Source: Scyliorhinus canicula
Lineage: Eukaryota
Direction: 5' to 3'
Length of the DNA: 64,000 nucleotides
NCBI RefSeq assembly: GCF_902713615.1
Contig: NC_052147.1
Location: forward strand, 166,822,410 to 166,886,409
Shown: piece after piece, positions 1 to 64,000 of the stretch
Layout: every line of letters starts with the position of its first letter
Position numbering within the stretch: position 1 is the first letter of the stretch
The notes under the pieces: model-generated
Told to the model about the DNA's origin: nothing
Database searches by the model: none
Seen by the model: only the letters and a program-made list of their open reading frames with translations
Made by a program: the position numbers and the translations under genes

Positions 1-2737
1 TCATTTGAACATGGTGTTTCAAAGAGTCCATAAGTTTGGATTGAAACTAAACCAATCAAAGTGTACATTTGCACAAGCATTGTTAAACTTCTTGGGAGGT
101 ACCATATCCAGTCAAGGTGTCAGGCCAGATGATGCCAAGATTTCTGCAATCCAGAATATGAAAACGCCCCAGGATAAAAAGGCTGTGCGAAGATTTCTGG
201 GCTTTGTAAACTTCTAGGGCAAGTTTATCTTGAACCTGTCCACGAGGACGTCAGCTTTACACAATTTGATAAGGATGACCACCAACTTTAAATGGACACA
301 AAGTCACCATATTATTAATGGGTGGATCTCAAGCATCAACTAATGACTGCACCAATTCTTGCTTTTTCAACCCAACTAGAGCAACCAAGATGCCCACTGA
401 TGAAAGTCAGGGTGGAATAGGAGCAGTTCTTTTACAGCAGGATGACCAATCTGATTGGGTTCCTGCTGCATATGCTTCAAGGGCTATGACTGCAACAGAG
501 TGCAGATATACACAGGTAGAAAAGGAATGTCTCGGGTTACTCACGGGAATACTGAAATTCCAGGACTATGTGTATGGGCTTCCAACCTTTATAGTGGAAG
601 CGGATCACAGGCCGTTGGTCCACATCACTGAGAAGAATTTAAATGACATGACTCCTCGCCTACAGTGCATCATGATGAAGTTAAGGATTTCAACTTGGTA
701 TACACTGCGGGAAAAGATCTCATCATTGCTAATACGTTATCCAGATCAATTGACACAGAAAGTTCACCACCAGAATTTATTAGAGACATCGAAGCTCAAA
801 CGCAGTTATGCGCGGAGAATCTTCCGGCATCTGAAGAGACGCGACAACTGATTGGTCAAGAAACAAAGAAAGATGCAACCTTGCTAAGGGTGATGCACTA
901 TTTCCAGCATAGTTGGCCAAAGGGACGATGTCTACAATATCAAAACATTCAGACCGAGTTAAAAGTAGTTGATGGGCTATTGTTACGCAATGACAAAATA
1001 GTAATTCCACTGAGTCTGTGCTCTGAGATGCTACACAAGATTTACAAGGGACATCTCGGAATCGAGAAATGTAAGAGGAGAGCATGACAGACAGTTTACT
1101 GGCCTGGCATCAACAAAAAGATAACTGACACGGTCATGACATGTGATACCTGTCGGAAGCATCAACCTGTACAGTGTAAAGAGACACTTCAGCAACATGA
1201 GTTACCAACGTCACTACGGACAAAAGTAGGCATCGATCTGTTCCAGGCTACGTTCTCATCATGGACTACTACTCAAACTTTCCGGAAGTTATGAACCTTC
1301 CTGATCTTACTTCTTCATCTGTCATAAAGGCTTTTTTCACGACATGGGATTCCGCACACTGTAATGTTCGATGTTTCGCGAATTGGGAATTGACAGAGGT
1401 TTCAAATAACTACAACTTTTGTCATGTGACATCTAGTCCACACTACTCCCAACCCAATGGGAAAGCTGGAAACTGTTTTCACATCATCAAACAACTTATC
1501 AGTAAAGTGAATGATTAACAATCTGACATACACTTGGCTTTGTTATCGTACCGAGCAACTCCATTACGCTCAGGACTGTCACCAGCTCAGATGCTTTTTA
1601 ACAGAGACTGCCGAACAACTTTACCTGCAATACAACTCAAAGATCCTGATCACTTGTATGTTCTCAACAAAATCAAAGAACAATGTTCTAAACAGTGACA
1701 ATGCTATGATCAGCACACAATCAAGCTCAAACCCACTGACAAAAGATGAGACTGTCAGACTAAGAAATCCAGAGGGAGGATGGTCTGCTCTAGCCACTGT
1801 ACTCAGGCAAACAGCACTGCCATCCTACATCGCCAAATCAGCTGAGGGCGCGATTTTATGACGCAACCGGCAAGATCTACTAAAGATTCGACTTCAATCA
1901 CCAGATTTCCTACATTGAATCTAAATGAGCCACTCATTCGACAAAATTTACTTCACAGCAAGACGACAGACGACGTTCACAATGGCATTAAAATATCCAC
2001 ATCACCACTTCAACAGTTATAAAAGTCTAATAGAAGAAAGAAACCCAACCGACTCAATTTATAAATATTGGACTCTAAAATGATACTTAACTTTGTATAA
2101 TTATCAATATTGTCATACCTTGTACAGTTATACACATCCTTATTTATATTTTCCTGTTGTACAATTTTCTTTAACCAGTTCAGAAAATGTGTTAAGAAAA
2201 AGCGGATGTAGTAATCTGCACACCTGTATGTATATAAGGGGTAATGTTTAGAAGTAACAACTACCGTATATACTCGCGTGTCATGCGACTTTTGAAGACC
2301 TAAATTGTAACCTAAATTTGAGGGGTCGCGCATGATACGCAAGATACAAAATTCGCGGGTGTTTTACTTGCTGTTTTTTCCGACGAGGAAAGAAATCTAT
2401 AGAACATGTGGGAACCTGCACCTTTTATTGTTAATGACACTCTACCTGCTGGTTAAACAAATACAGCTTAGTAAGCAGAATAAGGATTGCACTACTGATA
2501 AATCAAGACATTCATTTAATCCTTCCAGTTTGGTAATGTATATGTAAGTCCGCTTACTCGATTCATAAAGCAAATAACGCAACCCATAGTTAAGCAGATG
2601 CAGTAAAAGGCAATCATGATCTAAGGGGGCATTGTTCAGATGCTGACTACTATTATTAAAGTTATCCAAATAAAATGTCTGATTATTGCTAGCTAGCGAC
2701 TGTAACTCTAACAGTAAGAACATATATGCTGTTTACT

Positions 2738-3917
2738 GGGAGCTAAGACTTTATGGTGGAACAGTTGAGGAACAGTGGAGAACCTTCCAAGCGATTTTTC
2801 ACAGTGCTCAGCAAAGGTTTATACCAACAAAAAGGAAGGACGGAAGAAAGAGGGAAAATCGACCGTGGATATCTAAGGAAATAAGGGAGAGTATCAAATT
2901 GAAGGAAAAAGCATATAAAGTGGCAAAGATTGCTGGGAGATTAGAGGACTGGGAAATCTTTAGGGGGCAACAGAAAGCTACTAAAAAAGCTATAAAGAAG
3001 AGTAAGATAGAGTATGAGAGTAAACTTGCTCAGAATATAAAAACAGACAGTAAAAGTTTTTACAAATATATAAGACAAAAAAGAGTGGCTAAGGTAAATA
3101 TTGGTCCTTTAGAGGATGAGAAGGGAGTTTTAATAATGGGAAATGAGGAAATGGCTGAGGAACTGAATAGGTTTTTTGGGTCGGTCTTCACAGTGGAAGA
3201 CACAAATAACATGCCAGCGACTGATAGAAATTAGGCTATGACAGGTGAGGACCTTGAGAGGATTGTTATCACTAAGGAGGGAGTGATGGGCAAGCTAATG
3301 GGGCTAAAGGTAGACAAGTCTCCTGGCCCTGATGGAATGCATCCCAGAGTGCTAAAAGAGATGGCTAGGGAGATGGTCTCCTTACTTGAGAAAGGACGTA
3401 CTGGCGTGGAGGGTGTGCAGAGGAGATTCACTAGGTTAATCCCAGAGCTGAAGGGGTTGGATTATGAGGAGAGGTTGAGTAGACTGGGACTGTACTCGTT
3501 GGAATTTAGAAGGATGAGGGGGGATCTTATAGAAACATTTAAAATTATGAAGGGAATAGATAGGATAGATGCGGGCAGGTTGTTTCCACTGGCGGGTGAC
3601 AGCAGAACTAGGGGGCAGAGCCTCAAAATAAGGGGAAGTAGATTTAGACTGAGTTTAGGAGGAACTTCTTCACCCAAAGGGTTGTGAATCTATGGAATTC
3701 CTTGCCCAGTGAAGCAGTTGAGGCTCCTTCATTACATGTTTTTAAGGTAAAGATAGATAGTTTTTTGAAGAATAAAGGGATTAAGGGTTATGGTGTTCGG
3801 GCCGGAAAGTGGAGCTGAGTCCACAAAAGATCAGTCATGATCTAATTGAATGGCGGAGCAGGCTCGAGGGGCCAGATGGCCTACTCCTGCTCCTAGTTCT
3901 TATGTTCTTATGTTCTT
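2738..3917 (+). mobile_element. CR1-type LINE fragment, 5'-truncated, RT core deleted, nested in the Tc2-like element
   Basis: CR1 ORF2 tether motifs (PWISKEIR, KSPGPDGMHPRVLKE) join directly to the C-terminal EGVQRRFTRLIP..LYSLEFRRMRGDLIE; (TATGTTCT)n 3' tail. Confidence 0.85.
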
Positions 3918-4514
3918 ACTACCGGATGCTTGTTTCGCTGTATTTAAAAGATTCAAAGGCTGCGTCCTGCTGTCATTGATAATGTGTTATGTTAAATCCA
4001 ATAGTATCTGCTGAACATGGTTTTTTGCTTTGACTTCGGTTTTTTTTTGCATTGACTAGAGTGCATCCAATTGCAGCCCCTTGCTCCTCCCCAAGGCTCA
4101 TTATATAATATGACATCATCTTATCGAACCTGGACCTGTGCATTTTTTTTTAACTGTAGGGTTGAAGTCTATGCCCACGCTCTCTCCGACCATGGGGGCA
4201 ACGTGCACATCTGTTACTTTGTGGTCATTGTTAATGGTCCGCGTCCATGCTTACACGAAAATGTCCCCCTGAATCATAAGAATTCTCCGAGACACCGTTC
4301 GGCCCATCGTACTCGTGCCTCCTCTTTGCAATTTCAACCCTGGAGAAAAGATGATACTTTCACAGTTTTTGAAATCTGCGCGTTTCCATAATAAATACAT
4401 TTTAAAAAATGTACTACTGACCATCATAGGGTGTATATAATTCTTCGTTACACTATTCAATACATGGCCGTCTTTTTCCGATACAGAATTCGCGGGTGTT
4501 TTACTTGCTGTTTT

Positions 4515-4604
4515 TTCTGATGGGAAGATGTTCAGCCACTTGACGTTTCCATTCATAAAAACATGAATGGAAACGTCAAATGGCTGAACATCTTCCCATC
4601 AGAA
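4515..4604. repeat. Near-perfect inverted repeat (42-bp arms, 6-bp loop)
   Basis: 4515-4556 is the reverse complement of 4563-4604 with one mismatch. The ORF track shows MNGNVKWLNIFPSE on both strands. Confidence 0.95.
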
Positions 4605-5005
4605 TGCTGTGGTCAAAATCTGAAGAGTAGTATTCCTGATCATACGTGTAGTTTATTCAATACATGGCCGTCTTTTTCCGATACAGAATTCGCGGGTGTT
4701 TTACTTGCCATTTTTATGAATGGAAACGTCAAGTGGCAGAACGACGCTAGTAAAGACAGCTGGAAAGCTGTTCGATTCGCGAACAGCTTTCACAACAGAA
4801 TCCACTCTGCAGAATCCACAGACAATGATACCATTTGGAAGTTTTAGTTTGGGCATTAATTTCCAAAAAAGTGACTCGCATGATACATGAGATATAGCAT
4901 AGAATCATGTTTTGGGGACGAAAATTTAGGGGTCGCATGATACGCGAGATCGCATGATACGCGAGTATATACGGTAAGTAATCCCTAGATGGCAGCATGA
5001 GAGAT

Positions 5006-5038
5006 AGAACATAGAACATAGAACATTACGGCGCAGAT
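5006..5038 (-). mobile_element. Ultra-short (~33 bp) CR1/HE1 3'-tail insertion
   Basis: (ATAGAAC)n-ATTACGGCGCAGA matches the reverse CR1 3' end seen at 8267-8300. AGAT is duplicated, and the insert is absent at the paralogous site ~38705. Confidence 0.7.
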
Positions 5039-5544
5039 GGTTAGAAAAGACAGACTTGACACTTCCGGTGGCGGCCATGAAGTAGGAGATCGCACATTTG
5101 GTAGCACCCGCTTGCGACGGAGCTTTTGCACCTTTCCTCCCGATTTGTCAGAACTGTATTGGAATAATCGGTGGAGAGTGAGACAGTGGGGAAAAATTCC
5201 CAACCAGTATATGGAGCAGTGGACTAGCAGTGGCCTTACAAGGAGACATAGTCGAGCAAAGAAGGCATGTGCAGAAACGGCACCACAGGAAAGCATGGCG
5301 GGGGCGCAGGATCCTGGTGCGGTGGCACAGTGGTCAATGGTACAGCTGGTGAAGTTCTTTGAGGAGAGCTTCGCTAAAGTAGGATACGCTAGACCCGATT
5401 AAGGCATCGATGGATCGGGTGAAACAGGGGCCACGGATGGGCGATCAGAAGGTGGAGGAAAAGGCATCCAAGCACGAAGACTACCTAACTGTGTAGGAGG
5501 CTGAGGTGGGGCTGATGAAGGACCATCTGTAAAGACTGCAGGAG

Positions 5545-5883
5545 ATAGAACATAGAACATAGAACAGTACAGCACAGAACAGGCCCTTCGGCCCTCGATG
5601 TTGTGCCGAACAATGATCACCCTACTTAAACCCACGTAACCCGTATACCCATAACCCAACAATCCCCCCATTAACCTTACACTACGGGCAATTTAGCATG
5701 GCCAATCCACCTAACCCGCACATCTTTGGACTGTGGGAGGAAACCGGAGCACCCGGAGGAAACCCACGCACACACGGGGAGGACGTGCAGACTCCACACA
5801 GACAGTGACCCAGCCGGGAATCGAACCTGGGACCCTGGAGCTGTGAAGCATTGATGCTAACCACCATGCTACCGTGAGGCCCC
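5545..5883 (-). mobile_element. HE1-type V-SINE (tRNA head, CR1-derived tail)
   Basis: Reverse strand reads a tRNA-like head with B box (GGTTCGATTCC), the V-domain TGTGTGGAGT..CGTGGGTTTCCTCCGGGTGCTCCGG and a (TATGTTC)n tail. Absent in the paralog at ~39220. Confidence 0.88.
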
Positions 5884-8266
5884 AAATGTTGGAGGATGTT
5901 GGAGGATTTTGAGAACAGATCCAGGAGATAGAACCTGAGGATCATATGCCTCCTGGAGGGTAGTGAGGGATCGGACACAAGGGAATATGTGGCAAAGTAG
6001 GCTCCAAATAGTGATGTGAGAGGGGACATTTACTCGACCCTTGGAGGTGGACAGAATGCATAGAGCGCTTGTGAGGAATCCGCGAGCGAACCGCCAAGGG
6101 CGATGGTGATATGGATGCACCGGTTCCTGCACAAGGAACAGATTTGCGGTGGGCCAAGAAGAGATAGAGCTGCAAGTGGGAGAATTGTGAGTTGCGCATC
6201 TACCAGGACCTGGGCGTGGAACTGGCCAAAAGGCGAGCCGGATTTAACAGGGCAAAATCGGCCCTCTTCAAGAAGGGGGTGAAGTTCGGGATGTTATATC
6301 CAACGTGTCTGTAGGTCACTTTTGTGGGCCAGAAACTTTACTTTGAATCGCCAGACAAAGCAATAAACTTCATCAAGGACAAAAGGCTGGCAGGGGTCGA
6401 AGGAGACTGAATCTTGGGGGAGGGCATTGCAGGATCGATTTGGTTTAAAGTTATTTATGTAAGGTTCTGGATGTGCAATGCTCTCTGCAACAAGGGATTA
6501 TCTTGTTTTTTTGCCCCTTCCTTTTGCTTTGGTTTTCGTTTTGTTAAGGTGTTTGAGCAGTTGCTCAGAAATGTAATTTAAATCTGTTCTGGTGTGTGAT
6601 GGGTGGGGGGATTTTTTCTGCTGTTTGTTTACTGGGGACTGTGATGCTTTGAATATGTATGTCTGAGCAGGGGGGAAGGAGGGAGAACAGTAGGGAGATG
6701 GGGTGTCTGATGTCATGGGCGGGAGCTACCAGGTTAGCTAGGTGAGCTAGTTCACGGAAGCGCAGTGGGGGGTGAGCAGGTGATAAGCTTGGTATGGGGG
6801 GGTTGGCATTGTGATGCTGCTAATAGGGGTGGGGTGAGCTGCTCTGCTGACAGGGGAGGAACTGTTGCTTGGGGACAAAAGGGAGGTCAAGGACGGCAGA
6901 TGCCCGAGAGAAGGCCCGAGGAAGCGAGGGACATGAGCTGGAGGCTGACCTATAAAGGGTGATGGCTGATCGGCACGAGGAGGGGGCAGGAAGCCCCTCG
7001 ACTAGGCTGATCACTTGGAACGTCAGAGGGCTAAATGGGCCAGTTAAGAGGGCTCATGTGTTCACGCATCTGAGGGGACTGAAGGTGGACGTGACAATGT
7101 TACAAGAGACACACCTGAACGTTATAGACCAGACCAGACTGAGGAAGGGGTGGATTGGCCAAGCATTTAATTCAGGGCTGGACTTTAAGACCGGGGGGGT
7201 CACGATCCTGATCAACAAACAGGTGGCATTTGAGGCAGGGAGCATTGTGTCGTATGTGGGGGGGGGGGGGGGGGGAGGTACATCATGGGAAGCTTGAAGG
7301 GATGCGGGTGGTACTTGTGAATATATATGCAACAAATTGGGACGATGTGGAATTTATGAGGCGGGTGTTCAGTAACATCCTGGACCTAGAGTCACATAAG
7401 TTGATCATGGGAGGAGATTTTAATACGGTCATTGACCCAGGGTTGGACCGGTCAAAATCTAGGACATGGAGGGTGCCGGCCGTAGCGAAGGAACTAAAGG
7501 GGTTCATGGAGCAGTTTGGGGGGGTTGATCCATTGAGGTTTGGACGGCCAAGAGTGAAGGAGCTTTCTTTTTTCTTCCTATGTGCACAAAGTATATTCTA
7601 GGATCAACCTTTTTATCCTGATCAGGGTGTTAGTGCTGGGGGTGGTTGATACCGAGTATTCAGCGCTCACTGTGTCGGACCATGCCCCACATTGGATGAA
7701 TTTACGGGTGAGTAAGGAGAGAGGGCAGTGCCCGCTATGGAGGTTGGATGTGGGACTATTAGCAGATGAGGGGGTGTGCGGGCGGGTGAGCAAGTCCATC
7801 CAGAACTATTTGGAAATAAATGATACAGGGGAAGTCTTGGCAGCAACGGTGTGGGAAGCTCTGAAGGCAGTGGTTAGAGGGGAGTTAATCTCGATTTGGC
7901 CCATGGAGAAACCATGGAACAAGCAGAAATGGATAGGTTGGTTGGGGAGATACTCCAGGTGGATAGGAGATATTTGGAGGTCCTGGAGGCGGGGTTACTG
8001 TAGGAGCGGCGGAGGCTCCAGTTGGAGTTGGGGCTGTTATCTGCGGGAAGGCGGTGGAGCAATTGAGGAAGGCGAGTGGGGCAGTATATGAATATGGGGA
8101 GAAGGCCAATAGGATGCTAGCACATCAACTGGGGAAAAGGGAGGTGGTTGGGGAGATAGAGAGAGTAAAGGACAGAAGTGGAAATGCGGTCTTGGACCCA
8201 GTAGGGGTGAATGGGGTGTTTAAGGAGTTATATAACAAGCTGTATGAGTCGGAACCCCGGGGTGGG

Positions 8267-9772
8267 ATAGAACATAGAACACAGAACATTACAGCGCAGA
8301 ACAGGCCCTTCGGCCCTCAATGTTGCGCCAACCTGTGAAACCCCTCTAAAGCCTATCTACAGTATTCCCTTATCGTCCATATGCCTATCCAATGACCATT
8401 TGAATGCGTTTAGTGTTGGCGAGTCCACTACTGTTGCAGGCAGGGCATTCCACGCCCTTACTACTCTCTGAGTAAAGAACCTACCTCTGACATCTGTCCT
8501 ATATCTTTCTCCCCTCAATTTAAAGCTATGTCCCCGCGTCCTGGATATCACCATCCGAGGAAAAAGGCTCTCAATGTCCACCCTATCTAATCCTCTGATC
8601 ATCTTGTATGCCTCAATTAAGTCACCTCTTAACCTTCTTCTCTCTAACGAAAACAGCCTCAAGTCCTTCAGTCTTTCCTCATAAGGTCTTCCCTCCATAC
8701 CAGGCAACATCCTTGTAAATCTCCTCTGTACCCTTTCCAATGCTTCCACATCCTTCCTATAATGCGGCAACCAGAACTACACGCAATACTCCAAATGTGG
8801 CCGCACGAGAGTTTTGTACAACTGCAACATGACCTCAGGGCTCCGAAACTCAATTCCTCTACCAATAAAAGCTAACACACCGTACGCCTTCTTAACAACC
8901 CTCTCAACCTGGGTGGCAACTTTCAGGGATCTATGGACATGGACACCGAAATCTCTCTGCTCATCCACACTACCAAGAATCTTACCATTAGCCCAGTACT
9001 CTGTTGTCCTGTTATTCCTTCCAAAATGAATCACCTCACACTTTTCTGCATTAAATTCCATTTGCCACCTGTCAGCCCAGCTCTGCAGCTTATCTATGTC
9101 CCTCTGTAACTTGTAACATCCTTCTGCAGTGTCCACAACACCACCGACTTTAGTGTCATCTGCAAATTTACTCACCCATCCTTCTACGCCCTCCTCCAGG
9201 TCATTTATAAAAATGACAAACACCAGCGGCCCCAAAACAGATCCTTGTGGTACACCACTAGTAACTGGACACCAGTCTGAACATTTCCCATCAACCACCA
9301 CCCTTTGTCTCCTTCCAGCTAGCCAATTTCTGATCCAAACTGCTAAATCACCCTGAATCCCATGCCTCCATATTTCCTGCAATAGCCTACCGTGGGGAAC
9401 CTTATCAAACGCTTTACTGAAATCCATGTACACCACATCAACTGCTTTACCCACATCCACCTGTTTGGTCACCTTCTCGAAGAACTCAATAAGGTGTGTG
9501 AGGCACGACCTACCCTTCACAAAACCATGTTGACTATCTCTAATCAAATTATTCCTTTCCAGATGATTATACACCCTATCTCTTATAAACCATTCCAAGA
9601 CTTTGCCCACAACAGAAGTAAGGCTCAGTGGTCTATAGTTACCGGGGTTTTCTCTACTCCCCTTCTTGAACAAGGAGTTTTCCTCTCCAGCCGATGCATC
9701 CTAAGTCTTGCCTCATCGCATCATAATTGCCTTTTCCCCAGATATGACTCTTGTCTTGCGATATATACCTAT
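8267..9772 (-). mobile_element. CR1 LINE fragment (RT domain and 3' tail) inserted antisense in L1 ORF2
   Basis: ORF 8777-9673(-) has NYRP.SLTS, QHGF, DFSKAFDKV, GVPQGSVLGP and FADD; microsatellite tail at 8267-8290. Confidence 0.92.
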
Positions 9773-11574
9773 TGGATGGAGGGGATGAGGCAGTACCTGC
9801 TTCAGTTGAAGTTCCCGAAGGTGGAGGAAGGACTGGTGGAAGGGTTGAGGGCCCCAATTGAAATTGAGGAAATAATGGAGGGGCTGGAGGCCATGCAGTC
9901 GGGTAAGGCCCCGAGACTGGACGGCTTCCCAGTGGAATTTTACAAGATGTTCTCGCAGATGTTGGGCCCGCTGCTGGTGAGGGCATTTAATGAGGCAAGG
10001 GAGCGGGGTGTCCTTCCTCCAACAATGTCACAGGCCTCGATCTCATTGAATCTGAAGAGGGAGAAGGACCCTGAGCTATGCGGGTCATACAGGCCAATCT
10101 CCCTATTGAATGTGGACGCCAAACTGCTGGCTAAAATTTTGACCACAAGGATAGAGGACTGAGTTCCGGAGGTGATAGGGGAAGACCAGGCGGGCTTTGT
10201 GAGGGGCATGCAGCTTACGGCCAATGTTCGAAGGCTCCTAAACGTAATCATGACTCTCTCAGAGAGCGGGGAGGTGGAGGTGGTGGTTGCGATGGAGGCA
10301 GAGAAGGCCTTTGAATGGGTGGAGTGGAATTATTTGTGGGAGGTTTTAAGAAGGGTCGGTTTTGGACAGGGCTTCATTGATTGGGTGCGGTTGCTCTATC
10401 AAGCACCAGTAGCAAGCGTGCGAACGAATCGGCTGATGTCGGGTTACTTTAAGCTGCACCGGGGGACAAGGCAAGGGTGTCTCCTCTCCCTGCTATTGTT
10501 AGGTCTGGCTATGGAGCCATTGGCTATGGAGTTAAGAGCTTCTAGAAACTGGAAATGGCTGGTCCGGGGGTGGAACACTGGGTCTCGCTTTACGCGGACG
10601 ACCTGCTCCTGCATATTTCTGACCCATTAGGGGGCTGGATTATGCGGATCCTAGGGGAATTCGGTCAGTTTTCGGGTATAAATTGAATATGCGCTAAAGT
10701 AAGATGTTTGCGATCCAGTTGAGGGGGCAGGACAGGAGACTTCGAGAGCTGGCGTTTAGAATGGTGGGAAGGAGCTTTTGCTATCTGGGAATACAGGTGG
10801 CATAGGAATGGGAGACATTGCACAAGCTAAACTTGTCCCTGTTTATAGAGCAAATGAAGGAGGACTTTAGGAGATGGGACAAGCTCCCACTGTCACTGGC
10901 GGGGAGAGTATAGACCGTGAAAATGACGGTCTTCCCCAGATTTCTGTTTGTTTTTCAGTGCCTCCCCATTTTATCCCGAGGGCCATTTTTAAACGGGTAA
11001 ATAGGCTGATTTTTGGGCTTTGTGTGGGTGGGCAAAACCCCGCGAGTGAAGAAAGTGTTGTCGAAGCGTAGCTGGGGGGAGGGTGGGTTGGCACTGCCTC
11101 CCCAAGTTTAGAGGATTTTTGGCAAGGTTTCGCTGATGTCATCTCCATGGTACATGAATCAAAGGTGGTGCTGGGTCCGGAGGTGGCGATCTTTGGAGTG
11201 TCATAAGAGGCGGGAGACAAGGGGGCGGGAGAGGCTGACATTTTGGCCTTTGCCTCCCTGGTAGCCCGGAGATGGATACTGATAATGTGGAGTGACACAA
11301 AGCCCCCAAAATCAGAGACCTGGGTTAGCGACATGGCTGGGTTTCTCAGTCTTGAGAAAATAAAGTTTGCCCTTAGAGGGTCAATGTTAGGGTTCGTCCG
11401 GAGGTGGCAGCCGTTTGTCGACTTTTTCGAGGAAAATTAAATGTCAGCAGAGGCAGAAATCTAGGGGCAGGGATGGTTTAAACTATTGTTTAATTGATTG
11501 GGGGCTTGAGGATCGTGTCAGGGATGGAAATGTCTTACATACTATGTTCATGTCGTTGTTATTGTTATTACTAT

Positions 11575-12400
11575 TGTTATGGGGTTTAGAGAACCCCAAA
11601 GTGTATCATGGAATTCACCTGACCCAGCTTTTAATAGACAAGTTTTAATAGATTGTGGTATGGGAAGCACACATCCCACTCTACAGTTGTGGTACAGCAG
11701 AAATGGAAAAGTTTTTTTATAATGCAAAACAATGTTTATTCTATGAACTCAAGTTAACCTTTTTAAAACCTACAGTGAACATCTTAGCAACCATCAATTC
11801 AAATACAACCCAGGGCAGCACGGTGGCCTAGTGGTTAGCATAACCGCCTCACGGCGCTGAGGTCCCAGGTTCGATCCCGGCTCTGGGTCACTGTCCGTGT
11901 GGAGTTTGCACATTCTCCCCGTGTCTGCGTGGGTTTCACCCCCACAACCCAAAAATGTGCAGTGTAGGTGGATTGGCCATGCTAAATTGCCCCTTAATAG
12001 AAAAAATAATTGGGTAATCTAAATTTATAAAAAAAAAAATTCAAATACAACCCCAAAAGAATACAACACTAAGTAATTCTTAAGCTGTCCTTTTGACATC
12101 GAGAAGACTTAAAAGAAAACTTTCAGCAGAAGCACATCAGGTTAAAGTCACTACTAAGAGCAGTTATTAGTTTTAAATCACCAAAGGATCGATTTAAATT
12201 CTTTTGATTATAGAGAGACACTCTCATAAACCTTCTGGCTGTGACTGCAACTATCCAGCTCTGAAAACGAAACTAAAACACACCCTTCAGCAAACATCCT
12301 AAAATAAAATTAAAAAGCTGACAGACAGCCCAGCTCCACCCACTCTCTGACATCACTGCAGTAACAAACACCCATTTCTTAAAGGTGCTCTCACATGACA
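11575..12400. mobile_element. Solo LTR (~585 bp without the nested SINE) in the L1 3' UTR
   Basis: TGTTATG...CATGACA termini with 4-bp TSD CTAT (11571-11574, 12401-12404). Paralog at 41973-42559. Confidence 0.8.
11812..12037 (+). mobile_element. Short poly(A)-tailed HE1-like SINE with 16-bp TSD
   Basis: GGGCAGCACGGTGG tRNA head and poly(A) tail. TSD AATTCAAATACAACCC at 11796-11811 and 12038-12053. Empty site at ~42196. Confidence 0.9.
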
Positions 12401-13260
12401 CTATAAAACTATGAATACACTAATAAAATGTTTTCAAAAAAATAAAAGATCAACTCAAACCGGGTTCCCGTCTCATCATGGATGTAGTGACGAGTAACCA
12501 GAGGTAGAGAGAGATAGTTCAGAGTGCAGGTGTTGTGAATCATTGTTAATATATATTTAATCTTGTTTATTTAATCTCCACTTTTGTTTTTGAAGAGAGA
12601 ACAAACTCACAGTATATTTGTTAACGTTGATCAATAAATAATTTGCTTTAACTGGAAGAGTTCGAGTGTTAATGAACATCGATAACAGGATCATCTTGGT
12701 AAGAAGCAAATAAATAACATATATTAACACAAGATAATATAACACTTTCCAAGTCACCAGTATCATTGCTTTGATTCTAGTTTTGTATGCAATTTCTTTA
12801 TTTTAATATTGTTACTTATCTCTTTATTTATCACTGGATTTCTTTTATTGACCTTTGGATGAAAAGGGAAAAGTTGGAATTTCTGGTAAAATGTGGAGGA
12901 TTGTGCCTAATTGGATAACTCATTCAAAGAACACAGCAGCTGGAGTGGGATGAACCATGATCTCCATTTTGTGATTCAATAACTCTCAGTCACATTGCTG
13001 TTTCTGAGCTTGAGGATGTCATCTCTGGGAACGTAATTTGCTATTATGTCAAAATTATGTTCTGTTTCAGTCACGCAGAGCCTCTTTCCTCCTTCACTGA
13101 TTATTGTTTGGTGAAGAATTCAGCTCCCCGCTTCCCACTTTAGAACAAACATTCTAAAAATGAATTTGCTCACACTAACATCTGACGTTCTATTGTTCTG
13201 TTTATTGTTCTAATGTGGCTTCAGGTAAACTGAATTTGTTAAAATATTGCAACATAATAT

Positions 13261-14550
13261 CATGCACCAATATATTCATAAACAGCTTCTTCCCTGCTGT
13301 TACCAGATTCCTGAATGGCTCACTTATGGATTGAGTTGATCTTTTGAAATATCTTCGCTACAGTCATAGCACTATACTCCATATGCACAAATGAAGTTGG
13401 TTGTGGTTGTCGGAGGCCAATAATCTCAGCTCCAGGACATCGGTGCAGTAGTTCCTCAGGGTAGTGTCCTAGCCTCAACCATCTTCAACTGATTCATCAA
13501 TGACCTCCTTTCTATCATAAGGTCAAAGTGGGGATGGTTGCGGATGACTGCCCAATGTTGAGCACCATTAGTGACCATCCAGATAATGAAGCAGTTCATG
13601 TGCAAATGAAGAAAGACTTGGACAATGTACAGGCTTGGGCGGACAAGTGCAATTTACATTCATGCCTCACAGGTGGCAGGCAATGACAATATCCTACAAA
13701 TGAGGTTCTAACCACTGCCCCTTGAAATTCAATGGCATTACCATCGCTGCATCCCCCACATCCTGGGGGTTACCATTGATCAGAACTGAACTGGACTGGC
13801 AGATGAAAGGCTAGGAATCCTAAGCTGAGTAACTTTCCTCCTGAGCCCCCAAAGCCTGTCCACCATTTGCAAGTCACAAGTCAGGAGTGGAATGGAATAC
13901 TCTCCACTTGCCTGGATGAGTACAACTCCAACAACACTCAAAAGCTTGACACCATCCAGGACAAAGCAGCCCCATTGATTGCTCCTCCTTCCACTAACAT
14001 TCAAAACATTCATGGATGAACAATGGCAGCCATGTGTACAATCTACTAGATGCACTGGAGCAATTCACCAACGTTCCTTGGACAGTGCCTTACAAACCCA
14101 TGACCACTAACATCTACAAGGACAAGAGCAGCAGATACCTGTGAACCCCACCATCTGAAGGTTGCCCTCCAAGTAACACATCACCCTGACTTGGAAATAT
14201 ATCATCGTTTCTTCACTGTCGCTAGTGCAAAAAACTTGTAACTCCCTCCAGAACAGAACAGTGGTGTACTTACACCTCAATGACAGCAGCGGTTCAAGAA
14301 GGCAACTCACCACCACCTTTAGAAGCACAACTAGGGATGGGCAATAAATGCTGACCTAACCAGCGACTCCCACATCACATAAATGAATTTAAAAATGCAA
14401 GACCCGATGTCTATGTTTATGTATTTACATCATGCATTTATCATATGTTCTATGTTTTCATGTATGGAGCGATGTGCCTGGACTGTACTTAGAACAATAC
14501 TTTCACTGCACTTCGGTACCGTGGCTCCAAGTCAATTTCTAAATCAAATC
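13261..14550 (+). mobile_element. Old Rex1/Babar-like LINE 3' relic, split by a CR1-supergroup LINE fragment (~13390-14395)
   Basis: NSFFPAV.R.LN-like end at 13280-13316. The inner fragment encodes degenerate VPQGSVL..TIF..FINDL and ends AATAAATGCTG..CCCACATC..AATGAAT. Part of the duplicated crystallin cassette. Confidence 0.6.
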
Positions 14551-14929
14551 GACATACAATTACGTGCACTGCTAAAAGTTCGATAGCCTTTGGAGTACAA
14601 TCTGGAAGCAAAATACACAGGTAATTATGCATCAGCCATTGTGTAGAGTGCTGTAAATAAAGCACATTATTCTGAAAATGTACAGACTGCATCTTAACCG
14701 GTTTTGCAGTCAGTTTCAGCACTTACGCTGAACTATTGGAAACATACCTGTTGAATGTGTAATGCCAATTCTTCAGGAATGTCAGTGAAAGTGCTGTACA
14801 GTATCGGAAACACAATGGATTCCAATGCATTGTTGCCATCTTTATACAACAATTAAAATGAGACGGAAGCAAAACACATTCAGTGATACACAGGTGCGTT
14901 AAAATGGTTCTCTTTAGTGAATGTGACAT

Positions 14930-15023
14930 GTGTTTTGCTGTTTTCTGCTGAGTTCAAACTATTGCAATCATTAAAATAACAAAAGTGCAGTCCAGGGAGG
15001 CAATTCTGTCCAACATATAAATA
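14930..15023 (+). promoter_or_regulatory. Gamma-crystallin proximal promoter, copy 1: TATA box and candidate Maf half-site/Sox-like sites
   Basis: TATAAATA at 15016-15023, 66 bp before the ATG. T-rich-flanked TGCTGAG at 14946-14952 and AACAAAAG nearby. Conserved in all three copies; factor assignment is inference. Confidence 0.65.
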
Positions 15024-15081
15024 CCAAACTGTGTGAAGTGGTGAAACATAGTCAGTTACTCAGGTAAACTCTGAGCTCAAA

Positions 15082-16587
15082 ATGGGGAAGGCAAGGATCA
15101 ATCAGAGTTTATATATTGAATTGGAATTCTTTATAGCCTAATTTGACAAGTTATTAATTTACAAACCTGTGACTTTTTCAACAGATTATCTTTTACGAGG
15201 ACAGGAACTTCCAGGGTCGGCACTATGAGTACAGCAGTGACTGTGCTGACCTGTCCCCTTACTTCAGCCGCTGTAACTCCGTCCGTGTTGAGAGTGACTG
15301 GTGGGTGATGTATGAGAAACCCAATTACATGGGATACCAGTATGTTCTGAGCAGGGGAGAATATCCTGACTACCAGCGCTGGATGGGATTCAATGACAAC
15401 ATCAGATCATGTCGCTCCTACCCACATGTAAGTTGATTTATATTTTATATCCATACTGAGCCATAGAAAATGATCAGTGTGCTGAACATTTGACTTTATG
15501 CACATCAGCTCTGAAGAGCCATCAGCTGTTTTGGCAGGACTGATTTTAACTGTGGCCACTGGTGGTTAACAGGTAGTGAATTGTCTCCCTGTCAAACATC
15601 CAGCCTGATTTACCAATCCACTGGCATGTCTTTCGGTCACTGCCTTAAGTTAATTTTGTAATTTTTCAGACACTGTTAAGGTTTGCGAGATGGACCTTAA
15701 TGTATTGGTTGTGCAAGCTGGGGTTACGTCTGGGTGTCATGTCGACACTCTATTGCAAAATCTGGTGTAATTAGATACATTTATTGTCGATTAATCAAAT
15801 ATTTAGAACTGAAATCCACATTGATGTTGCTGAAAGTAATTAAATCATCTACAGGTAGACTGAGACATGATTGGCAACAATGTGGTGACAGACATATGCC
15901 TACTCACTATCTTATTGTAAATGTTTAATACTTTCTAGGAAAGAGAAAGCTGTTCCCACACAGAGAAACAGAGAAACAAGCTGATCTCAATAGGAAACAG
16001 AAATATATACAGCTTATTACTGATATTGATAAACCTCTGTCTGTGTGCACCAACTAATATCAGCCCTGTGCACTCTTACTCACACATCGCTGATTAACTG
16101 TTTAAAAGTAGATAGGAGCTGCTTGTTGGTAACAAGTCTAAAAGATAACCTATTGAATCGATGTTCATAAATTATCTCAGCTTTGTTCTCATTGTTGATC
16201 TCATCATCTGGGCTCCATTATATTCCTTCCTTCACAATGTTTCTCTTTTACTGCATATAACAAATGTATATTAATTATTTAATCATTAATATAATCTGTT
16301 TCCTATTACAGTACCGAGGTGGAAACTACAAAATGAGGATTTATGAAAGGCCTGACTTTGGAGGACAGATGATGGAATTCATGGATGACTGTCCATCTGT
16401 CTACGATCGTTTCCGTTACCGTGACATCCACTCCTGCCATGTGATGGACGGTTACTGGAACTTCTATGAACATCCCAACTACAGAGGTCGACAGTACTTC
16501 ATGAGACCCGGTGAATACAAGAGATACAGTGACTGGGGCGGCTACAACTCAACTATCGGATCTTTCAGACGCATGAGGGATTTCTAG
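15082..16587 (+). CDS. cryg: Gamma-crystallin (gammaM/gammaA-F-type architecture), copy 1, 175 aa; exons 15082-15090, 15185-15427, 16312-16587
   Basis: MGK|[53 protein letters not shown]...RSYPH|[18 protein letters not shown]...GSFRRMRDF*. Four Greek-key motifs, phase-0 introns (GC-AG, GT-AG), TATA and AATAAA. Confidence 0.96.
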
Positions 16588-16636
16588 TTTTTCATTGTAA
16601 AATATGATCTTAATTTATTGAATCAGTTGTCAACAT

Positions 16637-16642
16637 AATAAA
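16637..16642 (+). terminator. Polyadenylation signal, crystallin copy 1
   Basis: AATAAA 50 bp after the stop, at the equivalent position in all three copies. Confidence 0.8.
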
Positions 16643-17034
16643 TACTCTCTATTACACTGTCATCTTGTTTAAAACACATATTTTGAATTCTTGACAGAAA
16701 CCGCTCAAAGCAGCGTGACGTATCCGGTGGGCACCTGCACAATATCTCACCACAGTGATCTCAGATTTGTGATTTTCAGTAAAATGAAAAAATAGAGAAG
16801 CAGCAAATGTGTGGACTGATCCTCCAGAAAAACTGGGTCGGTGCCAATCCTCTGTTGATCTTACTAAAGCTTGTGCAGTCAACAGGAGATTATCTAATTT
16901 CTCTGGGTACTTCAGGCATTTTCTTTCTAGACATAGTGATCTGTTGGTGGTGGGGAGTGGTTTGGGAATTTGATGGGTGGCAGGTGGACCTGATACCAGG
17001 AGTGAGGTGGGAACGGATCTTTGCAGCTCGTTGG

Positions 17035-17252
17035 GGGTCGTTGGTCTTCTTCTGACATTGGAAGGAGCGCCTCCTTGTCCTGCTGCCTGAACTAATAGCA
17101 GCTGCCACTGCCTGCCAGGCAGAATTGGTGACCCTGCCGCTCGTCCTCCAACCTCCTCAGAAGAACAGGATGTCAAGCCTCTCATTCACAGCGTTGGGAA
17201 GCTTGGCCTGGTCGACATCGCCAAAGCCAGGAGCAGGTCTGCACGCTGCCAT
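17035..17252 (-). pseudogene. Relic of a Harbinger Myb/SANT-like DNA-binding gene (exon 1)
   Basis: Translates MAACRPAPGFGDVDQAKLPNAVNERLDILFF*GGWRTSGRVTNSAWQAVAAAISSGSRTRRRSFQCQKKTND, which aligns to the Myb exon at 26301-26535. Confidence 0.7.
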
Positions 17253-18889
17253 GCTTGTATGTTGACTGGAGTTGAGGGAGCACTTAAAAACAGCTCTCCC
17301 GTGTTAGCGACAAGGAGCTGAGGCAGAAAATACAATTGGTTAACTGTTAGCTAGTCCATGAATTCCCACTTTAACTTGCCTCTGTAGTTTTAGCAATACA
17401 TCCTCCCAACCCCCATCCCCCTGCACCCACCCCACCTACCCACTCAAACACGCACACAGTGCCAATAGCAGCATTTTGAAGTTAGCTAGCTGGATCTTTT
17501 CTCTGTGCTGACAAAATCAAAACTGAAAATTTGGGACTGGGACTCTGAAATGCATACCAGTGGGATAATATCCAATCACCACCTGTTACCATGCAGAGCA
17601 CAGCCCTTTGGGTCAATTCAGCAAAGCAATCAAACCGAATCCTCACCCAGATCTCTCACTGGTGCCCAAATGTCTGCAGTTCCAGTTTAAACCAGCAAAT
17701 GATCTCACCTTAAAGTTCTGGATTCTTCTACTGAGCCAAAGACACAGACGGCTTGCCTTAAAGATACATGTCCAATAATCATCTGTGGATCAAAATATGA
17801 ACAGCAACGTAAAAGAAAGGGGGAATAAAGGGAATAAGCATGAAGGTTCCTTACAATTTCAATTGGAACCCAAAAAGTGAAAGTGAAGTGACTAGGATGT
17901 TAATGATTTGAAACGTGCACTCCAGGTGATGGGCTGTCAATGTCTTTAAAAAATGGCATTCATGTGATTACTTCCACTCCTTGACACTTCTGTCATTAAC
18001 CATCCTCATTACATCAAAATATTTATTTTCTTGGCTTCTTAAACATAAAAAAACCATTGCCCGAATACTTGCTGAGACTTTCATCACATATGTCTGTGAG
18101 ATGGGTTGAACAGTGACCATTTCACTGGTACATACAAACATTGCCGAGACAGCCACTTAAATATCCAATTCTGTCTTCAACCCAGTATTCTGACTTCAAC
18201 ATGCAGTATATGTATTTTCCGAGCTCATTCAGGTGAGAAGTGACTGGACAATCTTCTTACTTAACTACATTATCTGAGCGTTTATAGATTGACTATAGCA
18301 CTGGTTATATAGAGAATGAAGCTCCTTCCTCTGATACACTTGTCGCATTTTCAACCAGCTTTTCTTTGGCCTCTTAATTTGTGCCAAATTTTGGGCCCTC
18401 TGAGTGCAGGTGGAGGTACTAAACAAGAATCAAAAAAGTGTTAGGAACTATTTTCTGAGATTGGTATTTGCTGTTTGCATCTGTTTCTAATTCACCTTAA
18501 AATTCACTCACTTAAAAACTATTTCCCTGTTCTCACAGATAATAGTGCATAGAGAATGGCTTAACTGCATTTGACGTTAACACTTCAGGTGTGTCTGTAA
18601 AAAAGCTGAGTCGGTGAACACTGTCCAGCACAGTGAAGCATTGTATCACTTTTATACATATTATTGCTTTTGGAGGCATGAGATTATTGAATAGTGGCAC
18701 AGGCTGGGTGGGCCAAATAGATTAATCCTGCGCCTTATAACGTGGCTGGCACTGCGAACATTGGTAGAATTAATGACATTGGGATTATTGCCAGGATATT
18801 GAGCATTAACCTGCATGGTTCATTCCCTATGGTCAAATACTAACTGCCTATGAGTGGGTGGAAGCGTTTTGGTTCTTGTAGGGTAAGTC

Positions 18890-19092
18890 CCAGATGACCA
18901 TAGGCCCCTTTCCCCTTTGAGGGGGAGAGCAGACTAGTGGTGATTTAACCCGAGAATCACCACACCTCAGGCAAGGGGCAAGGCTGAGAAGGCGGGGCTT
19001 CATGGATAACCTCAGCCGGGAATTGAACCCGTGCTGTTGGCCTCACTCTGCATCACAAACCTGCCGTCCAGCCAACTGATCTACACCGACTC
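18890..19092 (-). mobile_element. tRNA-derived SINE of a second family (not HE1)
   Basis: Reverse strand has A-box-like TAGATCAGTTGG and B box GGTTCAATTCC. Paralogs at 32122-32330 and 49459-49661. Confidence 0.7.
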
Positions 19093-19329
19093 CAGTACAT
19101 AAGAGAGTTGAGGTCAGATGCACACAAAGATATGTGCTGACACTCAATGGTACCCTGCATCATGGAATAATCCCAAATCCTTAAAAATCCTTGTTCTCAC
19201 TCAACCTGCTTATCTCTGGTTTGCATATCCAGGAACTCCATTAAAGGAACCTGATGCATAAAAGTTCATAATTCCCGTCATTTTGACAACCACAGACAAT
19301 GTGATCCTTGACCTGCCTTGAGGTTACAA

Positions 19330-19800
19330 AGGAAATAGAGGCAAAAGTTGGTCATTCAAACTCTCAACCCTGCTCCGCCATTCATCTAGTCGATGGCTGA
19401 TCTTCTATCTCAACGTTAATTTCCCGCACTTTCCCCATATCTCTGATATCTTTAATATCTAGAAATGATCAATCACAGTCTTGAACATATTCAATGGCTG
19501 AGACTTCACAGCCCTCAGAGGGTAGTGAATTCCAGAGGATCATCACCCTCTGAGTGAAGGAAATCATCTTAATCTCAATTCTAAATTGCCTATGCCTTAT
19601 TCTGGAATTATCTCCGCTGGTTATAGACACCCCACCTTCCCACCCCAGCAAGGGAAAACGTCCATCCTCCATCTACCCTGGCGATCCCACAAAGTATTTT
19701 GGAAGTTTCAATGAAATTGCCTCTCATTCTTCTGAGCCTTGGAGAATACAGACCCATTCTCCTCAATCTCTCCTCATAGGACAATCCCACCAACCCAGGA
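19330..19800 (-). mobile_element. Old CR1 3' fragment
   Basis: LSYEERLRRMGLYS..RRMRG and FTQRV...WNSLP on the minus strand. Paralogs at ~32610-32845 and ~49960-50510. Confidence 0.75.
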
Positions 19801-20064
19801 ATCAGCATGGCGAAGGACACCAAAGTTCTTCCTGACTTGCTCCTGGTGGGAGCACAATTCAGTTTCAATTCACCTCTCGCGAGAGAAGATGGTGCTGCAT
19901 TCTCCGTGCTGCTGCACAGATTTTCTGGTCAATGAGATTTCCCATTGTGGGCAGCCCCACACCGTCGCAAAATCCTTGGGCGTGGGTGCACTGCCCATGC
20001 AATGGAGAATCCCGACTGTGGAGAATCCAGCCCTAGGCTCCCAAATGGAGAATCCTGGCCACTG

Positions 20065-20600
20065 TAAAGGACTTTGAGGGAAGTAATGGTGAAATTGCAA
20101 TGGTACTGGTCATATTCTTCCAATCTTCCTGAGATATGGGAATGGTGTCAGAAGTCTGGAGAATTCCAAACATTACATCATTATCAAATAAAGGATGAAA
20201 ACTTAACAACTACAAGCTAGTCAGTTTACTCTCAATAGTGCGCCATCTTTTTGAAACATTAATCTGGGACAAACTTTACGTGACTGGGAGAAATATGGAT
20301 TACTTCAGGAAAGACATCCAAAATTTGTTAAATGAAATTGTGTTTATCGATCTTGATGAAACATTTTGTTTTCTGAAATAACAGAGACGATTGATGAGAG
20401 TAATATGATTGATGTTGTCCAGAAGGATTTCTAAATGCCGATTGATAAACTGACGCATGTTAAGCTGCGAGTAAGATTGAAGCTCATAGAATTATTGGGA
20501 AAGTGGCCACATTGATGTGAAGTGGTCTGAGTGACAGGAAACAGAGTAATTGTGAATGTTTATTATTCCTCCCAGCTGAAGGTATTCCCGAAAATTATAG
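20065..20600 (+). mobile_element. Highly degenerate CR1 RT fragment
   Basis: Remnants of ..W...NI..., NY.LVSL.S and DF..A.DK motifs. Confidence 0.5.
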
Positions 20601-21274
20601 TGAGGACCAATTGTGATGTTGAAAGTTTTGATCGGGCCACATGTGAACGGGGAGGGGGGTCAGAGTTGTGAGAAGGGGTGAGAGGGGAACGATGGTTTTC
20701 CCCACAATTATATTGCAAACCCTGACGGGCTGTTCTCACCAGTGGAATCTTCTGGTCCTGTCGGGTGCCACCAGCAAGGTCAGCATTTGTTGCCCATCCC
20801 TAATTGCAATGGCCGTGCCTACTTCTTTTAAATCCTAGCCCTGAGGATTTGTCAGGCTTTAGTATCATAATTTTCTTCATTCCTATTATTTTGCTTCAGT
20901 TAATTTGAGTGACTCCTTGTCAATGGTTCAATATTATTTCCTTCTGATATCTGGCATGTTGAACTTTTCCTTTTCTGTAAAAGCATCAATATTTAGCTGC
21001 CACCTCTTCCTTATTATCTTTGACAACATCACCAATCAGTTTGCAAGGGGTTCACAATGCTCTTGAACAATGGGCTAGATTCTCCCTTTGCCGACGCCAA
21101 AATCGTGAAAGGCGATTGGGCGGAGAGTAGCTTTCGACGCTGAATTTGCGGTAGACGCTGGTTTGACGTCAAATCAGGATGCTCCGGCACCCCGAGAATG
21201 GCATAAATGTGACATATTATTAGCGGGCCTGACACCCGATGCTCCGGGGCCTCAGTGATTCACCCCCTCCGATG

Positions 21275-23680
21275 AGTAGGGTTGAGGACTCCCAAAAGTA
21301 AAAAGACCATGATGGGAGTTATGTACAGGCCCATTAGCAGAAGACAGGTTGTGGGGCAAAAAATGAATCAGGAGACAGAGAAAGCTGTAAAAATGCAACA
21401 TCACAATTATCATGGGGGACTTCAATATGCAGGTGGGCTGGGAAAATTAAGTTGGTAGTGGACCCCAAGAAAATTAATTTGTGGAATGTTCAAGAGAGTT
21501 TTTTGGGAGCATCTTGTGGTAGAGCCCACAGGGGAACAGGCGATTCTGGATTTGGTGATGTCTAATGAGGCAGCTTGATTAGGGATCTTAAGGTGAAGGA
21601 ACTCTTAGGGAACAGTGACCACAATATGATAAAATTTATCCTGCAGTTTGAGAAGGAGAAGCTGGAATTATATGTAACGGTATTACAATTAAATAAGGGT
21701 AACTACAAAGACATGAGGGAGAAGCTCGCCAGAGTTGATGGGAAAAATGAGCCTAGCAGGGAAGACAGTGGAACAGCAATGGCTGGAGTCTTTCGGGTTA
21801 TTTGGGGAGGCACAACAGAAATTCATTCTAAGGAGGATGAAACATGCTAAACATGGGACAAGGCACCCATTGCTGATGAGGGACGTCAAGGACAGCGTAA
21901 AAGCAAAAGAAAAAGCATACAAAGTGGCGAGTATTAGTGAGAAGATTGGGAAGCCTTTAAAAGTGAGCAGAGGATAAGTAGAACAGCAATAAGGGGAGAG
22001 AAGATGAAATATGAGTCCACACTAGCTAGTAATATAAAAGATGACAGGAAGAGTTTTATCAATGTATAAAAGGTAAGAGAGAGGCAAAAATAGGCATTGG
22101 ACAACTGGAAAATGAGGCTGGAGAAGTAATAATAGGAAACAAAGAAATGGCAGAGGAACTGTGTAGTGAATTTGCATCAGTCTTCATGGTGGAAGACACC
22201 AGTGGGATGCCAGAGCGCCAGATGAATCAGGGAGCAGAGGTGAGTGCAGTGGCCAGCACTAAGGAGAAGGTTCGGGGGAAACTGAAAGGTCTGAAGGTCG
22301 ATAAGTCACCTGGATCCAATGGACTACACCCCAGGGCCCTAAAAGTGATAGCTGAGGAGATTGTAGAGGGATTCGTAGTGATATTTCATGAATCACTGAA
22401 GGGAGGAAGGGTCCCAGAGGACTGGAAAGTGGCTAATGTAACACCACTGCTTAAGAAAGGAGGGAGGTAGAAGACGGGAAATTATAGGCCGGTTAGCCTG
22501 ACTTTGGTCATTGGTAAGATTTTAGAGTCCATTATTAAAGATGAGATTGCGGAGTACTGTGCATGTTAAAATAGGATTGAGTCAGCACGGCTTTGTCAAA
22601 GGGACGTCCTGTGTGACAAATTTGTTGAAGTTAGACAAAGGAGAACCCGCGAACGTGATTTATTTAGATTTCCAAAAGGCCTTTGACAAGGTTCCACATA
22701 GGAGGTTGTTAAATAAGTGAAGAGACCATTGTGTTAAGAGTAAGATCCTGGCACGGATAGAGGACTGGCTGACTGGCAGAAGGCAGAGAGTGGGGATAAA
22801 GGGGTCTTTTTCAGGATGACAACTGGTGACTAGTGGTGTGCCTCAGAGCTCTGTGCTGGGACCACAACTTTTCACAACATACAATAATGATCTGGAAGAT
22901 GGAACTGAAGGTACTGTTGCTAAGTTTGCAGATGATATCAAGATCTGCAGAGGGACAGGTAGTATTGAGGAAGCAAGGGAGCTGCAGAAGGATTTGGACA
23001 GGCTAGGAGAGTGGACAATGAAGTGGCAGATGAAATACAATGTGGAAATGTGTAAGTTACACACTTTGGAAGGAGGAATTTAGGCAAAGACAATTTTCCA
23101 AATGGGGAAATGCTAAGGGAATCAGAAGCACTTCGGAGTCCTTGTTTATGATTCTCCTGAGGTTAACGTGCAGATTCAATTGGCAGTTAGGAAGGCAAAT
23201 GCAATGTTCGTATTCATGTCAAGAGGGCTAGAATACAAGACCAGGGCTGTACTTCTGAGCCTGTATAAGGCTGTGGTCAGACCCCATTTGGAGGAATGTG
23301 AGCAGTTTTGGTCCCCGTATTTCAGGAAAGATGTGCTGGCCTTGAAAAGGGTCCAGAGGAGGTTCACAAGAATGATCCCTGTAATGAAGTGCTTGCCGTA
23401 TGAGGAACGGTTGAGGACTCTGGGTCTGCACTCGTTGGAGTTTAGAAGGATGATGGGGGATCTTATTGAAACTTACAGGATACTGCGAGGCCTGGATAGC
23501 GTGGACATGGAGAGGACGTTTCCACTTGTAGGAAAGGACGATCCTTTAAAACTGAGACAACGAGGAATTTCTCCAGTCAGAGGGTGGTGAATCTGTGAAC
23601 TCTTTGCCAGAGTAGGCTGTGGAGGACAAATCACTGAGTATCTTTAAGACAGAGATAGATAGGTTCTTGTTTAATAGGGG
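21275..23680 (+). mobile_element. Degenerate CR1 LINE (EN end, RT) nested in the Harbinger element
   Basis: GDFN, LGNSDHN, KSPGS.GLHPR, GVPQSSVLGP, FADD and RPHLE..QFWSPY motifs; 3' tail missing. Confidence 0.85.
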
Positions 23681-23687
23681 GCACATC

Positions 23688-24723
23688 ATGAGGCCCCACG
23701 TGTACAGCAACCGCATGACGTTTGAGGACCTTCCGGACCGGATATGCAGATGAAAACTGCGGATGAGCAGAGGGATAGTGCGACAGATATGCCAGATGAT
23801 GGTACACCTGGCACCGCAGGGGTATGGGGGAGGAGACCTGATCCCAGTGGCCGTCAAGGTGACGGTCGTGCTGAACGTCAGTGCTACGGGGTCGTTCTCG
23901 TCGCAGAGTGGGGACCTGTCTGGGATTTCGCAGATATTGGTGCACAGGTGCATCCACGCCATCATGGAGACGCTATCTGCCAAGGCGGACCAGTACATCC
24001 AGTACGATGTGGACCACGTCCACCAGGATGCCAGGGCAGTGGGGTTCACTGCCGTCGCCAGGATGCCCTGGGTCGAGGGGATGGTCGACGGGATGTAGGT
24101 CGCCCTACGGCCACCTGCGGATAACAGGACACTATATACAAACAGGAAGGGCTACCACTCCATGAACATACAGCTGGTGTGCGACCAACAGACACGCATC
24201 ATGCACATCTGCACCCCATACCCGGGCAGCATGCACGACTCCTTCATACTGGCACACTAGGTGATCCCCGACATGTTCGCAGGGCACCCCCCCGGATGCA
24301 GGGCTGGCTGCTGGGCAACAGGGGTCACCCATTGCGGTCTCGGCTGATGACGTCTATCCGGAGGCGATTGACCGACGTGGAGACCCGCTACAACGACGCC
24401 CATTCAGCAACCGGGGTGTGGTCAAGCGGTGCTTCGGAGTCCTGAAGATGCGCTTCAGGTGCGTAGACAGCTCTGGAGGGCCCCTCCAGTACGTGTCTAG
24501 GAGGATCGCCTGGATCATGGTGGCGTGCTGCATCCTCCATAATATAGCCCAGCAGAGGGGGCGATGTGCTGAAGGAGGATGAGGAGGAAGGGCAGGCCTC
24601 GTCCGAAGAGGAAGATGTGGAGAGGGGAACAATGAGCGGGACATGGGGCCCGGGCAGGCACGGAAGGCTGCACAACGCCATTGCCAGGGCCAGAGCGCAC
24701 GGTACTCCCTTGTCGCCTCATAA
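23688..24723 (+). pseudogene. Harbinger (HARBI1-like) DDE transposase pseudogene, N-terminus lost
   Basis: ATGSF..SGDLSGISQ..VHRCI, GMVDG, NRKGYHSMNIQLVCD, YPGSMHDSFIL, GWLLGN.G.PL, YNDAH and CFGVLKMRFRC motifs, with internal stops and frameshifts. Confidence 0.88.
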
Positions 24724-25262
24724 TTGACCGACAAGGAGGGGGAGGGGGGTTGCTGGACAGGGACATGGACACCATCATCCCAGATGGTACAGCAGGAGTG
24801 GAGGTAGCCTGCTGTGACTCCTGCCCTGCAACAAGGGTTCCCGCTGGCGCAAATATCCAAGGGAAACCCGGTCTGGATGGGCCTGGCTACTGCTTGGGCA
24901 TAGTGGGTGGCGTGGTGCTGCCCTGTTCTGCCCACTGCTCACCAGATGCACCGGGGACAGGAGGGGGGCAGTCCGAGGTGCTGCGCTGTTCCGGCACCTC
25001 CCCTGCGGGGGTCTTTTCTCCCTCGCGGTGCCTGATGACCCCCGGGCTACTCCATGGGACGGGGCTGCAAGCGGAGCCACCCCCTGAGGCCTACGCCTGC
25101 AGGTGCTGGAAGCCGCCGTCATCCCCTCCTGTTGTCCCTGGGTCTCTGACTGCATCTGCACTGTGGCTGGGACTGGATTTTCCAGGAGCCGGGGACCCGT
25201 CTGGGCGGCAGCTGGTTCCTGGGGCCGGGCTGCCCTCCGACCATCCGGCCTCTCGGCTGCTC

Positions 25263-26535
25263 CTACCTCCACCTGCTGTACCGGATGCAATGTGTGGTGC
25301 TCACCAGTGAGTGTCCCAAGAACCTCTCCACTAAATTGCCAAACCGAGGTGGTGATCTCTGAGATGGGGAGGGTGCTGGAGACAGCTGTGACGGAAAGTC
25401 AATGTCCTCATCCGACCTGAACTCCGGAGTCTCCTGAGTCTTGGGCAGAGGGATTGTGTTCAGGCTGCTCGTCCCATCAGTGCTCTGCCATTGGTGGGGC
25501 ACCGGCTCTGGCACTCGCTAGGGGCAGGGGGCAACGGATCGATCGGCCCCATCTCCGGCAGGTCCTGTAACACACAGGATGTCATGTATGCTGAGAGAGC
25601 GAGACGGAGGTGTCGTTGGGGGGGAGGGTATTTTTTTGGGTGGTGAGGGGGTGTGGGTTGTGGCGGGTGAGGGGGGTGTGGGTTGCGGGGGGTGAGGGGG
25701 GTGTGGGTTGCGGGGGGTGAGGGGAGTGTGGGTTGCGGGGGGTGAGGGGAGTGTGGGTTGTGGGTGGTGAGGGGGTGTGCGTTGCGGGGGGTGAGTTTGT
25801 TGTGGATTACGGAGGATTGGGGGGTGTGGGTTGCGGGGGGGTGAGGGGAGTGTGTGGGGGGAGGAGTTGGTGTCCACACATGTGTCATGGGGATCCGCAA
25901 CTAAGCAGGGTCTCACTTGCTTGCCCGTCACCGACCTCCGCCTCGGCGACCTCCCTTTCCTCCGTGCCAGTGACCATGTCTAGTGCCCTCTGCTCAGGTA
26001 ATGGTGATGGGCCGAGGTGTGGTGGCCCCCCTTCTCCCCCTCCCGGCGGTTTTGCATGGCCTTCTCCTGGGGGCAGGGGTCAAACTCAAGCACAACATTG
26101 TTAGACAGTCCGACACATGCAACCCTGGGGTTGGGTAGATGATGGCATCGATGACCAGGGCACCCGGCCATTGAAGCTGGCATGGGTGCTGCTATGTGGG
26201 GAAAGGTGGGGGTTAGGTTGTCCCTGAGAGGGAAGGGGCCGAGTTACGGGTGTGTAGGGGGGGCAGGGTTAGTGCCAGGGGCACAGCGCTGCCTACTCAC
26301 CCTGGCCGCCCTGAGAGGGGTCGTGCAGGTTCTTCCTGCACTTGAGGCCAGTCTGGATGATGTTGCCCATGGTGCTGACAGTGTCTGCCACCTGCGCCCA
26401 GGCACGGTGAATGGCGGCGCCTCGTGGCCTTCCTCCGGGGACAGGATACAGGGTCATCCGCCTCTCCTCCGCGGCGTCCATGAGGGTGTCCAGCTCAGCG
26501 TTCCTGAACCGTGGAGCTGCTCTCCTTCCAGCCAC
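25263..26535 (-). pseudogene. Harbinger Myb/SANT-like gene, spliced (exon 1 26535-26301, exon 2 26066-25917, exon 3 from 25564; lower end uncertain)
   Basis: RAAPRF..ELDTLMDA.EERR..L...AWAQVA..V...KCRK.LHD, then EKA.QNRRE..K.GG. GTGAG donors and CAG acceptors. Start codon is GTG and there is a frameshift near the end of exon 1. Confidence 0.75.
25620..25862 (+). repeat. G-rich minisatellite (~23-bp unit GGGGGTGAGGGG(G/A)GTGTGGGTTG) in Myb intron 2
   Basis: Directly visible tandem units. Confidence 0.85.
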
Positions 26536-26807
26536 CTTGTTGAGTTGGACGGTGTGTGTGGGGCGATGGATCGTTTAAGTGCAGCTACAGCGTATGAGTC
26601 TCATGTGCGCCAATCACGGACCCGATGAATCCGGCGCCGTTTCACTTTGAACCGGTTGCGGTCCACGTGGCGATGGTGCTAGCCCATTGAGAGTTGCTGA
26701 ATCGTACACCTGTTGCGTCGTTTTTGCTGTCATAAAACACCACTGTTCCCACTCCAGCGTCAGCACTTAGTCTCAAAATCAGAGAATCCAGCCCAATATC
26801 TTTTCTT

Positions 26808-27373
26808 TGGCGATTCTCCGGCCCGCGATTGGCTGAAGTCCCGCCGCTGTCAGTCCTCTCCCGCTGACGTGGTTTAAACCAACTCTGCTGCAGGAGGGAG
26901 CAGGCGGTGTGAGCGGGCCCCGGGGTCCTGGGGGCGGCACGGGTGATCGGACCCCGGGGGGGTGCCCCCACGGTGGCCTCGCCCACGATCGGAGCCCACC
27001 GATCGGCGGGCGGGCCTGTGCTGTGGGGCACTCTTTTTCTTCCGCTTTCGCCATGGTCTTCACCATGGCGGAGGCGGTAGAGACCCCCTCCACCGCGCAT
27101 GCGCCTGTGGTGATGTCAGCGGCCGCAGACGCTCCGGCGCATGCGCAGACTCACGCCGAATGGCGAAGGCCTTTTGGCCAGCCCCGACGCCGGTCGTCGT
27201 GGCGCCAAAGGCCGTTGGCTCCAGTTGGCGGAGCGCGAGCCACTCCGGCGTGGGCCTAGACCCTAAAGGTGCGGAGAATTCCGCACCTTTGGGGAGGCCC
27301 GACGCCGGAGTGGTTCTCGCCACTCCAGTACACCGGGACCTCCCGCCCCGCCGGGTGGGGGAGAATCCCGGCC
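26808..27373. mobile_element. GC-rich Harbinger-related MITE, left end truncated
   Basis: Right end GGAGAATCCCGGCC resembles the Harbinger TIR. Long internal hairpin at ~27240-27313 centred on AAAGGTGCGGA-GAAT-TCCGCACCTTT. Confidence 0.7.
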
Positions 27374-28262
27374 AAGGTCAGAAGTGGGGATGTTTGCGGA
27401 TCACTGCACAATGTTCAGCACCATTCGAGACTCCTCAGATAATGAAGCAGGCCATGTTCAAGTGCAGCAAGACCTGGATAATATGCAGGTTTGGGTTGAC
27501 AAGTCAAGTGGCAAGTTACATTCGCGCCACACAAGTGCCAGGCAACGAACATCTACTACAAGAGAGGATATAACCATCACCCCATAACATTCAATGCCAT
27601 TACCATCGCTGCATCCCCCTCAATCAACATCCTGGGGGTTACCATTGATCAGAAACTGAACTGGACTAGCCATATGAATACTGTGGCAACCAGAGCAGAT
27701 CAAAGGCTAGGAATCCTACGGCGGACAACTTGCCTATTGAACCCCCCTCCCCAATGCCTGTCCACCATCTACAAGGCACAAGTCAGGAGTGTGATGGAAT
27801 ACTCTCCAATTGCCTGGGTGAGTGAAGATCCAACAACACGCAAGAAGCTCAACACCATCCAGGACAAAGCAGCCCGCTTGATTGCTCCCCCTTCCACCAC
27901 AGCCAAACCCTCCACCACAGACTAACAGTGGCAGCCCTGTGAACCATCTTCAAGATGCACTGCAATAACTCACTGGGGTTCCTTAAAGAGCAACTTCGAA
28001 ACCCACGACTAATACTATCTAGAAGGACAAGAGTAGCAGATACCTGGGAACACCACCACCTGGAAGTTCCCCTTCAAGTAACTCACCACCTGACTTGGAA
28101 TTCCTTCACTTTCACTGGGGCAAAATCCTGGAGCTCCCTCCCGAACAACACATGGGTGTACCGCAGCGGTTCAAGTAGGCAACTCCCCACCAGCAACTAA
28201 GGATGGGCAATAAATGCTGGCCTAACCAGCGATTCCCACATCCCATAGGTGAATAAAAAAAT
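27374..28262 (+). mobile_element. CR1-supergroup LINE 3' fragment (cassette copy 2)
   Basis: MFADHCTMF, YKAQVRSVMEYS; paralogous to ~13520-14395. Confidence 0.75.
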
Positions 28263-28325
28263 TGCATCACCCGATGTCTGTGTTTATGTATTTACATCAT
28301 GCATTTATCGTATGTTTTATGTTTT

Positions 28326-28552
28326 AATTTTTAAAAATAAATTTAGCGTACCCAATTAATTTTTTCCAATTAAGGGGCAATTTCACGTGGTCAAATCACC
28401 TATCCTGCATATCTTTGGGTGGTGGGGTTAAAACCACACCATCACGGGGAGAATGTGCAAACTCCACACAGACAGTGACCCAGGACCGGGATCGAATCTG
28501 CGACCTCGGCACCATGAGACATCTGTGCTAATTCCTGCGCCAACGTGATGCC
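28326..28552 (-). mobile_element. Short poly(A)-tailed HE1-like SINE with 13-bp TSD
   Basis: TSD TGTT(T/C)TATGTTTT at 28313-28325 and 28553-28565. Empty sites at ~14446 and ~44625. Confidence 0.82.
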
Positions 28553-29039
28553 TGTTCTATGTTTTCATGTATGGAGCGATGTGCCTGGACTGTACTCAGA
28601 TCAATACTTTTCACTGTACCTCTATACACGTGGCAATAAATCTAAATCTAATGTAAATCTAATTGCCATACAATTAAAATGTATTGCTGAAGGTTCTATC
28701 GCCTTTGGAATGCAATCTGGAAGCAAAACACACAGGCATTTATGTATCAGCCATTATGTAGAGTGCTGTAAATAAAGCACATTATTCTGAAAATGTACAT
28801 CTGCATTGTAACCGGTTTTGCAGTCAGCTTCAGCACTTACGCTGAACTGTTGGAAACATACCTGTTGAATGTGTAATGCCAATTCTTCAGTAATGTCCGT
28901 GAAAGCACTGTACAGTATCGGAAACACAATGATTCCAATGCATTGTTGCCTTCTTCACACAATTAAAATGCGACAGAGGCAAAACACATTCAGTGATACT
29001 CAGGTGCGTTAAATGGTTCTATTTAGTGTATGTGACATG

Positions 29040-29133
29040 TGTTTTGCTGCTTTTGTGCTGAGTTGAAACTATTGCAATCATTAAAATAACAAAAGTACAG
29101 CCCAGGGAGGCAATTCTGTCCAACATATAAATA
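29040..29133 (+). promoter_or_regulatory. Gamma-crystallin proximal promoter, copy 2
   Basis: TATAAATA at 29126-29133; CTTTTGTGCTGAG at 29050-29062 (Sox-like plus Maf half-site-like, inference). Confidence 0.65.
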
Positions 29134-29192
29134 CCAAACTGTGTGAAGTGGTGAAACATAGTCAGTTACTCAGCTAAACCACTGAGCTCAAA

Positions 29193-30092
29193 ATGGGGAA
29201 GGCAAGGATAAATCAGAGTTTATATATTGAATTGGAATTCTTCATAGCCTAATTTGACAAGTTATTAATTTAAAAACCTGTGACTTTTTCCACAGATTAT
29301 CTTTTACGAGGACAGGAACTTCCAGGGTCGGCACTATGAGTGCAGCAGTGACTGTGCTGACCTCTCCTCTTACTTCAGCCGCTGTAACTCCGTCCGTGTT
29401 GAGAGTGACTGGTGGGTGATGTATGAGAAACCCAATTACATGGGATACCAGTATGTTCTGAGCAGGGGAGAATATCCTGACTACCAGCGCTGGATGGGAT
29501 TCAATGACAACATCAGATCATGTCGCTCCTACCCATATGTAAGTTGCTTTTGGTGATTTTTATTTTCTGTCCAATTTCTAAGCCTTAGAAAATGATCAGT
29601 GTGCTCAACATTCGATAGGAGCTACTTCTTTGTAACAAGTTTCAAAGATAATCAACCTATTGAATCAATGTTAATAAACTATCTCAGCTTTGCTCTCATT
29701 GTTGATGCATCATCTGGGCTCCATTAAATCCTTCTTTCATAATGTTTCTCTTTTTCTATGTATAACAAATGTATATTTATTATTTAATCATTAATGTAAT
29801 CTTATTTTTATTACAGTACCGAGGTGGAAACTACAAGATGAGGATTTACGAGAGGCCTGACTTTGGAGGACAGATGATGGAATTCATGGATGACTGTCCA
29901 TCTGTCTACGATCGTTTCCGTTACCGTGACATTCACTCCTCCCATGTGATGGACGGTTACTGGACCTTCTATGAACATCCCAACTACAGAGGCCGACAGT
30001 ACTTCATGAGACCCGGTGAATACAAGAGATACAGTGACTGGGGCGGCTACAACTCAACTATCGGATCTTTCAGACGCATGAGGGATTTCTAG
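29193..30092 (+). CDS. cryg: Gamma-crystallin, copy 2, 175 aa; exons 29193-29201, 29296-29538, 29817-30092
   Basis: Intact spliced ORF MGK|[26 protein letters not shown]...RSYPY|YRGGNY...RRMRDF*. GC-AG intron 1 and a 278-bp GT-AG intron 2. Confidence 0.96.
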
Positions 30093-30141
30093 TTTTTCAT
30101 TGTAATGTATGATTTAACTTTATTGAATGAGTTGTCAACAT

Positions 30142-30147
30142 AATAAA
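30142..30147 (+). terminator. Polyadenylation signal, crystallin copy 2
   Basis: AATAAA 50 bp after the stop. Confidence 0.8.
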
Positions 30148-30479
30148 TACTCTCCATTACACTGTCATCTTGTTTAAAACACTTATTTTTAGTTCTTGGC
30201 AGAAACTGTTCAAAGCAGTACAACGTATCCAGTTGGCAGAGCAAATGTGTGGACTGATCCTCCAGAAAAACTGGGCCAGTGCCAATCCTCTGCTGATTTT
30301 ACTAAAGTTTGTGCAGTCATCAGGAGATTATCTAATTTCTCTGGGTATTTCAGGCACATTTTTGCGAGACATCGTGCTCTGTTTGGGGGATGGGGCGGTG
30401 GGAAGTGGGTTTCAGAATTTGATGGGAGGCAGGTGGACCTGATGCCAGAAGAGAGGTGGTAACGGATCTTTGCAGCTCG

Positions 30480-30703
30480 GTGGGTCTCGTTGGCCTTCTT
30501 CTGACATTGGAAGGAGAATGTCCTGCTGTCCTGCTGCCTGAACTAACAGCAGCTTGCACTGCCTCCCAGGCAGCATTGGTGACCCAGCCACTGGTCCTCC
30601 AACCTCCTCGGAAGAACAGGATGTCAAGCCTCTCATTCACAGCATTGAGAACCTTGGCCCGGACGACATCGCCAAAGCCACAAGCAAGTCAGCGTGCTGC
30701 CAT
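30480..30703 (-). pseudogene. Harbinger Myb/SANT relic (cassette copy 2)
   Basis: NERLDILFFRGGWRTSGWVTNAAWEAVQAAVS with an early stop; paralog of 17035-17252. Confidence 0.65.
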
Positions 30704-32121
30704 GCTTGTATGTTGACTGGAGTGAGTGGTGAGGAAACACTTAAAAACAGCTCCCCCTTGTTCGCGACAAGGAGCTGAGGCAGAAAATATAACTGGTTAA
30801 CCATTAGCTAGTTCCTGAATTCCCATTTTAACTTGCCTCCACCCTCTACACTGACACACAAGACAGACATACACAGAGGGGTGGAAAGGGGTGAAAATCA
30901 GAAGTGAATGGAATATGGTCTTTGTTTAGGATGATGGGTTACACTCACGTTCCCTCACAGTATGCTTGAAGATTAACATTGTTGGTTTGCAGCCTGTAAT
31001 GGCCTTTTCAGTAGATCCATTCTGTTGTTTAGAAATGCAGCACTCACAACTTTCCTGGGGAGGCACCTTACATCCATTCAAACATTGCTTTCAAATTTTG
31101 GTTTGTACTCAGGCCTCTGTAGTTTCAGCAATTCACTCCCCCTTCCCCCCCATAGGATTTCTGGACAGAGAAATAATGCGACAGAAGTGCTTTGGAGTTA
31201 GCTAGCTGGATCTTTTTTCTGTGCTGCCAAATTCAAAACTGAAATCTTGGCATTGGGACTCTGAACTGCATACCAGTGGGATAATATCCAATCACCACCT
31301 GTAACCATGCAGAGCACAGCCCTTTGGATCAATTCATTGGCCACCAGCACAGCAACCAAACCGAATCCTAACCCACATCTCTCAAAAGATAACAAAAGAT
31401 CCAACTAATATTCTCTACAATGATCAGTGACAGTTATGGAAGGAAGAATTTATTCTCATTCAGATGAGACGTGACTGGACAATCTTCTTACTTAACTGCA
31501 TTACCTCAGCATTTATAGATTGACTATAGCACAATTTAGATAGAGAATGAAGCTCCTTCCTCTGATACACTTGTCGCATTTTCAACCAGATTTTCTTTGG
31601 CCTCTTAATTTGTGCCAAATTTCATGCCCTCTGAGTGCAGGTGGAGGTACTGAAGGAGAATCAAGAAAGTGTTAGAAACTATTTCATGAGATTGGTATTT
31701 GCTGTTTGCAGCTGTTCTAATTCACCTTGCAATTCTCTCACTTAAAAACTATTTCCCTGTTCTCACAGATAATTGTGCAAAGAGCATGGCTCAACTGCCT
31801 TTGAGTTTAACACTGCAGGTGCGCCTGGACAAAAGCTGAGTCCGTGAACACAGTACAGCACAGTGAAGCATGTTATCACTCTGATACATATTATTGTTTT
31901 GCCATGAGATTATTGAATAGTGGCACAGGCTGAGTGGGCCAAATAGACTACCCCTATTCCTTATTACATGGCTGGCATTGAGGTGGCTGGCACTCAGGAC
32001 TTCAGCAGAATAACAACATTGGGATTACTGCCAGGATATTGAACTTAACCCTGCATGGTTCATTCCCTATGCCTCTGAGGAAGTTTAAGCGTTTTGGATC
32101 AAGTAGGTAAACTCATCAGAG

Positions 32122-32330
32122 TCCCAGGTCACCATAGGCCACTTTGACTTTGAGGGGGAGAGCAGACTGGTGGTGATTTAAGATGAGAATCACCACACCT
32201 TAGACAAGGGGCAAGGCAGAGAAGGCGGGGCCTTCATGGGTAACCTCAGAGGGTACTGGAATTGAACCCGTGCTGTTGGCCTCACTCTGCATCACAAACC
32301 ATCTGTCCAGCCAACTGAACTAACCCGACC
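32122..32330 (-). mobile_element. tRNA-derived SINE, second family (cassette copy 2)
   Basis: Paralog of 18890-19092. Confidence 0.7.
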
Positions 32331-33299
32331 CCAGTACATAAGAGAGTTGAGATCAGATGTACACAAAGATATGTGCTGACACTCAATGGCACCCGGCATT
32401 ATAGAAAAGTCCAGAATCCTGAGAAAACCTTGTTCTCACTCGACCTGCTTATCTTTGCTATGTCAGAAGGAGATGAATTTGCATAGAGAGCCTCATCATG
32501 CAAATTCCATAATGTTGCTTACATATCCAGGAGCTCCATTAAGTGAACCTATAACTCTAGCCATCTTGACAACCACAGGCAATGTGATCCTTGACCTAAC
32601 AGGAGTTTAGAAAGGAAATCAGAGCAGAAGTTGACCATTTAACCCCTCAAGCATGCACCGCCATTCATCCAGTCCATGGCTGATCTTCTCTCTCAATGCT
32701 GTTTTCCTGCATTTTCCCCATATCTCTGATATCTTTAATATCTAGATGTTATCAATCACTGTCTTGAACATATTCAATGACTGAGACTTCACAGCCCTCG
32801 GAAGTAGCGAATTCCAAAGAGTGAAAGAAATCATCTCAATCTCAATTTCATGACTATTATTTTGCTTCAGATAATTTGAGTGAATCCTTGCCATTGGTTC
32901 AATATTATTTCCTTGGGATATCTGGCATATTTACCTCTTCCTGTTCTGTAAAAGTATCAATATTTAGCTGCCACCTCCTCCTTCTTATTATTGACAACAT
33001 CAATAATCAGTTTTCAAGGGTTCACAATCCTCTTGAACAATATAATTTCCCCCAAAATAAATATCGTCTTTTTGTTCCGAACTGGCTATCCTTTGCAAAT
33101 TAGTTTTCAGAATTATTTTTTTGTAGCTTATCTGTTTTGTCACATTTGCTTTTCCTTGTATCTTTCTGTAGTGATCTGAATATCTGTATGTGGGGTTAAT
33201 GTTTTGAAGTAACAGCTAAGTAATCACTAGATGGCAGCACTAGAGATGGGTATAAAAGACAGTCTCAAAACGAGTTCCCACCTCCCACCTCCCACCTCC

Positions 33300-33785
33300 A
33301 GCGGAGATTCACACGGATAATCCCAGGAATGGTAGGCCTAACATGTGATGAGCGTCTGAGGATCGTGGGATTATATTCATTGGAGTTTAGGAGGTTGAGG
33401 GGAGATCTAATAGAAACGTACAAGATAATGAATGGCTTGGATAGGATGGACGTAGGGAAGTTGTTTCCATTAGCAGGGGAGACTAGGACGCGGGGGCACA
33501 GCCTTAGAATAAAAGGGAGTCACTTTAGAACAGAGATGAGGAGAAATTTCTTCAGCCAGAGAGTGGTAGGTAAGTGGAATTCGTTGCCACAGAGGGCGGT
33601 GGAGGCCGGGACATTGAGTGTCTTTAAGACAGAAATTGATAAATTCTTGATTTCTCGAGGAATTAAGGGCTATGGGGAGAGAGCGGGTAAATGGAGTTGA
33701 AATCAACCATGATTGAATGGTGGAGTGGACTCGATGGGCCGAATGGCCTTACTTCCACTGCTATGTCTTATGGTCTTATGGTCTT
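33300..33785 (+). mobile_element. 5'-truncated CR1 in the Gypsy 5' LTR
   Basis: ORF 33329-33700 GLYSLEFRRLRGDLIE..FFSQRVV..WNSLP; (TATGGTCT)n tail; (CCCACCT)3 at the 5' junction. Confidence 0.9.
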
Positions 33786-34109
33786 TGTGGATATAGTGAC
33801 GAGTAACCAGAGGTAGACCAAGATAGCTCAGAGTGCAGGTGTGGTTAATCATACTTAATATATATTTAATCTTATTTATTTAATCTCCAGTTTAGTTGTT
33901 GAAGAGAGAACAAACTCACAATATATTTGTTAGCGCTACTTTATAAATAATTTGCTTGAACTGGAAGAGTTCGAGTGTTAATGAACATCGAAGACAGGAT
34001 CATCCTGGTAAGAAGCAAATGAATAACATATATTACACACGGTAATATAACATGGTACCAGGTTATTGACTTCAAGAAAATTTACTAGATTAGATTAGAA
34101 TCAGCAAGA

Positions 34110-37100
34110 GAAAAAAAATTGTATGGACTATTTGACACGGGAAGGCTTCGCAGCATTCAGGTGCCTCAAAGACAAATCACCTCGACGGACCACGTTCAAG
34201 CTCCATGTCAACTGAAAACTACCGGTAATCTAAACTCAAATTGGAAACTATCCAAACAGCAATTCCAAATCTATCTAGAAGCACATGATCTTACCACTGC
34301 TACTGAGGCTAGGAAAATAGCCCTGCATTTGTCCATGGCAGGACAGCAGGCTATAGAAATATATAACTCTTTCATTTACTCGAAAGGGGTTGGACAAAAG
34401 CAAATTTAATTTGATAATCGCCAAATTTGACGACCAATGCAAAACACAGACAAATGAAATCTTTGAGAGGCATTTTAACAAACATTTGCAAAAACATGAG
34501 GAATTGTTCACCAGCTTTGTCACTGATTTATAATTACTAGCACAAACTTGTAACTCCGCAGATTGCATGAGCCGCTGATCCGGGATCAGATAGTGTAAGG
34601 AATATGTGATGAGAGTCTAAGGGAAGCATTGTTATGTCAGCAAGATTTAACGCTGAAGTATTTATTTCCCGAAAAGAGTAAAAATCAATATCTTGAATTT
34701 TATCATCGTGAAAAAGGTGCGAAAGTCAACCACGAGGTCTAGAGTGTTAAAATGGTGTCGCAGGCAGTAAAGAAGCACGTTTCGGATGACAGCTAGCTTA
34801 CGCGCGCACACTCCAACCCGGGACATACGCACTCCGCTCAAAAATGCGAGACTGAAGAAAAGAAGTCTGTGCATGCGCGAATGTATCTCATACGTCAGGG
34901 AGACAATGTCATCACATGTTACCGATGTGGCAACGCCCACTTAAAATGGCACAAGGCAAAAAAACTTTAAAGTTTGGAAAACTCAATTACTATGCTTCAC
35001 AATGCAGATCTACAGCGCAATATCAACCTCCGACAGCAAAACAAAAGAACGTCAATGTTGGCAGTGTGGATTCATCGGAGCAGAACAAATCTGAACAAAA
35101 TTATTCATCCAAAGAGGATCATTTTTCCTTAGAAAACACGTTTTTCATGGGAATAATTGAAAAGAGTGAAGAACCTCAAGCAATAACCAACCCTCCTCAA
35201 CAGGTCAACATGATCAACTCAGGGCAGCACAGTGGCCTAGTGGTTAGCACAACCGCCTCACGGCGCTGAGGTCCCAGGTTCGATCCCGGCTCTGGGTCAC
35301 TGTCCGTGTGGAGTTTGCACTTTCTCCCCGTGTCTGCGTGGGTTTCACCCCCACAACCCAAAAATGTGCAGAGTAGGTGGATTGGCCACGCTAAATTGCC
35401 CCTTAATTGGAAAAAATAATTGGGTAATCTAAATTTAAAAAAAAAACATGCTCAACTCCAACAGTGAATGGACTTCAACAGTGCAAGTTAACAATTTTCC
35501 AGTATTATTCAAGCTTGAAACTGGGGCTTCAGCCAATCTACTGTCAAACAAAGATCTCAATATGATTCCAGGAGAACATGAGATGCTACCTGCTGCATGT
35601 AGGCTGAAAGACTACAATGGCAACCAGATCGCTTCAAGAGGATCGTGCCATCTTCAAGTCACAAACAAGAAGACACTACGATTTGAGATAGTGGAGAACG
35701 AGAAATTATCACTGTCAGGCGCTCAGGCTTGTGGAGACTTATGGCTTGTTCAATGAATCTATATGAATACTCAGGATACTTCACACGTGGAAGCTGAAAT
35801 CCAGCAGATACTTCATAAATATCCTGATATATTTAAAGGTATGGCTACTTTACCTTATCAGTACAAGGTTCTACTGAAAAAAGATGTAAAACATGTAATT
35901 CATCTACCTGAATGGGTTCGTGCTCCTTTGCGAGAGAGGTTGAAACTCGAACTTGACCGACTACAATCACAAGGAATCATCTCTCGATTCACACCACCGA
36001 CTGACTGGGTCAGCTCTCTAGTATGTGTCAAGAAATCATCTGGAGATCTTCGAAACTGCATAGATCCAAAGAATCTGAACAAAAATATTCGTAGGGAACC
36101 CATTATCCCATCCCTAAGCGTGAAGATATCACATGTAATGAGCCAATGCTCGAATCTTCACGAAACTCAAAACTTCTCAGGGATTCTGGAAGATGCAGCT
36201 TGACGACTCATACAGGTTATTGTGCACTTTCAATACTCCATTTGGATGCTTCTGCTCTTCCGCATGTCCTTTGGGATAATATCCGCTTCAGAGATTTTCC
36301 ATAGGATAATGGAGCAGATGACAGAGGGTATCAATGGTGTAAGAGTCTACGTCAAAGACATAATCATCTGATCCACGACTGAAGAAGAACACATTTGTCA
36401 TTTGAACATGGTGTTTCAAAGAGTCCATAAGTTTGGATTGAAACTAAACCAATCAAAGTGTACATTTGCACAAGCATAGTTAAACTTCTTGGGAGGTACC
36501 ATATCCAGTCAAGGTGTCAGGCCAGATGATGCGAAGATTTCTGCAATCCAGAATATGAAAACGCCCCAGGATAAAAAGGCTGTGCGAAGATTTCTGGGCT
36601 TTGTAAACTTCTAGGGCAAGTTTATCTTGAACCTGTCCATGAGGACGTCAGCTTTACACAATTTGATAAGGATGACCACCAACTTTAAATGGACACAAAG
36701 TCACCATATTATTAATGGGTGGATCTCAAGCATCAACTAATGACTGCACCAATTCTTGCTTTTTCAACCCAACTAGAGCAACCAAGATACCCACTGATGA
36801 AAGTCAGGGTGGAATCGGCGCAGTTCTTTTACAGCAAGACGACCAATCTGATTGGGTTCCTGCTGCATATGCTTCAAGGGCTATGACTGCAACAGAAAGC
36901 AGATATACACAGGTAGAAAAGGAATGTCTCGGGTTACTCACGGGAATACTGAAATTCCATGACTATGTGTATGGGCTTCCAACCTTTATAGTGGAAACGG
37001 ATCACGGGCCGTTGGTCCACATCATTGAGAAGAATTTAAATTACATGACTCCTCGCCTACAGTGCATCATGATGAAATTAAGGAGGTATGATTTCAACTT

Positions 37101-38480
37101 GGTATACACTGCGGGAAAAGATCTCATCATTGCTAATACGTTATCCAGATCAATTGACACAGAAAGTTCACCACCAGAATTTATTAGAGACATCGAGGCT
37201 CAAACGCAGTTATGCGCGGAGAATCTTCCGGCATCTGAAGAGACGCTACAACTGATTGGTCAAGAAACAAAGAAAGATGCAACCTTGCTAAGGGTGATGC
37301 ACCATTTCCAGCATAATTGGCCAAAGGGACAATGTCTACAATATCAAAACATTCAGACCGAGATAAAAGTAGTTGATGGGCTATTTTTACGAAATGACAA
37401 AATAGTAATTCCACTGAGTCTGTGCTCTGAGATGCTACACAAGATTCACAAGGGACATCTCGGAATTGGGAAATGTAAGAGGAGAGCATGACAAACAGTT
37501 TACTGGCCTGGCATCAACACAAAGATAACTGACATGGTCATGACATGTGATACCTGTCGGAAGCATCAACCTGTACAGTGTAAAGAGACACTTCAGCAAC
37601 ATGAGCTAACAACGTCACTACGGACAAAAGAAGGCATCGATCTGTTCCATGCTAGTGGTCGTGACTACGTTCTCATCATGGACTACTACTCAAACTTTCC
37701 GGAGGTTATGAAACTTCCTGATCTTACTTCTTCATCTGTCATAAAGGCTTTTTTCACGACATGGGATTCCGCACACTGTAATGTTCGATGTTTCGCGAAT
37801 TGGGAATGGACAGAGGTTTCAAATAACTACAACTTTTGTCATGTGACATCTAGTCCACACTACTCCCAACCCAATGGGAAAGCTGGAAACTGTTTTCACA
37901 TCATCAAACAACTTATCAGTAAAGTGAATGATTAACAATCTGACATACACTTGGCTTTGTTATCGTACCGAGCAATTCCATTAAGCTCAGGACTGTCACC
38001 AGCTCAAATGCTTTTTAACAGAGACAGCCGAACAACTTTACCTGCAATACAACTCAAAGATCCTGATCACTTGTATGTTCTCAACAAAATCAAAGAACAA
38101 TGTTCTAAACAGTGACAATGCTATGATCAGCACGCGATCAAGCTCAAACCCACTGACAAAAGATGAGACTGTCAAACTAAGAAATCCAGAGGGAGGATGG
38201 TCTGCTCTAGCCACTGTATTCAGGCAAACAGCACTGCGATCCTACATCGCCAAATCAGCTGAGGGGGCGATTTTTTGACGCAAATGGCAAGATCTACTGA
38301 AGAGTCGACTTCAATCACCAGATTTCCTACATTGAATCTAAATGAGCCACTCATTCGACAAAATTTACTTCACAGCAAGACAACAGACGGCGTTCACAAT
38401 GGCATTAAAATATCCACATCACCACTTCAACAGTTATAAAAGTCTAATAAAAGAAGAAAGAAACCCAACCGACTCAATTT
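34110..38480 (+). pseudogene. Gypsy gag-pol pseudogene
   Basis: Gag N-terminus (GNLNSNWK..KQQFQIYL), zinc knuckle CYRCGNAH at ~34917, protease LETGA (catalytic D to E), RT YVKD (from YVDD), RNase H and integrase; many stops. Confidence 0.9.
35221..35444 (+). mobile_element. Short poly(A)-tailed HE1-like SINE with 14-bp TSD
   Basis: TSD AACATG(A/C)TCAACTC at 35207-35220 and 35445-35458; nearly identical to 11812-12037. Confidence 0.9.
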
Positions 38481-38735
38481 ATAAATATTGGACTCTAAAA
38501 TGATACTTGACTTTGTATAATTATCAATATTGTCATAACTTGTACAGTTATACACATCCTTATTTATATTTTCCTGTTGTACAATTTTCTTTAACCAGTT
38601 CAGAAAATGTGTCAAAAAAAGGGGGATGTAGTAATCTACACACCTGTATGTATACAACGGGTAATGTTTAGAAGTAACAACTAAGTAATCCCTAGATGGC
38701 AGCATGAGAGTTGGTTAGAAAAGGCAGACTTGACA

Positions 38736-41700
38736 CTTCCGGTGGCGGCCATGCAGTAGGTGATCGCACATTTGGTAGCACTCGCTTGCGACGGAGCTTT
38801 TGGACCTTTCCTCCTGATTTTGTCAGAATTTTATCGGATTAATCAGTGGAGAGTGAGACAGTGGGGAAAAATTCCCAACCAGTATATGGAGCAGTGGACT
38901 AGAAGTGGCTTCACAAGGAGACATAGTCGAGCCAAGAAGGCGCGTGCAGAAACGGCACCACAGGAAAGCATGGCGGGGGCACAGGATCCTGGTGCGGTGG
39001 CACAGTGGTCGATGGTACAGCTGGTGAAGTTCTTCGAGGAGAGTTTCGCTAAAGTAGGATACGCTAGACCCGATTAAGGCATCGATGGATCAGGTGGAAC
39101 AGGGGCCACGGATGGGCGATCCAGAAGGTGGAGCAAAAGGTGTCCAAGCACGAGGACTATCTAACTGTGTCGGAGGCTGAGGTGGGGCTGATGAAGGACC
39201 ACCAGAAAAGACTGCAGGAGATGTTGGAGGATTTTGAGAACAGGTCCACTAGAGAGAACCTGAGGATCATATGCCTCCCGGAGGGTAGTGAGGGATCGGA
39301 CGCGAGGGAAATTGTGGCAAAGTATGCTGCAAAGGTTGATGTGAGAGGGCACATTTACTTGACCCTTGGAGGTGGACAGAATGCAAAGAGCGCTTGCGAG
39401 GAAGCCGCGAGCGAATGAACCGCCAAGGGCGATGGGCCAAGCAGTTGCGGAGCTGCAAGTGGGAGAACTGTGAGTTGCGCATCTACGAGGACCTGGGCGT
39501 GGAACTGGCCAAAAGGCGAGCCGGATTTAACAGGGCAAAATCAGCCCTCTTCAAGAAGGGGGTGAAGTTCGGGATGTTATATCCAACGTGTCTGTAGGTC
39601 ACTTTTGTGGGCCAGAAACTTTACTTTGAATCATCAGACAAAGCAATAAACTTCATCAAGGACAAAAGGCTGGCAGGGGTCGAAGGAGACTGAATCTTGG
39701 GGGAGGGCATTGCAGGATCGATTTGGTTTAAATTTATTTATGTGAGGTTCTGGATATGCAATGCTCTCTGCAAGAAGGGATCATTCTTGTTTTTTTGCCC
39801 CTTCCTTTTTCTTTGGTTTTCATTTTGTTAAGGTGTTTGAGCAGTTGTTCAGAAATGTAATTTAAATCTGTTCTGGTGTGTGATGGGTGGGGGGATTTTT
39901 TCTGCTATTTGTTTACTGGGGACTGTGATGCTCTGAATATGTATGTCTGAGCGGGGGGAAGGAGGGAGAACAGAAAGGAGCTAGGATGTCTGATGTCATG
40001 GGCGGGAGCTACCAGGTTAGCTAGGTGAGCTAGTTCACGGAAGCGCAGTGGCGGGTGAGCAGGTGATAAGCTTGGTATGGGGGGGTTGGGATTGTGATGG
40101 TGCTAATAGGGGTGGGGTGAGCTGCTCTGCTGACAGGGGAGGAACAGTTGCTTGGGGAAAAAAGGGAGGTCGAGGACGGCAGATGCCCGAGGCCAGGCCC
40201 GAGGAAGCGAGGGACGTGAGCTGGAGGCTGGCTTATGAAGGGTTGAGGGCCCCAATTGAAATTGAGGAAATAATGGAGGGGCTGGAGGCCATGTAGTCGG
40301 GTAAGGTCCCGAGACTGGACGGTTTCCCAGTGTAATTTTACAAGATGTTCTCAGAGATGTTGGGCCCAATGCTGGTGAGGGCATTTAATGAGGCAAGGGA
40401 GCGGGGTGTCCTTCCTCCAACAATGTCACAGGCCTCGCCCTCATTGAATCTGAAGCGGGAGAAGGATCCTGAGCTATGCAGGTCATACAGGCCAATCTCC
40501 CTATTGAATGTGGACGCCAAACTGCTGGCTAAAATTTTGACCACAACAATAGAGGAATGAGTTCCGGAGGTGATAGGGGAAGACCAGGCGGGCTTTGTGA
40601 AGGGCATGCAGCTTACGGCCAATGTTAGAAGGCTCCTAAACGTTATCATGACTCTCTTAGAGAGGGGGGAGGTGGAGGTGGTGGTTGCGATGGAGGCAGA
40701 GAAGGCCTTTGAACGGGTGGAGTGGAATTATTTGTGGGAGGTTTTAGGAAGGTTCGGTTTTGGACAGGACTTCATTCATTAGGTGCGGTTGCTCTATCAA
40801 GCACCAGTAGTAAGCGTGCGAACGAATCGGCCGATATCGGGCTACTTTAAGCTGCACCGGGGGACAAGTCGAGGGTGTCTCCTCTCCCCGCTATTGTTTG
40901 GTCTGGCTATGGAGCTATTGGCTATGGAGTTAAGAGCTTCTAGGAACTGGAAATGGCTGATCCGGGGGTGGAACACCGGGTCTCGCTTCACGCGGATGAC
41001 CTGCTCCTGTATATTTCTGACCCGTTAAGGGGGCTGGATTATGTGGATCCTAGGGGAATTCGTTCACTTTTCGGGTATAAATTGAACATGGGCTAAATTA
41101 AGATGTTCGCGATCCAGTCGAGGGAGCAGGACAGGAGAATTCGAGAGCTGGCGTTTAGAATGGTGGGAATGAGCTTTCGCTATCTGGGAATACAGGTGGC
41201 ACAGGAATGGGAGACATTGCACAAGCTAAACTTGTCCCGGCTTATAGAGCAAATGAAGGAGGACTTTAGGAGATGGGACATGCTCCCACTGTCACTGGCG
41301 GGGAGAGTACAGACCGTGAAAATGACGGTCTTCCCCAGATTTCTGTTTGTTTTTCAGTGCCTCTCCATTTTATCCCGAGGGCCATTTTAAACGTGTAAAT
41401 AGGCTGATTTTTGGGCTTTGTGTAAGTGGGCAAAACCCCGCGAGTGAAGAAAGTGTTGTCGAAGCGTAGCTGGGGGGAGGGTAGGTTGGCACTGCCTCCC
41501 CAAGTTTAGAGGATTTTTGGCAAGGTTTCGCTGATATCATCTCCATGGTACATGAATCAAAGGTGGTGCCGGGTCCGGAGGTGGCGATCTTTGGAGTGTC
41601 GTAAGAGGCGGGAGACAAGGGGGCGGGAGAGGCTGACATTTTGGCCTTTGCCTCCCTGGTAGCCCGGAGATGGATACTGATAATGTGGAGTGACACAAAG

Positions 41701-42600
41701 CCCGCAAAATCAGAGACCTGGGTTAGCGACATGGCTGGGTTTCTCAGTCTTGAGAAAATAACGTTTGCCCTTAGAGGGTCAATGTTAGGGTTCGTCCGGA
41801 GGTGGCAGCCGTTTGTCAACTTATTGGGGGAAAATTTAATGTCAGCAGAGGCAGAAATCTAGGGGCAGGGATGGTTTAAACTATTGCTTCATTGATTGGG
41901 GGCTTGAGGATCGTGTCAGGGATGGAAATGTCTTACATACATTGTTCATGTTGTTGTTATTGTTATTACGATTGTTATGGGGTTTAGAGAACCCCAAAGT
42001 GTATCATGGAGTTCACCTGACCCAGATTTTAACAGACACGTTTTAATAGATTGTGGTATGGGAAGCACACAGCCCACTCTACAGGTGTGGTACAGCAGAA
42101 ATGGAAAAGTCTTTTTTAAATGCAAAACAATGTTTATTCCATGAACTCAAGTTAACCTTTTTAAAACAAACAGAACATACATCTCAGCAACCATTAATTC
42201 AAATACAACCCCAAAAGAATAGAACACTATGTAATTCTTAAGCTGTCCTTTTAACATCGAGAAGACTTTAAAAAAAAACTTTCAGCAGAAGCACAACAGG
42301 TTAAAGTCACTACTAAGAGCAGTTATCAGTTTTAAATCACCAAAGGATCAATTTAAATTCTTTTGATTATCGAGAGAGACTGTAAGACACCTTTTGGCTG
42401 TGACTGCAGCTATCCAGCTCTGAAAACGAAACTAAAACACACCCTTCAGCAAACAGCCTAAAATTAAATTAAAAAGCTGACAGACAGCCCAGCTCCACCC
42501 ACTCTCTGACATCACTGCAGTAACAAACACCCATTTCTTAAAGGTGCTCTCACATGACACTATAAAACTATGAATACACCAATAAAATGTTTTCAAAAAA
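38736..42600 (+). mobile_element. L1-clade LINE, copy B, endonuclease region deleted
   Basis: Paralog of 5062-12442. The junction at AAGGGT (40238-40243) joins the equivalents of 6960 and 9840. Confidence 0.88.
41973..42559. mobile_element. Solo LTR (587 bp)
   Basis: TGTTATG..CATGACA termini, TSD CGAT/CTAT; paralog of 11575-12400. Confidence 0.8.
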
Positions 42601-43419
42601 ATAAAAGATCAACTCAAACCGGGTCCCCGCCTCTTCATGGATGTAGTGACGAGTAACCAGAGGTAGAGAGAGATAGTTCAAAGTGCAGGTGTTGTGAATC
42701 ATTGTTAATATATATTTAATCTTGTTTATTTAATCTCTAGTTTAGTTTTTGAAGAGAGAACAAACTCACAGTATATTTGTTGACGTTGCTCAATAAATAA
42801 TTTGCTTTAATTGGAAGAGTTTGAGTGTTAATGAACATCGATAACAGGATCATCTTGGTAAGAAGCAAATGAATAACATACATTACACAAGGTAATATAA
42901 CACTTTCCAAGTCACCAGTATCATTGCTTTGATTCTAGTTTTGTACGCAATTTCTTTATTTTAATACTGTCACTTATCTCTTTATTTATCACTGGATTTC
43001 TTTTATTGACTTATAGATGAAAAGGAAAAAGTTGGAATCTATGGGAAAGTTGTGGAGGATTGTGCCTAATTGGATAACTCATTCAAAGAACACAGCAGGT
43101 GGAGTGGGATGAGCCATAATCTCCACTTTGTGATTCAATAACTCTCGGTCAAATTGCTGTTTCTGACCTTGAGGATGCCATCTCTGGGAACGGAATTTGC
43201 TATTATGTCAAAATTATGTTCTGTTTCAGTCACGCAGAGCCTCTTTCCTCCTTCACTGATTTTTGTTTGGTTAAGAATTCAGCTCCCCGCTTCCTACTTT
43301 AGAACAAACATTCTAAAAATGAATTTGTTCACACTAACACCTGACGTACTATTGTTCTGTTTATTGTTCTAATATGGCTTCAGGTAAACTGAATTTGTTA
43401 AAATATTGCAACATAATAT

Positions 43420-44730
43420 CATGCACCAATAGATTCATAAACAGCTTCTTCCCTGCTGTTATCAGACTCCTGAATGGCTCTCTTATGGATTGAGTTGATC
43501 TTTTGAAATATCTTCGCTACAGTCATAGCACTATACTCCATATGCACAAATGAAGTTGGTTGTGGTGGCCGTAGGTCAATAATCTCAACTCCAGGACATC
43601 GGTGCAGTAGTTCCTCAGGGTAGTGTCCTAGTCTCAACCATCTTCAACTGATTCATCAATGACCTCCTTTCCATCATAAGGTCAAAGTGGGGATGTTTGC
43701 AGATGACTGCACAATGTTGAGCACCATTAGTGACCACCCAGATAATGAAGCAGTTCATGTGCAAATGAAGAAAGACTTGGACAATGTACAGGCTTGGGCT
43801 GACAAGTGCAATTTACATTCATGCCTCACAGGCGGCAGGCAATGACAATATCCTACAAATGAGGTTCTAACCACTGCCCCTTGACATTCAATGGCATTAC
43901 CATCGCTGCATCCCCCCTGGGAGTTACGATTGATCAGAACTGAACTGGACTAGCCACAGTAATACTGTGGCTACCAGGGCAGGTCAATGCTAGGAATCCT
44001 ACAGCGAGTAACTTTCCTCCTGACCCCCCAAACCCTGTCCACCATCTACAAGGCACAAGTCAGGAGTGGAATGGAATACTCTCCACTTGCCTGCATAAGT
44101 GCAACTCCAACAACACTCAAAAGCTTGACACCATCCAGGACAAAGCAGCCCCATTGATTGCTCCTCCTTCCACTAACATTCAAAACATTCATGGATGAAC
44201 AATGGCAGCCGTGTGTACAATCTACTAGATGCACTGGAGCAATTCACCAACGTTCCTTGGACAGTGCCTTACAAACCCATGACCACTACCATCTACAAGG
44301 ACAAGAGCAGCAGATGCCTGGGAACCCCACCATCTGAAGGTTGCCCTCCAAGTAACACATCACCCTGACTTGGAAATATATCATCGTTTCTTCACTGTCG
44401 CTAGTGCAAAAAACTTGTAACTCCCTCCAGAACAGAACAGTGGTGTACTTACACCTCAATGACAGCAGCGGTTCAAGAAGGCAACTCACCACCACCTTTA
44501 GAAGCACAACTAGGGATGGGCAATAAATGCTGACCTAACCAGGGACTCCCACATCACATAAATGAATAAAAAATGCAAGACCCGATGTCTATGTTTATGT
44601 ATTTACATCATGCATTTATCATATGTTCTCTGTTTTCATGTATGGAGTGGTGTGCCTGGACTGTACTTAGAACAATACTTTCACTGTACTTCGGTATACG
44701 TGGCTCTAAGTCAATTTCTAAATCAAATCG
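43420..44730 (+). mobile_element. Rex-like relic plus CR1-supergroup LINE fragment (cassette copy 3)
   Basis: Paralog of 13261-14550. Confidence 0.6.
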
Positions 44731-45109
44731 ACATACAATTACGTGCACTGCTAAACGTTCGATAGCCTTTGGAGTACAATCTGGAAGCAAAACACACAGG
44801 TAATTATGCATCAGCCATTGTGTAGAGTGCTGTAAAGAAAGCACATTATTCTGAAAATGTACAGACTGCATCTTAACCGGTTTTGCAGTCAGTTTCAGCA
44901 CTTACACTGAACTATTGGAAACATACCTGTTGAATGTGTAATGCCAATTCTCCAGGAATGTCAGTGAAAGTGCTGTACAGTATCGGAAACACAATGGATT
45001 CCAATGCATTGTTGCCATCTTTATACAACAATTAAAATGAGACGGAAGCAAAACACATTCAGTGATACACAGGTGCGTTAAAATGGTTCTCTTTAGTGTA
45101 TGTGACATG

Positions 45110-45202
45110 TGTTTTGCTGTTTTCTGCTGAGTTCAAACTATCGCAATCATTAAAATAACAAAGGTGCAGTCCAGGGAGGCAATTCTGTCCAGCATATAAA
45201 TA
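45110..45202 (+). promoter_or_regulatory. Gamma-crystallin proximal promoter, copy 3
   Basis: TATAAATA at 45195-45202; TGCTGAG at 45125-45131; AACAAAG Sox-like motif. Confidence 0.65.
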
Positions 45203-45260
45203 CCAAACTGTGTGAAGTGGTGAAACATAGTCAGTTACTCAGGTAAACTCTGAGCTCAAA

Positions 45261-46787
45261 ATGGGGAAGGCAAGGATAAATCAGAGTTTATATATTGAAT
45301 TGGAATTCTTCATAGCCTAATTTGACAAGTTATTAATTTAAAAACCTGTGACTTTTTCCACAGATTATCTTTTACGAGGACAGGAACTTCCAGGGTCGGC
45401 ACTATGAGTGCAGCAGTGACTGTGCTGACCTGTCCCCTTACTTCAGCCGCTGTAACTCCATGCGAGTCATGAGTGACTGGTGGGTAATGTATGAGAGACC
45501 CAATTACATGGGATACCAGTATGTTCTGAGCAGGGGAGAATATCCTGACTACCAGCGCTGGATGGGATTCAATGACAATATCAGATCATGTCGCTCCTAC
45601 CCATATGTAAGTTGCTTTTGGTGATTTATATTTTATATCCATACTGAGCTTTAGAAAATGATCAGTGTGCTGAACTTTGACTTTGTGCACATCAGCTCTG
45701 AAGAGTCATCAGCTGTTTTGACAGGACTGATTTTAACTTTGGTCAGTGGTGGTTAACAGGTAGTGAATTGTCTGCCTGTCAAACATTCAGCCTGATTTAC
45801 CAATCCACTGGCATGTCTTTTGGTCATTGCCTGAAGTTAATTTTGTAATTTTTCAGACGCTGTTAAGGCTTGCGAGATGGACCTTAATGTATTGGTTGTG
45901 CAAACTGAGTTTACATCTGGGTGTCATGTCGACACTCTGTTGCAAAATCTGGTGTAATTAGATATATTTATTGTCGATTAATCAAATATTTAGAACTGAA
46001 ATCCGTTTTGATGCATTGATGTTGCTGAAAGTAATTAAATCATCTACAGGTAGACTGAGACATGATTGGCAACAATGTGGTGACAGACATATGCCTACTC
46101 ACTATCTTATTGTAAATGTTTAATACTTTCTAGGAAAGAGAAAGCTGTTCCCACACAGAGAAACAGAGAAACAAGCCGATCTCAATAGGAAACAGAAATA
46201 TATACAGCTTATTACTGATATTGATAAACCTCTGTCTGTGTGCACCAACTAATATCAGCCCTGTGCACTCTTACTCACACATCACTGATTAACTGTTTAA
46301 AATTAGATAGGAGCTGCTTGTTGGTAACAAGTCTAAAAGATAATTAACCTCTTGAATCGACGTTAACAAATTATCTCAGCTTTGTTCTCATTGTTGATCT
46401 CATCATCTGAGGCACCATTATATTCCTTCCTTCACAATGTTTCTCTTTTACTGCATATAACAAATGTATATTTATTATTTAATCATTAATATAATCTGTT
46501 TTCTATTACAGTACCGAGGCGGAAACTACAGAATGAGGATTTACGAGAGGCCTGACTTTGGAGGACAGATGATGGAATTCATGGATGACTGTCCATCTGT
46601 CTACGATCGTTTCCGTTACCGTGACATCCACTCCTGCCATGTGATGGACGGTTACTGGACCTTCTATGAACATCCCAACTACAGAGGCCGACAGTACTTC
46701 ATGAGACCCGGTGAATACAAGAGATACAGTGACTGGGGCGGCTACAACTCAACTATCGGATCTTTCAGACGCATGAGAGATTTCTAG
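45261..46787 (+). CDS. cryg: Gamma-crystallin, copy 3, 175 aa; exons 45261-45269, 45364-45606, 46512-46787
   Basis: Intact spliced ORF ...[20 protein letters not shown]...|[12 protein letters not shown]...RRMRDF*; GC-AG intron 1. Confidence 0.96.
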
Positions 46788-46836
46788 TTTTTCGTTGTAA
46801 AGTATGATCTTATTTTATTGAATCAGTTATCAGCAT

Positions 46837-46842
46837 AATAAA
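46837..46842 (+). terminator. Polyadenylation signal, crystallin copy 3
   Basis: AATAAA 50 bp after the stop. Confidence 0.8.
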
Positions 46843-47587
46843 TACTCTTTATTACACTGTCTTCTTGCTTAAATCACATATTTTTATTTCTTGATCGAAA
46901 CTTTTCAAAGCAGTTCAACTTTTCAGGTGGGCACCTGCAGAATATTTCACCACAGTGATCTCAGGTTTGCGAATGTCATTAAAATGAAAAAATAGAGAAA
47001 CAGCAAATGTGTGGACTGATCCTGCCAGAAAAACTGGGTCGGTGCCAATCCTCTGCTGTTCTTACTGAAGTTTGTGCGGTCAATAGGAGATTATCTAATT
47101 TCTCTGGGTACTTCAGGCACTTTTTTGCGAGAAATGGTACTCTGTTGTGGGATGGGGGGGTGGGGGGAGGGGAGGGGTGGCGGATGGGGGTGGTGATGAG
47201 TGGGTTTGTGAAACTGAGGGGTAGCATATGGACCTGATGCGAGGAGAGAAGTGGTAACGTAATCTTGAAGCTCGGTGGAGATCATTGGCCTTCTTCTGAC
47301 ATTGGACGGTGGATTAAGGTCTTTGGTTTGCAGCCTATAATGGTCGTCTCAGTTGATCCATTCATTCAGGTTCTCTGCAGTTTAGAAACACAGTACTCCC
47401 AACTTCCCTGGGGAGGCACCTTACTTCTCTTCAAACCTTGATTTCAGTTTGTGGTTTGTATTCAGGCCTCTGTTATCTCAGCAATACCGACCGACCCCCC
47501 CCCCCCCCCCGATAACGCTTACAGAAGCGTTTTACAGATAGCTGACTGGATCTTTTTTCTGTGCTGCCAAAATCAAACCGAACCCTT

Positions 47588-47757
47588 ACATAGAGCATAA
47601 AACATACAGTGCAGAAGGAGGCCATTCGGCCCATCGAGTCTGCACCGACGCACTTAAGCCCTCACTTCAGCCCTATCGCCGGAACCCAATAACCCCATCT
47701 AACCTTTTTGGTCACTAAGGGCAATTTAGCATGTCCAATCCACCTAACCTGCACGTC
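47588..47757 (-). mobile_element. 5'-truncated HE1-type SINE
   Basis: Reverse strand GTGCAGGTTAGGTGGATTGG..AAATTGCCCTTAG..GGCCGAATGGCCTCC plus tail. Confidence 0.75.
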
Positions 47758-49458
47758 CAAGCAATCAGACCGAATCCTAACCCATATGTCTCACTGATGC
47801 CTAAATGGCTGCAGCACAAGTTTAAACAAGCAAATAATTTCTCCTTAAACTTCTGGATTCTTCTACTGAACTAAAGACCCAGGCTGCTTGCCTTAAAGAT
47901 ACATGTCCATTAATCATCCATGGACCAAAATATGAACGGAAATAAAAGAAAGGGGGAATAAGGAGAATAAGCATGACAGTTCCTTATAATCTGAATTGGA
48001 ACTCAATTAATGGAAGTAAAGTGATGAAGGTGTAAATGATTTAAAACTTCCAGTCCAGGTGATAGGCTGACTGTGTCCTTATGTGATTTCTTCCACTCCT
48101 TTATGCTTCTGCAGTAAATCATCCTCATCGCATCAAAATATTTATTTGCTTGGCTCCCAAGGCATAAATGAAAACGTAGCCTAAATACTTGCTGAATCTT
48201 TCATCACATATGTCTTTGAGATGTTTTGCAGAGTGTCTATCTCACTGGTACATACAAACAATGTACATTTATATTTTATATCTCTCTGAATTACTTTCTC
48301 AACAATTGCATTGTGGTTGTACAAAATGTTAACTGCCAAGACTGAATTGGTTCAGAATGTGGACAGCAACATGCTGGTATGTCATCAACCCAATGTGGTC
48401 TGTCCACTTCCGAAATATGTTGGAAATCCAACCAGGATGCCGAGAGAGCCACTTATATATCCAATTTCGTCTTTGACCCAGGATTCTGACTTCAACATGC
48501 AGTACACATATTTTCCGAGCAGTACAGAACTCACCAGGGTCAACAAGGCAAGAGTGTAGCGGGGAGTCATTGTTCAATGAAACTGACAGGCTAGTAAGCA
48601 TTTAAGCAATGGAACTGCAAAAATGCTGCCTTATCAACAGCCACCTGATAATAAAAAAACCTTTGATTGATATGAATTATTGTGCCTACTCTTGCTGAAG
48701 TTAAAAGATCCAACTGATATTCTCTACAATGGTCAGTGACAGTTATGGAGGGGAGAATTTATTCTCATTTAAGAGAGGTGTGACTGCTTCTATTGGAATG
48801 GGCAATCTTCTCTCTTCACTACATTACCTGAGCATTTCTAGATTAACTTTTGCACAAGTTCGGTAGAGAATGAAGCTCCTTCCTCTGATACACTTGTCAC
48901 ATTTTCCACCAGGTTTTCTTTGGCCTCTTAATTTGTGCCAAATTTCAGGCCCTCTGAGTGCAGGTGGAGGTACTAAACGAGAATCAAAAAAGTGTTAGAA
49001 ACTATTTTCTGAGATTGGTATTTTCTGTATGCAGCAGTTTCTAATTCACCTTGAAATTCTCTCACTTTAAAACTATTTCCCTCTTCTCATGGATAATTGT
49101 GCATAGAGCATGGCTCAACTGCATTTGACTTTAACACTGCAGGTGTGTTGGACAAAACGCTGAGTCCATGAACACAGTACAGCACAGTGAAGCATGTTGT
49201 AACTTTGATACACATTATTGCTTTCGGAGCTATGAGATTATAAAATAGTAACACAGGCTTGGTGGGCCACATAGACTACTCCTGCTCCTTATTACCTGGC
49301 TGGCACTGAGCCTGTCTGGCACTGAGGACTTTGGCAGAATTAACAACATTTGGATTATTGCCAGGATATTGAGCATTATCCTACATGGTTCATTCCCTAT
49401 GGTCAAATACTAACTGCGTATGAGGTAGTGGAAGCATTTTGGTTCAAGTAGGTACTGT

Positions 49459-49661
49459 CCCAGATGACCTTAGGCCACTTTCTCCTTTGAGAGGAAGAGC
49501 AGATTGGTGGGGATTTAACCCGAGAATCACCACACCTCAGGCAAGGGGCAAGGCTGAGAAGGCGGGGCTTCATGGATAACCTCAGCCGGGAATTGCACCC
49601 GTGCTGTTGGCCTCACTCTGCATCACAATCCAGCCGTCCGGCCAACTGATCTACACCGACT
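49459..49661 (-). mobile_element. tRNA-derived SINE, second family (cassette copy 3)
   Basis: Paralog of 18890-19092. Confidence 0.7.
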
Positions 49662-50484
49662 CCAGTATTTGACAGAGTTAAGATCAGATGCACACAGAGA
49701 TATGTGCATACACTCAATGGCACCCTGCATTATGGAAAAATCCCAAATCCTTCAAAATTCTTGTTCTCGCTCTACCTGCTTATCTCTGGTATGCCAGAAG
49801 AAGATTAATTTGCATAGAGAGCCTCATAATATAAACTCTGAGATGTTGCTTGCATATCCTGGAGCTCCATTACAGGAACATGATGCATTAAAATTCATAA
49901 TCCCAGTCACCTTGATAACCACAGACAATATGATCCTTGACCTGTCATGTGGTTACAAAGGAAATCAGAGCAAAAGTCGGCCATTCAACCCCTCAAGCCT
50001 GCACTGCCATTCATCTATTCCATGGCTGATCGTCTATCTCAACTCTATTTCCCCGCACTTTCCCCATATCCATGATACCTTTAATATCTAGAAATTTATC
50101 ATTCTCTTTCTTGAATATATTCAATGACTGAGACTTCACAGCCCTCAGAGGATAGTGAATTCCAGAGTCATCACTCTCTGAGTGAAAGAAATCATCTTAA
50201 TCTCAATTCTAAATTGCCAACCCCTTATTCTGCAACTATCTTCCCTGGTTATAATTACTCCACCTCCCCCTCTCCCCATCCTAGCCAGGGAAAATGTCCT
50301 TCCTCCATCCACCCTGGCGATCCCCCAAAGAATTTTGTAAGTTTCAAAGAAATCACCTCTCATTCTTCTGAGCATTCGGAGAATACAGGCCCAGTCTCCT
50401 CAATCTCTCCTCATTGGACAATCCCGCCAACCCAGGGCTCATTCCAGAGAATCTCCACTGCACTCGCTTTGTGGCAAGTATGTC

Positions 50485-51049
50485 CTTCTATAGGTAAGGA
50501 GATCAAAACTATAAATGCTGAAGAGCCATTTAAATTGACGGATCTGCCCTAAAAATGGCAATGTAGGACTCCATTGGTTCTCCAGCCAATTAGTGAGATC
50601 CTGCTTATTTCCATTAAATTCAACCCCGAATCAAACGCAAGAATTGAATTGGAAATCAGGCCGAAATCGAGGGTCGAGCTGAGCGGTGAACCGACTGCTA
50701 TGCTCTGGCCCCCTGCTGGTGGCGGGATCGGATTTCATGACCAATAGTGGATGCAAATGAGTCCTATTGACCCATTTTGAGCCGCCATTTTGAGTAGGCG
50801 ACCCGACAGCTGAATTCCCTGAGGAATGCCTCGTATTCCCCGCTATCCATAAATTTGCATGGTGAGGGATACCAAATTGCTTCCTGATTTTGGAGCACAA
50901 ATCAGTTCTTCTTTAGGTAAGGGCACCACAACTATAAGTGCCGAAGAGCCATTTAAATTGGCGGACATTCCCTAAGAAAGGCAATGTAGCGCTCCACTGG
51001 TTCTCCAGCCAATTGGTGAGACCCTGCTTATTTCCATTAAATTCAGCCC
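50485..51049. repeat. Diverged ~140-bp direct repeats (50485-50627, 50908-51049) around a motif-rich spacer
   Basis: Both copies share GAAGAGCCATTTAAATTG..GGTTCTCCAGCCAATT..CCTGCTTATTTCCATTAAATTCA. Confidence 0.8.
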
Positions 51050-52217
51050 AACATTTCCTCAGACTTAAATGCTTTTACACAGATCAATCACATCCAAATA
51101 TGAGTGGGCTAGTATACCCTCCGGATGGCAATAACATGACTTGCAGGGTGGAGAGAGGTTATACAGAGCACAACATATGCTGGAAGAGGGAGGTGGATGG
51201 GTAAATCGCTCATTATCTCTGAGGAGGCTCTGTCACTGCACAAATCAAATTTTCAGTATTTACATCAAGGCCGTTATGTTTCTAAGGCCAGGCCACAGGC
51301 CAATGATGGAAATATGTCTGAAAGAACAAAAGAACCTGTAAGCCTCTGTTTATCTTATTAATGGTTGAAACGTTAACCAATTCAACAATCCAGACCAGGA
51401 ATATATGCCCTTTATCCATGTTGGGAAAGGGAGAAATCAGAAACACCTTTCTGTTTACAATGGATGGTGAGAGGAGAAATCAGGGCTGTTTAAATTAAAC
51501 ACTTTCCTGGCTGTAACAATATATTAATCAAATTCAAATTCAAGAGAGTTACAACTTCTGAGGAGTAATCAAGCCTTGGAAATGTAACCTACTCTTCATC
51601 AACAAGTATTCTTGACGCGGGATACAGCTGGCAAAGAATGTCTCTGCGAACCTCTGTTTTTGCTCCCAAAGTGACTATTACCTCATCTTGAATTGTCCTC
51701 TTTGAAACTTTACAATTGGTCAAATTAATTACTGTATTATTTTAATTGCAGTTCAATTACCTGAGCATTTGTTCCAGACAAGAATATAATGGAACCCTAA
51801 CTCTTACTATTCAAACTATCTTGCCATCTGAAACTTGTACATAACCTCATACAAGACTCTATTCATTCTCTGTCTCTGGGGTTTACCTCGGTTAAAGAAG
51901 AATCCTGCCAGTATATCCCATCTGATTATACAGCTGACTTATTCATAAAGTTACTAATGTTTGTTGCGTTATTGGACTTTATGAGGTGAATCAAAAGTTT
52001 AAAATCTCGTTGTTCCCATTATACCCCTTTACAGCAATTGAGATTTATACATATTTTCAAGCAAATTAAACTCACTCTTTCTAATTGCCGAGAGTCTCCA
52101 TTGTGAGTTCTCTCAACTACCGCTGCTAGCGAGGGCAGGGAAGTTGACACTCAGCCAAAACTCCTTCCACTGCAGTGGGACCGGAGAATACCGCTGCCTC
52201 GAATGGACAGAGAATCC

Positions 52218-52627
52218 TGATGTGTTATGTACTCTGGGATAACGCAGGCTCCAACTGGATGCAGCTTTAACCAAAAGATACTCCAGACCTTGAAGTTAGT
52301 TAAATCTGATTTATTGAACCAGTAGCATAGTTAGCACAGTTCTCTATGAGTTCGACTCTCTGCTCACCTAAGTGTGCTTATTCTGACTGAACCAGACTAG
52401 CTCTTAGCCATGTGCTGGAGATGTGAAACTGTACATACACCTTGACTCACTCTGTAGATGTTCATCAGTGGAAAGAGGCAGGGTGTGAGTGCCTCGTGCC
52501 TTTTATAGTGAGATGCCACCCCTGAGTGTCCTGCCTGCTCATTGGTCATGTCCTGTTCTCTGTGTTCATTAGCTGCCTGTCTATGCCTGTCAGTATTTCA
52601 TTATCTGCATGTCTGCGTATCATGACA
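52218..52627 (-). mobile_element. Solo LTR (410 bp) inserted in the end of a Harbinger-like MITE
   Basis: TG..CA termini, 5-bp TSD AATCC (52213-52217, 52628-52632), minus-strand TATAAAA and AATAAA. Confidence 0.75.
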
Positions 52628-52822
52628 AATCCTACCCATGTTTACAATAGGGTAATTATATTAGATGATTTCAACTTTCCTAACATTAATTGGGATCATC
52701 ACCGTGTTAAGGGCTTAGATGGAGTGCAGGTCTTAAAATGTATACATGCTAACTTTTTAGCTCAAAATGAAGAGGGTCCATCAAGGGATGGTACAGTGCT
52801 GGATCTCATTCTGGGGAATGAA

Positions 52823-52997
52823 ATTAAATGAAAATCGCTTATTGTCATGAGTAGGCTTCAATGAAGTTACTGTGAAAAGCCCCTAGTCACCACATTCCGG
52901 CGCCTGTTCGGGGATGTTGGTATGGGAATTGAACTGTGCTGCTGGCCTGGCTTGGTCTGCTTTAAAAGCCAGCGATTTAGCACAGTGAGCTAAACCA
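52823..52997 (-). mobile_element. Short tRNA-derived SINE with (CATTT)n tail (third family)
   Basis: TSD GGAATGAA (52815-52822, 52998-53005); same 3' end as the fragment at 56062-56130. Confidence 0.7.
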
Positions 52998-53416
52998 GGA
53001 ATGAAGCCAGGCATTGTTGATGTTTTGGTGGAGGAACATTTTGATGAAAGCAACAACATGGTACAGTTTAAATGTGTTATGGACAAAGAAATGGACAAGT
53101 TGGAAAAAAAGGTTGGTAATAGGAAGGAGTAAAAGTCCAGAGACATTCAGAATACGATGAGAAGGAAAAGAGAGGCTTTTAGCAAATACAAGAGAGCAAA
53201 TCAATGGAGACATTAGTGGAGAATAGAAAGTGCAGGATGGAGCTTAAGAAAGCACTTATGAGAGCAAAGAGGGTATACGAAGAGTGGGAAAAGTAGGGAA
53301 AATCCCAAGATTTGCTCACCAAGGAAATAGTACGGCCCATTAGGGACCAATGAGGAAATCTGTGGGTGGAGCCAGAGGACATTGATTTAATGTTGAATGA
53401 ACACTTGTGCTACTGT

Positions 53417-53739
53417 GGGCAGCACGGTAGCATAGTGATTAGCACTGTTGCTTCACAGAACCAGGGTCCTCGGTTTGATTCCCCGCTGGGTCACTGTCTA
53501 TGTGGAGTTTGCACGTTCTCCCCATGTCTGCGTGGGTTTCCTCCGGGTGCTTCGGTTTCCTCCCGCAGTCCAAAGACGTGCGGGTTAGGAGGATTAGCCA
53601 TGATAAATTGCCCTTAGTGACCAAAAAAGTTTCGATGGGTTATTGGGTTACGGGCATAGGGTGGAAATGACGGCTTAAGTGGGTCGGTGCAGACTCGATG
53701 GGCCGAATGGCCTCCTTCTGCACTGTATGTTCTATGTTC
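53417..53739 (+). mobile_element. HE1-type V-SINE, full length with CR1-type tail
   Basis: GGGCAGCACGGTAG head, V-domain, TATGTTCTATGTTC tail. Confidence 0.88.
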
Positions 53740-55617
53740 GATGAATACTTCATTTTTGGCTTCAACCAAGAGATTGAGGAGATAGTATAGAAATCAAGCA
53801 GAGAGACTGTATGGCTCTTGAGCAAATTATCAGAGGGAGTAACAAGGTATTGGAGGTGTTGGCAGGCTTAAAAGTGGATAACTCTCCAGGCCTGGATGTA
53901 TCCCAGGATGCTGTGGGAAGCAAGGGAGGAGATTGCAGAGGCTTTGATCCAAATTTTGAATTGTCTGTGGCCTCGGGGGAGGTGCCAGAGGACTGGAGAA
54001 CAGTTAATGTGGTCCAATTATTTAAGAAAGGTTGTAGAGATAAGCTAGGGAACTACAGACCAGTGAGTCTCACATCAGTGGTTGGCAAACTATTGGAGAG
54101 GTTTCTGAAGGAGAGAATCTACCTCCACTTGGAGAGGCAAGGTTCGATCAGGAATAGTCAGCATGGCTTTGGAAGCGGGAGGTCATGCCGAACAAACTCG
54201 ATAACATTTTCTGAGCATGTGACCAGGTGTGTAGATGAGGGGAGTGTTGTTGATGTAATTTATGTGGATTTCAGCAAAGCCTTTGACAAAGTCCCAAATA
54301 AGAGACTTATAAAGAATGCAAATGCATATGGGATACTGGGTAACTTGATAGGGTGGATTCAAAATTGGCTCAGTTGTAGGAGACAGAGGATGATGACAGA
54401 TGACGGTTTTAGTGACTGGAAGTCCGTGTCCAGTGGTGTAACTCAGGGATCTGTGATGGGGCCCCTATTGTTTGCTATTTATCGAAATGACATAGATGAC
54501 TATGTGGGGGTAGGATCAGTAAGTTTACAGATGATGCAAAGATTGGTTGGGTGGTTCACAGTGAGGTTGAGTGTCTTGGGTTACAGGAAGATATAGATGG
54601 TCAAATGGGCAGAAAAGTGGCAGATGGAAAGTGTGAGGCGATAAACTTTGGACGAGTAATTTGACAAGGAAGTATTCAATGAATGGCATGAGAAGTTCCG
54701 AAGAACAAAGGGATCTTGGCGTGTTTTTCCAGGTTAATAGGTTGGTGAAAATGGCATAAGGGACACTTGCCTTTATCAATCGAGGCATAGATTACAAAAG
54801 CAGGGAGTGCTTTTGTTATGCTCTAAGCGTTATTCTCTAAGCGTAGCATAAGCGGCTTCCTTGTGGTACACTTGACAAAGGAAGGTTCAGACATGGAGAT
54901 AACTTCAACACATTTATTAAACTATTTACACTTCTATTACTCGGGTTCAACACTACTGTTAATCCTTCTATAGCTACCCAGACTGACTAACCAGTCTGCT
55001 ACAATCCACGTGGTGGGAGTGATATTGAATCAACCCTGTGTCTGTACTCACTGACTGTCTCCACTGGAAAGAGGCCAATTATGTGTGTGGTGTCCTTTAT
55101 ATATGGGTTGGTGTAATGCCCTCCTGTGGTCGTGTCACCTCTGTGTGTATCGTGAATGCCCACTGGTCGTGTCCTATCTAACTGTTCTATTAGCTGAGTG
55201 TGTGTGTGTGATGTCTCTGGTGCTCCCTCTAGTGTCTAGATAGTCTACATGTATTTACATTAGCCCCTTGTGTATTTACAGTGATGCACATCACCACATC
55301 CCCCTTTTTTATATGTTACATATTTTCTGTACACTTAAAGAAAATTGAACAAAAAAACAGGCAGATAAGTTATGGTATGTACAAGTCAGGAAAACTGTGA
55401 TTCAACAATAAGTACAAATCATTTGTGTGAGTCCAAAAATCATCAATCATCATGGACAAATGTCAATCTTGGTGGGTTGGTGAATATGATGGTGACATGT
55501 TCTTATGAATGCCATCAGTGTCCCTGTGCCACAGGAACCAAGAAGTGGTCAAATCACTTCACTGTCTGATTTGGGGTCCCTTTTATTTCGATGTTTGTGA
55601 TAGTGATGTTGGATGGC

Positions 55618-56283
55618 ATCTTGTAGGTGACAAGTTGTTGACGTTGAAGATGTACCATCAACAGTATCATTGGAGGTCATGTATGTGCCATATGTTGAAG
55701 TTGGATAATTCTGTGCATACTGGTTCTGGCCAAATGCTGTGTAGGAAGGGTGATGCTGATGAGAACTGTTGAAGTTCGACGAATTGGAAACAGAATTGCT
55801 CCTCGCATAAATACCGGGTGAGAGTGTGAAACTAGAACCTTGCATCTGATAGGAATATGCCATTTGGCCAGGCTGGGGTGCAGCAAATCCTGGGCTGTAA
55901 CTAAGGCATCCAGTCTGCAGAGCAGATTGTGCTTGCAGTAGTCCTCCTTCGGTCTTGATTCCATAAGTGGGCAATCCGTAGTGCTGGCCTGTTTGAGAAT
56001 ATGCTGCAAAGAGTGCTGGCTGCTGCATTCCTGAATACTGGGTTTGTCCAGCATAAGCTGTCAGGGGCTTTTCACAATAACTTCATTTGAAGCCTACTTG
56101 TGACAATAAGCGATTTTCATTTCATTTCATTGACTGCACTGCTGGTGTGGAAAGAATGTGTGGGTATGGCTTAGAAGGATATAGCTGTGGTGAATATTGG
56201 TGTATTCCTCTTGGACTGTAGCCACTACTTATTATTACTGACCCAGTGTAATTGTCAAGTGATCCATCTCCTGTCATCGTCGT
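55618..56283 (-). pseudogene. EYA4: Intronless fragment of eyes absent homolog 4 (N-terminal P/S/T/Y-rich transactivation region), interrupted by a 66-bp SINE tail
   Basis: [148 protein letters not shown] matches vertebrate EYA4 as I recall it. The HAD phosphatase domain is absent. Confidence 0.9.
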
Positions 56284-56349
56284 CACCCTGAGCGTGCCGT
56301 CACTGAGTTTGCAGCACTCCCTGTCTGGAGAAAAGTCCGGCTTACGTGA

Positions 56350-57010
56350 ATCAGAGTTGGCGTTTGGTTGCTCTCCACTTGGAGTCTGGTCTGTTTCACC
56401 TGAGTCAGTGTTGGTTTGTCGATGCTCCTCGTATGGAGTCTGGTTTGTGTCACCTGAGTCAGTTGTAGTTTGTCAGTGCTCCCCGTCCGGAGGCATAGCA
56501 GGTTCACTGGAGTCATCTGAGATTTCTTGAAGCTGCACGTCTGGAGTCAGAACATGCAGGAATGCATTGACTTGTGGAAAGGTTCGAGCGAATGAGGTTG
56601 GAAGTAACGTGGTGTCACCGGAGTCACCAGTGGTCTCACAGTGATTGTCGTGTGCCTCTGTACACACTAGCTGAGGTCTGTCACATTGCACATCTTGCAT
56701 GGGAAGTGGGATGCTGTCGTCACTCGTCTCACATACAGTGGATAGAGCCTCATTTCATTTTTCATTTCAGTAGCTTCTTGTTGTTCATTTGGGCTGGGTA
56801 AACTGTCAGAGTCTTCTCCTTGTGGCTCAGATAATGTGGGTGGACCGTCATAGTCGCTTTGTTGTTCATTTGGGCTTGGACTGTCATAATCGCTTTGTTC
56901 TTCACTGGAGCATGATAGACCGTCATGGTCGTCCTGCTGTGCACTGGTGTGTGATAGACTGTCATAGTCTTCTTGCTGTTTACTTGAGCATGGCAAACTT
57001 GCATAGTCTG
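56350..57010 (-). repeat. Coding tandem repeats (~39-bp EQQ.DYD.LP units and 54-bp TDSG.T.QTP..EHRQT units)
   Basis: Visible in ORFs 56667-57323(-) and 56473-56700(-) and in their readthrough. Confidence 0.7.
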
Positions 57011-57153
57011 CTGCTACTTGGTCAGAGGAGGTTGCTAGACCCTCATGGTCTTGTTCCTGCAAGGACTGCGCTTTGGAGACTTGCGTTTCTGCAATCGTGG
57101 AGTCTGTCCACGAGCTCGGTGTGGAGGCCTGTGACACTGGAGTCACTTCTTGT

Positions 57154-57444
57154 TCATGCAAGGACTGCGGTGTGGAGTCTGTTTTCCTCAAAGTATTTAC
57201 CGAATTTATCCAGGACTGCCTGGAAGTTGCTCCTGTTTTGCCTTTTGGAGAACTTGAACGTTTTAAAGATTTCTTCTGCTCTGGCACCGGTGATGGTGAG
57301 CAGAAGCTCTGTCTTTTCAGCATTGGCCATGTCTTGTAGGTCGGCTGCTACCAGGAAGATTTGAAACCTTTTCCGGAATGCCCGCCAGTTTTCGCGGAGA
57401 TCTCCGTGGTACTGGAGCTGCTGCGGAACCGGGATCTCGAACAT
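57154..57444 (-). pseudogene. Gypsy Gag N-terminal fragment
   Basis: VPQQLQYHGDLRENWRAFRKRFQIFLVAADL..KTELLLTITG..AEEIFKTF is homologous to the Gag at 34119-34409; ATG ~80 bp from the 5' LTR end. Confidence 0.82.
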
Positions 57445-58344
57445 CCCGCCTGGGTATTATTGCTGGTTGTCACTGTACGCTGAGTTTTAGCTATATGGAT
57501 TTGAACAGTTCACTCTGGTACCATGTCTTGTTGTGCTCTAAGCGTAGCATAAGCAGCTTCCTTCTGATGCACTTGACAAAGGAAGGTTCAGACGTGGAGA
57601 TAACTTCAACACATTTATTAAACTATTTACACGTCTATTACTCGGGTTCGACACTACTGTTAATCCTTCTATAGCTACTCAGACTGACTAACCAGTCTGC
57701 TACAATCCACGTGGTGGGAGTGATATTGAATCAACCCTGTGTCTGTACTCACTGAGTGTCTCCACTGGAAAGAGGAAGATCATGTGTGTGGTGTCCTTTA
57801 TATATGGGTTGGTGTAATGCCCTCCTGTGGTCGTGTCACCTCTGTGTGTATCGTGAATGCCCATTGGTTGTGCCCTATCTAACTGTTCTATTGGTTGAGT
57901 GTGTGTGTGTGATGTCTCTGGTGCTCCCTCTAGTGTCTAGCTAGTCTACATGTATTTACATTAGCCCCTTGTGTATTTACAGTGATGCACATCACCACAG
58001 GAAGGTCATGTTGGTGTTGCCTAGAACTTTAGTGAGGCCAGAGCTGGAGTACTGTGTGCAATTCTGCTCGCCACACTGTGGGAAGGATGTGATTGCACTG
58101 GAGAGGGGGCAGAGGTGATTCACCAGGATGTTGCCTGGGATGGAACATTTACGTTATGAAGAGAGTTGGGTAGGCTTGAGTTGCTTTCACTGGAACAGAG
58201 AAGACTTTGGGGTGACCTGATCTAGGTTTTCAAGATTGACATGAGTAAGAACTTTTTTAAGCAGGGGTTACTAGGTTTCTGGAATTTGCTTCCCGAATGG
58301 TGGTGGAGGCAGAGATCCTAAACTCTTTAGAAAAGTACCATTCT

Positions 58345-61300
58345 TCCAGCGGAGCAGGCAGAGAGTGGAGCGATTTTTTGAGGGGAGAGATGAAAGGTAA
58401 GCTGAATTTTTGATTTTTAACTTACTTTTCGGAGCAGGAAACCGGAAGTCGGCCGTGGGGAGACCTGGGAAGGTTGTATTACCCAATAAATTTGAACAGT
58501 GAGGAAACCCGAGACACTACACGTGTAGTGTCTCCCACCCTCCCTCCTTCTCTAACCTAAAAAAAAAGACTCAGTGCTGTGAGCAGGTAAGTTATTTACG
58601 GTTTTTTTCTTTTTTGCTGGGAGACTAAGTAGAGGTGATGGCAGCTAGGACAGCGGAATGTTCCTCCTGCAGAATGTTTGAGGTAAGGGAGACCACCGGT
58701 GTCCTTGCTGACTTCACCTGCACGAAGTGCAGCCATCTCCAGCTCCTCACAGACCGTGTTAGGGGCCTGGAGCTGGAGCTCGATGAACTGAGGATCATTC
58801 GGGAAGCTGAGGGAGTGATAGATTGAAGCTCCAGGGACCAAGTTACACCTGAGAACAAAGGTAGCTGGGTAACAGTTAGAGATGGGAGGAGGAGGAAGCA
58901 GTCAGTGCAGGAATTCCCTGTGGTTGTTCCTCTCAACAATAAGTATATCGCTTTGGATACTGTTGGGGGGGGGGGGATTACCCAGCAGGGGTAGGCTGCA
59001 GTGACTGGGTCTCTGGCACGAGGTCCGGCTCTGGGGCTCAGAAGGGAAGGGGGGAGATTAGGAGAGCACTAGTTATAGGGGACTCAATAGTTAGAGGTAC
59101 AGACAGGCTGTTCTGTGGGCACGGGCGTGACTCTCGGATGGTTTGTTGCCTCCCGGGTGCCAGGGTCCATGACATCTCGGATTGTGACTTCAGGATCCTT
59201 AGGGGGGAGGGTGAGCAGCCAGAAGTCGTGGTGCACATTGGTATCAACGACGTAGGTAGGAAAAGGGGTGTGGCTGTAATAAACAAGTTTAGGGAGTTAG
59301 GCTGGAAGTTAAAAGCCAGGACGGACAGAGTTGTCATCTCTGGTTTGTTGCCGGTGCCATGTGATAGCGAGGCTAGGAATAGGGAGAGAGTGCAGTTGAA
59401 CAAGTGGCTGCAGGAATGGTGTAGCAGGGAGTGTTTCAAGTATTTGGATAATTGGAGTGCATTCTGGGGAAAGTGGGACCTGTACAGGCAGGACGGGTTG
59501 CATCTGAACCAGAGGGGCACAAATATCCTAGGAGGGAAGTTTTCTAGTACTCTTTGGGAGGGTTTAAACCAATTTGGCAGGGGAATCGGAACCAGATTCA
59601 TAGTCCAGCAATTAAGGGAGCTGATGTTCAGGACGCCAAAGCATGTAATGAGGCAGTGGGGAAGGTAACACTGACAAAGGAGAGTATTTGCAGGCATGGA
59701 GATGGGTTAAAGTGTGTATACTTCAACGCAAGAAGCATCAGGAATAAGGTGGGTGAACTTAAGGCATGGATCGGTACTTGGGACTACGATGTGGTGGCCA
59801 TCACGGAAACATGGATAGAAGAGGGGCAGAAATGGTTGTTGGAAGTTCCTGGTTATAGATGTTTCAATAAGATTCGGGAGGGTGGTAAAAGAGGTGGGGG
59901 CACTGCTAATTAGAGATAGTATAACAGAAAGGCAGTTTGAGGAGGATCTGCCTAACTGAGGTAGTATGGGTTGAAGTCAGAAATAGGAAAGGAGCAGTCA
60001 CCTTGTTGGGAGTTTTCTATAGATCCCCAATAGCAGCAGAGATGTGGAGGAACAGATTGGGAAACAGATTTTGGCGGTATGGGACAATTGGGCGCGGCCG
60101 TTTTGGCGCGGCCATTTGGACGCAGCCGTTTGGGCGCCATGGGACAATTGGGCGCAGCCAATTTGGCGCGGCCGTTTGGGCGTAGACGACAGAATTTTTT
60201 TTAGTTTTTGTGGCTAGTAAATTGTTGCAAGTAAATTGTTGCAAGATTCAGTATCATTCGAAGGAAGGACTTAAAAGCAAGCTTAAAACTGTAAATTAAA
60301 AGATGAGCTTTAAAAAGTTTTTAAACTAACTTTACTGTAAATTAAAAACCTTAAATTAGTTCATTTAGTTAAAAACCTTAAATTAGTTCATTTAGTTTAG
60401 TTCATTTGGTAATTATGAGCAAGGCTCCTCAAGTACTCGATAGCATCCATGTTTTCAAATTTAAGAACAGTTTCATGTATTCTTTTATCTGCATCTCTAT
60501 ACTTTTTTAGTTTTTGTGGCGGTTCATGGCCGGCTAGTAACCTTTCATAATATGCATCTCTACCTTTCTGTACTTTACGCAGGCCATCAATTAGTTTCCA
60601 TATGGTGGGATGATGTATGCCAAGTTCGTATTTCAATCGACGGTGGGCTGCCTCCGCATTATTGTTTGTGCGGTCTTCCTCGTTTAATGTTCTCTGACAA
60701 AGGTTCCAAATCTCAGGGCGAAATAAAGGTGTTCGTCTACCATTTCCAACGAAACACTTGTGACAGCGGACCCGCACCAGCAGCCAATTCAACTGAGGCT
60801 AATTTACAAATAAAGAAATGTTATTATGGCCAAAACGTCCGGCGCCAAAACGTCCGGCGCCAACACGGCTGGCGCCAAAACGGCTGGCGCCAAAACGGCC
60901 GCGCCACAACGGCCGCGCCCAAATGGCTGCGCCAAAACTTACCTAACCCGATTTTGGAAAGGTGCAGAAGTCACAGGGTAGTATTCATGAGGGACTTCAA
61001 CTTCCCAAATATTGAGTGGGAACTCTTTAGATCAAATAGTTTGGATGGGATGGTGTTTATGCAGTGTGTCCAGGAAGCTTTTCTAACACAGTATGTAGAT
61101 TGTCCGACAAGAGGGGAGGCCATATTGGATTTGGTACTTGGCAATGAACCAGGGCAAGTGATAGATTTGTTAGTGGGGGAGCATTTTGGAGATAGTGACC
61201 ACCATTCTGCGACTTTCACTTTAGTAATGGAGAGGGATAGGTGCGTGCAACAGGGCAATGTTTACAATCGGGGGAAGGGTAAATACGATGCTGTCAGACA

Positions 61301-63415
61301 AGAACTGAAGTGCACAAGTCGGGAACATAGGCTGTCAGGGAAGGACACAATTGAAAAGTGGAACTTGTTCAAGGAACAGATACTACGTGTCCTTGATATG
61401 TATGTCAGGCAGGGAAGAGATGGTCAAGTGAGGCAGCCATGGTTGACAAGAGAGATTGAATGTCTTGTTAAGAGGAAGAAGGATACTTATGTAAGGCTGA
61501 GGAAACAACAGGGCATTGGAGGGATACAAGATAGCCAGGAGGGAATTGTAGAAAGGGATTAGGAGAGCTAAGGGAGGGCATGAAATATCTTTGGCGGGTA
61601 GAATCAAGGAAAACCCCAAGGCCTTTTACACATATGTGAGAAGTATGAGAATGACTAGAGCGAGGGTAGGTCCAATCAAGGACAGTAGTGGGAGATTGTG
61701 TATTGAGTCTGAAGAGATAGGAGAGGTCTTGAACGAGTACTTTTCTTCAGTATTTACGAATGTGAGGGGCCATATTGTTGGAGAGGACAGTGTGAAACAG
61801 ACTGGTAAGTTTGAGGAGATACTTGTTAGGAAGGAAGAAGTGTTGGGCATTTTGAAAAACTTGAGGATAGACAAGTCCCCCGGGCTTGACGGGATATATC
61901 CAAGGATTCTATGGGAAGCAAGAGATTAAATTGCAGAGCCGTTGGTAATGACCTTTTCGTCCTCACTGTCAACAGGGGTGGTACCAGGGGATTGGAGAGT
62001 GGCAAAAGTCATGCCCCTGTTCATAAAAGGGAATAGGTATCATCCTGGGAATTATAGGCAAGTTAATCTGACTTCGGTGGTAGGAAAAGTAATGGAAAGG
62101 GTACTGAGAGATAGGATTTCTAAGCATCTGGAAAGACACTGCTTGATTAGGGATAGTCAGCACGGATTTGTGAAGGGTAGGTCTTGCCTCACAAGTCTTA
62201 CTGAATTCTTTGAGGAGGTGACCAAGTACGTGGATAAAGGTAAAGCAGTGGATGTAGTGTACCTGGATTTTAGTAAGGCCTTTGATAAGGTTCCCCATGG
62301 TAGGCTTATGCAGAAAGTAAGGAGGCATGGGATAGTGGGGAATTTTGTCAGTTGGATAACCAACTGGCTAACCGATAGAAGTCAGAGGGTGGTGGTGGAT
62401 GGCAAATATTCAGCCTGGAGCCCAGTTACCAGTGGCATACTGCAGGTATCAGTTCTGGGTCCTCTGCTGTTTGTGATTTTCATTAATGACTTGGATGAGG
62501 GAGTTGAAGGGTGGGTCACTAAATTTGCAGACGATACGAAGATTGGTGGAGTTGTGGATAGTGAGGAGGGCTGTTGTCGGCTGCAAAGAGACATAGATAG
62601 GATGCAGAGCTGGGCTGAGAAGTGGCAGATGGAGTTTAACCCTGAAAAGTTTGAGGTTGTCCATTTTGGAAGGACAAATATGGATGCGGAATACAGGGTT
62701 AACGGTATGGTTCTTGGGAATGTGGAGGAGCAGAGAGATCTTGGGGTTTATGTTCATAGATCTTTGAAAGTGGATAGAGCTGTGCAGAAGGCCTATGGTG
62801 TGATAGCGTTCATTAGCAGAGGGATTAAATTTAAGAGCCATGAGGTGATGAGGCAGCTGAACAAAACCTTGGTAAGGCCACATTTGGAGTACTGTATGCA
62901 GTTCTGGTCACCTCATTTTAGGAAGGATGTGGAAGCTTTGGAAAAGGTGCAAAGGAGATTTATCAGGATGTTGCCTGTAATGGAGAGTAGGTCTTATGAA
63001 GAAATGTTGAGGGTGCTAGGCCTTTTCTCATTAGAACGGAGAAGGATGAGGGGCGACTTGATAGAGGTTTATAAGATGATCAGGAGAATAGATAGAGTAG
63101 ACAGTCAGAGACTTTTTCCTCGGGTGGAACAAACCATTGCAAGGGTTCATAAATTTGAGGTGAATGGTGGAAGATATAGGTGGGATGTCAGAGGTAGGTT
63201 CTTTACCCAGAGAGTGGTGGGGCATGGAATGCACTGCCTGTGGAAGTAGTTGAGCCAGAAACATTCGAGACCTTCAAGCGGCTATTGGATAGGTACATGG
63301 ATTACGGTAGAATGCTGGGGTGTAGATTGATTTGTTCATAATCTCGGACAAAAGTTTGGCACAACATCGTGGGCCGAAGGGTCTGTTCTGTGCTGTATTT
63401 TCTATGTTCTATGTT
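58345..63415 (+). mobile_element. Near full-length CR1 LINE: ORF1 (zinc finger, leucine zipper, SGNH esterase) and ORF2 (EN, RT), disabled
   Basis: CSSC..CTKC..L..RV..LE..LDEL, VIGDSIVR, DGLHLN; YFNARSIRNK, ITETW, SDH, FADD; tail TCTATGTTCTATGTT. Confidence 0.92.
60075..60949 (-). mobile_element. Internally deleted Mutator-like (MULE) DNA transposon with foldback-type subterminal repeats
   Basis: 8-bp TSD GATTTTGG (60067-60074, 60950-60957). Inverted arrays of ~15-bp GGCGCCAAAACGGC repeats. ORF 60397-60792(-) has PLFRPEIWN..RTNNNAE..H..L..HPTIWKLI, a MULE transposase C-terminus. Confidence 0.8.
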
Positions 63416-63419
63416 CCAC

Positions 63420-63890
63420 CTGGACCTGCATCTTAAGTGCTCTAAGCTACAGGGCTATGCAGGAAGGTGGGATAAGAAAGGACACCTGGCTGACATGGAC
63501 AAGATAGGCCGAATGGCCTCCTTCTGTGCTGTAACCTTTCTATGATTCTATGCTTCTATGATTATGAGGGGCATGGACAGGGTGGATAGTGAGTAGCTGT
63601 TCCCCTTAGTTGAAGGGGCAGTCACAGGGGGACACAAGTTCATAATGAGGAGGTTTAGGGGGGGATGTGAGGAAAAACAGAGGGTGGTGACAGTCTGGAC
63701 AGCAGTGCCTTGGACGGTGATTGTGGCGGGTTGCCTCACATCCTTTAAAAAATACCTGGACGAGCACTTAACATTCAAGGTTTTGGGCCAAGTACTGGCA
63801 AATGGAATTAGGTAGGCAGGTCAGGTGTTTTTCATGCATCGGAGCAGACTCGATGGGCCAAAGGGCCTCTTGTGCACTATATTATTTTGT
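63420..63890 (+). mobile_element. Further CR1/SINE 3' fragments
   Basis: GGCCGAATGGCCTCC-type tails and a MRGMDRVD..LFPLV remnant. Confidence 0.6.
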
Positions 63891-64000
63891 GGGCGCTTCG
63901 CTGTGGCGGAGCCATAACTTTGTGGTGCATCACCTGAATAATCCAAGGTGTGTCAATCAGTTTTGAACTGCTATTCCCCTCCTATTTTTCTGTGTCATGC

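Follow-up and report, generated by a model that had tools for sequence, protein, structure and literature searches.

Long terminal repeat (LTR)-mediated retroposition has been described in metazoans (Tan et al. 2016, Genome Res 26:1663; PMC5131818). Its products are intronless pieces of host mRNA that lie in sense orientation within an LTR retrotransposon, between discontinuous stretches of element sequence, and that can give rise to in-frame chimeric proteins. Most of the cases, from fly, mosquito, zebrafish, chicken, and mammals, are young and single-copy, and occasional secondary retroposition has been reported (PMC5131818). In maize, the pol-less LTR element Bs1 carries partial exonic sequence of cellular genes in a hybrid open reading frame (ORF). 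Retroviral transduction, for which models have been proposed (Swain and Coffin 1992; Goodrich and Duesberg 1990; both cited in PMC5131818), likewise replaces replication genes with spliced host sequence fused to gag, and leaves a defective genome in need of a helper. The capture of FAM8A1 by HERV-K provides a further comparison beside the acutely transforming retroviruses.

Here we describe an EYA4-bearing LTR element on Scyliorhinus canicula chromosome LR744031.1, found in a stretch of 64,000 nucleotides (the window). This catshark chimera is a case of the known LTR-mediated retroposition, as in maize Bs1. Unlike the metazoan cases listed above, it has a shark host, is old, and forms a multicopy family common to two species. 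Bs1, a plant element described as copia-like, combines pieces of three genes and exists in 1 to 5 copies, whereas the catshark element appears to be Ty3/gypsy-related, joins one identifiable gene piece to an orphan acidic region, and is annotated in at least 12 copies. In contrast to transducing retroviruses, it lacks env and any sign of an infectious agent, and what it captured is a disordered transactivation region rather than a complete or activated signalling protein. We consider it very likely that a Ty3/gypsy-related nonautonomous element captured spliced eya4 mRNA and then spread as a chimera, with the EYA4 part as a passenger. Within the literature searched, no earlier report of this chimera was found.

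A pol-less LTR element with a segment of EYA4

The element is 3.19 kb long (window positions 54808 to 57999) and its sense strand, ORFs included, is the minus strand. In element sense, the 5' LTR lies at 57524 to 57999 (476 bp) and the 3' LTR at 54808 to 55298 (491 bp); they are direct repeats with TG..CA ends and 95.5% identity over 470 bp. The 3' LTR has a short internal duplication near its U5 end and, as read from the minus strand, a TATA-like TATATAAAGG and an AATAAA. A polypurine tract (PPT), AAAAAAGGGGGA, adjoins the 3' LTR at 55299 to 55310 on the minus strand and recurs, slightly varied, in each of the eight copies read. A putative primer binding site (PBS), TGGTACCAGAGTGAACTG, lies directly inside the 5' LTR (57506 to 57523, minus strand) and is kept in copy L006; within it, the PBS-like TGGTACCAGAGTGAAC reads from 57523 to 57508 on the minus strand and adjoins the 5' (right) LTR. 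All cis signals are thus retained: the LTRs with their TATA-like and AATAAA motifs, the PBS, and the PPT. No pol sequence (reverse transcriptase [RT], RNase H, or integrase) was detected between the LTRs with Pfam in internal ORFs of the window copy or of the longer copies L002 and L006, and the EYA-like and gag-like ORFs had no Pfam match. Rfam gave no match at 52500 to 58500, and the window yielded no tRNA with ARAGORN.

A preliminary description had called this a complete nonautonomous element. The LTRs, PBS, PPT, and lack of pol were confirmed. The target site duplication (TSD), GGGAG at 54803 to 54807 and GGAAG at 58000 to 58004 on the plus strand, matches at four of five positions, and the copy is without approximately 0.8 kb of gag-like sequence that the seven other copies retain.

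Comparison with copy L002 showed that 55549 to 57444 (minus strand) is the broken remnant of a single fusion frame, in the order gag-like N-terminus, acidic Ser/Asp/Gln-rich region, EYA4 segment, short basic tail, and stop. The equivalent in L002 is one frame of 2,553 nt with two stops that includes a 581-aa ORF. The gag-like N-terminal ORF (96 aa) occupies 57157 to 57444 and the EYA4-derived segment 55618 to 56280, both on the minus strand. Between the frame and the PPT, the 3' untranslated internal region (55311 to 55548, minus strand) is present in all copies and its origin is unassigned.

The EYA4 segment corresponds to residues 115 to 313 of S. canicula EYA4 isoform X1, matched to 56280 to 55618 in a single tblastn HSP (E = 1e-125), with 184 of 199 residues identical outside the gap (92%, gap columns excluded). 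Identity falls from 90 to 93% with EYA4 of Scyliorhinus and other sharks to 85 to 88% with rays and 78% with birds, and is about 57 to 62% with EYA1; EYA4 is the best named family, in agreement with the initial assignment to EYA4 rather than EYA1. The match is limited to the N-terminal variable, PST-rich region of the 643-aa host protein. The C-terminal EYA domain (HAD-type phosphatase, SIX-binding) is absent, as had been proposed, and PF00702 was recorded in most full-length shark EYA4 proteins and in none of the chimeras.

The claim that a multiexon region is intronless here was also upheld. Bird and catfish EYA4 genes served to place the exon junctions in host numbering (exons at residues ~98 to 128, 128 to 151, 151 to 199, 200 to 240, 241 to 267, and 268 to 329); one junction was confirmed in sharks by a Scyliorhinus isoform (P0188) that skips residues ~97 to 129. 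The segment is contiguous across five junctions and the S. canicula eya4 gene spans 581 kb, which indicates a spliced eya4 mRNA as the source. Both ends of the segment fall inside exons, within coding sequence, and run straight into element sequence. The classical model of retroviral transduction invokes read-through plus splicing. Since the 5' junction of the catshark element lies inside an exon, it did not arise in that way.

Probable affinity to Ty3/gypsy-type elements and a proposed capture

The window also holds a degenerate Ty3/gypsy-like element with RT_RNaseH (PF17917) and integrase-like ORFs. The 96-aa gag-like ORF is 39% identical (E = 1e-10) to window positions 34194 to 34385, upstream of the zinc-knuckle, protease, RT, RNase H, and integrase ORFs of this element; the label "gag-like" comes from this one match and should be read as provisional. 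A PDB sequence search with the same ORF returned chance-level matches only, and its AlphaFold model (pLDDT, 49) was unusable. The 12-mer PPT AAAAAAGGGGGA is identical and in the same place in the Ty3/gypsy-like element, the last ~60 bp of the 3' untranslated region resemble its pre-PPT region (~38540 to 38608), and its TGGTACCAGG, directly after an LTR-like ...ACA end, gives a PBS start nearly identical to that of the chimera. The gag N-terminus, PBS, and PPT thus suggest, indirectly, that the chimera is related to Ty3/gypsy-type elements while having no pol of its own. The LTRs of the two elements diverge after ~100 bp, and the window's Ty3/gypsy-like element is of a different family. No autonomous partner that carries the same LTR was found, and a search for EYA-less relatives with the acidic region returned only chimeras.

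Very probably, most of gag-pol was replaced in a Scyliorhinus ancestor by the orphan acidic region and approximately 600 nt of spliced eya4 mRNA. The capture would have involved two template switches of reverse transcriptase between element RNA and eya4 mRNA copackaged inside a virus-like particle. The pol-less chimera may then have been copied in trans by an autonomous relative sharing its PBS, PPT, and LTR ends.

A family of copies in two catsharks

Seven further copies were located, five in S. canicula and two in S. torazame, and both EYA4 junctions aligned straight through in all eight copies read. TSDs could be read only where both LTR ends were mapped, in four copies, and differed at each locus: on the sense strand, ACAAC/ACAAC in L002 and CCGCC/CCGCC in L006 (both perfect), and TCTGC/TCAGC in L009 and CTTCC/CTCCC in the window copy (both four of five). 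Among the sampled loci, no orthologous insertions were found between S. canicula and S. torazame, and no two copies had flanks in common. Identical junctions with unrelated flanks and separate TSDs indicate that the chimera transposed after capture, and at least eight gene models in S. canicula and at least four in S. torazame derive from the element, so that the amplification suggested at the outset is now documented.

Alternatively, LINE activity could have placed an eya4 processed pseudogene inside one LTR element, with the other copies arising by segmental duplication at the DNA level. LINEs and SINEs are abundant and were once active here, and a large segmental duplication lies within the window. 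Against this, the EYA4 piece has no poly(A) or TSD of its own (no A-run and no flanking repeat was seen around it), is cut inside exons at both ends, and is in sense orientation and in frame with the upstream gag-like/acidic ORF in the best-kept copies. All eight copies carry it; the fully mapped ones end exactly at TG..CA, with distinct 5-bp TSDs and no common flanks. This scenario, whose processed-pseudogene insertion the preliminary description had named as an alternative, is already contradicted, and we attach a negligible probability to it.

Public annotation instead treats these loci as EYA4 genes: the name "eyes absent homolog 4-like" is given to eight models in S. canicula and three in S. 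torazame, and a fourth S. torazame model from the family (P0330) is an "uncharacterized protein." The window copy has such a model, the RefSeq-type P0086 ("eyes absent homolog 4-like," 55549 to 56277). That these are genuine short paralogues is extremely improbable, since every locus read sits between the LTRs of one retrotransposon family and none of the models has an EYA/HAD domain, in contrast to the PF00702 of most full-length shark EYA4 proteins. Their N- and C-termini are arbitrary and differ between models, and some enter neighboring repeats, as in P0087 and in P0086, which splices over a SINE fragment. A link between EYA4 and integrase through P0087 was considered and rejected; the integrase-like stretch lies beyond the 3' LTR at its locus, and P0087 is therefore an annotation chimera.

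The copies are 8 to 10% apart and the window LTRs 4.5% diverged. The two Scyliorhinus EYA4 proteins differ at three columns, and in each of these the copies have the outgroup-shark state; a single column has a residue common to at least six of the eight copies yet missing from both hosts.

Decay of the window copy and fate of the captured coding sequence

The window copy interrupts a LINE reverse-transcriptase ORF on the plus strand, whose upstream half lies at 53811 to 54807 (Pfam RVT_1, E = 3.9e-20, 53811 to 54593) and which resumes after 58004. The flank past 58000 matches other LINE copies, and joining the flanks with a single TSD copy restores the interrupted codons and reading frame. Several RT ORFs, a nested 5'-truncated SINE, and a large segmental duplication are present in the window as a whole.

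Approximately 200 continuous EYA4 codons had been described in the window copy, but they are not continuous. A fragment nested in the EYA4 frame shares 93% identity with the 3' tail of a tRNA-type SINE located elsewhere in the window and is missing from the seven other copies; it brings two in-frame stops. The longest remaining ORF has 159 aa. Alignment with L002 shows in the window copy, besides this insertion, one ~0.8-kb deletion, three further frame-shifting and three in-frame length differences, and one stop at aligned codons. With LTRs 4.5% diverged, it would represent an old, dead insertion into a LINE that was probably damaged later by the 5'-truncated SINE insertion and the ~0.8-kb deletion.

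Could the fusion ORF nonetheless be functional? A Gag-like protein with the EYA4 transactivation region, or transcripts or small RNAs from the copies, might be of advantage to the element or have been put to use by the host, for instance by interference with eya4 or SIX-EYA transcription. Several copies retain long in-frame fusion ORFs (581 aa in L002, 605 aa in P0330, and 447 aa in P0085), at least 12 models came out of the gene-prediction pipeline, and the capture took in the PST-rich N-terminal region, the seat of transactivation in Eya proteins (PMC4793267). Moreover, no stop or frameshift interrupts the 199 EYA4 codons in any of the eight copies, apart from the window's nested insertion, at 5 to 9% pairwise divergence. 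From the 5.4% share of single-base changes that produce stops, about one stop per copy would be expected by our estimate, and the stop-free codons could mean that the segment is under selection and not a passenger. The sample is biased toward open frames, however: gene models, which depend on ORFs, led to seven of the eight copies and also exist for the window copy.

Constraint was not detectable in the substitutions. Ka/Ks among copies for the EYA4 part was 0.57 in the true frame, compared with 0.55 and 1.17 in the shifted control frames; reading 0.57 as weak constraint was rejected, as one shifted frame gives nearly the same value. Amino acid changes were nearly all private to single copies, and the window copy is broken many times. 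A functional fusion ORF is accordingly improbable in our judgment, and the EYA4 part is most likely a neutral passenger. We rate as slightly less probable still that the in-frame fusion is expressed in catsharks and active, whether as a protein of use to the element or the host or as a multicopy source of antisense or small RNAs that match ~600 nt of eya4 mRNA and could modulate a key developmental coactivator.

In sum, the catshark family is a clean vertebrate case of an LTR retrotransposon that captured a spliced host mRNA and then amplified, an animal counterpart of maize Bs1. At least 12 public models in two catshark genomes ("EYA4-like," "protein phosphatase EYA4-like," and "uncharacterized protein") are retrotransposon copies and not paralogues, and such misnamed models would raise the number of EYA genes counted in comparative work. 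In addition, the family provides a dated series of natural copies in which the decay of a captured coding sequence can be studied against its retention.

A pol-less LTR element probably related to Ty3/gypsy-type elements

The chimeric element, whose sense strand is the minus strand, is bounded by direct repeats that start with TG and end with CA, a 3' LTR on the left (54808-55298, minus strand, 491 bp) and a 5' LTR on the right (57524-57999, minus strand, 476 bp). A PBS-like site, TGGTACCAGAGTGAAC (57523-57508, minus strand), lies directly inside the right LTR, and a polypurine tract, AAAAAAGGGGGA (55310-55299, minus strand), directly inside the left one. Pfam identified no domain in any internal ORF, and the element therefore lacks pol; together with an LTR identity of 95.5% over 470 bp, this bears out the architecture put forward in the preliminary description. 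The 5-bp target-site duplication (TSD) claimed there has the expected length but carries one mismatch (GGGAG versus GGAAG). Both LTRs contain TATATAAAGG at ~195 nt and AATAAA at ~380 nt from the sense start, a spacing compatible with a U3-R-U5 layout in which both motifs have putative functions. A short tandem duplication (~12-15 bp) near the U5 end of the left LTR (54829-54860) is absent from the right LTR and from the other copies.

Fusing the flanks with one TSD copy restored the frame of a LINE reverse transcriptase ORF (RVT_1, E = 3.9e-20), which places the element inside a LINE. LINE ORFs at 60516-63249 (plus strand) encode an endonuclease (Exo_endo_phos_2) followed by RVT_1, and a further RVT_1 ORF at 8780-9673 (minus strand) shares ~74% DNA identity with these.

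The closest pol-bearing relative seen here is a degenerate Ty3/gypsy-like element at ~34055-38700 (plus strand), with a gag-like region and pol-type ORFs, which is partly duplicated at 1-2263. The 96-aa N-terminal ORF of the chimera matched 34194-34385 (39% identity, E = 1e-10), a region upstream of zinc-knuckle-like, protease-like, reverse transcriptase, RNase H (PF17917, E = 1.8e-25), and integrase-like ORFs on the plus strand. The PBS of this element, TGGTACCAGG, directly follows an LTR-like end (...ACA), and its polypurine tract (38609-38620) is the identical 12-mer AAAAAAGGGGGA, followed by the LTR start; the ~60 bp ahead of the tract and the LTR start itself are similar in the two elements. 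These likenesses in the gag-like N-terminus, PBS, polypurine tract, and LTR start suggest that the chimera is akin to Ty3/gypsy-type elements. The Ty3/gypsy-like element is a relative only, and no autonomous partner of the chimera was found. The window also contains a large segmental duplication (1-17065 versus 36398-47309, in several collinear blocks of 90-96% identity) and further repeats that pair 27-32 kb with 13-19 kb or 43-50 kb.

Capture of a spliced EYA4 transcript

When the 159-aa ORF was compared with 1.84 billion representative proteins, the best matches fell into two groups, first short "EYA4-like" models of S. canicula and S. torazame and second authentic EYA proteins. When the EYA portion of a single chimera served as query, identity to authentic EYA4 was ordered as the phylogeny: 93% for S. 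torazame and Mustelus, 92% for Hemiscyllium and Chiloscyllium, 91% for Stegostoma, 90% for Heptranchias, 85-88% for rays and skates, 85-87% for Chimaera, and 78% for birds. EYA1 reached only ~57-62%, and EYA2 and EYA3 ~37-44%, so the peptide is EYA4-like rather than EYA1-like, as had been proposed. The segment (56280-55618, minus strand) corresponds in one HSP to residues 115-313 of host EYA4 isoform X1 (P0291, 643 aa; E = 1e-125), with 184/199 residues identical outside a 22-column gap. Since the rest of the 643-aa protein had no further match in the window, the C-terminal EYA/HAD domain is absent, in agreement with the earlier reading that the HAD phosphatase/SIX-binding domain is missing. 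The captured part lies within the N-terminal variable, PST-rich region, the seat of Eya transactivation (PMC4793267, PMC7963430).

The S. canicula eya4 gene occupies 581 kb for its 643-aa product. Exon junctions were mapped on the EYA4 genes of a bird (L003) and a catfish (L004) instead of the host's own locus, giving exons at ~98-128, 128-151, 151-199, 200-240, 241-267, and 268-329 in host numbering; bird and teleost agreed wherever both were readable, which for the catfish means from ~residue 128 onward. The first of these exons is real in the host genus, since a Scyliorhinus isoform (P0188) skips ~residues 97-129. The segment crosses five junctions on this map without introns, as expected from the preliminary contrast between a multi-exon host region and an intronless copy, and both its ends fall inside exons. 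These features indicate that the EYA4 piece derives from a spliced mRNA and that neither fusion point was produced by splicing; template switching would fit the fusion points better than read-through plus splicing.

Amplification of the chimera

Seven further loci were read, five in S. canicula (L001, L002, L005, L007, and L008) and two in S. torazame (L006 and L009); the S. canicula copies, including that of the window, are spread over five separate chromosome records. Each of the seven shares the LTR family, internal sequence, and both EYA4 junctions with the window copy, at 82-93% nucleotide identity. TSDs were readable in four copies and differed in each: ACAAC/ACAAC (L002), CCGCC/CCGCC (L006), TCTGC/TCAGC (L009), and, on the sense strand, CTTCC/CTCCC (window copy). 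No flanks were shared among the loci compared, and the borders of the EYA4 piece carry neither a poly(A) nor a TSD of their own. The chimera thus moved as one unit, and the common junctions of all eight copies, with four distinct TSDs, confirm the suggestion that it amplified as a family. Annotated models derived from this family number at least eight in S. canicula and at least four in S. torazame, a lower bound because the counts depend on gene models; protein searches found no such model among other sharks. One of them, P0087 ("eyes absent homolog 4-like," 369 aa), maps to L005 8001-10455 (S. canicula LR744031.1, ~238.66 Mb). Its apparent EYA4-integrase link was rejected as an annotation chimera of two repeats, the integrase-like stretch lying beyond the 3' LTR of that copy.

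Coding potential, age, and constraint

In L002, one 2553-nt frame with two stops runs from a gag-like ATG to a stop past the EYA4 piece, and its 581-aa ORF joins an acidic Ser/Asp/Gln-rich region to the EYA4 piece and ends in a short basic tail. Similar fusions are predicted in S. torazame (P0330, 605 aa; P0085, 447 aa), and a protein search found no homologues of the acidic region besides the chimeras. Relative to L002, the window copy has lost ~0.8 kb of the gag-like part and shows three other frame-shifting and three in-frame length differences, as well as one stop at aligned codons. Nested in its EYA4 segment, antisense to the ORF, is also a tRNA-type SINE tail with a truncated 5' end; a full copy of the SINE elsewhere in the window matches this tail at 93% identity, and all seven other copies of the element lack the insertion. 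This tail brings two stops, and the ~200 continuous codons originally described do not stand. Positions 52549-59277 of the window match S. canicula LR744031.1:166,874,958-166,881,686 (GCA_902713615.2) with 100% identity. The public model P0086 ("eyes absent homolog 4-like," 220 aa; 55549-56277, minus strand) consists of exactly the two ORF pieces of the window (51 + 169 residues), its open frame having been obtained by calling the SINE fragment a 66-nt intron, a predicted splice. The nearly full-length SINE copy (52817-53010, sense minus), whose 3' tail represents the source family of the fragment, received no call from ARAGORN or Rfam on its tRNA-like head; further tails of this SINE are present in L001, L005, and L006.

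Within residues 115-313, three columns distinguish the two Scyliorhinus EYA4 proteins, and at these the outgroup-shark residue is found in 8/8, 6/8, and 8/8 copies. At only one column do at least six of the eight copies share a residue foreign to both hosts. The EYA4 piece of the founder was therefore essentially unaltered, ancestral-type Scyliorhinus sequence, and these sequences are compatible with capture before the split of S. canicula and S. torazame. The two LTRs of the window copy differ by 4.5%.

It is improbable that the EYA4 piece is functional, even though all eight segments form one HSP each without stops (with 12-20 amino acid differences from the host), which contrasts with a rough expectation of ~1 stop per copy (5.4% of single-base changes in the window copy create stops). 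Pairwise Ka/Ks averaged 0.57 (range, 0.29-1.06), a value that might have suggested weak constraint; however, two shifted frames gave 1.17 and 0.55, so the true-frame mean is no evidence of constraint. Moreover, ORF-dependent gene models led to seven of the eight copies, and the window copy, although independently picked in the preliminary description, also bears such a model. Given this mode of finding and the lack of a Ka/Ks signal, the EYA4 piece is treated here as a presumptive passenger.

Literature searches returned no earlier case from sharks or involving EYA4. LTR-mediated retroposition is on record in fly, mosquito, zebrafish, chicken, and mammals, including in-frame chimeras and occasional secondary retroposition, with maize Bs1 as the classic example of a chimera that amplified (PMC5131818); it is to this kind of event that the catshark chimera belongs.

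Follow-up and report, generated by a model that had tools for sequence, protein, structure and literature searches.

On the minus strand of a 64,000-nucleotide stretch of the Scyliorhinus canicula genome (the window), the N-terminus of a Gag protein, a run of acidic repeats and a piece of EYA4 lie together within 57444–55549. How did part of a developmental regulator come to be joined to retrotransposon sequence, and was the joined protein ever of use? We consider it highly probable that the locus is a dead copy from a catshark (Scyliorhinus) LTR family that captured a piece of eya4 mRNA, with EYA4 carried as a passenger. An earlier note had reported the three parts together with the breaks that separate them, and both are found where it placed them. 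The Gag N-terminal ORF (96 codons) runs from an ATG at 57444 to 57154, and the acidic repeats occupy 57180–56770 in another frame. A third stretch, 56752–55549, is in the phase of the Gag ORF and contains an ATG at 56700. The frame starting at this ATG crosses a single stop (56475–56473) and enters an EYA-type peptide at about 56283, as the note had described. Other copies of the element were located through EYA4-like gene models; ten of them, from S. canicula and S. torazame, were compared with the window copy, giving a set of 11.

The segment from 57444 to 55549 is part of the interior of a 3.2-kb LTR retrotransposon (54808–57999; this and the features below are on the minus strand unless stated otherwise). 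The 5’ LTR (57524–57999) and the 3’ LTR (54808–55298), whose TG and CA ends were read directly, are 95.5% identical over 470 nt, the aligned part of the latter being 54829–55298. Near its end the 3’ LTR carries a private tandem duplication of ~14 nt (54815–54844). The target-site duplication, also read directly, is CTTCC upstream (58000–58004) and CTCCC downstream (54803–54807), matching at four of five positions. By eye, a TATA-like motif (57796–57804) and an AATAAA (57614–57619) were spotted in the 5’ LTR. A PBS-like sequence beginning with TGG adjoins the 5’ LTR (57506–57523); it occurs once in the window and is kept in 8/8 other copies retaining the region, and a tRNA scan of the window found no primer tRNA to match it. 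At the opposite end, an untranslated 3’ internal region (55311–55548) is followed by a polypurine tract directly before the 3’ LTR (55299–55310), which was read in the sequence and is kept in all 11 copies. Because ORF reading and Pfam found no protease, reverse transcriptase, RNase H or integrase between the LTRs, where only the Gag N-terminus is present, the element is non-autonomous. An Rfam scan of 50–64 kb of the window returned no matches.

The EYA part (55618–56283) was assigned by protein comparison with shark EYA4. Its resemblance to EYA proteins is far beyond chance: it matches EYA3 in the PDB (E=2e-17) and is 86–94% identical to shark EYA4 proteins, with E values down to 1e-110. Measured against S. 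torazame EYA4 over 184 codons, the copies are 89–95% identical, and their best matches are to EYA4, not to other paralogues. The piece corresponds approximately to residues 110–308 of the 610-residue S. torazame protein, a P/S/T-rich N-terminal region. It is intronless, colinear with the EYA4 protein, and spans an exon junction skipped in isoform X8; its start falls within an alternatively spliced exon, and both of its ends lie inside coding sequence. On this evidence the fragment is a derivative of a spliced eya4 mRNA. EYA4 is the sole captured part, the Gag, the basic/acidic stretch and the repeats being native to the element.

Could these loci instead be genuine host eya4 paralogues that happen to lie beside retrotransposon debris? 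RefSeq annotation would seem to say so: element-borne pieces are modelled as ‘eyes absent homolog 4-like’ at eight S. canicula and five S. torazame loci, and one model of 220 residues is 100% identical to the window. That model, however, jumps the SINE tail described below as if it were an intron. The pieces are intronless and hold only about 200 of 610 residues. A Pfam scan of the element pieces found no Eya domain, the HAD phosphatase that is detected as PF00702 in true EYA4 proteins; the piece ends at about residue 308. In addition, the junctions to the same element sequence are invariant and the piece sits between LTRs with target duplications. We regard host paralogues as a very improbable explanation.

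The family comprises at least 13 loci on different chromosomes in two species, and every locus has a target-site duplication of its own. In all 11 compared copies the junctions between element and EYA4 are identical. Two subfamilies can be distinguished, each with copies from both species; shared flanks that would mark orthologous copies between S. canicula and S. torazame were not found in the sample. The family thus described would trace to a single capture followed by amplification. Identical internal junctions would also be expected if one chimeric pseudogene had been spread by segmental duplication at the DNA level, not by retrotransposition. But homology between copies stops exactly at the LTR ends, and the flanks are unrelated apart from other repeats. 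Three copies (L005, L007 and L009) have perfect 5-bp target-site duplications, each with a different sequence, and S. canicula copies are found on at least six chromosomes. Segmental duplication can accordingly be given hardly any weight, and retrotransposition of a captured piece is the reading followed here.

Comparison with the other copies also shows what happened to this one. Its lesions, namely a ~0.8-kb deletion, a 17-nt insert, one stop and a 66-nt SINE tail, are all private. The deletion lies at the Gag junction, where a frame change near 57190 had been noted. The change is real and falls exactly between 57181 and 57180, but it is the frame-shifting scar of the deletion and not a point frameshift: 759–885 nt present in seven other copies are missing. 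What was lost is the remainder of the basic stretch linked to Gag, together with a first acidic stretch; in full copies an imperfect 8-nt direct repeat flanks this block. The last nine codons and the stop of the 96-codon Gag ORF are read across the scar; only 57444–57181 is family sequence. We had considered that Gag continues in a different frame past ‘KYCEEN’, and dropped the idea because L008 and L009 hold one frame there.

The remaining lesions are smaller. The short insert placed by the note at about 56752–56768 lies exactly at 56753–56769, shifts the frame by its 17 nt and is missing from 9/9 other copies covering the site. The premature TGA at 56473–56475 lies in a 54-nt unit that is found in four copies, the other three of which have a sense codon. 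The 66-nt tail (56062–56127), which is SINE-like and on the plus strand, antisense to the element, is missing from 10/10 other copies. It interrupts the EYA part with two in-frame stops and leaves the frame itself intact. The block is the tail of a dispersed repeat that recurs at 52817–52884 with 93% identity and also at several of the loci compared. We also considered that it might be an exonised SINE already included in the captured mRNA, which is ruled out by its absence from all ten other copies. Since no other copy shares the tail, the insert or the TGA, all three are late lesions, as the note had proposed for the two insertions.

Without these lesions, do the parts form one reading frame? 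The proposal that the ancestral element had a single open Gag-repeat-EYA4 frame is borne out by L009, whose frame covers 851 codons between the start of Gag and the last stop; it is free of frameshifts and broken by only two premature stops. Four other copies have uninterrupted ORFs in phase with it, of 605, 412, 447 and 512 codons. In the window copy the native part of this frame includes the acidic repeats (56770–57180), which have a 39-nt period around 56903–56992 and lie in the family frame in other copies. It also includes a middle region (56284–56752), composed of a unique stretch and then 54-nt repeats (56369–56484), which is in frame with EYA4. The length proposed for the ancestral protein, about 600 residues, has to be revised: because the window copy privately lost ~0.8 kb at the Gag junction, the ancestral ORF had about 850 codons, its stop lying 22 codons beyond the EYA4 piece. 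This final tail, rich in His and Lys (55549–55617, 22 codons and the stop), was defined by ORF reading and copy comparison. It contains an A-run of variable length, beyond which seven of the 11 copies are in a different frame. A likeness between the tail and the end of P0163, a relative lacking EYA4, had been noticed by eye and would have made the tail native to the element; it is unsupported (BLASTP E=4.6).

The label of the N-terminal part rests on one relative inside the window. In a search against the window, the Gag N-terminus is 39% identical over 64 residues (E=3e-11) to the first ORF (34119–34409) of a Ty3/gypsy-like element, which has RT_RNaseH and aspartyl protease matches. The polypurine tract and LTR start are ~75% identical to those of this element. 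The final ~100 nt of the 3’ internal region align with the 3’ ends of gypsy-like elements at 38440–38720 and 2020–2300. By its Gag and terminal sequence, the catshark element, which lacks a pol by which it could be classified, would be kin to Ty3/gypsy and have ends of that type. Pfam searches of five window-copy pieces and of long ORFs from other copies gave nothing above noise, and a PDB profile search with the Gag alignment gave nothing below E=0.09. A word search with the Gag piece, a method blind to longer proteins, gave no candidate. An AlphaFold2 prediction of the Gag/basic piece had a mean pLDDT of 41, too poor for use. A full-library search with the non-EYA part retrieved seven proteins, all from Scyliorhinus, of which three are relatives that have diverged and have no EYA4 part. 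P0162 and P0163 are such relatives. P0163 aligns with the middle region (56284–56752) at 37% identity (E=6e-17), and the alignment stops before EYA4. The diverged EYA4-less relatives were seen only in Scyliorhinus.

We then asked whether the fusion protein was made and useful. It might have aided the element, for instance if the transactivation region of EYA4 worked in cis on the element’s transcription or packaging, or one copy might have been taken over by the host as a gene. Its in-frame join and the ancestral frame of ~850 open codons speak for such a role, as does the persistence of ORFs of 400–600 codons in several copies. An in-frame 5’ junction, however, is expected in about one of three cases without selection, all 11 copies are truncated or broken, the window copy’s own frame included, and the EYA4 piece lacks the Eya domain. 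Nonsynonymous and synonymous changes within the family were counted and set against a mutation model drawn from the LTRs. Omega is 0.98–1.04 for the Gag, basic/acidic and repeat segments, and 0.68 for the EYA4 segment (p=0.033, uncorrected), whose other two frames give 1.13 and 0.85. The EYA4 value loses significance on correction for four segments, and the Gag and repeat parts belong to the same ORF. It is also counted as the same for private (0.69) and shared (0.62) changes. Of the 393 singleton non-synonymous changes, 18 are nonsense (4.6%; expected 4.6–6.6%), which fits neutral decay, as does the omega outside EYA4; within EYA4 one singleton nonsense change was observed, against about 4.5 expected, a shortfall that speaks for a useful protein. 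Plain pairwise NG86 dN/dS is 0.5–0.8 in all segments, and was discarded as evidence because the method ignores transition and CpG bias.

The low EYA4 value could reflect how the copies were found, as EYA4-like gene models favour copies in which EYA4 is well kept. Across the 184 codons aligned, the copies have no departure from the host EYA4 protein in common, which leaves the stem lineage with no length on which a test could be run. The suggestion that the captured piece was possibly selected for is not supported: the copies share no EYA4 change, omega is ~1 outside EYA4, and 0.68 is explicable by sampling. There is no solid sign of selection on the fusion protein. A useful fusion protein seems unlikely to us, and we would give slightly less credence still to the specific scenario in which the fusion was translated and weakly constrained by purifying selection during the family’s active period, with EYA4 aiding the element or a host gene being born. 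The only hint of it is the frame-specific omega of 0.68. The same value counts against EYA4 as a pure passenger, where sampling bias would be the only way to account for it. The EYA4 piece is nevertheless most simply seen as a passenger, which is the reading we retain.

The sequence of events we propose begins with a parent element whose ends were of Ty3/gypsy type and whose long native ORF comprised the N-terminus of Gag, then a basic stretch and extended acidic repeats. Inside a virus-like particle, reverse transcriptase would have left the element RNA for a spliced eya4 mRNA packaged alongside it and later returned. This template switch would have put EYA4 codons from about 110 to 308 in place of some element sequence. 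With the 5’ junction in frame by chance, the new element would have possessed a single ORF of ~850 codons. The chimera retained its LTRs, PBS-like site and polypurine tract and gave rise to many later copies, presumably with related autonomous elements as partners whose proteins drove the copying. Because the copies have no amino-acid change in common relative to host EYA4, amplification appears to have come soon after the capture. Each copy decayed after its insertion, the window copy through the ~0.8-kb loss, the 17-nt insert, the SINE tail and the one stop.

The family is a clean vertebrate case of a retrotransposon that took a piece of a developmental regulator in frame and then multiplied with it, leaving several ‘EYA4-like’ loci in each of two catshark genomes. 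It shows that exon shuffling by way of LTR elements also operates in cartilaginous fishes, and offers a dated natural experiment on how fast a captured coding piece decays. There is also a practical consequence: RefSeq lists the transposon-borne fragments as eya4-like genes, which can distort both the counting of shark gene families and studies of their expression. Should the weak constraint on EYA4 turn out to be real, a host domain would here be working for a transposon, a rare case.

Acutely transforming retroviruses with gag-onc fusions consist of an LTR, the Gag N-terminus, an in-frame host cDNA fragment and an LTR, and are replication-defective and helper-dependent. The catshark element resembles them in this architecture and in being defective and, by our proposal, dependent on a helper: EYA4 is in the gag frame in L009, in phase with the ORFs of four other copies. 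It differs in showing no sign of env or infectivity, and in being a germline family, not a somatic pathogen. Moreover, its host piece is a disordered transactivation region and not a growth-signalling domain.

A parallel in mechanism and precedent is provided by the LTR-mediated retrocopies of animal genomes (Tan et al., 2016, Genome Res, PMC5131818). Brief stretches of microsimilarity that element and mRNA share where the template was switched are a hallmark of template switching and a criterion for such retrocopies (PMC5131818). Like them, the catshark chimera contains a partial, intronless host mRNA copy with element sequence on both sides, here within one LTR pair, and has no poly(A)-type insertion signature. 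Such retrocopies are often in frame, and the resulting chimera can transpose anew as a ‘pseudo-LTR retrotransposon’ (PMC5131818). Most reported animal cases are single-locus, with two Drosophila retrocopies having more than one insertion site (PMC5131818), whereas the catshark chimera became a family, with at least 13 loci spread over two species. The HERV-K capture of FAM8A1 (Jamain et al., 2001, cited in PMC5131818), likened here by its description in that source, likewise involves a vertebrate LTR element and a host mRNA fragment, now a processed pseudogene, but at a single locus. Bs1, which we compare by description, from its citation in PMC5131818 and general knowledge, is similarly a non-autonomous LTR element in which fragments of host genes are joined to the element’s coding sequence, and it was mobile after the capture. 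It belongs to a plant, carries pieces from several genes and is reported to express a hybrid protein, whereas the catshark element has a piece of one animal gene and is known from its sequence. By analogy with these systems, the catshark element is best placed as a further case of a known event, LTR-mediated retroposition or a Bs1-like transducing element.

The chimeric stretch of the EYA4 element (54808–57999, minus strand) is flanked by a pair of 470-nt direct repeats with 95.5% identity (57530–57999 versus 54829–55298). Read in the orientation of the element, both LTRs start with TG and end with CA. A primer-binding-like site starting with TGG (57523–57506, minus strand) lies immediately after the upstream LTR and a polypurine tract (55310–55299, minus strand) just before the downstream LTR. 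The target duplication around the element is 5 bp long with one mismatch (CTTCC/CTCCC). No protease, reverse transcriptase or integrase was found between the LTRs, indicating that the element is non-autonomous; it appears to lie in a LINE. Inside, a 96-codon ORF for the Gag N-terminus begins with the ATG at 57444, followed in a different frame by the acidic repeat region (57180–56770). A long stretch (56752–55549, like the others on the minus strand) then returns to the phase of the first ORF and passes one stop at 56475–56473. From approximately 56283, an EYA-type peptide directly continues this stretch. A 66-nt block within the EYA part (56062–56127) contains two stops and leaves the frame unchanged. 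There are no Ns in the window.

The EYA part matches the only PDB entry for the EYA N-terminal region (E=2e-17), and in a word search the RefSeq model ‘eyes absent homolog 4-like [Scyliorhinus canicula]’ (220 aa) is 100% identical to the window, identifying the DNA as that of the small-spotted catshark. True shark EYA4 proteins, including that of S. torazame (610 aa), are 86–94% identical to the element's EYA part. Logan matches P0007 and P0010–P0023, tetrapod-type EYA4 sequences that might be human, were excluded from comparison and argument. The captured piece corresponds to EYA4 residues ~110–308. It begins within an alternatively spliced exon, spans without an intron the exon junction skipped by isoform X8, and ends well upstream of the Eya (HAD phosphatase) domain. 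The source was thus a spliced mRNA. Just past the EYA4 piece is an A-run (55560–55585) whose site is present in all copies; its length differs between copies, with recurrent frameshifts in the tail. This A-run could be left over from the capture.

Ten further loci were reached via protein matches, seven in S. canicula (L001–L004 and L008–L010) and three in S. torazame (L005–L007). Including gene models, the family comprises at least 13 loci on many chromosomes. RefSeq models exist for thirteen family loci in the two species (P0001–P0006, P0024–P0026, P0036, P0047, P0063 and P0161), labelled ‘eyes absent homolog 4-like’, ‘EYA4-like’ or ‘uncharacterized protein’. Some of them splice past lesions; the window's model leaves out the 66-nt SINE tail. 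The internal junctions are identical across all copies and the flanks are unrelated. Perfect 5-bp duplications, different in sequence in each case, surround L005, L007 and L009, and LTR pairs are 90–96% identical across copies. The tree of copies has long terminal and short internal branches and contains two subfamilies (support 0.997). Both species are represented in each, which places the diversification of the family before, or around, the divergence of S. canicula from S. torazame. The family has itself served as a target of later insertions: private insertions of about 370–510 nt are found in the leader of L004 (L004:6279–6786), the 3' LTR of L003 (L003:5155–5524) and the 3' part of L009 (L009:5277–5654). 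A literature search found no paper on this catshark element family.

Reading frames were compared using the L009 frame as a ruler on a multiple alignment of 11 copies. Between the Gag start and the final stop this frame spans 851 codons, interrupted by two premature stops and free of frameshifts. Uninterrupted ORFs of 605 codons in L006, 512 in L001, 447 in L007 and 412 in L004 are in phase with it. Premature stops are scattered, the only alignment column in common being that of L004 and L008. These observations together indicate that the ancestor had one ORF of ~850 codons. The earlier note had proposed an ancestral Gag-repeat-EYA4 fusion of ~600 residues; the single frame is upheld and the length is revised. 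This ORF led from the Gag N-terminus through a basic stretch and a first acidic stretch into the acidic repeats, then through a unique stretch and the 54-nt repeats to the EYA4 piece, and it ended in a tail of 22 codons. Within this tail lies the variable A-run, beyond which 7 of the 11 copies are out of frame.

The window copy carries four lesions, all private with respect to the ten other copies. The first, a deletion between 57181 and 57180, changes the frame; seven other copies have 759–885 nt there, and an imperfect 8-nt direct repeat borders the block in the copies still carrying it. The second is a 17-nt insert (56753–56769) that shifts the frame again and is missing in all nine other copies covering the site. 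The third is the stop at 56475–56473 in a 54-nt unit, a sense codon in all three other copies with the unit, and the fourth is the 66-nt repeat tail, missing in 10/10. The earlier note, whose coordinates are correct within a few bases (minus-strand reading of 57444–55549), had described one TGA at 56473–56475 followed by an in-frame run into the EYA4 peptide, and had taken the 17-nt insert and the SINE tail for probable late insertions; all of this agrees with the comparison. It had also noted a shift of frame near 57190, where Gag ends. The frame does break there, and the cause is the private deletion. In the alignment, the window copy (57181) and L002 (L002:3568) have internal deletions with a common left edge and different right edges; the common edge reflects either a deletion hotspot or alignment ambiguity.

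Was the captured piece selected for, as the earlier note considered possible? Over 184 aligned codons, a single position separates the majority of the copies from S. torazame EYA4. Three other sharks match the copies there, placing the change on the S. torazame host side. With no amino-acid change on the stem from capture to amplification, a stem test has no power. Private amino-acid differences number 10–20 per copy. Within the family, two-state sites were scored as synonymous or not and divided into private and shared. The expectation was given by a mutation model (transitions, transversions, CpG) fitted to the LTRs together with other non-coding sequence of the element, and counts were redone in frames +1 and +2 as a control. 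Omega is 0.98 for Gag (+1, +2: 1.22, 0.97), 1.04 for the basic/acidic segment (1.04, 1.09) and 0.98 for the repeats (1.00, 1.16). For EYA4 it is 0.68 (p=0.033; 1.13, 0.85), a weak signal uncorrected for multiple segments and alike for private (0.69) and shared (0.62) changes. The sample of 11 copies is biased: the fetched copies were all located through EYA4-like protein models, which favours well-kept EYA4 parts and could yield exactly this pattern. Nonsense changes overall amount to 18/393 (4.6%), the neutral rate, and an in-frame fusion required one junction in frame, a chance of 1 in 3. Translation and selection of the fusion are thus possible but not borne out, and a passenger EYA4 piece is much the more likely reading.

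The remaining middle of the element was searched, as the 510 non-EYA residues of the 605-aa ORF, against a full library of 1.84 billion representatives. Seven proteins matched, all from Scyliorhinus: four belong to the EYA4 element family, and three are diverged relatives that resemble the basic/acidic or repeat regions at 38–60% identity. For one relative the alignment ends ~25 residues short of the EYA4 junction, with unrelated sequence beyond. The middle is therefore native to a catshark element lineage, and EYA4 is the only captured part.

The Gag part has no match in Pfam, PDB or the word search. Its assignment to Gag comes from 39% identity, over 64 residues, to the Gag-like first ORF (34119–34409) of a degenerate Ty3/gypsy-like LTR element located elsewhere in the window (33194–38730, plus strand). 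This ORF is followed by protease-like (35448–35756), RNase H (36715–37491) and integrase-like (37534–37935) ORFs on the same strand. The polypurine tract and LTR start of the two elements can also be aligned. For both Gag and the termini of the EYA4 element, this Ty3/gypsy-like element is the nearest relative within the window. It may be of the lineage that provided enzymes in trans. The 3' end of a second copy of this gypsy-like family (polypurine tract and LTR start, 2020–2300, plus strand) aligns with 38440–38720 and 55200–55480.

Other features of the window include, on the plus strand, an RVT_1 ORF on one side of the EYA4 element (53811–54596) and a LINE-type reverse-transcriptase tail ORF on the other (57969–58118). 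Another LINE (59138–63249, plus strand) has GDSL-esterase-like (59138–59668), endonuclease (60516–61562) and RVT_1 (61942–63249) ORFs, all on the plus strand, and a further RVT_1 ORF lies at 8777–9673 (minus strand). At 60069–60188 there is a tandem repeat of a G+C-rich 60-nt unit (2 copies, 83% identical). G+C content is high at 24001–28000, 0.59–0.63 compared with ~0.42 elsewhere.

In LTR-mediated retroposition, reverse transcriptase makes two template switches, between the RNA of the element and an mRNA packaged with it. Microsimilarity where it switches is the defining mark, and the chimera is afterwards mobilized as a pseudo-element in its turn (Tan et al. 2016, PMC5131818). The anatomy of the EYA4 element fits this mechanism. 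Two template switches, from element RNA to co-packaged eya4 mRNA and back to element RNA, would have produced the chimera, which would then have transposed again. The maize Bs1 element and the gag-onc retroviruses have the same layout as the EYA4 element.
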